A stretch of 62,960 nucleotides of DNA, the filler included, from Choristocarpus tenellus KU-1152 (taxonomy: Eukaryota; Protista; Phaeophyceae), in NCBI GenBank assembly GCA_964200185.2. It is 9 parts of 9 records of this genome, joined end to end, with 100 filler letters (N's around TTAATTAATTAA, not from the genome) between each part and the next. Parts side by side here need not be neighbours in the genome. Positions count along the whole stretch, not along the records: positions 13,783 to 20,697 come from CAXNAD020007070.1; 8 more parts are not named here. One strand, given 5' to 3'. How positions within the stretch are numbered: the first letter of the stretch is position 1; every line of letters begins with the position of its first letter. Shown here in pieces: positions 1 through 62,960 of this stretch. The notes under the pieces were generated by a model. That model worked only from the letters and a program-made list of their open reading frames with translations. It ran no database searches and had not been told where the DNA came from. The position numbers and the translations under genes are program-made.

Positions 1-479
1 GGATAGATAGGTCACATCCACCAAAAAAACTAACCAAGTCGACAAGGAAGAACGAACGCATGTTTCATACTATACAAACATAAAAGCTTCACTATAAACA
101 CCTATAAACCATATAGACTACCGGCCTATATTGCCCAAAATCCGTACTAGCAATTTTTAAAAATACAAAGCACATACTTAATTTATCTTGTACGTTTCCA
201 ATGTTCCAAAACCAACTTTGTTTGAGCTCCGGGCGATCCGTGGGACCACCCTGAGATCCATGATCGGGAAAATCCGTGCATTGCGGTTTTCGGAAGTTGT
301 AAATTTCGAGAAGGTTTTTTCAGTGTGTTTTGAGTCTGTGAGACGGGAAAAACTGTGATAGAAAGTGGTGAATTGTGAGAAGTGTTTCAAAGATGAACGT
401 ACATACACCGCATTTTTTTAGAGGCTCTAAATACGAGTAAGAACTATAATGTTACAATCATTAACATATCCCATTCAGC

Positions 480-1260
480 ATCTGCTTTTTTCAATGCACT
501 ACATCCGACAAGACCAGGGCAAAGGACTCCAGTTCAATTTGCTTTTAATCCCCTCCTTCGAACAGTAGTCTACTCCTGTATTCATGCTTCACTTAGTACC
601 ACCGATCACGTGAGTTAATCCAACCCACATAAACTGACTGAAGCGGCGATGAAATTCACATGGAAATGCGATTTTATCATGCTCAATATTCACATAATAT
701 AGTCTTCACAATTTTTTAACATCTGTTTCTTCACATGCACCTAGTCCAACGAGACCAGGACAAAGGACTTTGGTTCAATCTCGGCAATCCCCATCCCCTC
801 TTTCCTCGTGTATTATTCCTCCGGAGTTTCTGCCTCACTTGCTAACATGCGTCACGCAGGTTGGTCCAACCCATCCAAACAGCTAATAATCACCATGAAA
901 TTGAAATGGAAATGAGTTTTTTTTCAAAATTGCTCACGACAATTTATAACAACTCTTTCTTTGTGGCACTACGTACGCGGTATAAGAATCTGGCCCAGTC
1001 TTACAGCAATCTCCTACTAGTTTTACATCTTCTCCTTGAATTTGTCCTCTCACCTCACATGAACGGTCACATATAAGTCAAAAACACACAAACTGCATAA
1101 ATCGCGATCAAACTGTCATAGCAATGCGATTCTAAAAAAGAATTGAAGACATAATACTCATGGCAATTTATCGCAACTCTTTTCTCTATGCACCAAAACA
1201 AAGGACTATGCTACCGCTCTTGCTGTGTGTTTGTGCTCTCGACGTTATCAATCATGTCAA
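480..1260. repeat. Diverged ~210-245 bp direct repeats, subterminal region of a large DNA transposon
   Basis: GACCAGG-CAAAGGACT at ~508, 751, 1191; GATGAAATT..ATGGAAATGCGATT-like motif at ~648, 894, 1106. Confidence 0.6.
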
Positions 1261-1479
1261 ATATTTGCCTGGCCCTCAAAAAGCGACCGAATTGCCACCA
1301 AATTGAGAAAAAAGCGTATATTGATTAGACAGGCAGGTTATGATAACTTCTAAAAAATGCTACCAAGTAGACACACCTGCAGTTCACAACTGCTGATACG
1401 AACATAACATCGAAAAGAAACGAATCTGAAAGGTGTGCCCAGAGCAAGGGAATTCAAATTTGCCTACAAACGCGATTTC

Positions 1480-1558
1480 CAAAATTCCATCAAAATCGCT
1501 ACATTGAATTCTGGACCCCATTTGGACGCGACCGTACCCTCTTAGATACTTTTGGCTC
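1480..1558 (-). mobile_element. MITE-A-type terminus (GAGCC end) closing a longer element
   Basis: AAAATCGCTACATTG..TTTGGACGCG..TACCCTCTTAGATACTTTTGGCTC matches one MITE-A end; sequence to the left is not MITE. Confidence 0.75.
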
Positions 1559-2149
1559 GACATGGATGGACAGTTAGTGGCTTCTTAACCTTCTTGAAAA
1601 AGATTGGAAACGATGTGCAAGGGAATGGATCATGAGAAGGAAGCTTGAACAGACGTGGACACGCAGGGACGTGCACTTCTTGCAAATGACAGCGAAGAAT
1701 GTGTGAGAAATTGTACCAAGTGAAGGATCTTTTAGAAAGGACAGATGGGAGTTCGTATTTTGTAGCTAGAAGAGTGAAGGCCCTTCCCCTAGGATAGGGA
1801 AAGGAAAGGGGCGGACAGTAAAGGAAGCCTTACTTGAGAGGGAAGAAAACAAGGGATTTTGGAGAAGAGTGGAGGGCACCTACCTAATGTAGGAATAGGC
1901 AGGACAAAGGCTGACATTTGAGTGCTTGATCTCCTTTCGTAAGAAATATTAATAATTACTGTGTGTGAAAGGATCTGTTCGTGTGTGACGGACATCTGGA
2001 ATGTGCGTAATTTTACTACGTCCTGCTGAGCCCACTATTATGGCATCACACTGCTCGCTCGCCATCTCTTGTATACACAAACCACGATGCAAACGAAATC
2101 AATCTCACACAGTACACACGCTCAACTCTCATATCTCGCTTTCACGAAG

Positions 2150-2550
2150 CGGGGATTTGGGAGACCATCAAACAGCAGTACTCCTTTGATCCTGGAATAA
2201 ATCCAAGACTTACCAAATCCTTCAGAATTTCCTCTCTATGCTCTTCAACCAAGATGGAAAGGACGAGGGGGAAGGAAACAGATGCAATTGGAACGATCTT
2301 GCCCCTTGGCTCTTGGACGAGGATAAGAAGTTTGTGCCCTTGGCGAGCGCGCTGCGGAGGTACTAGCTTGGGAGAAACATGAATCCACACCTGATGTCCA
2401 CGTCAAGTTCTTCCTCGAATCGATCAAGAAAGATATCTTAGCACCGAACACACTCGCCAGATGTACAACTCGATCCTCGTTGGCATTGCTCCCAATGTTA
2501 AACTATCCTAGGATGAGGTGACGCCGACGTACCAACCCTGTCGGTCGCAC
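2150..2550 (+). pseudogene. Frameshifted N-terminal fragment of Sola2-like transposase (copy 2)
   Basis: WNDLAPWLLDEDKKFVPLASAL and YNSILVGIAPNVK are homologous to 11607-11900(-) and 53896-54405(+). Confidence 0.8.
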
Positions 2551-3029
2551 AAGTAATTATCCATGTGGACGTTGCAAATCCCATATGGTAGTCTGCACTG
2601 GTCTTACCCACGTTCTCAGTCAGCAGAATAGAGACCATAGGCCCTGTTGTAATATTAACTTTGCTCATCTACATTGAGCAGTTCTTTGTCCTTCATTAAA
2701 TCACCAAAGCCGCGGGTCCAGTGTGGGATACTTCAACACGGGACGCAACGTGTTGCCTGGCTTCCCTCCACGATCGTTGAGTTTTAGCTGTGTGGGCTCG
2801 TGGACGTAGCAGTGATCCCCGAAAACAGGAGAAATGGCCCCTTTACTGGTCTTGATGAGCCTGAACCCATGGTCGAATATGTCTTGGGTGAGGATTTGAG
2901 TTTGCACTTGATACTGCAAAGAAGCAGGTTTCGTTGCTGATCGTAGGAGCTCAGTAACGAACGCCTCCATCAAGGTTTCGGTGATCCCCACGTCGGGTGC
3001 ATCGCTGGAGTCGGCTGCGTCTTGTGTAG

Positions 3030-3260
3030 TGTTGGTGGGACCACTATTGAGAGCTGTTTTGTACACGGTTTCAATGCAAATACGTACAGAACATTGAGTA
3101 GTAACGTTGGTGAGACCACTTGTGACGGCTGATTAATACACAGTCTCAATTCTAATATATACGGAGCATTGAGAAGCAACGTTAGTGGGACCACTATTGA
3201 GAGCTGCTGGTTTGTACACGATCTCAATGCTACTAAATACAGAGCATTGAGTAGTGGTGT
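3030..3260. repeat. ~70 bp tandem repeat, ~3 units
   Basis: GTTGGTGGGACCACTATTGAGAGCTG...CATTGAGTAGT repeated. Confidence 0.8.
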
Positions 3261-4549
3261 ATACTTATGTTCACGACCATTGTCTGCGCAAGGAGGGTTG
3301 GAGATACGCGACCAAAGTGTTCAATACCACACATGTTGATAATCTTGGCCTAACGTGTGTGCATTTGCCTTCTGGATTTCAAGCCACCATGACATTGAGG
3401 CCTCTTCATGTACATGAGAAATATCGTTGCCGGTCGTGACAGACTCGTGTGGTATACACTCAAATATAAGTACCTAAATTGTAATGGTTCCAATGTTTTT
3501 CAAATAATAGTACTTTCACAAACAGTTCGGGTTGCATATGTGGAGGTTCCGAAAGATATTTTCACAGATTGCAACCTTACAGTGCTAACCGATTTTAGGA
3601 TCGTAAGCCTGAAATACGTTCTACATCACCCTGTGGGGTATTAATCTGTATAAGTTTGTACAGTATGGTGCGGGAAGGAATGTACTTCGGAACGTGTTAA
3701 CATTTTATGTCTTTGTATGGGTAATCGCATGTGGATCGATGTAGTCTGGGGACAGTAGCGCCGTATAAGCCTAACCCGGATTAGGGTTATACATGAAGGA
3801 AGCAATAACGAAAGAGTTCCTAACGCGAGGGGCACTTTTTTTGTATCCATCTTTGGGTGTGCCCACGTTCAGTTGTATTGCGTCTGGGTGTTGGTGGCGG
3901 GGAAATCTTAGCCAAATTCCAAACATTTCTTCCAATCACGTGGTATTAAATCATGTTGTCGGTAATTCATGGGTTTGGTGTGTTTAGCATAGGGTGTGTG
4001 TGTGTCTGTATGCGAACGGGTGTTCCTCGTTAATCATATTCATGACAGTACTTCAGCCTCTTTCTCGTTTTGGCACAACTGCATCTCACGCAATTCGTCT
4101 TGCAATCAGAGCAGAGAGTATAATGCTCATGTAGGTGGTGGTGGAAGGGGTGTGTACGATATAAGGTCAGAGGGTTGCATGTGCGTAGGATGGTGTTAGA
4201 GTTGGATTCTGTGGACCGCTCGGTTTCTTTCTTTTGCAGATTCAAGAGGTCACTGACCTCCACTTTTCATCTGGCGGCTGTTATGTAGTCAAAGCATGTG
4301 AACACGGCCAATTTTTTTGACGCTTTTACTTCTTGTCTGTCGCTAGATGCGTAACAATAACGAGGTCTATGCTCTCAGAACGGTTTGAGGTCGTGTATGG
4401 TACAGGATCATGTTCAGATGTAGGGCATAGGATACAACGTATACTTTTTTTCCAAGACTAGCGTGTACTGGTTTACGACAACGGGCTAAGTGTCTCCGAG
4501 GAAGTCCTTGTGGGATGCAATGTTGTCGGACTATTTTGTGGGTGTTTCT

Positions 4550-4610
4550 GAGTTGAAGTATTTGGGGGGAGGGGGGAGGAGGTCTGAACCGGGGCGTCCA
4601 AATGGGCCCT
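4550..4610 (+). mobile_element. Degenerate MITE-B-like terminus, possible 3' end of the large transposase element
   Basis: GAGTTGAAGTATTTGGGGGG..GGTCTGAACCGGGGCGTCCAAATGGGCC resembles only the first ~60 bp of MITE-B and points toward the transposase. Confidence 0.5.
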
Positions 4611-5702
4611 TGTATAAGTGTTTGAAAATGTATGAAATGTTGTGAAAAACGCATAATGGAGTGTCTTTAGTCGTGGAGGTTGGTCTTTCTTCGGTTGAAT
4701 TTTGCGTAGTCTGTGCACCTAGTGTTTGTACTTGGCACTTTAGATGTTGGAAAAGTAGCCTTTTGGGGGATCGATTTCTGGGGTGGGTTGTTTTGGTTGT
4801 TAGTTTGTTGTGAAGTGCGGATTGGATTGGTTCATCTATTGTGGGTTTATCGTCTTCATGGAGTGGGATCAAATGTTAATTGAGGTAAGGATTAATGGTC
4901 TGTCATATCCAGCGTTAAGAATTATGTGATTGTCAATTGACGAAGAGGGTCTCGTCAATTTGGGAGGGGTGTGAAGAATAAGTATTTGTGCGAATTCTAT
5001 GTAACTTAAGGGGGTGCGTGGGGATGAGTTGGCGACAGATGTATTGCATTCGTGTTTGTATATTTTGGAGGTATGTAAATTACATGTCCTTTGTGGAGCG
5101 GGGCATGTGATATCAATGTCGAAAAAGCGTCTTACGTGGGAGAGGGGAATGTGCGATCCTTGATTGTTGTCTTCATATATAAAGGGTGGAAGGGGGAACG
5201 CCGCATATAAAAGATCACACTAGAAGGGGGATGCGACGAATTCTTTCTGCGGCGATGTTTATTTTATTTGTGATATGAGAATGTCTGCTTTTTCTAGCAA
5301 GCACACAAGAAGTAAATTAGATTTTCCAATGATAAAATTCTATGCATACACTTGAAACTACTACACACCATGTAATATATACCAGTAGTCGTAAGGAAAA
5401 TAATTGACCAAGAAACAGGTTGTAACTGTCTATAAATAAAAATGAACACACAATATCCAAAGGTGAGGCAGCACATGTACACCTAAAAGAAAGGACAGAG
5501 ACATAACACCCGATTGTAAATATAATTGCAAAATGAACCCTGCCTCGACAATACATGACCAACCTCTACTATGATATAGGACAGGATGTCCACGGGAGGC
5601 ATGATGTCCCGGATGGATGAGGGGAGAGGGTGACACACGACTACGAGTTTCGAGAAGATTGTAGCGCGTCCGACTAGCTGCAACCTCCGTTGCATATTTC
5701 GG

Positions 5703-6838
5703 TCATATGGGACTGGTCCAGAACCAGGATCTCGGCTTTGTGTTAGGCTCCATGTGGTATTGTTGTTGAAGAAGCTGAATATTTCGCACCTCACCATCCG
5801 CCAATTTCACCTCATAGGGGTAGCTGAGTCGCTCCTCTCCCACTGGCTCCGTATGGTGGGACTGGTATTTGGTGACGGTCCCTCGTATCCACTGCTCGTC
5901 CATTTGAAAGTACAGTCCTTTCCCCTTGGCCCTCTCCTCCTCTCTACGGTTTGCATGTAGAGTCATCCGCGCCCTGCGTTTGTTGGCGTGCTGGGCTGCA
6001 GTCTCATCGCGGTCCCTTTTCTCCTTCTCCTTTAGTTGTTCGACCCCCTCCTCGATCTCGTCCTCTGTCATGAATGACCTTAGCCTAGGTGGTAAGGAGA
6101 TCTCACCAAGCACATCTTCGTAACGCACAGAGTAGATACATTCCCCGGAATCGTCTATGTCAACGTCGCGGACTTGCCCCCGGATGATAGCATTTCCACT
6201 CCCGCATAGGATTAAAGTGGTGCCTCGGCTGAACTTGGCATTGGATGTGTCTCCACGTCTGCGTAGTCTTGAGAAGCGAACAGGGATTCCGCCGAGGGAT
6301 TGCCGATTGGATTCCACAGTGAATCTCTGGTATTGACTGGGGAGGATTGTGTAGGTATCGTCGAGAGCCAAAGTATCTTAGAGGGTAGAGCCGCGTCCAT
6401 TTGGGGGTCTAAATCCAATGTTGTAATTTTGATGTAATTTTGGCTATCGTGTATGTTAGGACGTGTCAATATCCTTGTTGTGGAAACATATTTTCATAAT
6501 GTATACATTTTACTTGCTCCCAAATATTTCGGAGTAGGAATTGTCATAAAAAAGAACCAAGGGAAGTCAAGCCCCAAATGGACAAACATGGCAAAACTCA
6601 TACCCTCTAAGATACTTTCACTCTCGAGGTTGTTACGACGAAGGTGTGTGAAGTCAGGCTCGATGATAGCCTGAAGGAGGACGACACGGGGACTCGGTTG
6701 AGCGGCCTGCAGATCGATCACGTTTTTTGAGTTGATGGGGTTGGGGTGGCGGGTTGACCTTGAAGACCATCGTGTGAGAGATAGACAGTGTTGATAGTGG
6801 ATGGTTGCTGTTGGCGGAGTTTCGTGCCCATGGAAATA
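5703..6838 (-). pseudogene. ORF with two Tudor/SH3-like modules, interrupted by MITE-A; probable C-terminal part of the transposase or cargo
   Basis: Removing the MITE and one TCGA TSD restores ...HLRRNNL-DDTYTILPSQ in frame; motifs RGQVRDVDIDDSGECIYSVRYED and WIRGTVTKY..YPYEVKLADGEVRNI. Confidence 0.6.
6365..6623 (+). mobile_element. MITE-A (~260 bp, Sola2-type), full copy
   Basis: TIR GAG(CC/TG)AAAGTATCTTAGAGGGTA; perfect 4-bp TSD TCGA at 6361-6364 and 6624-6627. Confidence 0.95.
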
Positions 6839-6989
6839 TTAACCAAAAACGAATATTTACAATGACAAACTTGAAGGGAAAAAGTTCTACACAGAATAAT
6901 ATCATTTATAATATACAATCATGTAAAATTCTCCAACCTAGGTGATTTTTATGTTTCAAAATAATTGGACGCATTTTCGTTTGTGTTTA

Positions 6990-9900
6990 CAACAGAATAA
7001 TCTTTAGTAGGAATCTCGGGTGCCTCATCCGATCCGCACTTGAGAGGTGAACTGTCGGCACTCCGTCAACGAACGTGGCAGTCAACATCTCGAAGTCTTC
7101 CCTCACAAACACCACCTCATTACCAGCACTGAACATCCCTCCGTAGCTGGAATGGTCCCTGGAGTTCCATTTCACGGATTTCCTTCTTGTGTATGGTGAA
7201 CGGCAGGAACTCCAACCCATCATATTCCGACGGCTCCGTCCGCAAAATGCATACATTTCCCACTGCGAGCTGCCTCTTCTTCCTAGAGAGATGGCTCCTA
7301 AGGTAAATGTCACACACGTCATCCTCGGGGGAAATTCCGATGTAGACCTCCTTGAGTACAGGCACGTGAGTGCCCTGCCACTTGAAGCCCGCGACATTGC
7401 CAATTGAACAGCTGGTGCAGTAGCATGACACCTCGGTGTACATGACCTTGGATAAGCTACCGTTGCCACTTGGACTGGTGAAGAACCCGTGCATGGACTT
7501 GATGCCGCTGAACTGGGGGACAAGGTGACCATGTCCTCCCTTCCGATCGATCTTGTAAGCCGGGAGGTGAACGATCTCCTGTGTCCTGATGGTATCATTC
7601 TGGAGTAATTTTGGGAATATCTTGACGCGTACTCTGCCATGGCTGTCCCCCCAGTCCTAAGGAGTACGACGTTGTCGCGTGGCGGAAACTTAGATGTACA
7701 TACTCCTCACTATGTTAAGTACGAGGATATCAATGTTGCGGAATGATCGCGAGAGAAACAATATTGAATATGGTGTAGTCAGATTTGGTTTTTTTTAATG
7801 GTGATGGTGATGTGTAGACGGTGATATAAACTCGCCAACGACATATCTTCTTTTGTGTGCCTCGAACCTTACAGGAAGAAAGACACGCAGGGTTGGATGC
7901 TGGAACAAATGTGTTGATACTCCTCGTGTGTTGTGTGGTGGTTTGTGGAGAAGTGATATCAAAGTTGTTGTCATATGTGTTTAGGCCCTGATTGTGAAGG
8001 CGGGTTGTAACAGATAGTTGTTTGGGATTCGAGAGAGTTTGTACTTAGGGGGTGCAGGAGGATTTACCAAGAAATGTCGATACTAGTTGGAGATTATAAT
8101 GTATGTGGAATAAAAGGGAGGATGTGTCGAGTGTGTGGATGGGGGGGGGGTACCGTCCTTCTTCGTGACGACAGTCTGTCCTGGAGGAACCTTGCGATCC
8201 CTACGGAGGTGTCCCTCTTCCTCTGGCATTGGATCCCTCAGCGTGTACTGTGTCTTGATGGCCTTCATTGTCTCCTTCAAGGACAGGGTTCCCGGCATTA
8301 TACCCCGTTCAGCTCCAGCCTCCTGGCAGCTGACTTCACCACAGCTCCAACTCTATCCGCCATCGATTTGCCGTGGCAAGAGGAGAAGAAGTTGTGCACT
8401 ACTGAAATCCCCATCCTCGCAATTCACCTGGGAAACCCAATACATCTGCCACCGGTTCTTAAACCGACTTCCACAGTAGCCATAAGACCAGAGACCCAAA
8501 GTATCTGGGAGTGGGGGGGGGTCTACACCAGGGTGTCCTTTTGGATCAAAATCAGGAAAAGGGCATTTACAGTATCTATCCGGCGTATGCAACCAAATAA
8601 CCCCAAAATCGCGACATACAAAAATTGACCCCAAATGGACAGCCACCACCCCCTCCCAGATACTTTGAGCCAGATGTGGAGGACCTTCAGGGTCTGACCA
8701 TGTTCCCGGGCCAAAGGCATTAAGTGGCTGCCGATGAAAATCTACATGGCGTTCTGGACAAACTCATTGTCCTGACTCCGGTCTTCACTACAAATTGTCG
8801 TGCTGTGAGCCCATATCCTTCCCTCCCCCAGATTTCCCCCTTCCCTCGTGTCCCTCAACCACCAAGCAATGGTCAAGAGCGCTGTCAACAATAGATTGAA
8901 AAATTCTTGTTGTGTCAGGTCCTGGTGGCTGTGTGGAAGCTGGGAACTGAAGTCAATGAACATGGCAGCGTGACCTTTTGGGAGGCGGGATTTGCAATGC
9001 TTATACTGCCGCGCCTGCCGGATGGTTGTGTTGTGATGAAGGAGAAAATGACTGTGGAAGTTGGTAAAGAGGACCTTGAGGAGTGTGGGAAACCCCTCTG
9101 TCCGTGGGAATATGACCTGGTCGTACAGATGGGGGAGCAGTAGTTCTGTGGGGTCATGTTCTATATATTGGAGGAGGGGGGGGCATCCCTACCAAGTAAC
9201 GTGCTTTCTGTTGCGGAAAACTGTGTGTGTTGTTGCTTGAGTGTGTGGGATGGGGATTAGTACAGGAAAAGGCAAATACATAGTCTCACATGCGGTGTCC
9301 ACCGCCTCCCTTTGGTCCTGATGGCCACATACTGACCTTTCGCTTCTTGTTGGCCTTGTCTGAACACCCTGTGTCGTCTTCGTCGTCGTTCTCTTCGGTT
9401 GTTGTCCTCCTCGAGATGGGGTTCGACTTGCCCGCCATGCAAGTGGCGAGGATGAAGTCGTCGGTCATTAGATTCTTGGCCCTGACTACCATGTATTTCG
9501 CCTTTATCCTCTCGATTATTTCATCCTTCATTGTGCCGTTGGGAGTTACAAGCCCAAGACGAGACGACAGTGCCTTAGGCATGGCAAGTTGAAGACAGGG
9601 GTTGTGTGCGGTGTTAAGCGGGGGGTGTGTTATTGAAATCGAAAGTGTTGTTTTCCAAAAAAAATGTATGTGGTCAGAGTAACCTCTCCGATATTACAAC
9701 AATATAGAGATATTAATATTTTTTATAATTGACATGCATGGTGTTATATTGGGTTTCACTTTACATAGCCACATCTCACACCCACCTTGATCTCCTTGGA
9801 TGTCTTTCCAGCTAGGTCCCCCTCCACAATTGGGGTGTATGCGTGGACACAAACTCGTTCCATGTTACCGTGGTACGGTGGCATTGATCATACAAGGGCA

Positions 9901-11990
9901 CTTCCACATGGGGTGCTTAGTCCAGTCGCAAATATTGCATGTTCCATCCACACAAGATATTTTATAACCACCTTCTGAACCACCCGTGGACTGCTCGCCG
10001 ATGGGCTCGAGGTTGCTCCTCTCACACCTGGGCAGTCATATGGGAATCGTCGTGGGGGGATTCAGTTTAAGTCCCGAGTTGGACACATTATATGGCATTG
10101 TGTGTATTTAAGGGCATATGGGCAAGTTGCCAACGTTGAACATGGACGACAACTAGTAGATTGAGAGAAGTCATTTCGTTTGTAGGTTGGTACATGGGAG
10201 AGGATGGTATGTGCATATGGTATTGATGTTGTTGGAGCTTCGGACCAGTATAAGATTGCAGGTACAGGCACAAGTGCCATTGTCACCAACCACCGTCCGA
10301 GAGTGTACTTTGTTCCAGTTTTCCCTCAGGCATTGGACCAATAGGTCGCTGGTCATGTGGTGAACGCAAACACATGTCCTGTATTATACGCAAGGGAGAT
10401 AAGGTAGAAAGGGTCCCGATTGTTTTTTGGTGACTCTGCAAGGGGCAAAGATCGATATGTGTATCGCAGTTGAGTTGGTGGTAGTAAAGTGTTGAGCGTT
10501 GGCACTGTCCTATATGTTGTACGTCTGTTCAAACAAATAATGTGTGAAACGGTTGTGTTTCTCTACACACTTTTGAGTTGCCTTGGTGATGCAGAATGGT
10601 CTCCACTTCACGAACGTGGGCAGGCACGGTATCGGCCCATCCGTTGCCTCCATCTCAAATCTCTCTTTGAAGTTTGCGTAAACATCGTCGTCGGTTCCAA
10701 TCATTACCTTGCTTTAAACGTATGCACAGGGGGGATATAAAATACTCATGTCGTCGCGTATATGTTTGTTGTTGTACTTCAAGGAGAGAGTACACAATTT
10801 GTCGGGGTGAAGGAGCAGATTGCGGGCAGGAAGAATATAAGTGCTTTCGCTTGATGGTGGTTGTAATACAGTACCTCTGAGCGTGTTGCTGACACTGCGC
10901 ATCTGGGTGGCACACCCTTTTATTGGTGTTAGGGTCCAAGGAGTGCATTCCCTCAGCGGAATCGTGGGAAGTGATCGGGTCGTGGGGCAGGGCCGTGCTG
11001 TTGCTCTCCCAGACGGTTAGGCCAAGGATGTGTGTTTCAGGGTGCTGCACATCAAACCGTCACGAGAAACTGTCTCTTGTGTTGAATATCCTTGCCCGGT
11101 CCTTGTTCAACCTAACAATCGCGACTGAGAAGAGGAAGGGAATTTGGATGAAGGGGTGGATGTTGCTTGTTTTTTTGGTGATGTGTTGAAAGTTTCTTAG
11201 GAGTGTATAGGATACGGCGTTCCGTGTTCAAACCTTGGTGGAAGAAATTGTTTTTAGGGGGTTGCTGGATTTCTGGGTTCGAACCTTGGCTTTAATAAAA
11301 CTTATCCCCCATTGGCCTGGTGGAAGATATTGTGTTTACAGGGTTTGCTGGATTTCTGGGTTCGAGCCTTAGCTTAAAAAAAACAAATCTCATTAGGGTG
11401 GACACCCTTACTTGTCCGGTAGGGGGTGGTGCAGAGGCCTGTACGTCTTCTGTGTCGGAAGTGGGACTTGACTCTCCAATACCATCTACGGACATAGCAC
11501 TAAAACGCTTCCTATCGTCGATGAATTCTGCGCTCTTAACTGCCAAGGATCTGAGGCTGTCGATCTTGATGTTGTATCTCTTGGCCGTGTTGGATAGATT
11601 GGGTTACTATGTGGACGTCACCCCGTCGTTGAGCACTTTAACATGAGGAGCGATGGCTGCAAGGATTGAGTTGGTAGACTTGTCGAGTGTGTTGTCTGTG
11701 TTAAGGTCCTTCAACAATTCGAGGAAGGTCTTGACCTGCATGTCTATTGCAGATGCGCGTATCTCCTCGGACAATAACTCTCGCAGTACCCTTGCCAATG
11801 GTGTAAACTTCTTATCCTCGTCCAAAAACCAAGCGGCGAGGTCCATCCAAGTGTATCTGTCTCCTTCTCCCTCATTCTGCCCATATTGGTCGACAAGCAT
11901 GGAGCAGAATAGGTGAAGGATTTTATCCGTCTTGGACTTCTTCCATGACTGGAGAGTGCTGCTATTGGTTGGTCTCCCAACCCCTCACTT
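6990..11990 (-). pseudogene. Multi-exon Sola2-like DDD transposase pseudogene (copy 1)
   Basis: Motifs in order: FVKWRPFCITK|TCVCVHH (10600-10360), SCVDGTCNIC (~9950), HHNTTIRQ..K..LPKGHAAMFIDFS (D1 ~8953), LHIWS[Y]G-CGSRFKN (D2 mutated, ~8483), HNFFSSCHGKSMADRVGAVVK (D3 ~8356), MHGF..SCYCTSC (~7420); GT-AG introns, stops and frameshifts. Confidence 0.85.
8493..8671 (+). mobile_element. MITE-B (~180 bp), inserted next to transposase catalytic D2
   Basis: TIR G(A/G)C(C/T)CAAAGTATCTGGGAG; 3-bp TSD AGA; removal restores LHIW-SYG. Confidence 0.9.
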
Positions 11991-12239
11991 CCTGAAAAGG
12001 GGGATAGAGGAGTGAAGAGAAGTAAGCTGTCTGGGCAGGATGCCGGATGAGATTAAGTAATTCAGAAGAGATGAGGAACACGTATTTGTTATTGCGTCCA
12101 ATGCACGGGAATCATGAAAAATATTTTTTCTTGTGTCACTGACGAAACGCATAGAGTATGCTCTCTATCCACAAAACCATGTTTTAGGTAGAAGTGTTTA
12201 TGGACGTACTACACAATTTCCTCTTATTCAATCGTCCGG

Positions 12240-12475
12240 AAAAAAATATGTGTGTATAGGGGTTGTTTTTGATGATAAGCAAATGGAGTCTGGTCTGTTG
12301 CATTGTTACTTTTATAGTGTCGGCTGACGCATTTTGAGAGAAAATGCGCATTGGGTGCGTGTTTGACGAAAAACAAATCAGTCTGGTCTGCTGAATTACA
12401 TACCAAAATACGTCGGCCGACATATTTTGGAGAGAAAATAGGCATTGGATGCGTGTTTGACGAAAAAAAAGTTAC
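12240..12475. repeat. ~97 bp diverged tandem repeats upstream of the transposase
   Basis: GCATTGG(G/A)TGCGTGTTTGACGAAAAA and AGTCTGGTCTG recur. Confidence 0.6.
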
Positions 12476-13367
12476 GTATGGTTTCCCAATGAACTGTTTA
12501 AGGTAATGAATTTTGTTGTGTGCCTGATAGAAAAAGGTTGGGCTTGTTTGAGTCAGGTTATTGGATATTTGAGGTGGGGGTTTAGTGTTAGGGTCTTGTT
12601 CAAATGAATAGACCCTAACCCTACGGATTTGCTATCATATGTGAGGCTTTTATAGATGACGACATACGGCGTGTCGTCGTTATTATTTTTTTAAAGATAT
12701 TAGTTCAATGTCGTATAGTACGGTGCGGAAATTCTTCCTTGTTTGGTACGGATCATTGACGAACTATTCCCGTATTTTATGGTGGGCCCCAAATTAAATG
12801 GGCGTATGGGAAGTGGTGATGGAGGGTGAGCCATACCTTTTCGGCATTGAGGGATGTGTGCTTTGGGAGTCGGCGACTGGAACCCATGCGTTGGTAAGGT
12901 CTCGTAACGGCCCTGGAGTGTCCATCCCATGTGTAAGATGCGATGGTTCTTGTCCTTCCCGCGAACGGAGGTGCAAAGGTTGGTTAGATGTTCTGCATTG
13001 CTTGTATTGCTGCTCTTTGTGCCTGGTTCAATGGGATGAATGACTCGATGTGGGGCGAGTGTAATGGACAGTTTCTCTTTGTGATATTTGTCATATTTTT
13101 CTTCCTATATACGAAAAAAATTCCTTACGTTGGGGTAGACTATATGGGAGGAGTGAGGGAATGCAGACAGTTTCGGGTACATAATCATATTCCAATTATT
13201 CTATTTAGACACTTTATTCTTCTTTTATTGAACGAAAATGTTGGAGGAAGTTGTCGCTAATCGAGAAAGTGATTCAACTTTAACTTGGAGTGGGTATTGT
13301 GGATATCTCAGTATTAGAGAATAGAACAGTATAAATACATGGATATGTGATTCCATCTGCGACATCC

Positions 13368-13455
13368 ATGTCAAAGTATCTTAGAGGGTAGAGCCGCGTT
13401 CATTTTGGGTTTAAAATACAATGTTGCGATTTTGATGTGATTTGGGATATTTTTG
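13368..13455 (+). mobile_element. MITE-A partial
   Basis: GTCAAAGTATCTTAGAGGGTAGAGCCGCG..GTTGCGATTTTGATG. Confidence 0.85.
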
Positions 13456-13661
13456 AACCCCATCTAATGCTACGTGGTTGACTTTGCACTGGTGATCCTC
13501 CACAGTCATGACAGCTCACAATCTCGAAGTTGTACGCATCCCAATCTATATGAGAACTAAGCCACGTCTAGAGGGCTTATCACGTGGGTTGTTTCCTGAC
13601 AAGAACAGAGCTCGCAAAAGTTATGTAACATTTAATTCCGAACAAAGTAAGTACGAGACAT

Positions 13662-13682
13662 GAACCAAAGTATCTGGGGGAG
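13662..13682 (+). mobile_element. MITE-B end at contig break
   Basis: GAACCAAAGTATCTGGGGGAG. Confidence 0.7.
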
Positions 13683-13782
13683 NNNNNNNNNNNNNNNNNN
13701 NNNNNNNNNNNNNNNNNNNNNNNNNNTTAATTAATTAANNNNNNNNNNNNNNNNNNNNNNNNNNNNNNNNNNNNNNNNNNNN
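13683..13782. other. Artificial contig spacer (N44-TTAATTAATTAA-N44); also at 20698-20797, 26109-26208, 33043-33142, 44451-44550, 50402-50501, 56204-56303, 59132-59231
   Basis: Identical 100-nt N blocks with a central six-frame-stop linker. Confidence 0.98.
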
Positions 13783-14388
13783 TAAGGGGGGGGGGGGGGG
13801 GGGGGGGGGGGCAGGTGCAGGGAGCGTGAAACAGGAAGAAAAAAAAACGAAAACAAGGGTTTCCGGAAAATGAATGGCGTTTGAAATGGGGGCAACAGTG
13901 GAATTTGAGGGAAAAAATCAAGGGGTTTCTAGCAAAAAAGAATGGCATTTGAAATAGGATAGCCGTGAAATTTGAGGGAAAGAATCAAAGGGTTTCCAGA
14001 AAAAGAATGGCGTTTCAAATGAGGGAAAAAATCAAGGAGTTTCCCCCCCCAAAAAAAGCCTCGAAGCAAAAAAATTCTTGTACAAAAAAAGAAAACTGTG
14101 TTTGTGATTAGAAAATTAGCACATTTTTTTTAACAGCATCTGCAGAGCACTCTGCAGGAGAAAGATGTACACCTCTTTGCCTCAAAGTTTAGACACAGTA
14201 AGAAAAAGATGTACTCCGTATATTATCGAGATTAAGGTCACACACAACTCCAAAGACATTAAAAAAAATAATAAAAGAGAAGGAAAATAAAAATAAAAAT
14301 TCCACCTCCTGCCAACATTGCGCACTATTGACCCTAAACCTAAGATAACTTGAAAACGTTTTTGCATTACACTAAACAGTAAGAAAAA

Positions 14389-15150
14389 GAGTGAAAGCAT
14401 CTCAGGGTTAGGGTTAGGGTACGAATTTCCCCCTGTTTGTCTGTTTGGGGCTTGACTTCCCATGTCTTTTCTTTTAATGATATTTTACCTACTCCAAAGT
14501 GTTTCGTAGTAGGTTAAAATGTACACGTTATGAAAAGGTGTGTCCACAACAAGGATATTGACACTTCCCAACAAACACAACAGTCAAAATTACATCAAAA
14601 AATCACAACATTGGATTTTGCCCCCCAAACGGACACAGCTCTACCCTAACCCTAAGATACTCTAAGAAACTCTAAGATATTCTAAGATACCCTAAGAAAC
14701 TCTAAGATACCCTAAGATATCCTAAGATACTCTAAGATACTCTAAGATATCCTAAGATACTCTAATAAACTCTGAGATACTCTAAGATATCCTAAGATAC
14801 TCTAAGAAACTCTAAGATATTCTAAGATACCCTAAGATACTCTAAGAAACTCTAAGATACCCTAAGATACCCTAAGATATCCTAAGATACCCTAAGATAC
14901 TCTAATAAACTCTAAGATACTCTAATAAACTCTGAGATACTCTAAGATATCCTAAGATACTCTAAGAAACTCTAAGATATTCTAAGATACCCTAAGATAC
15001 TCTAAGATATTCTAAGATATCCTAAGATACTCTAAGAAACTCTAAGATACTCTAAGATACCCTAAGATATTCTAAGATACCCTAAGATACTCTAAGATAC
15101 TCTAAGATACTCTAAGATACCCTAAGATATCCTAAGATACTCTAAGACTC
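14389..15150 (-). mobile_element. MITE-A with telomeric repeats in both TIRs and a satellite expansion in one TIR
   Basis: GAGTGAAAGCATCTCAGGGTTAGGGTTAGGGTA start; MITE-A body; ends TAAGACTC at 15150; flanks AAAA/ACAA. Confidence 0.85.
14651..15147. repeat. 10-bp minisatellite (YCTAAGATAY), ~50 units
   Basis: Direct reading; unit equals the TIR segment CTAAGATAC. Confidence 0.97.
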
Positions 15151-15719
15151 ACAACCAAGAACAACAAACACATGCGTGAGCAAGTACTTCAACAAGCATG
15201 TGCCTGTACAAAAAAATTACACAAGGGACATGAGCATGTGTGTGTGTGTGTGTGTGTGTGTTTGTTTTAATATAATAATAATCATAATAATAATAATAAA
15301 TAGTCGGAACACCCGAGCTCGTTAACTCAACTGAAAAATATCAGTTCATTTAATTATTATTATTATTATTACTATTATGGTTATTATTATCATTCTTACT
15401 ATTATGATTATTACTTCTATTATCATCATTATTATTATCATTACCTGGGTTTCTCACACATGCTTACACCCATGGAAATATGGGTATATAAAAAAAGATT
15501 ACCCTAACCCTATCCATATTTCAAGCATTATGTTAAAAAAATATGGACATAAGAAGCCCTTCTGCACATGCACACTATTATATTATTATATAACTACCAC
15601 ACCATGCAAAACATACGGAATTATTATATTAAAAAAAAGAAAGAACGAATCTAACGAGAAAATTTAGTTAAATTCTAAAAAAACAAAACATCAAGGAAAG
15701 AAAAAAAAATGGAATGCAG

Positions 15720-16170
15720 AAAAAAATATACTGATATTTAAATTCTAAAAAAACAAATGTTCACCTACGCTGGAGACCCTCTCTTTGAAATGAACACGGA
15801 CTTGCCTTCATATTTTTTTTAAATAGAACACACAAAAAAAAAAAAAGGCATTCACCTGTCAGAACTCTCCTCACTGAAAGATATGGACATCTCTTCATTA
15901 AAAAAAATATAGGAACACAAAAAAATTAAATGTTCACCTGTCAGAACTCCTTGCTGAAAAACATGGACATCTCCTTATTTATCTCAAAAAACGTATAGGA
16001 ACACAAATAAAATTAAATCAAAAAATGACGTTCACCTGCCAGAACTCCATAAAATAAAAAAGATACGGACGTCTCTTCATCTATTTTATTTAAAAATAGT
16101 AACAAAAATTAAGAATTAAAAAAATAGTTTCACCTGCCAGAACTCTCTCTGAAAGATATGGACGTCGGTG
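15720..16170. repeat. ~82-98 bp tandem repeat x5 spanning an exon/5' splice-site junction
   Basis: TTCACCTG(T/C)CAGAACTC..AAGATATGGAC-like units at 15760, 15851, 15933, 16031, 16129. Confidence 0.85.
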
Positions 16171-17527
16171 TTGAAAGCGCTCTCAAAAATCAGGATTGGA
16201 AGGAAAACAAAGAGAATAATCTCTGGACTTACATCAGCCCTGTTTCATCAAGTTGAAGCAAAAGTTATGTATGTTATGTTCTTGTGCTGTGGTAGCAGGG
16301 GTTGGTTTAGTTAGAGGCGGGGAATAGAGTTACAGGGGTACTGCATTACAAAAGTGTTGTATTATGTTGGTTGCGTTGTGTTCTATGGAGTATTATTGTG
16401 TTACAACAATGTGGTGTGTAACTGTGCTACAATGTATTGTAGTGTGTTGCATTGTATCGTATTTTAGTGTGTTGAGTTGCATTGTATCGTATTTTATTGT
16501 GTTGTATTTTATTGTGTTGTATTTTATTGTGTTGTATTTTATTGTGTTGTATTTTATTGTGTTGTATGGTGCATTACTGCATTACAATTTCTTGTAGTGT
16601 GTTGTATTTATAGTGTTGTGTTATGTTACATTGTGTTGTATGGTGTTGATGGATGAATGCTTGCAATAAAAAATGAATTTGGAATATGACATAGTGAGCG
16701 AAATCATCTAAGAGTAACTTCTAGGTAGATCAGCTTTGACTCTTTTGACCAGTAACATGCTTGTTCGTACCCTGTGAAATTTAAAATTTAAAATTTTAAC
16801 CACCTCCATACCTTAACGGAGTTAACCTCCCTAAGGACAGCAAAGCTTCCTTGTTAACACACCCTTTGCGAAAAGCACCCTAACCCCACTACATGTTATA
16901 TACTATTATTATCCTGTTAACACACCACTATTAGTGTTTAGTGCTCAAAACACATGAAGACAATGCATGTATGTATGTACCTATGCAACACGAGGGGCTT
17001 TTGAGACTCTTGATAAGACTCTTGATAACAATGGTACAGTTCAATCAGCGTCAATCAACATCAATGATCTGTTAGTTCAGAAGACGAAATGTGATACAAA
17101 TACAAATGATACAATAATATAATAATGACATTACACCTCTCAGCAACAACTATACCTTGAGCATGAATGGATGGTTGGCTGGATGGATGTTTGGATGGAT
17201 GAATGGACTGATGGATGGATGGATGGATGGATGGATGGATTGATTGATGGATGGATTGATGGATGAATGGATTAATATGGATGGATGGATGGATGGATGG
17301 ATGGATAGATGGATAGAAATACACATGCAGTTCAACACAGCACAGCGCAGCCTATATACATCCCTAACCCTACTATCCCAATCCCTACCCCCCCCCAGAA
17401 AAAAAAAATACAATCGACTTGCCACTTGTCGAGGGACTCCCCAAACCAATCCAGATCGCCGGAAGCCTGGTGCAGAATGACCCCCAATCCAAGGCCCATC
17501 AAGAGGATGATCACTGTGTATGGTATA
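16134..17527 (-). CDS. SOS1: Two internal exons (17527-17423, 16239-16134) of a SOS1/NHX7/SLC9C-like Na+/H+ antiporter
   Basis: [23 protein letters not shown]|[35 protein letters not shown] matches the SOS1 N-terminal TM region; exon phases consistent. Confidence 0.85.
16440..16570. repeat. 15-bp tandem (TGTATTTTATTGTGT)n
   Basis: Direct reading. Confidence 0.9.
17165..17315. repeat. (TGGA)n microsatellite
   Basis: Direct reading. Confidence 0.95.
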
Positions 17528-17969
17528 CTAAGGGAGAGGATCAAGAGGATCATATTCATTGGATCGATTTGATTGGAAGGGAGACAAGAAAAAAAAAGAA
17601 AAACTAAGTAATTAATTATAAAGTGTTAGCGAAATCGAAATCGCATCGGAGTTGTTTGATTTTTTTTTCATTCACAGACAGTTCAGTTCGATCGGGTTCA
17701 GTGGGGGGTTTGTTTTGTTTTGTTTGTTTTTTTAACATCATAATAATTATAATAATAAATAGTCGGAACGCCCGTTGTAACTTGCATTATAACTCGACTG
17801 AAAAATATTATTGGTTCATTTTACTATTATTATTATTAATATTATTATGTACAATAGTAATGGCAGTAGCAACAGTAAGACGAAATATAAGAAATAATAA
17901 ATATAATGATATGTAATAATGTTTAAGAGCAGTAACACGCCTTTTATCCGAGAGGAAGCAGGTCCTATG

Positions 17970-18092
17970 TTTAATTGTAATAATAATAATAAGTTTAATT
18001 GTAACGTAATAATAATAAGTTTAATTGCAACGTAACAATAATAAGTTTAATTGCAACGTAATAATAATAAGTTTAATTGTAACGTAATAATA
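17970..18092. repeat. ~23 bp tandem (AATAATAAGTTTAATTGYAACGT)
   Basis: Direct reading. Confidence 0.9.
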
Positions 18093-18487
18093 CCACCAAC
18101 TACATCTGAAACACTAATATTAACAAAATCACAGTAACGATAATTAAGAAAAAAAAACATTAAATTTTTTTTTATATATTTATTATTATTATTATTATTA
18201 TACCACAGCATGCTTCTGCGGCACTACTCTTAAAAAATGACAGCAACGACAATAAAGAAAAAATATTAAAAAATTATTAAACAGCACACGTCCGTGACAC
18301 TGCAATTAAAAAAAAAATTATTGCTACTGATAAATCACAGTAACAATCACAATAATAATAACAAATAAATAACCATCTCATAAATCTGTCATGCACACAC
18401 ACACACACACACAAATGCGCAAGCATTTTAATCAATGATAGTGCCGGAAACATTGAAATAGTATAATCAAATATAATAATTGGTAAA

Positions 18488-18519
<32 letters not shown>

Positions 18520-18622
18520 GTCTTCACAAGGCTGGTCTTCGTTATAGACTAAAATGAAACAAAAAAAACTAAAATGTCTACAAAAAATAAAAGTAAAAAG
18601 AGTGTGATTCCCTTCCTCGGAG

Positions 18623-19651
18623 CTAAACATCCCGATAGTCATAGGGTACCGACCTCTTCTTTGCCCCATCCATACCAAATCTTTGACAAACACTCTTGAT
18701 GTACCTAGTCTGACTGATGGTGACAGTCTGTGCAGTTCTGTCACGTGAAATCTCACAACCCATATAATACTCAAGATCACCAAAATCTTCTGTGGAAAAC
18801 TGCTCTTTGATCCTAGGGCAAACCCAAATCAAAACATCAATTTTACCAGCTACCAATACATCATCTACGTGGGGGGCGATCACCGCACAAACAACACCAT
18901 CTCTTACATAGCGTAACACACATGGGTCTGCTTTGCATTGCTCAAAACCACACTTTTCCAAAAAGTGCACCAACAGATTGTTGAACTCTCTGCTTGCCTG
19001 TTTGGTGCCATAAAGTGCCTTGACTAAACGCACAATCTTTCCAGACCATATACCACATCCATCACACAAACGAACAAAGATCTCTTCATTTATATCTGCT
19101 TGTATGAAAGCTTGTTTTACATCCCAATATTTCAATTCCCAACCCTTGTCTGCAGCTAAAGCTAAAGCAATTTTCAAAGATGCAGGGGACGGTGTTGGTG
19201 CAAAGGTATCTTGATAATCTAAACCCTCAATCTGTCGAAAACCTTTTGCTACCAAACGTGCCTTGTACCTAACTACCTCACCAAATTTGCTAGTCTTACG
19301 CTTGTGAATCAATTTAGTGTCTATACGAATTCATTTAGTGTATATATGAATCCATTTAGTGTATATATGAATCCTTTTAGTGTCTATATGAATCCATGTA
19401 GTGTCTATAGTCCTGCGTCCAGGGGGTAATACGGCCTCCACCCAAACATTATCCAACAACAAACCAGATATTTCTTCTGCTCTACCTCGATCCCATAAAT
19501 CACCTTCGGGAGAGCTTCGTGCTGCTCTTACAGTCTTGGGTTCTGGAGGGAGTTCATCCGCTAACACATTAATAGAATCATCACTCGCACACATCACAAG
19601 GTAGTCTCTATGGAAAACCGACGAAAAAATCAAACAATGGAACTCTTGCAA
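18623..19651 (-). mobile_element. Ty1/Copia reverse transcriptase fragment (RVT_2)
   Basis: EPKT..W..EEISGL..NVW..LPPGRRTIDT; RYKARLVAKGFRQIEGLDYQDTFAP; DVKQAF; KALYGTKQASR; HVDD; disrupted by 21-bp tandem at 19304-19408; truncated. Confidence 0.95.
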
Positions 19652-19724
19652 AATAAAACAGCGGAAAAATCAAAGAAGCTTGCGCAATGGTGACCTCAGC
19701 ATCCGGTCTCCACTTCCTGAACTC

Positions 19725-20697
19725 TCACCAATCTAGACCTCTATCCATAACAATAAACGTCTTTCTCATATTCCCCTTGTCCTCTCGATCAGTCCAGGAG
19801 ATACTATTCTCAACACCCTGGCCGCCCCCGGCATCCTGTTCTAGGTCAGGCGCACCTGGGTATGGCCCCCCCTCCTGCTGGGGTGGGGGCCCCGCAGGTG
19901 ACTCCTGTCCAACCGGCAGCTGCTGGGGCTCATAGGCTGCAGGTTCAGGCGGCGCCAGAGGCGGTGGTGGTGGTGGTGGCACTTCCTGCTACCCCTGCCC
20001 TTCCGGGCCTGATGGCCATGGGGTTCCCCCCATAGACGGCACATCACTGTCGGGCACCCTATCCAGCACCTCCATGTACCACTTGAACTGCTTGAGCAAT
20101 CCACCACCATTCTCAGCAGTTAGAGCAGTTGCTACGGTGTCATAACGCCACACCGGTGTAATGGCCACATCACCCATGATCATCCGATCATGGAAATGCC
20201 AGTCGGAGTATGCCCCACCCCGGTATGACAACCACCGCTTGACAGGCGTGAAGTAGGAGTTCCTGTAGGCTGGCACATCGACCTGGTACCCCAACTGCAC
20301 AGCCTGGGGAGGATACACCATCAGTGAGGCCACGGCCTCCATTGCTGTCTTGCCAGTCTGAATAGCTCTCACACCATACCAATGCTTAACAGCACGAGCA
20401 TTGACTGGCACCACAGGATCAATGACCCCCTGAAGCACAGAGTTAGAGGGCACTTTCGGCATGACAGGGTAAATCTCTTCCCACTGAATAGCATCTTGGC
20501 GATCATACCATGCATAGATGTCAGCCGGCACTGAGACACCAATCCCAGCCCGTAGGAAGAACCTTCCCCAACTCCCACTGATACCCAGGCTATTGCAGAC
20601 CTGGTTGCCCGCAGCTGCTATGGAGTTGACCCCACGCCTACTGTTCATCCACCGTAGCTTGTCTTGCAGGCCGAAATTCGACCGTATAGGCTCGAAA
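19725..20697 (-). other. GC-rich intronless ORF, open from the contig edge, with Pro/Gly/Ala-rich tail; candidate endogenized toti-like dsRNA-virus capsid C-terminus
   Basis: ~235 codons to TAG at 19989, then in-frame PPPPPPLAPPEPAA tail; Trp/Tyr-rich; no Copia gag/IN motifs; composition differs from neighbours. Confidence 0.45.
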
Positions 20698-20797
20698 NNN
20701 NNNNNNNNNNNNNNNNNNNNNNNNNNNNNNNNNNNNNNNNNTTAATTAATTAANNNNNNNNNNNNNNNNNNNNNNNNNNNNNNNNNNNNNNNNNNNN

Positions 20798-20817
20798 CCC
20801 CCCCAGATACTTTGAGT
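20798..20817 (+). mobile_element. MITE-B end at contig start
   Basis: CCCCCCAGATACTTTGAGTC. Confidence 0.75.
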
Positions 20818-20819
20818 CT

Positions 20820-21316
20820 GGACCCCGTTATATTCGAAGTCATCTTGCCCTGTGCATTGCACTCAAACTCATTACTTTATGTGCACAATAGTGTTCGCGA
20901 AGTTGATAGTCCCTTGTCACACACGAAGTGATACCACAATTCTCAAAAACTCCTTCTGAAATTGTACAAAATGACTTCTTTCTGCCCTTTCTTGGGATCC
21001 TTAACATGCAACCCTACCTAACCTACCTCTCAATTACTTCGGCTCTTATGCATATGAAACTGAGGCATCTTATCACTACTTGTCTTAAGACAGCTCCTTG
21101 GCTGCATTGATATCTATGTTACCTGACAATGGCTTGTTTAAAGTTTGAGATGATGTTGCTTGGTTGCGGTGTCAATTTGTGTGTGGAAGGGGGAACATTA
21201 ATTTTGGGTACACTACTGTTCACATCAAGCAGTGAAATAGAGTGTATAGCACAGGGTAAAATATGACTCAGAATGCCAAGGGGTTCAAACCTGCTTACCT
21301 CTCAGTCGGTTTGTCT
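20820..21316. mobile_element. Two partial, oppositely oriented MITE-C copies
   Basis: 20840-21045 is the reverse-complement homolog of 26555-26750; 21170-21316 is a direct homolog ending GGTTTGTCTC. Confidence 0.7.
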
Positions 21317-22559
21317 CATTATCAAACAAACAGGTGGAAAGATTATGAAAGAGAAACAAAGGACTACCGAGTAGGCATACGTCAAATTCTATCAGTGCTG
21401 AAGATATCACCAACTGAAAATGTAATAGAAGTTATGAACGAACAAATGACATGTTTTGGTCTATCTCTAATTGTTACAATGGACTTGAACCCACGCCATG
21501 AGAAATAAGTCAGGGAGCGATTTGCATAATCAAACAACAAATTGGATGAGGCATAAAAATGAGGAGTATAAATAATACAAACGTATTTAAACTTTACAGT
21601 GAATTTGATATATTCATCAATATGTCATTAACTTTAAGCTTTTTGGTGTCAAAATATGTATTGAAAAAAAAAATCAAGCTTTAATTATGAGGTATGTAAC
21701 ATATGTTGTAGTCTGTTGTTATTGAAATGCATGCTTCAAATACAATAGTTGCAATTTAACATCGATCATTTTGCAGATGACGATAATATTTTCTCCACAT
21801 AATTCCAGGTCTTGACAGGTCCCGACAATACTAACCTGCGAGCAACACACGAGCAGACATTTCCAACAAGTCAAAAGAAATCGTCCAACCACAGGTTCAA
21901 CCTCATTTCCCAAACATTCAGCATTGCAAACCCAATGGATTGTTTCACAACATACAGGCACTACATGAAGATACGTCCCTTAGCCTGTGGAGAAGTCAAA
22001 GTCCACACCTGGGTTCAAAACTGTAGCTCCAATCCGTCAACACCAACCTTGGCGGAGCTGGATCTATGTAATACGTTGCTCATTTGACAACACAAAACCT
22101 CCCATCTATTTGTTATGGTCTGACTCCGGTATTATACTACAGGATCGAGGGGATGTCTTGTAAGTAGATAGGTTTTTTTTATGTTCGTTTATATTTCACC
22201 TTAGCAGGAATGAAATCAAGCACATAAACACAGTACTATCAACTAGTGTTGATTGTTGATTCGTCCACCAATATTGGTACTTAGTCTGTAAGCAGCTAGA
22301 TCACACATTTACTAATCTGTGAGGTAAGTGAGCACGAGTCACAGTTTCAATAGTGTACATATAAATATGTATTAGTATGCCCTCGGATATTTTCCAGATT
22401 TTACCTGGGAAAAAATCAATTAATATTGTGAGGACCGCTGTAAGAGTAACAGTTGTCATAAATGTGAAAGATATCTCTCCGAAACCTATGTACTATTTGA
22501 CTATCAACTATACTACACCACTCCCATAAATGCTGCTAGTAATTACAATGGTATATGTA

Positions 22560-22705
22560 GGCTCAAAGATTCTGGTGGGGGGTGGCGGCTGTCCACTTGG
22601 TGCCCATTTTTCCATGTTGCGACTTTTGGGTGATTTGGTTGTATGTGTCGGATGGAGAATGTAAACTCACTCCTCCTGGTCAGGGCCCAAATGAACGCCC
22701 TGGTG
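22560..22705 (-). mobile_element. MITE-B degenerate copy
   Basis: GGCTCAAAGATTCTGG..GGCTGTCCACTTGG..GTTGCGACTTTTGGGTGATTTGG. Confidence 0.75.
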
Positions 22706-23179
22706 TATGTACACTGCTGCTATGCCTCCAACCTAGCTTAGCCCTACACTACAGGGCGAGGACATGTGTAAATATAGTAGCTTATTCATATCGTTATCCA
22801 TGCAGTTGAGGCTCATAATCTGCGCAGATTTAGATTGCTATTTGTGTAAGTATGGAGAAAGAAAAGAAAAATATAAGCCTCACACGATTCCCTTCGCTGT
22901 ATGTGACGAAATGGCTGAAAATAAGAAAGTGATATGATTATGCATGGTGGGACTTGATTTAGTACCTGTTGCCTATCACTAGAAAGAAGTATTCACGGTG
23001 TTTCCAGAAAACTCCATCACGATGTAGAAAATGTCTCGAACATGTTCAACCTGTAATTTATTGTTGTCAACTATTTACCCGCTAACACCTCGAATACTTT
23101 CCGCTACATAATACTGTAATTCGTATCTCGCATTATGCGCAGAATCCAGTCTCAAAGATGACGTCGAGCAAATCGGAGA

Positions 23180-23620
23180 AATGTCTGGGCAGGGCCTTTA
23201 TTTGACCTGAGTGGTTTTCAAAACCTATGGTGGGCTACCCAGGAGGCTTTCTGCACGACATGCTATTGGTCTGCAACAAGACCGGGATAGGGTGGAATAT
23301 ATTCTAAGGTTCAAAAACGAGACTACCAAGATATTTCGGGTATTCATCTGTAATGTGACAGAGGTAGAGAACATGTGCATTGCATGTGCGAGGACTGATG
23401 AGGGGACGGAGTTCAAAACTGCTAGAATTGAGGATGAGCGGGATAAGCCCAAGATAAAGGCATGTACACAGTGCCTGGAAGTCCTCAGGTCAACGGGAAA
23501 GTGGAACGGGCTGTTGTACTGATTTCAGATAAACGGATTGGTCATGATGCAGGCAGCTGGTTTGAGGGATCGACTAGGATCATGGACTGAGCCACACAAT
23601 ATGATCACCACTCTTACTAA
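23180..23620 (+). pseudogene. Degenerate Copia integrase (rve) remnant
   Basis: YILRFKNETTKIF..ARTDEGTEFK..PGSPQVNGKVER across frameshifts. Confidence 0.65.
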
Positions 23621-24890
23621 CCTGCCATGCTGTCATCAACATCGGTTACTCCCCATAATGACTCTATCACCCAATGTTCCAATCCTGTCTTGTCACATGG
23701 GGACAGGAAGCCTTGAGAGTACATCAACACGTGGAGGGACTCTCTTGTCAATTAATTCTGTGCTTCAGCATGGTGGACCTGACGGAGCAAATGCCCGATA
23801 GGAAGGAGAAACATATGTTCGGTGTGTAGAAGAAGGTACTTAGCACAGTCAAGCCCATCATCAGCCTGTCTTGCCTGTGTTTTGATCACAGGGTCGTCTA
23901 GATATAGTGGCACTTACTAGGGTATACTCGTACAACATTACAAGACTTTCGTTAATCAGACTCGCCACCTTAACCCTTCTATAAGCCCTCGCCAAGGTGG
24001 AATGGTCGCTCTAGTCGTCGCATTCATGAGGATATCTACAACTTCGACAGCAACTGGGAGATAACCCGTCTACCCCAACCTGTATAGCAAACTACTTCAG
24101 TACGTTTGGTGCGTATGTTGCTCGGATGCCAAATGTCGTAGAGGCGACTCATTCATGAAACGCACGACCTGCGCAACTTTGGTCGAAGCATAATTTGGAG
24201 CCAACGAGTCCAAGCCTTGATCCAAATATATCCCATCCTGTGTTCCATTTCTTCGGAACCATTTCTGAAAATATTTTTTGGTAGAAACCTTAAATTGTTT
24301 TTGGATTAATGTAGAATATATCAACGAATCCTACATCAAACAAAAGTTGAGTATAGTTACTTTTCGAGGATTATGAAAAATATACCCAAATTTGAATGTA
24401 TTACACAAATTCGAAAAGGGAATTTTCTGAACCCTGTCAAAACTTTCACATAACACAAAAGTGAAAGTTTATGGATATTATGAATACACATGGTTGGTCA
24501 TCAAATGGGGAAAAGAGGATAGAGGAATAGCAAATTAGGAATGAGCAAATAATAATAATAATCCAGAATTCGTGAGCAAAACAAATAATATATTTTGAAG
24601 TCAATCTTAATACATTATCAATAGAATTATGATGAATTCCAAAAAATGAAAATGTGCCCTAAAGTGCAAAACGTCCAAAAACGTCCAAAAAAGTTTGAAA
24701 CTCTCATATACGTTGACTCTTTGTAATGGACGTCATCTCGAACACCTACAACTTAACAGCACAAACTCACATAGGAGGATAAAGGAATGTGGATGTAGGA
24801 AGACAAAGGAGTACCTACCAAAAACGATCGCTCTTTTTCCTCAACATCGAGACAACACTGCATATCTATCCTATAAAGACACCTAAAACC

Positions 24891-24972
24891 TAACGACGGC
24901 GAGGTTTGAACTCGCGAACCCTGAGGGACCGGTGCTTGAAACCGGCGCATTTGACCACTCTGCAACGTCGTT
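24891..24972 (-). tRNA. trnL-CAA: tRNA-Leu(CAA), intronless
   Basis: Acceptor AACGACG/CGTCGTT+A, D-arm GCAGAGTGGTCAAATGC, anticodon stem CCGGT/ACCGG with loop TTCAAGC, long variable arm, T-arm GCGAG-TTCAAAC-CTCGC, downstream TTTT. Confidence 0.92.
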
Positions 24973-26024
24973 GTGTTATCTGAATGGACATCCTTGATAT
25001 TTGAATATTATCTTACATTATCACAAATTCGTCTGGTGAAATAGTATTTCACTGAGAAATGTTTTCCCTGTCATCTTATCTCAACTATTAACCCTTTGCC
25101 GTTCATCACTTGTCCGTTGTACACTTGACACCAGTCTCCATGCATCTATGTATAATCCCTTCTCTCCATCATACTACACAATAGAACTCTTCCCCCTATA
25201 TTCAATGCATCTATCAACGTTCAACTAATTGATGATCTATATAACTCATCATATTTGCTTCTCCCCACAAATGACCTCCTTCATAATCTTCTTTCACACA
25301 AGAGATCATGCATATTCTTCTTAGCACAGTACGCTGCTTTGAACAACCAATGAGAAATAAGCACCACACACAACTTCACCAAGATTCAACTCATCCCACA
25401 ACCCATGCTCATGATTGTGCTAGAAAGTCCATTAAAATATTTCGTCAACAAACTCTTTGTCAAAAACTCAGCATAGTGAATCAGTAGGCAAATAGCCGAT
25501 AGCTAACTTTCCCTCTCTGCAGATCTCTAACTGGCAAATATGGTGGTATCGAATTCTAATGTGCTTTGTCCCACCTCCAGACATAGCCTATAGAGTGATT
25601 TTGATGGCTCCATCATTATTCTCAAACACATTATTAAGTAATCGTGACAATGTGGTTGCATGAACATGTGTACTTGCTTGAGAAGTATTAACTCTTTCCC
25701 CGACGTTACACTATGCAACATAGTTCACCTCAGTAGCAGACAATGTAGCCGTTTTATGTTCACTTTGCCTACTTCCTTCACCACCAGTAAACACACACCT
25801 CTCTACACAATTACATCAGTACTACTCCACCTGAAAGGGATAACCTACTCTCCTTATAAATGGCGTTCTCAGCATACTTGCATCAGCTTAGCCAATCAGT
25901 TGTCTCTTGATCAATCCCAATATCCTCTGAAATCCCCAAACGTGATGCCCTCCTCTCCAGTGCTCAACAGATACCCTAGATTTGAGTTGCACATCCTGTG
26001 GAGGTGAGTTCTGAGGGGCGCCTG

Positions 26025-26108
26025 TAACATATCCATCCGACGTATGCAACCAAATCGCCCAAAAAAAAAAAAAAAAAAAAATAGCCCCCAAATGGACAGC
26101 TGCCACCC
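26025..26108 (+). mobile_element. MITE-B partial at contig break
   Basis: ATCCATCCGACGTATGCAACCAAATCGCCC..CCCCAAATGGACAGC. Confidence 0.75.
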
Positions 26109-26228
26109 NNNNNNNNNNNNNNNNNNNNNNNNNNNNNNNNNNNNNNNNNNNNTTAATTAATTAANNNNNNNNNNNNNNNNNNNNNNNNNNNNNNNNNNNN
26201 NNNNNNNNCTACGCTAAGTTGGAGGCAT

Positions 26229-26469
26229 AGGGTACGAGTTTTGCCCTGTTTGTCCATTTGGGGCTTGGCTTCCCTCGGATTTTTCATGACATTTTCCGAC
26301 TGCAAAATAATTTCGGAGTAGGTAAAATGTATACGTTATGAAAGATGTGTCTGGAACAAGGATATTGACACTTCCTAACAAACACGATTGCCAAAATTAC
26401 ATCGAAATTGCAACATTGAATTTTGAACCCCAAATGGACGCGGCTCTACCCTCTAAGATACTTTGGCTC
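26229..26469 (-). mobile_element. MITE-A (left TIR truncated)
   Basis: Full body; ends CTAAGATACTTTGGCTC. Confidence 0.92.
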
Positions 26470-26541
26470 TTCAGTTGTTTTCACCAACAAGAGTGGTACA
26501 ACTCTTCCCTGTCTTGGGTCAGCTTTTGTCAGTATGAGTAA

Positions 26542-26802
26542 GGGTCAAACCAACTGAGAAGTTGGCAGGGTTGTATTTTAAGGATCCCGACAAACGGCAA
26601 TAATATGGAATTTGCCACAATTGCAGAAAGAGTCTTTGCTGAATTGTTGTGTCAATTTTGAAGTGGAAAGGGGGAATATTATTTTTGCACATCTAATTGA
26701 GCATATAGATCAATTAAAATAGTGTGCAATGCACAGGGTAAAAAAGATGGCTTAGAATGCAAAAGGGTCCAAAACCCTCCAACCTCTTCATTGGTTTGTC
26801 TC
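26542..26802 (+). mobile_element. MITE-C (~260 bp), TAA target
   Basis: TIR GGGTCAAACCAACTGAGAAG / CTCTTCATTGGTTTGTCTC; TAA on both flanks. Confidence 0.7.
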
Positions 26803-28612
26803 TAAGTATAGTAGCATGGTTAATGTTCAAATCGAATGGGTACATGATGATTTCGGCTCCAGAAAAGTATATTATGACAATTCAGAGTGGTGCGCCAGGA
26901 ATATATTATTATGCCCCCTCACATTTTGGAGATGTGTGAAGGAAAAAGCAAGACCAATATCACATGGATCCCTGTAAAATGAACAGTTATCTTCAATGTG
27001 AAAGATACCTCTCTAGAATCAATTTACTACTTGAATATCAGCTATACTATAATACCCCCTTAAAGGTTGGTAACTACAATGATACGTATACATTGCTGCT
27101 ATACCCCCAACTTAGCTTAACCCTATACCAGCAGGGGAGGAGCTTGGGAAGCATCCCAACAATCTGACACAGGCTCCTTCTTACCCATTTGCCTGGTGTC
27201 TCCAGCTTGAAACACATGATATATCTTGAGAGAGCCACTTGTGTAGTGACAGGCACTAATTGTTGTAAGTAGGAGATTTGGCAGCCTCTCTCCTGGTGTA
27301 ACCTCCCGCCCCTCTCCTCCAAACTGAATGTATCGCCAACTCATCCAGAAAACGTTTTGCTTACTTACTGAGACGCCCATAACTTTCCATTGCGAAGATG
27401 TTGAGGCTAACATTACGAGAGTCAAAACAACCCCTGTAGTGGGTGCGCTTTCCCATCTAACTTGCAGCGGCAACTACACTAGTGCTGTTGGAGGAGTGGG
27501 GTAGATGGGAGGCTGCTTGTACTTCTGCAAACGTATTATCCAGGATGAGGCCTTTGTCCTTGTGGGGAACTGATCTGGTGTCAGCAAATGCCCTAGGAAG
27601 ATCGCATCCATACGGAAATTCCGGTTGAATGTGTTTGAGCTACCATTTCCATAGTGCAAAAGATGACTATTCCGTTGCAGAGTTGACCTAGATGCTTAAC
27701 CACCCGTGCATGCTAGCATATACCTATCCCCCTGCCCTAGGGTAGATACTAGCATGTTGTGTGTTGGCATTATGCCTCCTGTACCCGGCCATTGGGCACC
27801 TGTTGGATAGGGCCTCCTCCTTCCCTAGAGATCTGCCGCGGTGAGTCTAAAATCTATGGGAGGGGTCTGACTTGCTGGTTCCAGGGATGGTGTGGAGACC
27901 CATGCATGTGCACCAAGTTCTTTTTCAATTGTTTTAGCAGATGCCCTAGGAATATTTCACCGTTGGTGTTAAAGGAGGGTGTCTATGGCCATATCATTAT
28001 TGCCATATGCCATATACCGTCATACTGTTTGAGGTTCCTTGTCAGGAATCCTGGATTCCAGTGGAGGATCTTCGTTTTTTCTCCCCCCTGACACGTCTGC
28101 GAAATGTCGGAGGGCAAAAATTATATATACATGTATCATCTTTAAGACAGAGTTGATTGAATCTCTTCAAGGGACCGGTGCCACAGGTGTTGGTCTTCTC
28201 TTCATTCAGAGATATCAAGAGTCAAGGATTGCCTTTGACGTCACATGCTGTCACTCTCATGACCCGCACTCTCATGACATCCTCGTCTCCATTCTTCATT
28301 CTTGTAATTGTCCAACCTCTACCTCATCCTCTCGATTATCATTAACCTTAGTCCATCTTGTCCGTCTTACCTTGGTGAGTCGCTTCTACACCTTTCCCGA
28401 AGTGAACCATACCATCATAGAACCGCACTATTCACACTATACACTGTTAGTGACACACTGTGCATACCCCACAAATTTCTACGTGGTTGTCAAAATTGCA
28501 AAGCTCCCATGTTGGGTCCGTTCCTGCATGTGCCAGGAGCTGGAAATATTACTTTTCTGGCGGTCAAGTTACCCACTGCGTATATTATATAGCCTTTAAT
28601 ATATTAAATTTA

Positions 28613-28872
28613 ATGCCAAACCAGTTGAGAGGTAGGCAGGTTTGCACCCTTTGTGTATGGAAAGTGGGGAAATTAAAATTTGCGTACACTATTGTGCACA
28701 TATAGCAATGAAATAGGGTGTATTGCACAGGTTAAGAAATATTACTTGAATGCGAAAGAGATACTACAATTCTGGAACTGTTCTTCCTGCAATCGTACGA
28801 AAACGGCATATATTGGCCCTTCCTTGGGATCCTTGAAATGCAGCCCTGCCTACCTCTGAATTGGTTTGATTC
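28613..28872 (-). mobile_element. MITE-C, TTA target
   Basis: CAAACCAGTTGAGAGGTAGGCAGG..CCTGCCTACCTCTGAATTGGTTTG; TTA on both flanks. Confidence 0.75.
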
Positions 28873-29936
28873 TTACCGTTCAGCTAGGTGATATTTCTCA
28901 CCCTTTGGAAGCTTGGTACAACATATGATAGGTCCAGACTTGACTAAGGTCCTGACGGTATATTCTGTTATACTTCGAAGTGTGTTGGAAGCTTTGGATC
29001 CGTTATGATTATTGCTCTGAAAGCCGTTTCTTTTTCAAATAGTGGACCATCGTATTTTAAAGCACAAGCCACACACCACTGTGTGTTGTCCTCTTCTACA
29101 GTTATTCGAATATTGACCAAGGCCTTGCACCAAGTCATCATACCGCAACAACACCTATCTCCCTTTTCACTCAGTGATGACACTTACATTTCCCCTGAAT
29201 CAGAAAGTGTACTGTTTATGGTTCTTAGCCCGAGTTCTCCAGGTCTTACCACCTACCTCATATGCAGTCCTTGAATCCATATCATCTTTTATATTTTCAC
29301 CCTATTGAAAGGTCGGATCTGGGGCAGCGTATTGCAGTAATACATTCTCATGCAATGTGGCAAACTGGTGACCGTTCATCTTTTCAAGTTGCCAAAATCT
29401 TCCAGTTACGAAATTTGCACTGAATTAGGTGCAAAAATACTGGGATATTTTTCCGATTGGCATGAAATCACCGAACTTTTCCCTTCCAAGTTCTTTCTGT
29501 ATCTGACATATCAAACAAACAAATCTCCCATCTGATCGATTGAGTAGAATTTATGGTCCACTTGACCCATCATTCACTAGCACATCCAATATATTGAAAT
29601 CAAGGTTCAGACATTTCGGATTTTGTGCTAGGTATTGTTCAGGTTTTCACTGAATCCATCTGGCTCAGGTCCTTTCACAATAGCTTAAGCAGAATTTCCA
29701 CTACTTCAGCCTGGAACTGGACCCAATGATAGAGCTCCTTATACTTCAAACCCTCACATTAGACGTATAATTGTTGAGGTTGTAGTTATCTCGAGAACGA
29801 AGGTATTACTGAACAGCAGCAATGCCTCTGGGGTTTTCCTGTTTCCATTGTGATGGAATTAGAGGCAAGCCTCGATTCTGTGTGGGTTATAGGGTCAAAT
29901 TTGGATCTTATCAGGGAGGCTTGACCCATGCCAAGT

Positions 29937-30196
29937 GAGTGAAAGTATCTTAGAGGGCAGGGGTTTTGCCCTGTTTGTCCATTTGGGGCTTGGCTTTCCC
30001 ACGTTTTTTTTAATGACATTTTACCTACTCCGAAATGTTTTGGAGTACGTAAAATGTATACGTTATGAAAAGGTGTGTCCAGAACAAGGATACTGACACT
30101 TCCTAACAAACACGATAGTCAAAATTATATCAAAATCGCAATATTGGATTTTGACCCCAAATGGACACGGGCCTACCCTTGAAGATAATATAAGTT
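29937..30196 (-). mobile_element. MITE-A
   Basis: GAGTGAAAGTATCTTAGAGGG start, degenerate far end. Confidence 0.9.
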
Positions 30197-30714
30197 AAGC
30201 ATCAAGGTGCATATCACAAAACTCCATTGGAGTTGCAAAGTTCAATAACGTAGAGGACACTCGATCTGCCTATCATCTGCTCCCATTGACTCTAGGTGAG
30301 ATTGAGAAGACAGCTTTTGTCAATCATAGAGCGATATTTGTCTTTTTTTTGACGAATGCCCTCTGGTATCGCAAATACTCCTTGATTATATTAACACATG
30401 ATATCCCTTGCCTTATCAGATTTTGGTACCAATTCAGGACTTCTCTATCATATGGATGATCTCACAGTATGTTGTTCTTCATGGGAGCACCATCTACTAT
30501 TGCTTGAGTCCATGATACCCTCTCTTTTGAAATAGCAGGGTCACACCATAGGCATCTAAAGATAGTATCTGGCCCAGCAAGTGTGAAAAATTTTGGTATC
30601 CAGATTTTCCGGGCTGGTATTTGAATTGTTGAAGGATGAGCAGACGAAATAAAATACGTCCCTAAACTTAGCATAATTATATAGGTTCACTCCGTGTTGG
30701 GGTATACCTTTATT

Positions 30715-30985
30715 GAGTGAAAGTATCTTAGAGGTTACGAGTTTTGACCTGTTTGTCCGTTTGGGGCTTGGATTCCCGCTTTTTTTTAACGACATTTTCC
30801 TACTCCAAAATGTTTAGGAGTAGGTAAAATGTATATTTTTGGAGTAGGTATCATGTACATTTCTAAAAACAAGGATATTGACACTTCATAACAAACACGA
30901 TAGCCAAACATACATCAAACTAGCAACATTTGTTTTTGACCAAAACCAAACAGATACGGCTCTACCCTCTAAGATACTTTGACTC
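30715..30985 (-). mobile_element. MITE-A
   Basis: Both TIRs; flanks TATT/TTTT. Confidence 0.92.
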
Positions 30986-31756
30986 TTTTTAAGTCCCTTT
31001 TAAAACATTTTTGGTCGAAAGGAGGCTACTAAGCAAGCACCTTCAAATATTGAAACATCTCAGGGTGAAGATCAAGATGATGCTGTCGAACAAGTTTGGA
31101 AAAAGAAGCTTACTTACCGCAGTTTCTGTTCTACACTGGCCTTGATCTTAACGAAGGGTTTGCAGAGCACGTTAAATGCAAACCTCTTTTGATTTGGTGC
31201 TTTTCTTGCTTAAGAAAGATTTGTTGAAGTGGCCCCACCAATTGAAGTCTATAATTTGTAGCATGCTTCAAGCAAGAAGTTTGAGAAGGCATGAAACAGT
31301 AGAACGATTCGGCTGATCTTGAAGAATTCTTTGCTGCATATAAATTAGAAATTACCAACTGCACGTCATACTCCTTGGACAGACATTTCATGGTGTCCAC
31401 ATAAATGTTCCACTACTTGATTCCACACAAGACACATCAAACGTTCTCACACGTTTGACCGATTATTTTCCATTTTGGGGGGATTTATGTATGTACCAAA
31501 CCCAGGCAAATATCACGCAGTTACAGTTGCTTTGTGCTGTTTGTTTATATCTAAAGAGAAAGCGAACTTAAATGCCTTCCTGCTTCCCTAGCCGCGTTTC
31601 GTTCCAATTTAGTTGCATTCCAATAATCCTACCCCTTGGCACTACTGTCACGAATCTTCCCTTGAGAATCTAAACATTTTTTTTCAATGGTAGAGAGTGA
31701 TCAGAATTTCTATGAGTGGCGTGAAGCTTATTCTTCTCTTAAAAATAGGGTGCATT

Positions 31757-32012
31757 GAGTCAAAGTATCTTAGAGGGTAAGGTCGCGTCCATTTGGGACC
31801 AAAATCCAATGTTGGTTTTGATGCAATCTTGGCTACCGTGTTTGTTAGGAAGTGTCAATATCCTTGTTCTGGACACACTCTTGCATAACGTATACATTTG
31901 ACCTACTTCAATACATTTTGGAGTGGAAGAATATCATTAAAAACCCCACATCAAGCCAAATCCCAAATGGTCAAACAGGGCAAAACTCGTACCCTCTGAG
32001 ATACTTCCACTC
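31757..32012 (+). mobile_element. MITE-A
   Basis: Both TIRs. Confidence 0.92.
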
Positions 32013-32253
32013 TCATTAGGATTCACGACGCACAAGAAGCCCAGTTTGATTTATTGATGTATTGGTCCCGAGACAAACTTGCTGTACTGGCCCTATCTCC
32101 CCCGGTTGTATTCAGAAGCATCGGAGTTTCTGCTGCCAACTTGGAATATAAAACCTGTTACAGCATTTGGTACCATTCGAATGCCATGATCATCCCTCAT
32201 AGGTGGACATTCAGAAAAGAAACATGCACTTGACAAGGTGCGAGATACTTGTT

Positions 32254-32517
32254 GAGTGAAAGTATGTTAGGGTTAGGGTACGAATTTTGTCCTGTTTGTC
32301 CGTTTGGGGCTTGGCTTACCATGTTTTTTTTTTAATGATATTTTCCTACTCCAAAATATCTTGGAGTAGGAAAAATGTGTACGTTATGGAAAGGTGTGTC
32401 CGGAGCAAGCATATTGACACTCCTAACAAACACGATAGCCAAAACTACATCGAAATCGCAACATTGGATTTTGGCCCCTAAACGGACGCGGTTCTACCCT
32501 CTAAGATAGCTTGACTC
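32254..32517 (-). mobile_element. MITE-A with TTAGGGTTAGGG in TIR
   Basis: Both TIRs; flanks TGTT/AGTT. Confidence 0.92.
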
Positions 32518-32566
32518 AGTTGGTGCCTACTCCCAGCAGAGATTTAAACAGGCAGTTTTGACTATT

Positions 32567-32830
32567 GAGTGAAAGTATCTTAGGGTTAGGGTACGAGTTT
32601 TGCCCTGTTTGTCCGTTTGGGGCTTGACTTCCCATGTTGTTTTTAATGACATTTTTCTACCTCAAAATGTTTTGGAGTAGGTAAAAAGTATATGTTATGA
32701 AAAGGTGTGTCTGTAACAAGGATATTGGCACTCCCCAATAAGCACGATTGCCAAATATTACGTCAAAATCGCAACATTGGATTCTTGTCCCCAAATGGAC
32801 GTGACTCTACCCTCTAAGATACTTTGTCTC
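32567..32830 (-). mobile_element. MITE-A with TTAGGGTTAGGG in TIR
   Basis: Both TIRs. Confidence 0.92.
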
Positions 32831-32876
32831 ATTGTTGCCAACTCTACCAGAAGCAAACAGCTCATTAGGGACCCAA

Positions 32877-33042
32877 GGCTCAAAGTATCTGGGGGGGGGG
32901 TTGGCGGTTGTCCATTTGGGGACAATTTTTTCATGTCGTGATTTTTGGGTGATTTGATTCCATATATTGGATGGATAATGAAAGTGCACTTTTCCTGGTT
33001 TTGGTCCAAATGGACACTCTCGTGTAGACCTCCGCCACCCCC
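32877..33042 (-). mobile_element. MITE-B running into contig break
   Basis: GGCTCAAAGTATCTGGGG..GTCCATTTGGG..GGTCCAAATGGACAC. Confidence 0.88.
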
Positions 33043-33142
33043 NNNNNNNNNNNNNNNNNNNNNNNNNNNNNNNNNNNNNNNNNNNNTTAATTAATTAANN
33101 NNNNNNNNNNNNNNNNNNNNNNNNNNNNNNNNNNNNNNNNNN

Positions 33143-33200
33143 CATACATACATACATACATACATACATACATACATACATACATACATACATACATACA
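33143..33200. repeat. (CATA)n microsatellite; CA-rich tract also at 33436-33528
   Basis: Direct reading. Confidence 0.95.
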
Positions 33201-33210
33201 CCCTTCTTAC

Positions 33211-33321
33211 CGGACAGCCACCATTTTTTCCCGTTCCTGGCATATGCGTTGCTCCCACTCCTTTCGCCTCACTTCCTCAATGGCACACAGCCGTGCCATC
33301 TCGGACACAAGACCCCAGTAC
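33211..33321 (-). CDS. Probable internal exon of an unknown helical protein
   Basis: CAG|GTACTGG..GTCCG|GTAAG; YWGLVSEMARLCAIEEVRRKEWEQRICQEREKMVAVR. Confidence 0.45.
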
Positions 33322-34136
33322 CTGTTTCCACCACGCACAACATGAACGAGATAAATGAGTAGGACTACGGGAACCGATCGCCACCTAGCTGAGAGGGGTC
33401 TACAGGCTGTCTGGGATTGAACGGCTCCGTGTATCAAACACACACAAACACACACACAAACACACAAACACAGACACACACACAAACACACACAAACACA
33501 CAAACACACACACACACACACACACACATTGCACCATTCACGGGTTAACACATCTAGATGCAAACAACTCGATGGGTTGGGAGCACGCAAGGATCATCAG
33601 CAAGCATCACCGGTGACTACTCCAAGTGTGACTTTCCCCAACATAATCTTATTATTTCATTTTATTTCTACAAACTATGATTTATTTATTTTTTCTGTAT
33701 GTTACTGTTTTAGTTTCTTTTTCATACTTTGTCTGAGGGGGTTCCAAAAAAAACTGTCTACGAAAGCCGGTGAACGTGTTTATTTTTTTCTCTCTCGATT
33801 GTTCTTATGCCATTGCTCCCTAAAAAAATATCCTCAGTGCAAGTCATTCCTTCTGGAGGTACGGGTCGCGCGCGTTGATCCAGGGTCTAGACGAAGCAGA
33901 CGGTCAGTGCTCGGGGCCTCATCCGTTGAGAAACAGAAAGCCTAGTTCGATGGGTGTGCACTGCCGTTTATTCATCATGTTCAGGATTCTGTTGCTTTTT
34001 TTCATGTGCAGGGCTACTCCCGCTCCTCGTGCCGTAAGAGATTGTTGAGATTGAAATGTCGGAGACTGATCTTCCCATCCGCGAACTTGAGTCGGTGAAC
34101 TGTGCCACAAAGCTCCTCGACTTCACTAGCACGCTA

Positions 34137-34395
34137 GAGTCAAAGTATCTTAGAGGGTAGAGCTGCGTCCATTTGGGGCCCAAAATCCATTGTTGCAATT
34201 TTGATGTAATTTGGACCATCGTGTTTGTTAGGAGATGTCAATATCCTTGTTCCAGGCACACCTTTTCATAACTTACGCATTTGATCTATTCTGAAACATT
34301 TCGGAGCAGGTAAAATGTCATTAAAAACCCGTGGGAAGCCAAGCCCCAAATGGACGAACGGGGAAAAACTCCTACCCTCTAAGATACTTTCACTC
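34137..34395 (+). mobile_element. MITE-A
   Basis: Both TIRs; no TSD evident. Confidence 0.93.
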
Positions 34396-35019
34396 ACATC
34401 GTACATGGGTGCCAGTTCCTTTTTATATGATGATATTGACAATACTTATCAAGGGAATAATCCAAGTGAGAGATCCAGCATACTTGACAACTTGTGCATC
34501 AGGAGTCCTATACGTGCATCAGCATCTCGGTAGGACCTCCATGTTACAGCATGCTCCAGAAGCTTACCTCCACAGCATATATAGATCCAGTCCATAAACC
34601 TACAGAAAATGCTGATGCTCGCGTGAGCCTCTCAGGACACTTCAACAGTCCAGAGGAGTCCATAACATATCAGGTTAGTTGAACGTCAGCTCAGCAGAAC
34701 AGGGGGTACTTCTCATTTTTGAACATCAATGGGTAATTAGCATCAAAGAAAAAAGTGCTTTGAGGTCTGTTTATAGAGTCTATAAAGCAGCGCTCTTTAT
34801 TTCTTTTATTATCATCTGCTGTTTATTTTGTTTTGGTAAACAGAAGTTGGAATACATCTGAAACCGTTACGACATTCCCAAGTTACAGATCTTACTTTGC
34901 GACCTTTAGCAGATCGGAGTTACTCTAAGGTTCCCCACACATGTATACTACTCACACTTATTAGAATGCAGGAAGAAATACTCACGGTATTCGCTTGTAA
35001 CAGCAGCTCATCATCAAGG

Positions 35020-35480
35020 ATGTCACCCTGGCAATCAAGGCCCGCATGCCTAGGCTGGAAGGACACAACATCTACATGTAGGAGGACAGACCAAAGCTAC
35101 ACACCAAGGGGGGGGTTGTGGAGGCAATAGAGGAGCAGGAGGGGGATGACATTGTCGCAGAGACTCAGCCAGCCAACTCACCTGACCTTAACGTGAACGA
35201 TGTGGGATTCTTTCATTCCGTCCAGCAATTGAAGGAAGATGTGGGGGTGAACAACACAGAGGAGATGATGGAGGTCACAACGGAGGCATTGGATGTGTAC
35301 CCCTGGGAGACACTAGAGTGCGTCTGGCAGAGCCTCTTCGCAGTCTGCAGTGAAGTGCTGTGGTTCAAGGGCGAACGTCTTCAAAATTCCCCATCTTAGC
35401 AAGGAAAATGCAGAGAAGGCGGGCAAGCTCCCCCCGAATACCCCCGGTGGATGAAGCGAAGTAGTATGATGGAATGGAGT
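35020..35480 (+). pseudogene. Tc1/mariner DD39D-type transposase C-terminal remnant
   Basis: QPANSPDLNVNDVGFFHSVQQLK..YPWETLECVWQSL. Confidence 0.85.
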
Positions 35481-36108
35481 TTTGGAGGGCTTCGGGGGCG
35501 GAATAATAGATAGGGGAAGGCTGCCTCATTTTGCTTTAGATTTTGGTGGGCAATATTTTAATGTCTTAGCAATACACCAATAAAACATCAGCATGTGAAA
35601 AAAATATTGGTCATCTGGCTACAAAAATTGTATTACATTTCATTCCGAACGAATTATAACTTAACCTCAAACACTTACAACACATTGTTTCCTTTTTTTG
35701 AATGGAGTGCCCCAACAAATTTCGACAGTATAGTTGGACTAGTGCAACACATGGTGTGCATGGTCCATATATGTCAGAAAATGTTGGAACCTGTCCAGCT
35801 GTTGGGCACGGCCCAGTACATAACCCAGTGGATTATAGTCGAACTGTCGGACATGAAACAGTTCAATACCTAATGGGCATGGACTGGGACATGTCAGATA
35901 GTGTTGTGGGACTGGTCCGGCTGGCAGACGGGACCAATTTAATTCCCAGTCCAGTGAAACGCATTAGTTATCGTTCCACTACGACATTCCATATGTGAAA
36001 CGGTTGAAACGCCCTTGTTCTAATCCCAACATCTCAATGCTTGATAACCATTTACTTAGTCCAGCATTTCGAACTTAGAAAGTACCACCAATACCACCAT
36101 CAATCAGC

Positions 36109-37860
36109 ATGGACGGCAGGAGGTCGGTAAGCTTTGCAGAATGCCCAATCAGAGCTCAAGATACAGCAGTAGTGCAATGCAAGTATTGAATTCTCAACCC
36201 TCAATCTTACACCTCGTTAAATGGTGTTATCGCAACGAGGTATTATTATCACAGAGACAAACCTAGTCGCCTCACCCATTCTTGAATTCAGAGGGAGCGC
36301 GTTGACTCCGCTCGAGAGGTGAAAGCTCGAATCAGGGCTGGCAAGTCTGCCTTTGCTTGGGATGACACTGCAGAAAATTCGAGGGATCCGCCCTTTGAGG
36401 CTGCCCCGTCATCTTTGATCCACGTGCCAAGGCAAGATCAGCTTCCCTTCTACGACCTAGAAGCCCTCAAGGAAAAAATGTGCGAACTTCGGAGAGAACA
36501 AAAGGAGCACAATAGGGTAGAAGTCGAGCTCAACGAGGAATTGGTCACCGCGAAAAGGAAATTATCCGACATGCGGAAAGTCAAGCGCGATCTTTCAGCC
36601 GCCAAGGAGGTCGGAGAATCGCTTCGATTTAGGAACAGGCCTACATCGTTTCCTAAGGGCAAGACGGTCGGAGTTGGAGCGGGAAGGCGAGATAAATTTA
36701 TGGAGAACGAAGCAGAGCTAGCAGAGGTGAGGTAGACGACGCTAACCACAAGAGTCTAGAGGGTGCTAGAAGCAGGGCGGGATATATATACTCTCTTTGA
36801 GGTAGTCAGACGTGCCTCAAGGAAGCAGTTCGTTTATTTTATGTCATTACCGTACCGACAGCAGTTCAAAGCTAAGGACAGAATAATGGAACTTGGTCTG
36901 CTCAACGCTGAGCTAAACAAGGGGCAGGGGGAGTTAGAAAGCGAGATGGAGGCTACTAAGGCAGAGTTCATGTCGACAAGGGAGGACCTCAGCAGGGCCA
37001 GGAGGAGACTGGAGGCCATCCCCAAGAGGTTTACACAGAGCCTAAGGTTGGTGAAGGCGGAGGTGCAACAACTAGAGCAGGAGAAGCTCAAGCTAGAGGA
37101 GTCATCTCGGCAAAGGAAGCAAGAGGTTAGTTGAATCCATACTTGGTTGCCCATTACCGGACTGCTTCAACTGCATGGATTCTATATTATACCTTATATC
37201 AATACCTGGAGAAAGAGATAATTGTAACTACTTCAACGAGTACCAATAGTTTAGCGCCATGAAGCTGTTCTTAATGATTATGCTGATGGCAAAAATATTT
37301 AGTTCTGAATATCCTGATCCATTGCCCACTCGTCCTTGTCTGATAAAAAGGAGGAGTGTCACCTTGCTGTTGCCCGAAAGCAACTGTCATCCCTTAAATC
37401 CACACTTAGCGCAATCCTAGATGAGATCGATACAGTGGAGGAGGGCCGTGACAGGTGGGAATGCCAGCTACAAGTAGAGAAGGCAAGGGCTAATGCCGTT
37501 ATTGCACAACGGGAGGAGGTCATAATGGGGATGAAGCTTCAATATGGGGAAAATGCCCTTGAATGTGCAGCATTTAACTTAATCAATGCAGAAGGAGTCA
37601 CCTGTGATGCTGTTGATGATTGCAATCAGGGTCTACATGAACCAAAATTAGGATGGGGGGGAGATACCAATATCCTCCCATTATCCAAGGTGAAGAAGAC
37701 ATTGCAACGGTGCTACATGCCACTCTTCACTGTGACAGATGAGATGATAGCAGATGCTGTTCGAGCTACAAATGTGGAATTGATCAGAGGAAATTTTGTT
37801 AGCATGGAGGGCTTCTGCGCTTTGGGGGGATGGCTGAAGAAATATTCTCTCATGCAATGA
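36109..37860 (+). CDS. Hypothetical coiled-coil protein, 4 exons (36109-36126, 36292-36726, 36862-37125, 37351-37860), ~408 aa
   Basis: All phase-0 GT-AG introns join in frame; heptad-rich E/K/L/R sequence. Confidence 0.75.
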
Positions 37861-38302
37861 CAGGTAGATCTCATTGCTCTTTGAACGAGATGTTAGTCAC
37901 ATCAATTGCCTAACCTCTGGCTTCCTTTGACAGAACCAACTGGGTCCAAAGTTCAATCTTGAAGCTGCATTTCGAACCAAGGATGGTTAGAGTGAATCAA
38001 AACTTGACTCCTCCCTTATTAATGCTATGTGATGACATTGTATATTCAAAGTAGAAGCTAAATGTCTTGCATCTACAAAATTGCAGATAGTTGCAATCTC
38101 AGCTATGGAGAGAAAGATGCATTTACTTCCAACTACTAAGGTAGTGTCAGACTGACAATGTTTGAGATCACCACCGTTACTAACCCCTCTCCTGCACAAC
38201 CTTTATTGGTTCAAGTATTGGCTTCAAATACCACTAGTCCAAACCTTTGAGTCACAATATTCTACTCCATTTCAAGAGTACTCTAGAGTATTTCCTACTC
38301 CA

Positions 38303-38566
38303 GAGTCAAAGTATCTTAGTGGGTAGAGCAGCGTCCATATGGAGGCCAAAATCCAATATTGCGATTTTGATGTAATTTTGGCTATCGTATTTGTTAGGAA
38401 GTGTCATTATCCTTATTCCGGACACACCTTTTCATAACATATATATATATTTTACCTACTCCAAAATATTTTGGAGCAGGTAAAATATCATTAAAAAAAA
38501 CGTGGGAAGTCAACACCCAAACGGACAAACGGGTCAAAACTCATACCCTCTGAGATACTTTCACTC
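38303..38566 (+). mobile_element. MITE-A
   Basis: Both TIRs; flanks TCCA/TCTA. Confidence 0.93.
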
Positions 38567-38999
38567 TCTAGAGTCTTCTAAGAAAATAGTTTTGTAACTT
38601 ACCTTCAATTCTAATGTAAACAATATTCTGAACCCCAAACGTTGTGTATAGGTTGACCCAGCAATACCAAAAAAATATACATATGGAACATACACTCAGG
38701 AGTATTCAATGCATGTACTACTTCGTTTTGCACAAGTGAACCTGTATGTGTGCCCCAGCACAAGCAGGGTATGAGGGTGGTTGAGTATGGTCTTTGCTCT
38801 TACTGCTACAACATTAGTTTGTGCTGAACTACATTTACAGCTGCTTATACGCTCTCCTGGACTCAAAACATTCTTTGCTCATACCCCTCAGCAACCATGA
38901 GATCTCTTGCAAGCTGAAGCTCCCAAACTCTGAGTCAAATGGTTGTTACCTTTCCATTTTGACGAGTAATTGTTTCCCCTCCAAGAACAAGTCTCACAG

Positions 39000-41850
39000 C
39001 CCAATGACATGACTTGGAAATTCCTTCAGGCATATGCTGAAACTACAGGTTCATACCTATATAGAGTGAATGAATGCATCTATTGTAGAATTTCTCCTGA
39101 TGTGACAATATGGACTTGTTCCCAACTGAATGAGAACCACCTGATCCTGGTTCCCCCTGCGAAACCTGAGATTTTGATCCAGGACATGATTATGCCATTT
39201 GCACTAACGGCTGTTGCTGCTACCCACCATTTGCAATGTGGTATATCCCTGGTTGAGAAGTTTAGCAAGAACTCCCTCAAGCAAGGATTTGACAAAAATC
39301 TCAGATTGTTGGTAGGATCAACTTCTTGGTCATTCCTTGTCAAATAGTCCTTTAACCTTTGAATCTGACCTTAGTTCCTGCTGAAGCCAGCAACATGCCT
39401 GGTGATGTCTACTGCTGTGTTGTGGGTTATCAGAGTAGATGCATAAGATCCCCTGCATCAACCACCTCATGGCCCTGAATCCTATTCGACAATGATCTCA
39501 CACGTCTCCACATCTACATCCACATTTCAGTGAGTCAAGGGCAGGCCAGTCTTCCTTTCCCATACACCTCACACCCTCATTTTCTCTTCCTCTCCCTCCT
39601 AAATGGATTATCAATAAGCAACTAAGCAAATATTGTAGTCTGTATGTGCAAGTGCGCAGAAGCCCCCTTGTGGCCTGACTCTATTTATAACACTGTTGAT
39701 TCTTCTGTGGTTTTCCCCCCAGGGTTACCCATCAATTGGTTTTAGGTCGAAATCGGGGATGGGTGTCTATGACAGACATGCCAGGATCATCAACAGAAAG
39801 GGTAGAATAGGCCAATCATCCTCCTGGACAATAACTCTATAGTGCCACTATAGAATAGGCTGACATAGAGCACTACTGGGTGTTTGTTCTTCCAACCTAG
39901 GTTTCAAAGGAAAATATCATACCTCAATCTTCTTGTAGATGTTACCTTCTTGTCACATATTCAGTACTCCTGTTTGTGAGCCTCAGGTGACATTGTGGAA
40001 ATCTTTTCGGTCATAGGCACAGAGCCCATCCCAGGCGGCACACAGACACACCACTTGGTCCTGGAGCAAATGCCAGGTACCCCACCGGCTCAGGGCTAAT
40101 TGCAGATCATTTATGCACATTAGGTTGCAAGGTTCCAAGAACAGGGAAGGGAGGAATTTTAGCCAACTTGCATAATCTTAATCAGATGATATGCTAAAAA
40201 AATAAACGTATTTCTTAAGCTATGAACTCTCAAGTGAGATGAGAAGTAAAATTTTGAGCATAAATGCGAAGCTTTTGCTCTGACTACTCTGCACCTAAGT
40301 AGTGCACCCGGTAGGAATAATCCCTACAACAAGTCTATCAAGCAGTTCAAGGGAATACTGTGACATCAGGGAAGAAATATCAGCTTTGACGGAGCTCAAA
40401 GGTAGGATATCCTGGGGTTCTTGAGCTCTGCACAATTAAAATGGGCTTTGGAATAGAGGAACACTTGGGCAGCTTATTTCAGGGTAAGGCACTGATATAG
40501 GACTACCTGGACACCTTCCTTCCTTACCTGGGTGAAGCATACAGAGCAAGAGAAGCAAAGATTTCATTACCCATCCTCTCCCTTCCCGTATGAACCTAAA
40601 CTCATCTTTAACTGTCAAGGAATTTTGATACTGCTTCTAAATGTCAATGCTAGAGATGCAAAAACAACTTCGTTACCCTTCAACTTCTGTCAGTCAAACC
40701 TGACAGCTATGGTAGAGGATCTGGCTCTAGACCATACTACTCCTGAGACACCAAAAAGTATGAATGTCAGATGCTGATGTGCACTCAAGTGCTGATAGGG
40801 GAAAGCAAACACAACTGTGGTTGGGACTAATATATTTCTGTTTATCTGCTTTCGATACCGACATTTTCAAGACCCCCCACTTACTGGTGGGCATAGTCAC
40901 GCTAAGCATTGATGAGAGGGCGTATGCAGTCTTGCACAGACATAAGGATGGCAGCACCTCTGTTGCTTTGTACTGTGGCACCTCATCGAGCAGGAAAGGG
41001 AGGCTGTGCATGATGTAGTGGGGTTACAGCATCGAAATGTGGCCTGACATATGCCCAGATTGTACAGTTCTGCCATCAGTAACAGTATTTTACTTCTTGA
41101 CTATGTGTGCCCTTGCTGCTTCAGTCAGTTCTATTTCTCAATGTGCATAATTGGACCAGGGAAACTGAGTTTAGGGTTGGTTCGAGACGGAGATCAGGTA
41201 GTACCCTATTACTAGTTCAGTAGGGACCCTGATGGGACTTCGGTGGTGGTATACGTGAAAGAAGATTTAGTGGTTGACAAATGCAGCCGAAACCGTATGA
41301 CCTTCTCTGAGTTGCGAATGGTGAGAGAGGAAAGCATCACAATGTGGCTTAGGGACAAGATACAAGTTCTGTGTGTTTATACTTGGCAAATCCAACTTAA
41401 CTGTGACAGCAAATAATTTTCCCCCTGTGCCATGACAGATACTCCGGAGTATGTTCTCTAAGGTAAGTTCACTTTTTTCTGGAATTGTGCGAACTATTAC
41501 TGCACCTCTTTTGAATTCCCGTTCTCCATCTTTGGCAATGCAACAAAGTAGTGATCCTACATACTCTGAAAGGTCCTTTCAAAGCTCATGTTGTATGTTG
41601 ATTCTATATATCATATCAATTAGCCTGAAGATTCGTGTAGAGGTATATATTGGTCCTTTGGAGGTAGGAATCTTTTTGCAACTTGAATATGATTGACATG
41701 TACTTTGAAGAAAATATCCACTGCCTTCCACCTCCTCATGTTGTATAATGCTTCGTATATATTCAGAGAAGGAACAAAATTCGATCGTGCGAGGAAGGGA
41801 ACTCACCACCTTTCCCATTAACTGATCAGACGTTGGTAGTGACCGTTTAA
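39000..41850 (-). pseudogene. Highly decayed Ty3/Gypsy pol remnant
   Basis: Faint RT, RNase H (TDG.., Y.ATE..TDHQ-like) and integrase Zn-finger-like traces in Gypsy order; many stops. Confidence 0.4.
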
Positions 41851-42253
41851 GCGTACAAGTGACCTAAACTAACAATCCCCACGATTTAACTATCAACTGC
41901 AGTCACAGACCCTGATGCAAGAATGCGGTTCATCGTTGGGTACTAGGTGGTCAAGAGTTAAGAGGCGTCACAAACTTGACAACGGCTTGTGTAGTCCTTC
42001 AAGTCAGATTTGCTGACCACGGTAATGCCGTAGCTTTTCCTCCTACACCAAGAGGTAGAAATGAATGCTTTTGGGGCAAGCTTGGTGATATCAAACACAA
42101 CTCGAGGGTATGAACTTGCAATTGTCAATCCGCTTGTGGTAACGTATTGCCGTTATAGTTTCTCATACACCCATGATAACTCCAAGCCTTACGCTAAAAC
42201 ATCCAGACGCTACAGGTGCAATTAATGGACGCCACATACGACAAACAAATAAT

Positions 42254-44078
42254 ATGTCCTCGGTCAGCAAGACTAGAGGGGGGGTGGTATGGTTGCTTTG
42301 TCTTGTGTCCTCGACACATCTCGTCTATGCAGCGACGGTTCGATGGGCTGGTACCAATGGAGAATGGGCGGACGCCGCGAACTGGGATCCTCCCAATGTG
42401 CCAGGAAAGGATGATGTTGTAGTGATCCCATCCAGTGATTGGAATGCAACGGTCACCTTATCATCGAATGCCACGGTGTCAGGTCTAGCTCTGTCTGGAG
42501 GAACTCTCAGTGTGACAGGACCGTCTGTCTTAAACGTCAAGTCTGCGTTGAACTTCACCAAAGGTGACAATAAGGGGCTGGGGAGGCACGGCCATGACTG
42601 CAATCGTAGGGAACGACGCCGGGAAAGTAAATCGTATCAGAGTAGAAATGAATATATATGCCATATCTCTGGGGCTGCTCCGGCCAGAGAAGCGAATATC
42701 CCAGAGTTCATGGCGATGTCCTGGATTTTCAAACAGAAATGCTTGACCTCGTGGAGCTCTCAACTGATAGATTCCCTATGTAGTGATGCTATTTTCAAAC
42801 AAGTGTTTGAAGCTACCGACATCCTTTTGCTAATCTTGATTTCCTACTACTCTTCCCTCATGCCATCCATCGTATATTTTGCAGGCACCCTTGCAGGAGA
42901 AGCGCAATCTAAGATTCTGATAGATGGAGATTGCAATGCTGTCTTCTCAGGCGATGATGACAAAAATATTGAAGCCCTCACTTTTTGTGTAGCGGGCAAT
43001 ATCCTATGGACTTCTGGGGATATCGTGCTCTTTGCGGCGGCTGAAGTGGTTGTGCAGGGAGGGGCGATCAAGATAACTGCTCGCAATTTTGCCCTAAAGC
43101 GTAGTACTGCCTACTATAGCTTTACTGAGGTCAAGAGTGCCTACTTGAACACAGAGGTAAGGTTGTGATTGGGAATGGCAAGCAGTAGCCCGGATAATCC
43201 TCCCTTCACTCGAATGAATAAAGAAAGGGTCAGATATGTTTTAAAATATTAATTCTAGTTCCAAAGATTTGGTGTAAGATTATATCTTCTTAGGTGGAAA
43301 TGACATCAACACACAGTATTGGCGGCAGTAACAAACCTTTCGACAAAACATTTATATCCCCTGCCCCAACAAATTTCTACTCTCTGTCAATCAAACAGGC
43401 TGACTTGGCTTTTATTCTCCCTGCAAACGAGGCTCTATTTGATATGGAGATTGCTGAAGCTGTGAGAGGTAAAGATTCAACACGTCAGGGGCTTCCACAT
43501 ACTGAGTCAATTGATTTTCTTAATCACTCTTGTTCAAGTGGTATTCTATCACCAAATATTCTGTTCGACCATTTCTTAGCACCCCTGATACCTCCCACAA
43601 ATGCTGCATCACTTCTGATCCCACCAGGCCACACACACTCTTGCCAGCAAACCCTCCTATCCTAACTTGAGAATAGAATAGTTCTGGTTGTCGACTTGGA
43701 ATGAAGACTAGGGAGCTGTTCTGCTATGCACACCTTGGTTCTCCTCAATTCAAATCATTCATAACTTAGAGCATCTTGGTGACGTGGCAAACACGCAAAC
43801 TATGCAAAGTACTTCAGTGCACGTGCTGAGCAGTAGTGTGACTGAGCTTATTACATTAAGAATGATTATCTTTGTTATCACCCTTCCCTTTGCCATGTTG
43901 ACCCTGTCATTGACATTTCCACCGCCTCTTGTCCTCTACCCTAACATGTCAAATGCAGATTTGGACCGCAGTGGTGAAATGTTCGCGCTCAACGTTGCCC
44001 GTGATACCCAGGCACAGACCCTCTACGATAGGGTCGGTCTTGCCTCAGATACCACATTGTACTATGCAAGAGTTGCAG
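42254..44078 (+). CDS. 5' part of a secreted beta-strand-repeat (autotransporter/adhesin-like) protein; exons 42254-42563, 42885-43156, 43399-43468, 43959-44078
   Basis: Signal peptide, then WAGTNGEWADAANWDPPNVPGKDDVVVI motif and LSGGTLSV repeats; splice phases 1,0,1 consistent. Confidence 0.75.
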
Positions 44079-44838
44079 GTGAGTTGCAAACAGAGAGTGG
44101 AAGGACAACCAAAATGTTACAAAATTTGGATCTACTTGCCAATTACATATGGAAGTAAGGATGAAAATTATGAGATTACAAAGATGGTTGGTAAGGGAGA
44201 GGAGCGCCAGCAGTGTCAGCATAGGGAATAAATCGTGTGCTTGGAGTACAATTTGTGAAAAAAAAGAGTCAAAATCCGTAAGTGACTGTAATAATCTCAG
44301 ACGAACAGAATAAAGAGCTAACGTATAGTTGCTGAGAGACCAAGAAAAATGCCGAGGAGGAGAGATGCAGGGATCAGTGGGCCAGTGCTTGTTGTTCTTT
44401 TGTACCTGGGCAATATTCATGCCCAGTACAGGCTCAGAGTATCTGGGGGGNNNNNNNNNNNNNNNNNNNNNNNNNNNNNNNNNNNNNNNNNNNNTTAATT
44501 AATTAANNNNNNNNNNNNNNNNNNNNNNNNNNNNNNNNNNNNNNNNNNNNATATGAGAACACTTCTCGTATATAAGGAAATACTTACGATTTTATGGGGT
44601 ACTGCATGCCCATCTTAACCTTAATCAATCCCTCTACAAACATCAAACAATCTCTCTGGGTTTATGACCTTTATTGTTTTTGATGATTTGGACGATACTC
44701 TAACAAAATACGCCTCATGTCCTTTCACTCCACAAACGTAGCATGAACCTGTACAGGATCCAGAACGTGACGAAACAGCAGTGGGGCAAGAGGATTGAAA
44801 GTGTAGTCCTCCACACAGTCAGCACTGCACACGTCCCG

Positions 44839-45021
44839 AGACCAAAGTATCTGGGGGGGGGGGGTGGTGGTCTACACCAGGGTGTCCATTTGGACCAAAA
44901 TCAGGAAAAGTATACATTTATGTTATCCATCCGACGTATGAAACTAAATCACCCAAAAATAGCGACATGAGAAAATTGACTCTAAATGGACAGCCTCCAC
45001 CCCCCCCAGATACGCTGGACC
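44839..45021 (+). mobile_element. MITE-B (another MITE-B end at 44431-44450)
   Basis: ACCAAAGTATCTGGGG..GTCTACACCAGGGTGTCCATTTGG..AAATGGACAGCC. Confidence 0.88.
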
Positions 45022-45411
45022 TGAATGCCTATCTTTTTGAAAAAAAGTACCTCCACCTCTCGAACGGGCTCCTCCCACCATCAATGCACCTCCATTACTC
45101 GACATCCGTCGTTCTGGTTGACTTTTAAGAAGGTGATAAATTTCGAAGACTCTTCTTTGAAGGTCAAGTCTCGCTGGATGTCCTCTCCCAGTAACCTGTA
45201 CAATCTCAATAAAATTTCTTCCGTTAAGCAATTGTGCATTGCACTAAGTTGGTCCTCTTCACCAGGTTTCATCTTAAATTGATCTCATTTTCCTGACAAT
45301 GCTGTCCAGTTGCATGATGACCGTCCAGTGGGCGGATCCCCCCCCACAAGTAGGTGTAGCGAATTTAGCTTTGACCTCATGATAGCTCTCTCCCTGATAA
45401 CACTTCTGGTG

Positions 45412-46380
45412 AAGCTTCAGACGGACTGTCATGGTTGTCCGTCACTAGTTTCGCTACTCTGTCCAAATCCATCACTAGAGCTGCCATGTCCATATTTGCT
45501 TTCTCAACTTCTCATTCTGGCCATTTTGATTGATCGAAGAAATCATAACTGACCCCGATGGGATCATCGGAAAGCAGTACGTCCTTCCAGTCACCCATAG
45601 TGGCATATGAAAGAGAAATTCTCTCAAATATAGCCACTAAAAACCTTGAACTTTGACCGCAATGTTATCAGTCGTCACATTCCCTCTCCAGCTGGCGGCA
45701 CTTGTTGCGCGATTCCCCTAACCACCTCTACATCTTCATCCCCAGACTCAACCACCCCTCCACCGTCTTCAACTGTGTTGTAGGTGTTATGTCTCCATAC
45801 TCCGCTCTTCTCGAAGTACGTTTTCTATAACCGATGGCTGCCTCCATCGGGACTCCCTCTCAAATCAATCTAACGGTAGCCTTGAAAACTTAGCACACTT
45901 CAATAAGTAATGCAAAGTCATCAAGGCTAGCGTTAAATCGGTTTGAGGGGCAGTCTTGATGGAGGGGAGTATAAAGACACGACACCTACAACACCAGTTG
46001 AAGACAGTGGAGGGGTGGTTGGATCTGAGGATGAAGATGAAGAGGTGGCTAGGAGAACCGAGCAACAAGTGACACCAACTGGGCAGGGAATGCAACGACT
46101 GATATCATTGCTGTCGAAGTTCAAGGTTTATAGTGGCAACGATGATGGGGAAGGGTATGCTACATTTGAGAGAAATTTCCTTTCATGTGCCGCTATGGGT
46201 AGCTGGAAGGACGTACTGCTTTCGCATCAGGGTCAGTTACGACTTCTTCGATCAATCAAAATGACCAGAATGAGAAGTTAAGAAAGCAAGACTTAGTATG
46301 GACATGGCAGCTCTGGTGATGACTTTGGACGGATTCGCAAAACAAGTGACAGACAACCATGACAGTCCATCTGAACCTTT
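45412..46380. repeat. Inverted pair of ~400 bp LTR-gag-like fragments (45412-45802 minus, 45967-46380 plus)
   Basis: Shared ACACCTACAACAC..GTTGAAGAC and GGACATGGCAGCTCT..GACAACCATGACAGTCC; SKFKVYSG..YATFERNF. Confidence 0.8.
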
Positions 46381-47843
46381 TCAACCTAGTATGTTCAAGA
46401 AATTGATGTTCCCAAGACTTGTGTATGTAGATGACTCGATTAATTCCTTGTTGTGAAGAACAGGTTGTACATTCATTCGAAGAAAGGAAGATAAAAGGAG
46501 GAGTGAACATCCAAGCCCCAAAAGGGGGGGTTCCTTGTCACCTTAACTTAATATTCTAATAACTCATCACTCATTCGGTGTTAATTGCTACAACGTTCCG
46601 TTTCTAGGATTCTTCTTGTTGTACCATAATAACCCGGATAATTTCTGATGGTGACTCAACAGAAACATTCCTATCAATTTTCCCCCTTATCGAATAATAG
46701 TCCAACAAACTGATTTTGTCCTACAAAATCTTCTTTTGCACATAAATATAATGCATGATCGAAACACATGCTTTGAAGTGTAGACATGATAATTAGCACC
46801 TCTGGAACATGTTGTGTTTGTGTATGGTACAAGTAGCAAATTTAAGGCGCATCATCCAATTCATGGTGAAGACACAAATCTGAGGGGTAACGCGTTTGAC
46901 TGACTCAATGAGATTCTTCCCATGTTTTTAGATCGTCTTCATAGTGACGGTGTAGGAGTAGTTCAGTTCACCTACTAGTGTGTGCATGTCACCGATATGT
47001 TCGTTGGTTGTTCGCCCCCTCATGACATCTATCTGCAAGCTTCAGTGGCCACGAAAGATGGAATTTGTGCTGATTGGTCAGGGTTGGTGTAACATATAAT
47101 TTGAGGACTATGTGTTAGCGTGCCCCTCAGAACTCACCTCTACAGGAGGTACAACTCAAATCCAACGATCTTAAAACGACGCTATGGGGGCGTTGCCCTT
47201 GGTAACAGTTTGTGGGGTGCCAGGTGTCCTTCTCTTCTTGATATTCCACTCAGTGCTTAGCTCAAAGCTCGACTCAAAGTTTCGTTCAAGGTAAAAAGTA
47301 AGGACTGAATGTAAATAGGGGTGATCGTTTGACCAAGAGCTCTCTTATTATTTTCATCATCCACCCAATTTCTTTGGTCTTCTATGCAACTGCTCTACAC
47401 GTACTCCAATCACAAATCTTTATTCTGCAACTTCTTAGGGACTTTGACAAATAAATGTTACGTATGCATTCCGAATCTTACTCTGTATCTTCTATGAAAT
47501 CATAATTTATTCTGTGTTACTAATATCGTATATTGTTCGCACTTGTTAGAACGCGAGAAACAATACTCGCACTATACGTCTGTCACAAATGTTCGTGTTT
47601 ACTAAAACATGGGAAGAAATGCTCGCGCTATTTGTGTGTAACAAATGCTCGCACTTCGTTGGAACACAAGAAGAAACGCTCACGCTATTCACCTGTAACA
47701 TACTTAGGCACCATTGTATGCCTACTGGCATGTTGTATATAGATAGATATTGCCGTAGGGGGGATAGGCAGCAGCATTATTAGAGAGAGAGAACTCAACA
47801 GATTCTCTACTACTTAAAATGAAAATCTTCCAATAATGTACTT

Positions 47844-48108
47844 GAGTCAAAGTATCTTAGAGGGTAGAGCCACGTCCATTTGGGGGCCGAAATCCAATGT
47901 TGCAATTTTGATGTAATATTGGGTATCATGTTTGTTAGGAGATGATGTCAACATCCTTGTTCCGGACGCGCCTTTTCATAATGTATACATTTTACCCACT
48001 CCGAAATATTTTGGAGTAGGTAAAATGTCATTAAAAACCAGTGGGAATCCAAGCCTTAAATAGTGGACAAAAAGGGAAAACCTCGTACCCTCTAAGATAC
48101 ATTCACTC
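47844..48108 (+). mobile_element. MITE-A
   Basis: Both TIRs; flanks ACTT/ACTG. Confidence 0.93.
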
Positions 48109-50501
48109 ACTGGCAGTATTTGCAACAGCATACTTGAAAACAAGAAGCTAACTCTACCCACTCTAAGAACCGATATAATTGTAATGTATCTAAAAACAAA
48201 GAAACACATTACGGTAGTGCACACAGCTGAAACTCGTCCTAGACTGGCACCATGGAGGTAGTCTAGAAACAGGGGAAGAATCGCACGGGTTGGTCAAGCC
48301 TGCATCACCCCCCACCCCTGTATCTCAAGCGTTATGTGCATGACGAGCCCTGAAATTGTCACTTGTGACCCTATGGACACAAACCTATCATAGACGTGCC
48401 TTCACAGCTCACCTTGTACTAAAACCCTTGCCCCCCTATCTATGCCAGTTGCGAGCTCTGCTCTGCCTGTATGTTGAAACATCCAAACCCTTTCCGCATG
48501 AAGGTGATGAGGTTAAACTATCAAGGGTCAAGATATCCCTCCTTGTATTGCAGTACTAGTCATACTACTTCAAGGTTACAGCAACTTGAGGAAACATATA
48601 ATGTTCATATACAGGGAGTATGCAGGACATATAAGAATGCAAGTTAATAGATATATTTTATAATGTTATGGGGGTTGCAGTTAAGGGTGCGTGTGTGTGG
48701 ATCGCTTATATTCCGTATTCCTGTTGTCCTGAATGGTGTAAACCAGAGTATAGCTTCCTTTGCCAGTAGACTTGAATTTCACTTTGTTTGGCGTTTGCCT
48801 GCAGAACACAAATAATACGCACTCGAACAGAGTTGAACTCAAGGAACTGATCGCGTTTTTCTCCCACTCTCCTTGTCTTGTTTCGGACTCTTCTTTTGAA
48901 ACTTATAAAAGGGATAGTCGCTGCTGAAGTGGATGAGGTTTACTTGTCACATGGTGCTAGGAGATAAATGACGCCTAATAGGTATCTGTGTTTTCAATAG
49001 GTGGTTTAGTTTAGATGTACCTGATTGGTGTTGGATAGGAAGTACCTGCTCTCTCAAAAGGAGCAGGTTCACTTTGAGTTGCTCGATCTATTTGAGCTTG
49101 TTGGAGATTGAAAAATGTTTGAGTTCAATGTGGGTCAGTCGCTCCTGCCTAGTAGTAGGCTGTGAGAGGGTCGTGTACGAACAATCAATAGGTAGATGTG
49201 CAGAGTCTGGATATAATGGGAAACTGTTTCTTTGGAAGAGCCTGGTCTTCGAAGAGAATTTCTGTTTCAGGTATGAAGAATCAAGAGGTATGTTGTTCAC
49301 TACCTCAATTCCACCATCCTCACCCGATCAGGTACAACAAGCTAATCCAACAGTCAACCCTCTCCCCCTTCCTGATCTGGTAGGCAAGGGCAACCAAGGG
49401 ATTATACTTTCACAGTAATATTTATATAACGAGTCAACTCACCCTCACTACCAAAAAGGGGGAGATGGACAATGTTTAAGCTGCAATCGTCCTACTCCCA
49501 CCTTGGACCTCTTCACTCTCCCTTTCCCATCCATCTGCCCGCGTTGAAAATCTTGTCCCAACTTAATTAGTAAGCAAACTGGGTCTTTGAATGGTTTGTA
49601 TGTCCATTACCTTGTCCACGGTCCCATTCCACAAGGGCCACTCCTCTGACTCCATTGCCTCTCGCATTTTCAATTCCCGCTCAATTCCAGGCAACTCCTC
49701 CAATAGTTCGCCTGGTTCAGATGTAGGGTCATTTTCGGGGTACGTGTCACAGTACTTTCTTCCTCACATTCTCCTGCTGCGACAGCGGGTCCATATCACC
49801 AATGGCAGTGTCCAACCGTTTTTCTAACTCATTTTGCTCCATCACCAACCCCCTTGCATTTCCTGCTACCACAGGACTTGACAGGACTTTCATAGCAGCA
49901 TCTTGGCTGGACTCATCCATAGTCCCACTCAGATCTGGTTCAACTTCCTCAGCCACCAAACCCCCTACGTGTTTGTCAGTTTTGACATAGTGTTGTTCTA
50001 GCAGTTGAGAGGTACGGACTATGTAGTACTACTGTGTACAGTAGACTGAGTAAGTCAACCCTACTGTCCTACAGTAGTGGGAGGGGAAGAGCGTAGCACC
50101 CAGGGCAGGTGATCAAGTGGTGTAACTGGTGGTTGTGAAATGAAAGCAAGAAGTATTACATATTTTCAATAACACACACGACTGGCCCACTGTTCAACTT
50201 CCTCAGCCATCAAACACCCTACCCCAGATCCATATATGGGGACTCTAATGTTGCATTCGTACTTGTTGACCCCCCTGGATCAGTAACTGCCCATGCCATC
50301 TTTGGGGTGGGTCCCTCCCCCCCGACAATCCCCCCTGGGGCTATGGCATTCACTTCAACTCTCTCAGGGGGAAGCGTACGCTTCATTACAGCATCCTCCA
50401 CNNNNNNNNNNNNNNNNNNNNNNNNNNNNNNNNNNNNNNNNNNNNTTAATTAATTAANNNNNNNNNNNNNNNNNNNNNNNNNNNNNNNNNNNNNNNNNNN
50501 N

Positions 50502-50568
50502 ATGGGAAGCCAAGCCCCACAAATGGACAAACAGAGAAATATTCGTACCCTCTAAGATAGTTTCACTC
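50502..50568 (+). mobile_element. MITE-A end at contig start
   Basis: CCAAGCCCCACAAATGGAC..TACCCTCTAAGATAGTTTCACTC. Confidence 0.85.
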
Positions 50569-52064
50569 CAACAGCGCACAGGGATAGCCACAGACGAGCC
50601 TGATCCTCGTGGAAGGGATACGCACCTAGTCTCCCTTGACGAAGGAATTAGATCTGGGTCTGTGACGCGGTGTGGGCAGGGCGAAAGGGTTGCCTGAGTG
50701 TGGAGTTTGTTGGAGGTGCTAGGGAGCAGTGAGTGAGGTGGTAAATGGTATGGAGGGTAATGACAGTTTGGTGAATGGTGTAGGGATAGGTGTGATTGGT
50801 GGGGGCGTAGGGTCAATGGGAGAGGTGAGTGGGGTAGGGGTGGGAGTAGGTGGTGCCGGGAGGGCAGGTGGACTTTGGGTGTCAGTTGGTCGGTGGAGTG
50901 CGCAGGTAAGGACGGAAGGTCAGGTGTGGGAATGTTTTGGGTGAGAGAGTGGTGGGTTGGGGTGGGGGGGACACGGGGAGAAATCCAAGGAGTACAAGGC
51001 GTCCAAGCTCCGAAATCCGTGTCTAGCCATTGTAATTCAGTGTACTTGGGTGTGGGTAGTCACTGTAGCCCAGCCAGTAGTCGCCATAGAACAGGTGTAG
51101 TACACAAATGACGGCTCGAAACAGGTACCAGCAGGACAATGAAGGACAATAAGACAGGTGATGGTGAGTGTGGCTGCAACAGTCCAGTGAAGGTGGCTTG
51201 CCAATTTGTAGGGAGATGGAGGTTCCCAATGCCGGAGGTACTGATGGGGTGGGCAGGGGTAAAAAGGGTGTGACAAGAGGTGGTGGGTGGTGTGTTTGAC
51301 AGGAGGGATTAGCCAGGGGAGGAGCTGTGCAGCCAGGGTGAGGTGTGATTGTGGTGAGGTTGGTTGTGGGTGCGTCTTGTACAGTGAGTGTGTGCTTGGG
51401 CGTGATTGGTGGTGGGGTGGGGGCATCGGGTGGTGGTGAGGTGGGAACAGGAGGACAGTTTGGAAAATGGCGCAGGTGGTATCCAGGTTGATGACAGCGG
51501 CTGCAGTGGGGAGCTCGATCAGTAGGAGTAAGCCTGAGGGGTTCCCGACTCAGCTTTTAGTCTTGCAGAGGCGCATGATGAGACACTGGTCGGGAGTATT
51601 GCCCCCTGCTGGAGTCCGTGAAGGTCTTGCGCAGGTCCGTGGCAGTTAGCAATGAGACTTTGTAACAGCTGGTCGTCATCTTCTTCGTATGGGATGGTAG
51701 GTGTGGTAGTAGTGGTGAAAAGACGAGAAGCGTGCTGGATCAAAACTCGCTGGGCCTAAGGGGTCCACACAGCTCCAGATGCTCACGAAGCAGATATCGA
51801 ACACGGTTCAGGGGAGGTCATCGACAGGGGAAATAGGTGGTGTTAGCTTCCGTTCCATGGCGGTATAGTGGGTTTGTCTGGCGTGTATTTGGTGAAAGTA
51901 CAAGAAAAGGTTGGGCAAATGTGTTGTTGTAAATTTCGAGCAAGTGTTGAGGCTCATAACCTGTTGAAACCTGAATTGAATGCACCGTACATGTAAGGAA
52001 AATGCGTAGACTACTAGCGATGAGGAATCATGGTGTTGCGAAGCACCGATGGGTGGTATGCGTA

Positions 52065-52323
52065 GAGTGAAAGTATCTTAGAGGGTACGAGTTTTGCCCT
52101 GTTTGTCCATTTGGGGCTTGGCTTCCTACGTTTTTTTTAAAGACATTTTCCTCTCAAAAATTTCTTCGGAGTAGGTAAAATGTGTACGTTATGAAAAGGT
52201 GTCTCTGGAACAAGGATATTGACACTCCCTGACAAACGCGATATCCAAAATTACATCAAAATCGCAACATTGGATTTTGACCCCCAAATTGATGCGGCCA
52301 TACCCTCTAAGATACTTTGGCTC
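52065..52323 (-). mobile_element. MITE-A
   Basis: Both TIRs. Confidence 0.93.
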
Positions 52324-52552
52324 CAACCTTTTCACATTCGATACCCTGTATTTGTTACCTTTACAACCGTGTACATCAGCTGTCAATGGTGGTGTCACCA
52401 ACGTTTTTACATCCGATGCCCTGTATTTGTTACCTTTACAACCGTGTACACATCAGTGTCAGCAGTGGTAACACCAACATTTTCAAATTCGATGCCCTGT
52501 ATTTATTACCTTTACAACCGTGAACACATCAGCTGTCAATAGTGGTATCATC
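52323..52552. repeat. ~76 bp tandem repeat x3
   Basis: CGAT(A/G)CCCTGTATTT(G/A)TTACCTTTACAACCGTG repeated. Confidence 0.9.
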
Positions 52553-52654
52553 AAAATCACGACTGTCGCATCTATAATTTGTTTGATTGAAAACGTTCAT
52601 AAACCATCTTCTGCCACCCCAGTCACCTGAAAATGTAAGCCCCGAAGTCAATTT

Positions 52655-52800
52655 TGCCTAAGTATCTTAGAGGGTACGAGTCTTTCCCTGGTTGTCCATT
52701 TGGGGCCTGGCCGCCCACGGATTTTTAACGACATTATACTTACTCCAAAATATTTCGGAGTAGGTAGAATGTGTACGTACGTTATGGAAAGGAGTGTCCG
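52655..52800 (+). mobile_element. First ~145 bp of MITE-A (GAGTG end), candidate 5' terminus of transposase copy 3
   Basis: AAGTATCTTAGAGGGTACGAG..CGTTATGGAAAGGAGTGTCC then diverges into unique sequence upstream of the transposase. Confidence 0.7.
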
Positions 52801-53889
52801 TTGAAGACTAGGCATAGTGAAGCATATGGTCACCATATCCTGCCGAAATCACACATTTGCATCGAAATCAGAGGCACGTGGTGTTCACCAGTTCCACCGT
52901 AGCTCCGTACCAGTGACGCACACGTCCTCCCATCAAGAGCAGAACGAAACCTAACGACGAAATTCGTGTCCTCCGATACCTGTATTCCGATATGTATCGG
53001 AACTAAAAGATGTTCCTTCCAGTTTCTGTTTCCAATCCCAACCCTAACACCTGTCCCAACCGTAACCCTTTGCCCCAACCCTCACACCGTCCCTGGCCCT
53101 TACACAATAATGAAATGGTGTCAAGACATGTTTCGCTCTTCCTTCATCCACTCGCCTCATGTTATTTTTGCCATACTTTACCGTACGACAAAGTATGGCA
53201 AAAGTCGCGGCAGTCCACATACCAACTTATTTCAAGCCACACGACTCCACAATCCATCGTCCTTGATTTTCCAAAAACTCAAGTGCGATCTCATATCCCC
53301 TGTAGAGAAAGAGGCACATACAATGGTATGTGTATCTGGGGATACGTATAGACTAATACCACATGAAACGTTCAGTATCCCTTCCACCTCAAACCCCATC
53401 CTACACAATTTGTTTACTGTTCGACAGAACACGTCAATTGTAGTACATACATACGTCAATATTATCTAGGGCGACACCTACCAAGCATTTGCAAACTGTT
53501 TCCTTAACAATCAGATCAAAACACACACTCTACCATTCGATAAACTACCTCAATTCACTTCGTCCTACATGCTTCATGGGATGTATTCATAACCTTTTTG
53601 ATGTGGCTCACGAGTGCCCGCATACGCGATGCACATCTTTTCAGGATATTCTAACAGGGGTGGTTTCGGTTCTCGATGTATCCAACACACCCTTGTCTAC
53701 GCGTTGAACGTTGGGTGTCATCCAATACAGCCGTATTCTGTGGAGCACTTCGTGACCAAGCATTGTGCAAGCCCCCTCGCCCGAACAAAGTGGCAGTATT
53801 ACCTATATTTGCATCATCAAGATCGAACACTAATGTCAAAGGGAAACCAACCCACCAACTCATATCGTAACCTCGTTTGAATCCCACTC

Positions 53890-56060
53890 AGGAAATTGGG
53901 ACTAAAGAGACTACCCAAGACCAGTGCCGCTCGTTCATGGAAGAATTACAAAACGGACCAGATCATGGATCTCTTCCTCTCCATATTTGTCAACCACGAT
54001 GGTCTAGAAGAGATGGAAGGAAGCAGCCGCACTTGGAACAACCTTGCCTCTCGGATGAGAAAAAGCAGATTTACACTATTGGCAAGCGCACTGCGAGTTG
54101 TGCTCGCTTGGGAACAACGCGAGTCTACGCCTGATCTCCAGGTCAAGACATTCCTAGAATGTGTAAGGAAATATCTTAGCACCAAGCACACCCACCAGGT
54201 ATACAAATCCATCCTCGTCGGCATCGCTCCTGATGTTGAAATAGGGGATGACAGGGTGACATCGACATTTCAACCCCTCTTGTCCGTCACAGCAAGAAAT
54301 TACGGCATCAACATCGACACACTAAGGTCACCCGCCAAGAAACGCACGGAATTCATGCGAGACATGTGGCAACAGAACAGGCCCCTCCGCATCAGCTGCC
54401 AATGATGCCGTAGGATTGTCTCCCGTATCCGATACCCACGCCCCTCACTGCTCTCCTCAAGGCACCGCCCAGAGGTGCGGAAGTTCATTCTCATCAACCA
54501 TCAATGGTGTGACACACACAACTTCGCCCCCTGGCGAACACGTCCCCTGTATGTCGAAGAATAATTTCATTAACAGATGCTCTGATGATCCCTTATATCG
54601 TGGTGCGCAACTGACACACGCCCCACATCTTCCATCGTTACCTCAGACAAAATAGCAGACCAAGGGTATGCAACGTGGGAAGGGGCGACTCCTTGCGACA
54701 GTTCGGTGTGCAGCATCCTGATATTCATGTCCTTGGCATCAGCATATGGGAGAGCAACAGCACCGCGATGCCCCATGATCCGGTCACATCTCATGATTCC
54801 ACTCAGGGCATGCACTACTTGGACCTGCATACGAACAAGAGAGTTTACCACCCGGGTGCACTGTGCCATCAAGTCGCTCAGAGATACTCCACACTAGCGA
54901 CTGTCATTATTACAAGTATTGCGTATATCCACCCTTGACACTCTATGGATAAATCATTATAGCATGTTTATCCTCGATCAACAAAACTTCAATAAAACGC
55001 TACGTATACATGGTGTAACCGACGTGACAACAGGACACAGATTGGGACAGATGAGGATGTCTATGCCAACTCCAGGGAGAGATTCGAACAGGAGGGGACG
55101 TCAGGACCAATACCCTGTCTGTCGACATTTGTGAAGTGGAGGCTGTTCTACATCACAAAGGCCACGCCAAGGTTTGTGCGGAAATAGTCTTTCGATTTTG
55201 GGGACACACGCTACAGTGATGTTTTGGGTAAGTCTATGTTTCCTAACCGCCACAGGGTACCCAGTCACATACTGCATCATCCGTCTCCACACACAGGNNN
55301 NNNNNNNGGTGCTAACCCACCGTATCCCTCCCTCCACTCTTCCACACAGTACAGATCGTGCATTTGCATTCACCACATGACCACCGACCTTCAGGTTCAG
55401 TGCCTCAGAGAGAACTGGAAAAAGGTATATGCGAGGACGATCTTTGTGGCGACGATGGACAACACACTTGCGCATGCACATGCGCATTCTGCGACAAAAG
55501 GAAAGGATGCGACACTGAAAAAGTAGAGGCCGCACTCACAAGAGGTGCTCATTTAATGGCCTTCCTCCTATTTGTTTCTATGCCAAACCACACCCACGAC
55601 GTGGCGAATGTGTCAGCACGACGAGCTGGAGAAACAACCAAAATAATCAACCCCCCGTGGATACACACCAACGTACTCGCCCTCAAACCGTTTCACTACG
55701 TCCTCTAAATATGTGGCAGGGACCGCCAGACTCCACTAGTGACGTGCGATCCGCTACTCAGACCTCTACACTGACACCAAAAACCACTCTTGAACTAATC
55801 AAAACAAAGCAGATGCGAGAGGACCGTGCTGGAGCCCCTCAGCGGACCGTCCTCTAGCGGTTCTTTGGGCAATTTCAAAAATTCTTGTGTCGATGGTACA
55901 TATAACAGTGTTACTGGAAATCTCATCCGATGTGGAAATTTCCTTGTATGTTGGACTCTCACAGCACCCGTGTCACATGGAATGAGTGCGTCCACGTACA
56001 TACCCTGGTGGTGGAGGCGGACCTGCAACGAAAGACTTGCCAGGAGATAGAGGTGTGCCT
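53890..56060 (+). pseudogene. Sola2-like transposase pseudogene, 5' half (copy 3), cut by contig end
   Basis: Collinear with copy 1: SILVGIAP; QHPDIHVLGISIWESNSTAMPHDP; IGTDEDVYAN..FVKWRLFYITKATPR|SCICIHH; SCVDGT..HPMWK. Confidence 0.85.
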
Positions 56061-56318
56061 TATATGCAAACACACAACCAATTAATTAGATTTGGAAGAC
56101 GAACCTGTCCGGTTCCACCCTCACGCCGGGTCCAGGACCGATACAGCCACCTACCCTACCAATCGACCATATCCTCATGTTCACATCCAGACCACACACC
56201 CATNNNNNNNNNNNNNNNNNNNNNNNNNNNNNNNNNNNNNNNNNNNNTTAATTAATTAANNNNNNNNNNNNNNNNNNNNNNNNNNNNNNNNNNNNNNNNN
56301 NNNGGAATAGGAGCCTTT

Positions 56319-56495
56319 GGCCCAAAGTATCTGGGAGGGGGGGAGTCTACACCAAGGTGTCCATTTGGACCAAAATAAGGAAAAGTGCCTTTACAGTATC
56401 CATGTGATGTATGCAACCAAATCACCAAAAAATTGCGACATGAAAAAATTGACCCCAACTGGACAGCCGGCACCCCCTCACAGATACTTTGAGCC
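56319..56495 (+). mobile_element. MITE-B
   Basis: GGCCCAAAGTATCT..AGATACTTTGAGCC; no TSD evident. Confidence 0.92.
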
Positions 56496-56525
56496 AGAAT
56501 GAGAAAACTAAATATATTTACTCAC

Positions 56526-58555
56526 CCATTCGACTAACAGTGGCTGGTGAAGCAAAACGTAGGTCATGTGTCTCAAATACAAAGTTCACATTGGGGCCGA
56601 AGTTAATTCTTTCGCCGTTGGGTAGAGTGAGCAAGTGGTTGTCATCGAGCACAGAGTTAAGGGACTCAATCCACTCTGGGTCCACATCTCCATCACAGAC
56701 AAGCCAGGAACGAACCTATTGCAGTGGAGGATGATTTGGGATGCGAGTGAAAGTATATTAGAGGGTAGGAGTTTTTCCCTCTTTGTCCATTTGGGATTTG
56801 GCTTCCCTTGTTTTTTTTAATGACATTTTCCTACTCCAAAATGTTGGGGAGTAGGTAAAATGAATACGTTATGAAAAGTTGTGTTCAAAACATAGATATT
56901 AACACTTCCAAACAAACCCGATACCCAAAATTACATCAAAATCGCAATACTGGATTTTGACTCCCAAATGGACGCGGCTCTACCCTCTAAGATACTTTGG
57001 CTCATGCGGAAAATTTGATAGTGCGATACATTTGGTTTGTGTTTGTAGATACTCAGGGCAAGTCATAAACATTCCGTATGCTGGTGGTGGAAACATATCT
57101 TAAACTTGTTCACGGGGATTACAAAGTCAGTGAAAAACTCAGAGTTATCTGTATATATTTTACGACTGATGACAAATATCAAAGAAGACAACATACACAT
57201 CTTTGCATTTTCAAGATCCCTTTCCACACGCTGCAAGTTGAAGCCGTGGAGAGGCTTAGGACTTTCCTCAAATGCCAAGACTACCAACAGTGAAAGATGG
57301 GAATTCTTCTCCAGAAAACCGATTCATGACTGTTCATCTTGCCCACCAATGCCACCAGAGAACTTAGTACTAGCCAACATACTCTGCATACCTCATTAAT
57401 CCTCAGTACAGAGTGGCCTGAAGAGGATAAAAACTCATGGAATTGCAGTGTGTCCGTCCAGATAATTCCTCACCTCTGGGGGCTCCTTGACCACCTTTCG
57501 GGCAGCATCCGTGAGGACACCATCAAACCATTCCCGAGTGTCAAGGTCCATATGACCCAGCAGGCGCTGCAGCACAATATAATGACCAAGACAATGAAGG
57601 ACAGCGATGCTGAATGAAAAATGTCAAGGGATTGAGAGGGAAAGAACATCTTTGCCAAATAGATGCAAGCACAAGTTGTATGTATCGATTGGTATAACAA
57701 GCCTGTATTAGAGGTGGATAAGTAGAAAATACTCACAAGCAGCTGGTAAGATCTTCATTGGGCTGCAACTAGTTCATTTTTTTTAGTCCGATATATAGCC
57801 TGCCCTATATAACTTGCTTTGAATCACTTGAGCATTAATTGCTACTCCTAGCATAATCTTGGACCGTACTGCATATTGCTATATGCATGGTGGTATTCTA
57901 AGGAGTCGTTAGAGGAAAGACAAATACAGGACAAGACAAACACAATGTAATATGATCACATAAATTTGCTGCTGTTCCGTCATAGTTCTATCAGAATATG
58001 TCGGAATCAACACTAGAAATTCAGAAGAAAATAGTGCATTTGTTTCTGTCACAGCATGGAAAGCACTCCGAGGATGTCTTTGGTGGGTAACAAAAATTTG
58101 GAGGAAGCTCTATTGCTCACCTCTATATTTCTGAGATTTAACGACAAGAATGAAGACTTATAAAAAAGATCCTAGAAATTCTGAAGGTTTAGTAGTTTTG
58201 TCCTCTTTTCACCAACATTTCTTAACGAGGAAAACTCAATACACCAAGCACCTTACTCCTACGCATCTTGACCCATCAAAGAAGTCTACAATATTTTGTA
58301 ACAGAGAGCACATTCGTACCAAAGAGCACTTAAACACTGCAACTAGTAAATGCTGGATCGAACAAGACCTCAGTACTTCACCTGGCGGGGCATACTCTTT
58401 GGGTTGACCACATGCGTGGTTACTGCCTGCCCGCATCGAATCATGGCCTGCCTCAGAACAGACCACAGGGTTGACTTGCCGCATCCGCTCGGCCCAACAA
58501 TTACACATCCCATACGTTGGTCAAGGGACTCCTTCAGCTGGAGCATCTTGCGAAC
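56526..58555 (-). CDS. DYNC2H1: Cytoplasmic dynein 2 heavy chain (IFT dynein), three AAA2 exons: 58555-58382, 57566-57474, 56715-56526
   Basis: [25 protein letters not shown]|[19 protein letters not shown]..|[52 protein letters not shown]; canonical splice sites in frame. Confidence 0.93.
56745..57003 (-). mobile_element. MITE-A in dynein intron
   Basis: Both TIRs; perfect 4-bp TSD ATGC. Confidence 0.96.
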
Positions 58556-58599
58556 CTGTCGGGAGTCAAAAGAAACATTCAGATTGGCTGAGATCTCAT

Positions 58600-58835
58600 G
58601 ACTCAAAGTATCTGGGGGGGGNNNNNNNNNNTTGTGTTTGGTGTGTATTTTCATATATAAAGAGGTGGGGGGGGGGGGGGGGGGGTGGTGACTGTTTCAT
58701 TTGGGGAAAAAATATTCCATGTCGAGATTTTTGAATGACTTGGTTGCATTTGTCAGATGGATAATGTAGTGCAATTTTCCTGGTCAGGACCCGAATGGAC
58801 ACCCTGTTGTAGACCCCCTCCCGGATAATTGAGCC
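58600..58835 (-). mobile_element. MITE-B in dynein intron
   Basis: GACTCAAAGTATCT..GATAATTGAGCC; 3-bp TSD CAT. Confidence 0.85.
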
Positions 58836-59088
58836 CATAGTACATTCAAGTGACTGGGAAAGACTTAGTTCCAAGTGGATCTCTGTTTTCAAATCAAGCA
58901 CTTCTCATGTTTCTAGACCAAGAAGTCTTCCTTTTTTTATGCGATGGGAATTGCAGTCAAAAATTGTTGCTCTAGATCAGCCAATAACGTTTCTTGAACG
59001 TGAGTTAATGACCTCCATCAGAGGTTGGGTATCACCCTTCAAAATCGATCAAAATAGAAGAAAAACTGTGATGGACTGGGTTCCTGTT

Positions 59089-59131
59089 GAGTCAAATTAT
59101 CTTAGAGGGTAGAGCTGCGTCCATTTGGGGG
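59089..59131 (+). mobile_element. MITE-A start at contig break
   Basis: GAGTCAAATTATCTTAGAGGGTAGAGCTGCGTCCATTTGGGG. Confidence 0.88.
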
Positions 59132-61282
59132 NNNNNNNNNNNNNNNNNNNNNNNNNNNNNNNNNNNNNNNNNNNNTTAATTAATTAANNNNNNNNNNNNN
59201 NNNNNNNNNNNNNNNNNNNNNNNNNNNNNNNCCCCCCGGCCCAAAGCCTCCAGCAACACGCCCACACTTGACCATTCATGTAAAGTAAGAGTACGAGGTA
59301 AAGACTCTCTAAACAACCCAAAAGAGACTGTGTACTTTGAGGCTCGAATTAACTGAGAGAGGCGTGTAGCTGAGTTTTAAGGTTCCCTCTGAAGCGTGTG
59401 GGTCTATTCACACAAACATAAGGGGTACTTTCTGTGCTCTCCATACATGCACATGGTTCATTTTTTTTTCTATAAAATACAAGAGAGAATGCAGATGATG
59501 GGGATAGATTCTCAAAAAAATATGTATAGCCGGTTCCTTTTTCCTCACCTTTCTAAAAGAAATAATTTTATCGGTTTATCATTACTCGGAATACAACTAG
59601 AAACAAAAAAATATAGTACTGGTGTTGTCAAAGCACCAACAGACGATAAAGTGAGGGGAAAAAAAAGTACAGGAGATGTTGGTGACCTGTGAACCAACAT
59701 TTCGCAGAGAGAGCAAACCCCCCCAAAAAATCACTTCAAATGAAGTACAGTTAAAGATAATTTATGTGTTCAGATAGACCCACTGCAAACACTTTCTATC
59801 TTTCCTCCCCAAAGGCAACGCCTGCCAATTCTCTCACAGCTATAGTACAAGAAGGTACCATCATTTACATATATAACACATACCTAACTCAACCAAACAC
59901 AACCCTTGTACAACAGCAGAGTGGTCGGTGCAACAGAACTGTTCTTGACCGCAATAGGTTTCATTTTGTGTAGGAGCACCTATTCATAGGAAGGCATTGT
60001 GCAATTTTTGGACTTGCATCGAACGTGCCACCAATCATCATTATATTGCAAAAACAAAAGTAGTCCCCACTGTTGAGGGATGGACGAAACTTCAGTGTTG
60101 TCTGAGAGCAAGGTGCCGCTTAAGCTGCCCAATAGATGATTGGCAAATGCTCAATTGAACACCCCAGCATCACATCACATGTAGCATAAATCTGACACCT
60201 AACACCATCCGCAACAAGCAAGTGAAATCGTCCAGATTCTACAAACTCTACTGAACAATATTATTCTCCAGAAGGAACAAACAACTGGGGTGGAAATTGT
60301 CAGATTCCTCACAGAAAATAAGACAGGTTGGGCCTTTCCACCACCCATACCATCCATCCATCCATCCATCCATCCATCCATCCAACCATCACAGTCACTG
60401 CACTGTAGGAACAGAAAAATGAAGCATGCACTACCTTTACGGAGAAGATTTCACATCACCCAAATCTCTGCAAGGTGAGGTGGAAGGTGTGTTTCGTTAT
60501 CTGAACTCAAATACTCCACTTTTTACCCTCTTTGAATTGTCACCCACAATGCTCAAGGGTTTAAGGGTAATCAAACCGTATTATACTTGAATTAAATCTG
60601 GGAGATTTGGGGTAAAATACAACATTCATAGCGTTTCAACGCCTGTTCCAGATTATGTTATGTTCATTGGGAGTAAGCCTTGTATAGCACTTCACAGATT
60701 GTACTCCCGATTGTCCCAGACTGTGCAGGCCACATGAGATGATCAAAGGAATACACATCATCCGAATTTAGAGCCAGTCTTGTGTGGCAAAGGACGCACT
60801 AGGTAATTACTATCCGGGAAATAGAACAGTTTTTCACACACCTGACAACCATTGCAACAGGAATATGGAGCGAAATTCGGAAGTCATGGGGACGGGGAGA
60901 GGAGGGAGGGATGGGACATAATCAAGGTAACAGCGTCAACACAGTGTAGTTTCTCGTATGTCCTGACACGAGGATCAAACAAGTACAGGAACAATCAGTC
61001 CTGCAATAAGTATAGGTGGATTGTTGCCATCTACGCAAGGGAAGATTGATATCCCATACAAATAGACCAGTTTGCACCTACGATATGGAATACAACTTAG
61101 CATGAATGACCCAACTAAGTTGCAACTCCAATTATTGCAGGAAGTGCACCTCTGTATAGTTCTCTAGCAACAAAAAGGTGGCCAAAAGGTTATCATTTCG
61201 GAATCCTCACAAAAAATGGGGCAAGCAGCTCGATATATCCTCAATTCACACACTCAAAACCTGCCCCCCATCATTCACTTAC

Positions 61283-61514
61283 GCCTGCCAAGGTACAGGC
61301 CTTGAAGAAGGGATGGCTCACATCATAAAACACAGCAGCTTCGGCGTCACATCCAAAGAAGTCTTCCCACAATTCCTCCTCTCCATCAGCTGCAGCATCC
61401 GGGTCCTCTACCAAAAGTTGAACAGCTGCCTCCAGCCCTTGGGCACGCGCACGTCCAGTAGAGTTTCCCATCGTTGTTACAGCTGGGACGGTCCACGCGA
61501 CCTTTCTCACAAGT
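61283..61514 (-). CDS. Possible internal exon of an unknown protein
   Basis: CAG|ACTTGTG..GGC|GTAAGT; open GC-rich frame LEAAVQLLVEDPDAAADGEEELWEDFFG. Confidence 0.4.
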
Positions 61515-62489
61515 CTGTATCCTTATCAACCACAACACGAGCTCAGTCACAGTCACAGCAAAACAACGCTTCCACACCCACTGGCACCACTCTTACTCCA
61601 AGACTGGCCCCTTCGCAAGGAGAATGGCCCTGTCGAAGGTAATAATGGTAACGCCTAGCCGTCAGTGGGTGGGCGGAGGGAAGGGGAGGAGAGCAATAGG
61701 GATAGGGAGGGGAGGAAACCCACCCTGCAACAGGTCCGCAATGGACCAAACCATCAAATGCTCCTATTTCGATCAAGTGCGACTACAGGGATAGAACAGA
61801 GAAGGAAATCGGTAGGCACTTGAACCTATGCACTTGCCTATCCTACCAATGTTTTAGTCAGAAGTCGACCTTCGTTGTGACCAAGAACGAAAGGGTCAGT
61901 AGGAAGAGGTTCCAAAGCTTTTGTCACCACTGGACAATCAACCGTCTGGTGCTTGGATCGACTAGATCTTCAGGTTCAGGACTTTTCGTATCACAATCTG
62001 TGCGTCTCGACACACGTGAACCCGATAACAAACGTCGATGGAAAGACTCTTCTCTGCTCGTTTCCTCCCACATCTTTCCTGGTGCCTGGTTGTCAACAGA
62101 ACGATGAGGACTACTCCTAATCTCGACCCTTAAATCGCTAGAAACACAGCACCTAGTGATCTCCCGTGAGAATCCCTCAGCTCCACACAGCACAGATCGC
62201 TTTCGCAGGTAGGGGACGAGAGTTGGGGAACGTAACTGTCAAGTGGAGGAGGCCTAGAAATTCCTCTCCCTTTCCTTCAATCACCTAGCCTTCGTTCTGC
62301 TGCACAAAAGGGGAGTTGAGCAGTGGACAGGTATCATAAATGTTTCTATTCGACAGTGGACGCACTCGTTCTATGACCCTGACCTCCTAAAACTCCTATG
62401 AGAGGAGGAGTTGAATCTGGAGTGGAACACAACCCATCTACACAACAATATATAGTATTACAAGAACCACTGGTTTCGAACAACTACTA

Positions 62490-62692
62490 CTACATGCAAA
62501 ATGTCAGAGGGAATAATAATAAAACTACTACTACTATAACTAAGAATAACTAAGAACAAACACCACATAACTCCCAACAAAAGGATTTTTTCTTGGGAAT
62601 AGGCATATACCGACTGGTTTTGGTATCATATATTTATTATTTCCCCCTGACACATCTGCAAAATGTCAGAGGGCATAATAATATAAATAAAT

Positions 62693-62727
<35 letters not shown>

Positions 62728-62912
62728 GTGGTTAACGAATCCTTCTTTGATGTTCAAATAAACAACTAAAGCAACCGATACATTTCACCCACCAATGAAA
62801 CACCACCGAATATCAGGAAGTACAGCACACGTATAATATGTGTAGGAGGAGCCTGTAAGGTCGTACAGTCAGCAACAGTACTCTGCAAAATGTCAGAGGG
62901 CATAATAATAAA
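62490..62912. repeat. Three dispersed copies of TGCAAAATGTCAGAGGG(C/G)ATAATAAT
   Basis: At ~62495, 62657, 62884. Confidence 0.75.
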
Positions 62913-62960
62913 AGTAGCAAGCGGAAAGCTTCGTAGATGAGCTGGCTACCCACATGGTAG

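What the first reader, a model, noticed from the sequence alone, without database searches (positions are those of the whole stretch)
18623..20697. Candidate RNA-virus capsid sequence joined to a Copia reverse transcriptase
Seen: an intronless, visibly GC-richer ORF runs on the minus strand from the contig edge (FEPIRSNFG..WYDRQDAIQWEEIYP..YRNSYFTPVKRW..GDVAITPVW) into a Pro/Gly/Ala-rich tail. Within ~100 nt, on the same strand, it gives way to the AT-richer Copia IN-RT linker and RT, occupying the place where integrase should be. It has no gag or integrase motifs. Known: victorivirus/toti-like capsids end in Ala/Gly/Pro-rich tails, and non-retroviral RNA viruses can be endogenized by LTR-retrotransposon RT template switching. 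Inference: either a Copia-mediated capture of a dsRNA virus of this host or a Copia lineage carrying a captured capsid. It apparently lies inside an upstream intron of the SOS1-like gene.
Basis: partly seen in the sequence, partly recalled or inferred. Interest (0 to 1): 0.8.

Follow-up and report, generated by a model that had tools for sequence, protein, structure and literature searches.

The report
Fossil dsRNA-virus capsid fused to Copia
A broken piece of the coat gene of a toti-like RNA virus sits, likely as a single copy, in the DNA of what is likely a brown seaweed, joined end to end to a fragment of an abundant Copia retrotransposon whose reverse transcriptase likely copied it into DNA, so it would be a fossil record of an RNA virus group that our searches did not find reported from brown algae.

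Summary
Core idea supported, details corrected. The minus-strand frame 20696-19992 (235 aa) matches residues ~420-650 of 1,000-1,900-aa capsid proteins of toti-like dsRNA viruses (best E 7e-21, 28% identity). [quoted passage not shown] The best relative's model matches the L-A/PcV capsid fold. Corrections: (1) an in-frame stop at 19991-19989 splits the ORF; (2) the junction is near 19818, not 19690; (3) the Pro-rich stretch is an internal hinge and the capsid is cut there; (4) the Copia part is a 1.18-kb internal fragment without integrase, RNase H or LTR. The viral part shows unique-sequence depth in two public runs while the Copia part is hundreds of times deeper, and other Copia copies carry different sequence past 19818, so this is not a capsid-bearing Copia lineage. 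One run's contig reaches 30 letters across the junction and 1,389 nt further into the gap, about the length of the missing capsid start. Best reading: a decayed endogenous virus-Copia chimera made by reverse-transcriptase template switching (0.55), in a likely Discosporangiales brown alga. Known process, apparently new host group.

The parts
19992..20696 (-). Last third of a toti-like (Ghabrivirales-type) capsid core, 235 codons, open at the contig edge
   Evidence: matches residues ~426-631 of P0001, ~435-630 of PpRV2 coat protein; invariant residues W72 E74 P83 W106 D165 kept
19989..19991 (-). In-frame TAG that breaks the capsid frame
   Evidence: run X1's contig shows no other letter here (1 difference in 909 nt); none of 31 relatives ends here
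19819..19988 (-). Pro/Gly/Ala-rich hinge that follows the capsid core (19 Pro in 56 codons), cut at the junction
   Evidence: profile match extends from position 646 to 687 when read through with X; relatives are Pro/Gly/Ala-rich at this place
19815..19819 (.). Virus-Copia junction (approximate)
   Evidence: X1 depth falls from 783 (19728-19851) to 16 and 12.5; loose ends of other Copia copies behind 19817-19818 in X2 and X3; X1 contig 7 covers 19789-20697
19601..19818 (-). Copia-family sequence upstream of RT (position of the integrase-RT linker; T-rich, stops in all three frames)
   Evidence: repeat-level depth in three runs; stops; no protein homology shown, so 'linker' is by position only
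18639..19600 (-). Decayed Ty1/copia RT fragment, cut before the RT C-terminus and RNase H; one stop at 19333-19331 inside a 21-nt tandem expansion (19305-19430)
   Evidence: loose ends before 18639 in three runs
20698..20797 (.). Assembly spacer (44 N + TTAATTAATTAA + 44 N); the viral sequence runs into it
   Evidence: X1 contig 7 goes 1,389 nt past 20697 and no such record is among the longest pieces laid on 20798-24500
17423..17527 (-). Likely internal exon of the host Na+/H+ antiporter gene (context)
   Evidence: AG acceptor in the sequence; X3 depth pattern fits these bounds; no significant family match on its own
16134..16238 (-). Exon of a SLC9C1/SOS1-like Na+/H+ antiporter (context)
   Evidence: PF00999 E 5e-4, under the curated cut-off; SLC9C1 E 2e-7, NHX7/SOS1 E 5e-5

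Best explanation
This is a broken fragment of a toti-like dsRNA virus capsid gene joined on the same strand to an internal piece of a high-copy Copia retrotransposon, likely a single-copy fossil made when the Copia reverse transcriptase switched from its own RNA to viral RNA. Shown: capsid homology, the fold of the best relative, one stop in the capsid frame, a junction near 19818, a Copia piece cut at both ends, unique-level depth of the viral part. Inferred: viral plus-strand RNA was present in or near a Copia particle in an infected alga; minus-strand synthesis, which copies Copia RNA from 3' to 5', passed RT, jumped in the integrase-RT linker onto the GC-rich hinge of the viral RNA and went on towards the viral 5' end, which gives exactly 'virus 5' part, then Copia 3' part'; the chimera entered the genome and later lost, or never had, the Copia 3' end; it has since decayed neutrally. 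It would make no virus, no mobile element and probably no protein.
For: Capsid identity: 38 hits, 11 at E<=1e-10. Of 30 hits looked up, 4 are named viral coat or capsid proteins, 5 'hypothetical', 21 unnamed, none cellular or TE, and their longest contigs are 2.7-9.4 kb. The model of P0001 1-659 (pLDDT 85.9) gives 8 of 8 Foldseek PDB hits at E<=0.001 that are dsRNA-virus capsids; the top 9 VIA hits are all such capsids (PcV Z 13.6, rmsd 4.9, 423 aligned; L-A Z 10.6, rmsd 5.0, 461 aligned; next unrelated Z 3.1); BFVD best is Ahus virus, E 2e-38, TM 0.79. In DNA: two runs that cover intronic and intergenic DNA hold it at unique-level depth (X1 11.3 against 16.8-23.1; X2 5.5 against 2.8-8.6). Junction: an X1 contig with 1 difference in 909 nt runs from the viral part 30 letters into the repeat, where a 31-letter-word assembler would stop (inference). 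Same-strand, virus-5'/Copia-3' order fits copy choice. The Copia family is native (RT 72-87% identical to proteins labelled Choristocarpus tenellus). The 1,389 nt that contig holds beyond the edge match the 1,185-1,386 nt of capsid missing in 26 of 31 relatives. One stop in 292 codons is what 2-8% neutral change would give. Virus-Ty1/copia hybrids are documented in mosquito cells (PMC6797480, passages).
Against: The junction is bridged by only 30 letters, one short of the tool's 31-letter rule, in one run that may be the source of the assembly; X2 lists no contig over 19852-19975. Viral depth in X1 is about half to two thirds of neighbouring unique contigs, which may be GC bias, a hemizygous insertion or another organism's DNA. 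No LTR, PBS, polypurine tract or target-site duplication was found, so integrase-mediated insertion is not shown. The Copia family is so abundant that a chance neighbourhood cannot be excluded. The parent virus is unknown (best identity 26-37%), so microhomology at the junction cannot be tested, and the tree does not place the fragment with strong support.
Confidence: 0.55

Rival explanations
1. A real endogenous toti-like capsid fragment, but its contact with Copia is secondary: viral cDNA made by some RT was patched into or beside an old Copia copy at a DNA break, or a later deletion brought the two together.
For: The Copia piece is cut at both ends and has no LTR; the family is hundreds of times deeper than unique DNA and the window is rich in repeats, so adjacency by chance is not negligible; the copy differs from the dominant family letter at 27 of the 39 listed places in the Copia part (74 further rows were not shown).
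Against: Direct, same-strand, gap-free junction in the order that minus-strand copy choice predicts; no host filler seen at the junction.
Confidence: 0.3
2. Artefact: the capsid DNA belongs to a co-cultured organism (for example an oomycete, diatom or fungus with its own endogenous copy) or to a library chimera, and was joined to the alga's Copia repeat by the assembler.
For: Contig edge, fragmented assembly, half depth in X1, junction cover in one run only, all three runs from one study; named relatives come from oomycete, green-algal and crab samples.
Against: A second assembly of the reads carries the junction at depth 11 with 30 letters of this alga's Copia family; a second sample (X2) holds the capsid part at a depth like its neighbours; CpG depletion like the host's (0.45-0.48 against 0.61 window-wide) is weakly consistent with residence in this genome.
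Confidence: 0.08
3. A kept, working gene: the host expresses the capsid core as a stand-alone protein that ends at the TAG (a decoy capsid against related viruses), or the TAG is a natural leaky stop of the parent virus ahead of a Pro-rich read-through hinge.
For: 235 codons without stop or frameshift, all 5 invariant residues kept; the stop falls just after the folded core of the relative's model (ordered to about residue 636); the unseen 1,389 nt could hold the rest of the core; maintained totivirus-like capsid genes exist in yeasts (PMC2805616, passages; PMC6166632, listing and start of abstract only).
Against: One stop is also what neutral decay predicts; none of 31 relatives ends there; no ortholog or second copy is available for a test of selection.
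Confidence: 0.05
4. A Copia lineage that replaced gag-integrase by a captured viral capsid and spreads with it.
For: The capsid sits where integrase would be, on the same strand.
Against: Capsid at unique-level depth against hundreds to thousands for the Copia part; other copies continue with other sequence at 19817-19818; RT broken and cut, no RNase H or LTR.
Confidence: 0.02

Closest known systems
[quoted passage not shown]
   Same: Homologous last third of the capsid core followed by a Pro/Gly/Ala-rich hinge; same predicted fold as the Ahus virus protein for the best relative. [quoted passage not shown]
   Different: Only 23-37% identical; lies in host DNA; has a stop; lacks the 226-1,105 aa that relatives carry after the hinge; no RdRp or other capsid part in the window.
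Non-retroviral integrated RNA virus sequences (NIRVs) from totiviruses in yeasts and other eukaryotes
   Same: DNA copy of a toti-type capsid gene in a nuclear genome (PMC2805616, passages; Liu et al. 2010 as described in PMC3136472).
   Different: In the yeast cases the retroelement signature was 'not obvious' in the flanks and the genes are under purifying selection; here a direct Copia junction survives and the frame is broken; the host is likely a brown alga.
Virus-LTR retrotransposon chimeric cDNA (Sindbis/CFAV with Ty1-copia and Ty3 in Aedes cells; LCMV-IAP in mice)
   Same: RNA-virus sequence joined directly to LTR-element sequence, explained by copy choice during reverse transcription (PMC6797480, passages; Geuking 2009 seen only as a reference title).
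   Different: Those were caught in experiments in animals, with ssRNA viruses; Aedes genomic NIRVs sit mostly beside Ty3/gypsy and Pao, not copia (PMC5497376, passages). Here it is a genomic fossil of a dsRNA virus in a stramenopile.

Membership tests
Toti-like dsRNA virus capsid (Ghabrivirales type) | Sequence homology to capsid ORFs of toti-like viruses | tested here: met
Toti-like dsRNA virus capsid (Ghabrivirales type) | L-A/PcV-like capsid fold | tested here: met
   Met through the best relative P0001, folded with an alignment that holds the window's fragment. The fragment folded alone gave no usable model (pLDDT 31.5).
Toti-like dsRNA virus capsid (Ghabrivirales type) | Linked RdRp ORF downstream (needed to assign a virus family) | tested here: not met
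   Copia sequence follows the hinge; the family of the parent virus cannot be assigned
Victorivirus-type capsid | Match to the Pfam totivirus coat family (family recalled) | tested here: not met
   No Pfam match for the fragment or for 35 family-like relatives
Victorivirus-type capsid | Ala/Gly/Pro-rich region at the very C-terminus | tested here: not met
   31 of 31 relatives continue 226-1,105 aa past the core
Non-retroviral endogenous viral element | Present as DNA, contiguous with host sequence | tested here: inconclusive
   Held by two runs with genomic-type cover at unique-level depth; junction bridged by 30 letters in one run only; run kind is not on record
Non-retroviral endogenous viral element | Signs of decay or orthologous insertion in relatives | tested here: inconclusive
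   One in-frame stop and truncation; no genome of the host or a relative was available
Ty1/copia retrotransposon (intact element) | RT of the RVT_2 family | tested here: met
   E 2e-46
Ty1/copia retrotransposon (intact element) | gag, protease, integrase upstream; RNase H, PPT and LTRs | tested here: not met
   Piece spans 19818-18639 only; relatives' RT/RNase H continue where the window stops matching; no LTR-like repeat, PBS or PPT in 17500-20697. What lies in the gap is unseen.
RT template-switch chimera | Direct same-strand junction, virus 5' part then retroelement 3' part | tested here: met
RT template-switch chimera | Retroelement ends (LTR, target-site duplication) or junction microhomology with the parent virus | not testable with these tools
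   Parent virus unknown; far end lies in the assembly gap

The most novel reading that the evidence does not exclude
The unassembled 1,389 nt hold the rest of the capsid, so the alga carries a complete toti-like capsid core captured from the viral 5' end by one Copia template switch: the first fossil of this virus group in brown algae, a frozen capture junction, and possibly a kept decoy-capsid gene that ends right after the folded core.
Probability: 0.15. Interest if true: 0.72.

Novelty: new member of a known kind. Interest (0 to 1): 0.47.

Why it matters
Most viruses of this toti-like group come from mixed samples with uncertain hosts (PMC9927876, passage). A copy in chromosomal DNA would tie the group to brown algae, where the papers read report endorna-, virga-, tymo-, phenui-, tombus-, bunya- and narna-like RNA viruses but no toti-like one (passages), and where work on endogenous viruses concerns giant DNA viruses. 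A surviving virus-Copia junction is also direct anatomical support, outside animals, for the route by which RNA viruses are thought to enter genomes. It stays a single broken fragment in a fragmented assembly, so it extends a known process and does not reveal a new one.

Tried and rejected
Word-index searches found no relatives of the fragment (longer proteins, profile returned only P0001); PDB sequence searches were blank; the ESM Atlas gave no usable hit for the fragment or for P0002 1-645. No related locus was found in viral or metagenome contigs, so no relative's RdRp or nucleotide sequence could be examined. The single-sequence fold failed. No whole genome is held, so copy number was not counted in an assembly. 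No RNA holder is listed; run X3, whose cover looks like spliced RNA (exon covered, introns not; inference), has no cover over 20100-20697, which is not counted as evidence on expression. Three of the 38 hits (P0019, P0024, P0032) are repetitive proteins and were treated as chance; A1 used 31 of the other 35 and A2 all 35. The tree gave no strongly supported group for the fragment. A motif scan found no further antiporter exon on the minus strand of the window. Four look-ups of earlier findings returned nothing. Rejected: one continuous ORF; junction at 19690; victorivirus tail; cellular or TE origin of the frame; capsid-bearing Copia lineage. A possible intron in the T-rich Copia stretch 19730-19610 was considered; no matching joint was listed (table cut).

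Full report
What is in the sequence. The contig 13783-20697 ends at a 100-base spacer (44 N, TTAATTAATTAA, 44 N; eight such spacers and two 10-N gaps in the window). From the edge, a minus-strand frame runs 235 codons (20696-19992) to a TAG at 19991-19989, then 87 more codons to 19728. G+C is 55% in the core, 70% in 19819-19991, 42-43% in 18639-19818, 32% downstream and 38% across the gap. Downstream on the same strand lies a Ty1/copia RT (PF07727, E 2e-46).

The frame is a toti-like capsid fragment. Pfam, PDB sequences, word-index searches and the ESM Atlas were blank, but a full HMMER scan of 1.84 billion representatives gave 38 hits at E<=0.001, 11 at E<=1e-10, best 7e-21 at 28% identity. 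Three are repetitive chance hits; the other 35 are mostly 1,000-1,900 aa long and match around residues 420-650. [quoted passage not shown] The fragment alone did not fold. The best relative (P0001, residues 1-659, 36-row alignment including the fragment) folded at pLDDT 85.9. All 8 Foldseek PDB hits at E<=0.001 are dsRNA-virus capsids (L-BC, L-A, PcV, TVV); of 48,161 chains, the top 9 by VIA-align are such capsids (PcV Z 13.6, rmsd 4.9, 423 aligned; L-A Z 10.6; next unrelated Z 3.1); the best BFVD match is an Ahus virus protein (E 2e-38, TM 0.79), with oomycete-associated toti-like viruses close behind. A profile of 31 relatives scores the frame 176 bits against at most 7.5 for 200 shuffles, the reverse and 1,682 other pieces of the window (rows chosen with the query). 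The tree puts it near P0001, P0008 and P0010 without strong support.

It is not a victorivirus tail. All 31 aligned relatives continue 226-1,105 aa beyond the core, most with a Pro/Gly/Ala-rich stretch first; no other part of them matches anywhere in the window. So the Pro-rich stretch is an internal hinge and the capsid gene is cut in it. Twenty-six of 31 relatives have 395-462 aa before the point where the contig starts.

Where the junction is. Three public runs of one study hold the stretch (kind not on record). Laid at 85% identity, summed depth in X1 is 5,100-11,000 over 18612-19603, 1,201 and 783 over 19604-19851, then 16, 12.5 and 11.3 over the viral part. Loose ends of other copies lie behind 19817-19818 (X2, X3) and before 18639 (all three). 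The Copia-family piece is therefore 19818-18639, about 1.18 kb. It starts about 220-280 nt upstream of the RT start, at the position of the integrase-RT linker (by position only), and stops inside RT: six related proteins stop matching at 18638, five of them with sequence left over. It has a stop inside a 21-nt tandem expansion, differs from the dominant letter at 27 of 39 listed places (74 rows not shown), and has no LTR-like repeat, PBS or polypurine tract nearby.

Is it real? An X1 contig of 2,298 nt (depth 11.3) covers 19789-20697 with one difference, so it carries the stop and 30 letters on the Copia side, one short of the tool's bridging rule but what a 31-letter-word assembler leaves at a repeat (inference). 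X2, another sample, holds 20082-20654 at depth 5.5 but lists nothing over 19852-19975. Unique neighbours have depth 16.8-23.1 in X1 and 2.8-8.6 in X2. Depth is not a copy number, but the viral part behaves as unique DNA and the Copia part as a large family; the lower X1 depth may mean GC bias, hemizygosity or foreign DNA. X1 may be the source of the assembly, so the junction lacks independent proof. The X1 contig runs 1,389 nt past the edge and no such record is among the longest pieces laid on 20798-24500; this length fits the 1,185-1,386 nt of missing capsid, but the sequence could not be read.

Host and setting. The RT is 72-87% identical to proteins labelled Choristocarpus tenellus and 44-66% to ones labelled Discosporangium mesarthrocarpum among the best hits, against mostly under 45% for the rest, so the host is likely a Discosporangiales brown alga and the Copia family is native. 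An exon at 16238-16134 matches SLC9C1/SOS1-type antiporters. A likely exon at 17527-17423 begins at an AG and fits the cover of run X3, which looks like spliced RNA (inference). That implies an exon further upstream, so the insertion may be intronic, but no such exon was found and contigs across the spacers may be unrelated.

How it most likely arose. Minus-strand synthesis copies Copia RNA from 3' to 5' (established retroelement biology, recalled); a jump in the linker to viral plus-strand RNA gives 'virus 5' part, then Copia 3' part' on one strand, which is the order seen. Hybrids of RNA viruses with Ty1-copia and Ty3 elements were sequenced from mosquito cells and ascribed to copy choice without sequence homology (PMC6797480, passages). 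One stop in 292 codons fits 2-8% neutral change (expected 0.7-2.9). I put this at 0.55. The main rival (0.30) is secondary adjacency to one of very many Copia copies; artefact 0.08; kept gene or natural leaky stop 0.05; capsid-bearing Copia lineage 0.02.

What is known. Totivirus-like genes in nuclear genomes are known from yeasts and other eukaryotes (PMC2805616, passages; PMC3136472, passages), RNA-virus sequences near retroelements from Aedes (PMC5497376, passages) and Symbiodiniaceae (PMC9651163, passages); a totivirus-like case in the red alga Chondrus is recalled, not read. For brown algae, searches listed no report of a toti-like virus or RNA-virus insertion (listings and starts of abstracts). 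Passages of PMC7511793 and 10.1101/2022.02.07.479358 name other RNA-virus groups in brown algae and toti-like ones in red and green algae and diatoms. The terms 'RNA virus', 'totivir' and 'Riboviria' do not occur in the main text of 10.1101/2024.02.19.579948 (supplements not seen and may bear on this), nor 'RNA virus', 'toti' or 'dsRNA' in PMC12993054. Passages of PMC9927876, PMC8538416, PMC8973213 and PMC12548735 were read for the virus group. The library lacks most subscription journals, so 'unreported' is provisional.

Verdict. A real-looking, decayed toti-like endogenous viral element with a preserved Copia junction: a new member of a known kind, in a host group where it seems unrecorded. 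Interest 0.47.

Noticed in passing
window 17423-17418 (minus strand): The likely antiporter exon joins the next exon in frame if the donor is GC (GCAAGT) and not the GT nine bases further on; X3 cover fits either, slightly better the GC site.
   Followed up: partly
window 18612-19818: In run X3, whose cover looks like spliced RNA, this Copia family has summed depth of 7,000-35,000 against about 150 for the antiporter exon: the family may be strongly transcribed. Run kind is not on record and contig depth cannot rank genes.
   Followed up: no
window 19730-19610 (minus strand): The Copia-family stretch upstream of RT has stops in all three frames, a GTGAG at 19728 and a T-rich run ending in AG near 19609: it could be an intron or non-coding spacer inside pol; no joint was listed for it.
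   Followed up: partly
window 20631: Both X1 and X2 read T where the window has C: an assembly error or an allele in the capsid frame.
   Followed up: no
window 25483-25788 (minus strand): A separate, older Copia RNase H remnant (30% identity to P0047, E 3e-7) in the next contig.
   Followed up: no
whole window: CpG is depleted (observed/expected 0.61; 0.45-0.48 in the viral part). DNMT1 is reported as kept in Discosporangium but lost in other brown algae (10.1101/2024.02.19.579948, passage), so this lineage may methylate DNA.
   Followed up: no
window 42143-43165 (+): 341-codon frame with an extracellular beta-helix-like start; weak Pfam Amnionless match (E 8e-5, under cut-off).
   Followed up: no
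window 14650-15140: Long array of a 10-nt unit (GTATCTTAGA-like) beside a dispersed repeat that recurs many times in 26200-32800.
   Followed up: no
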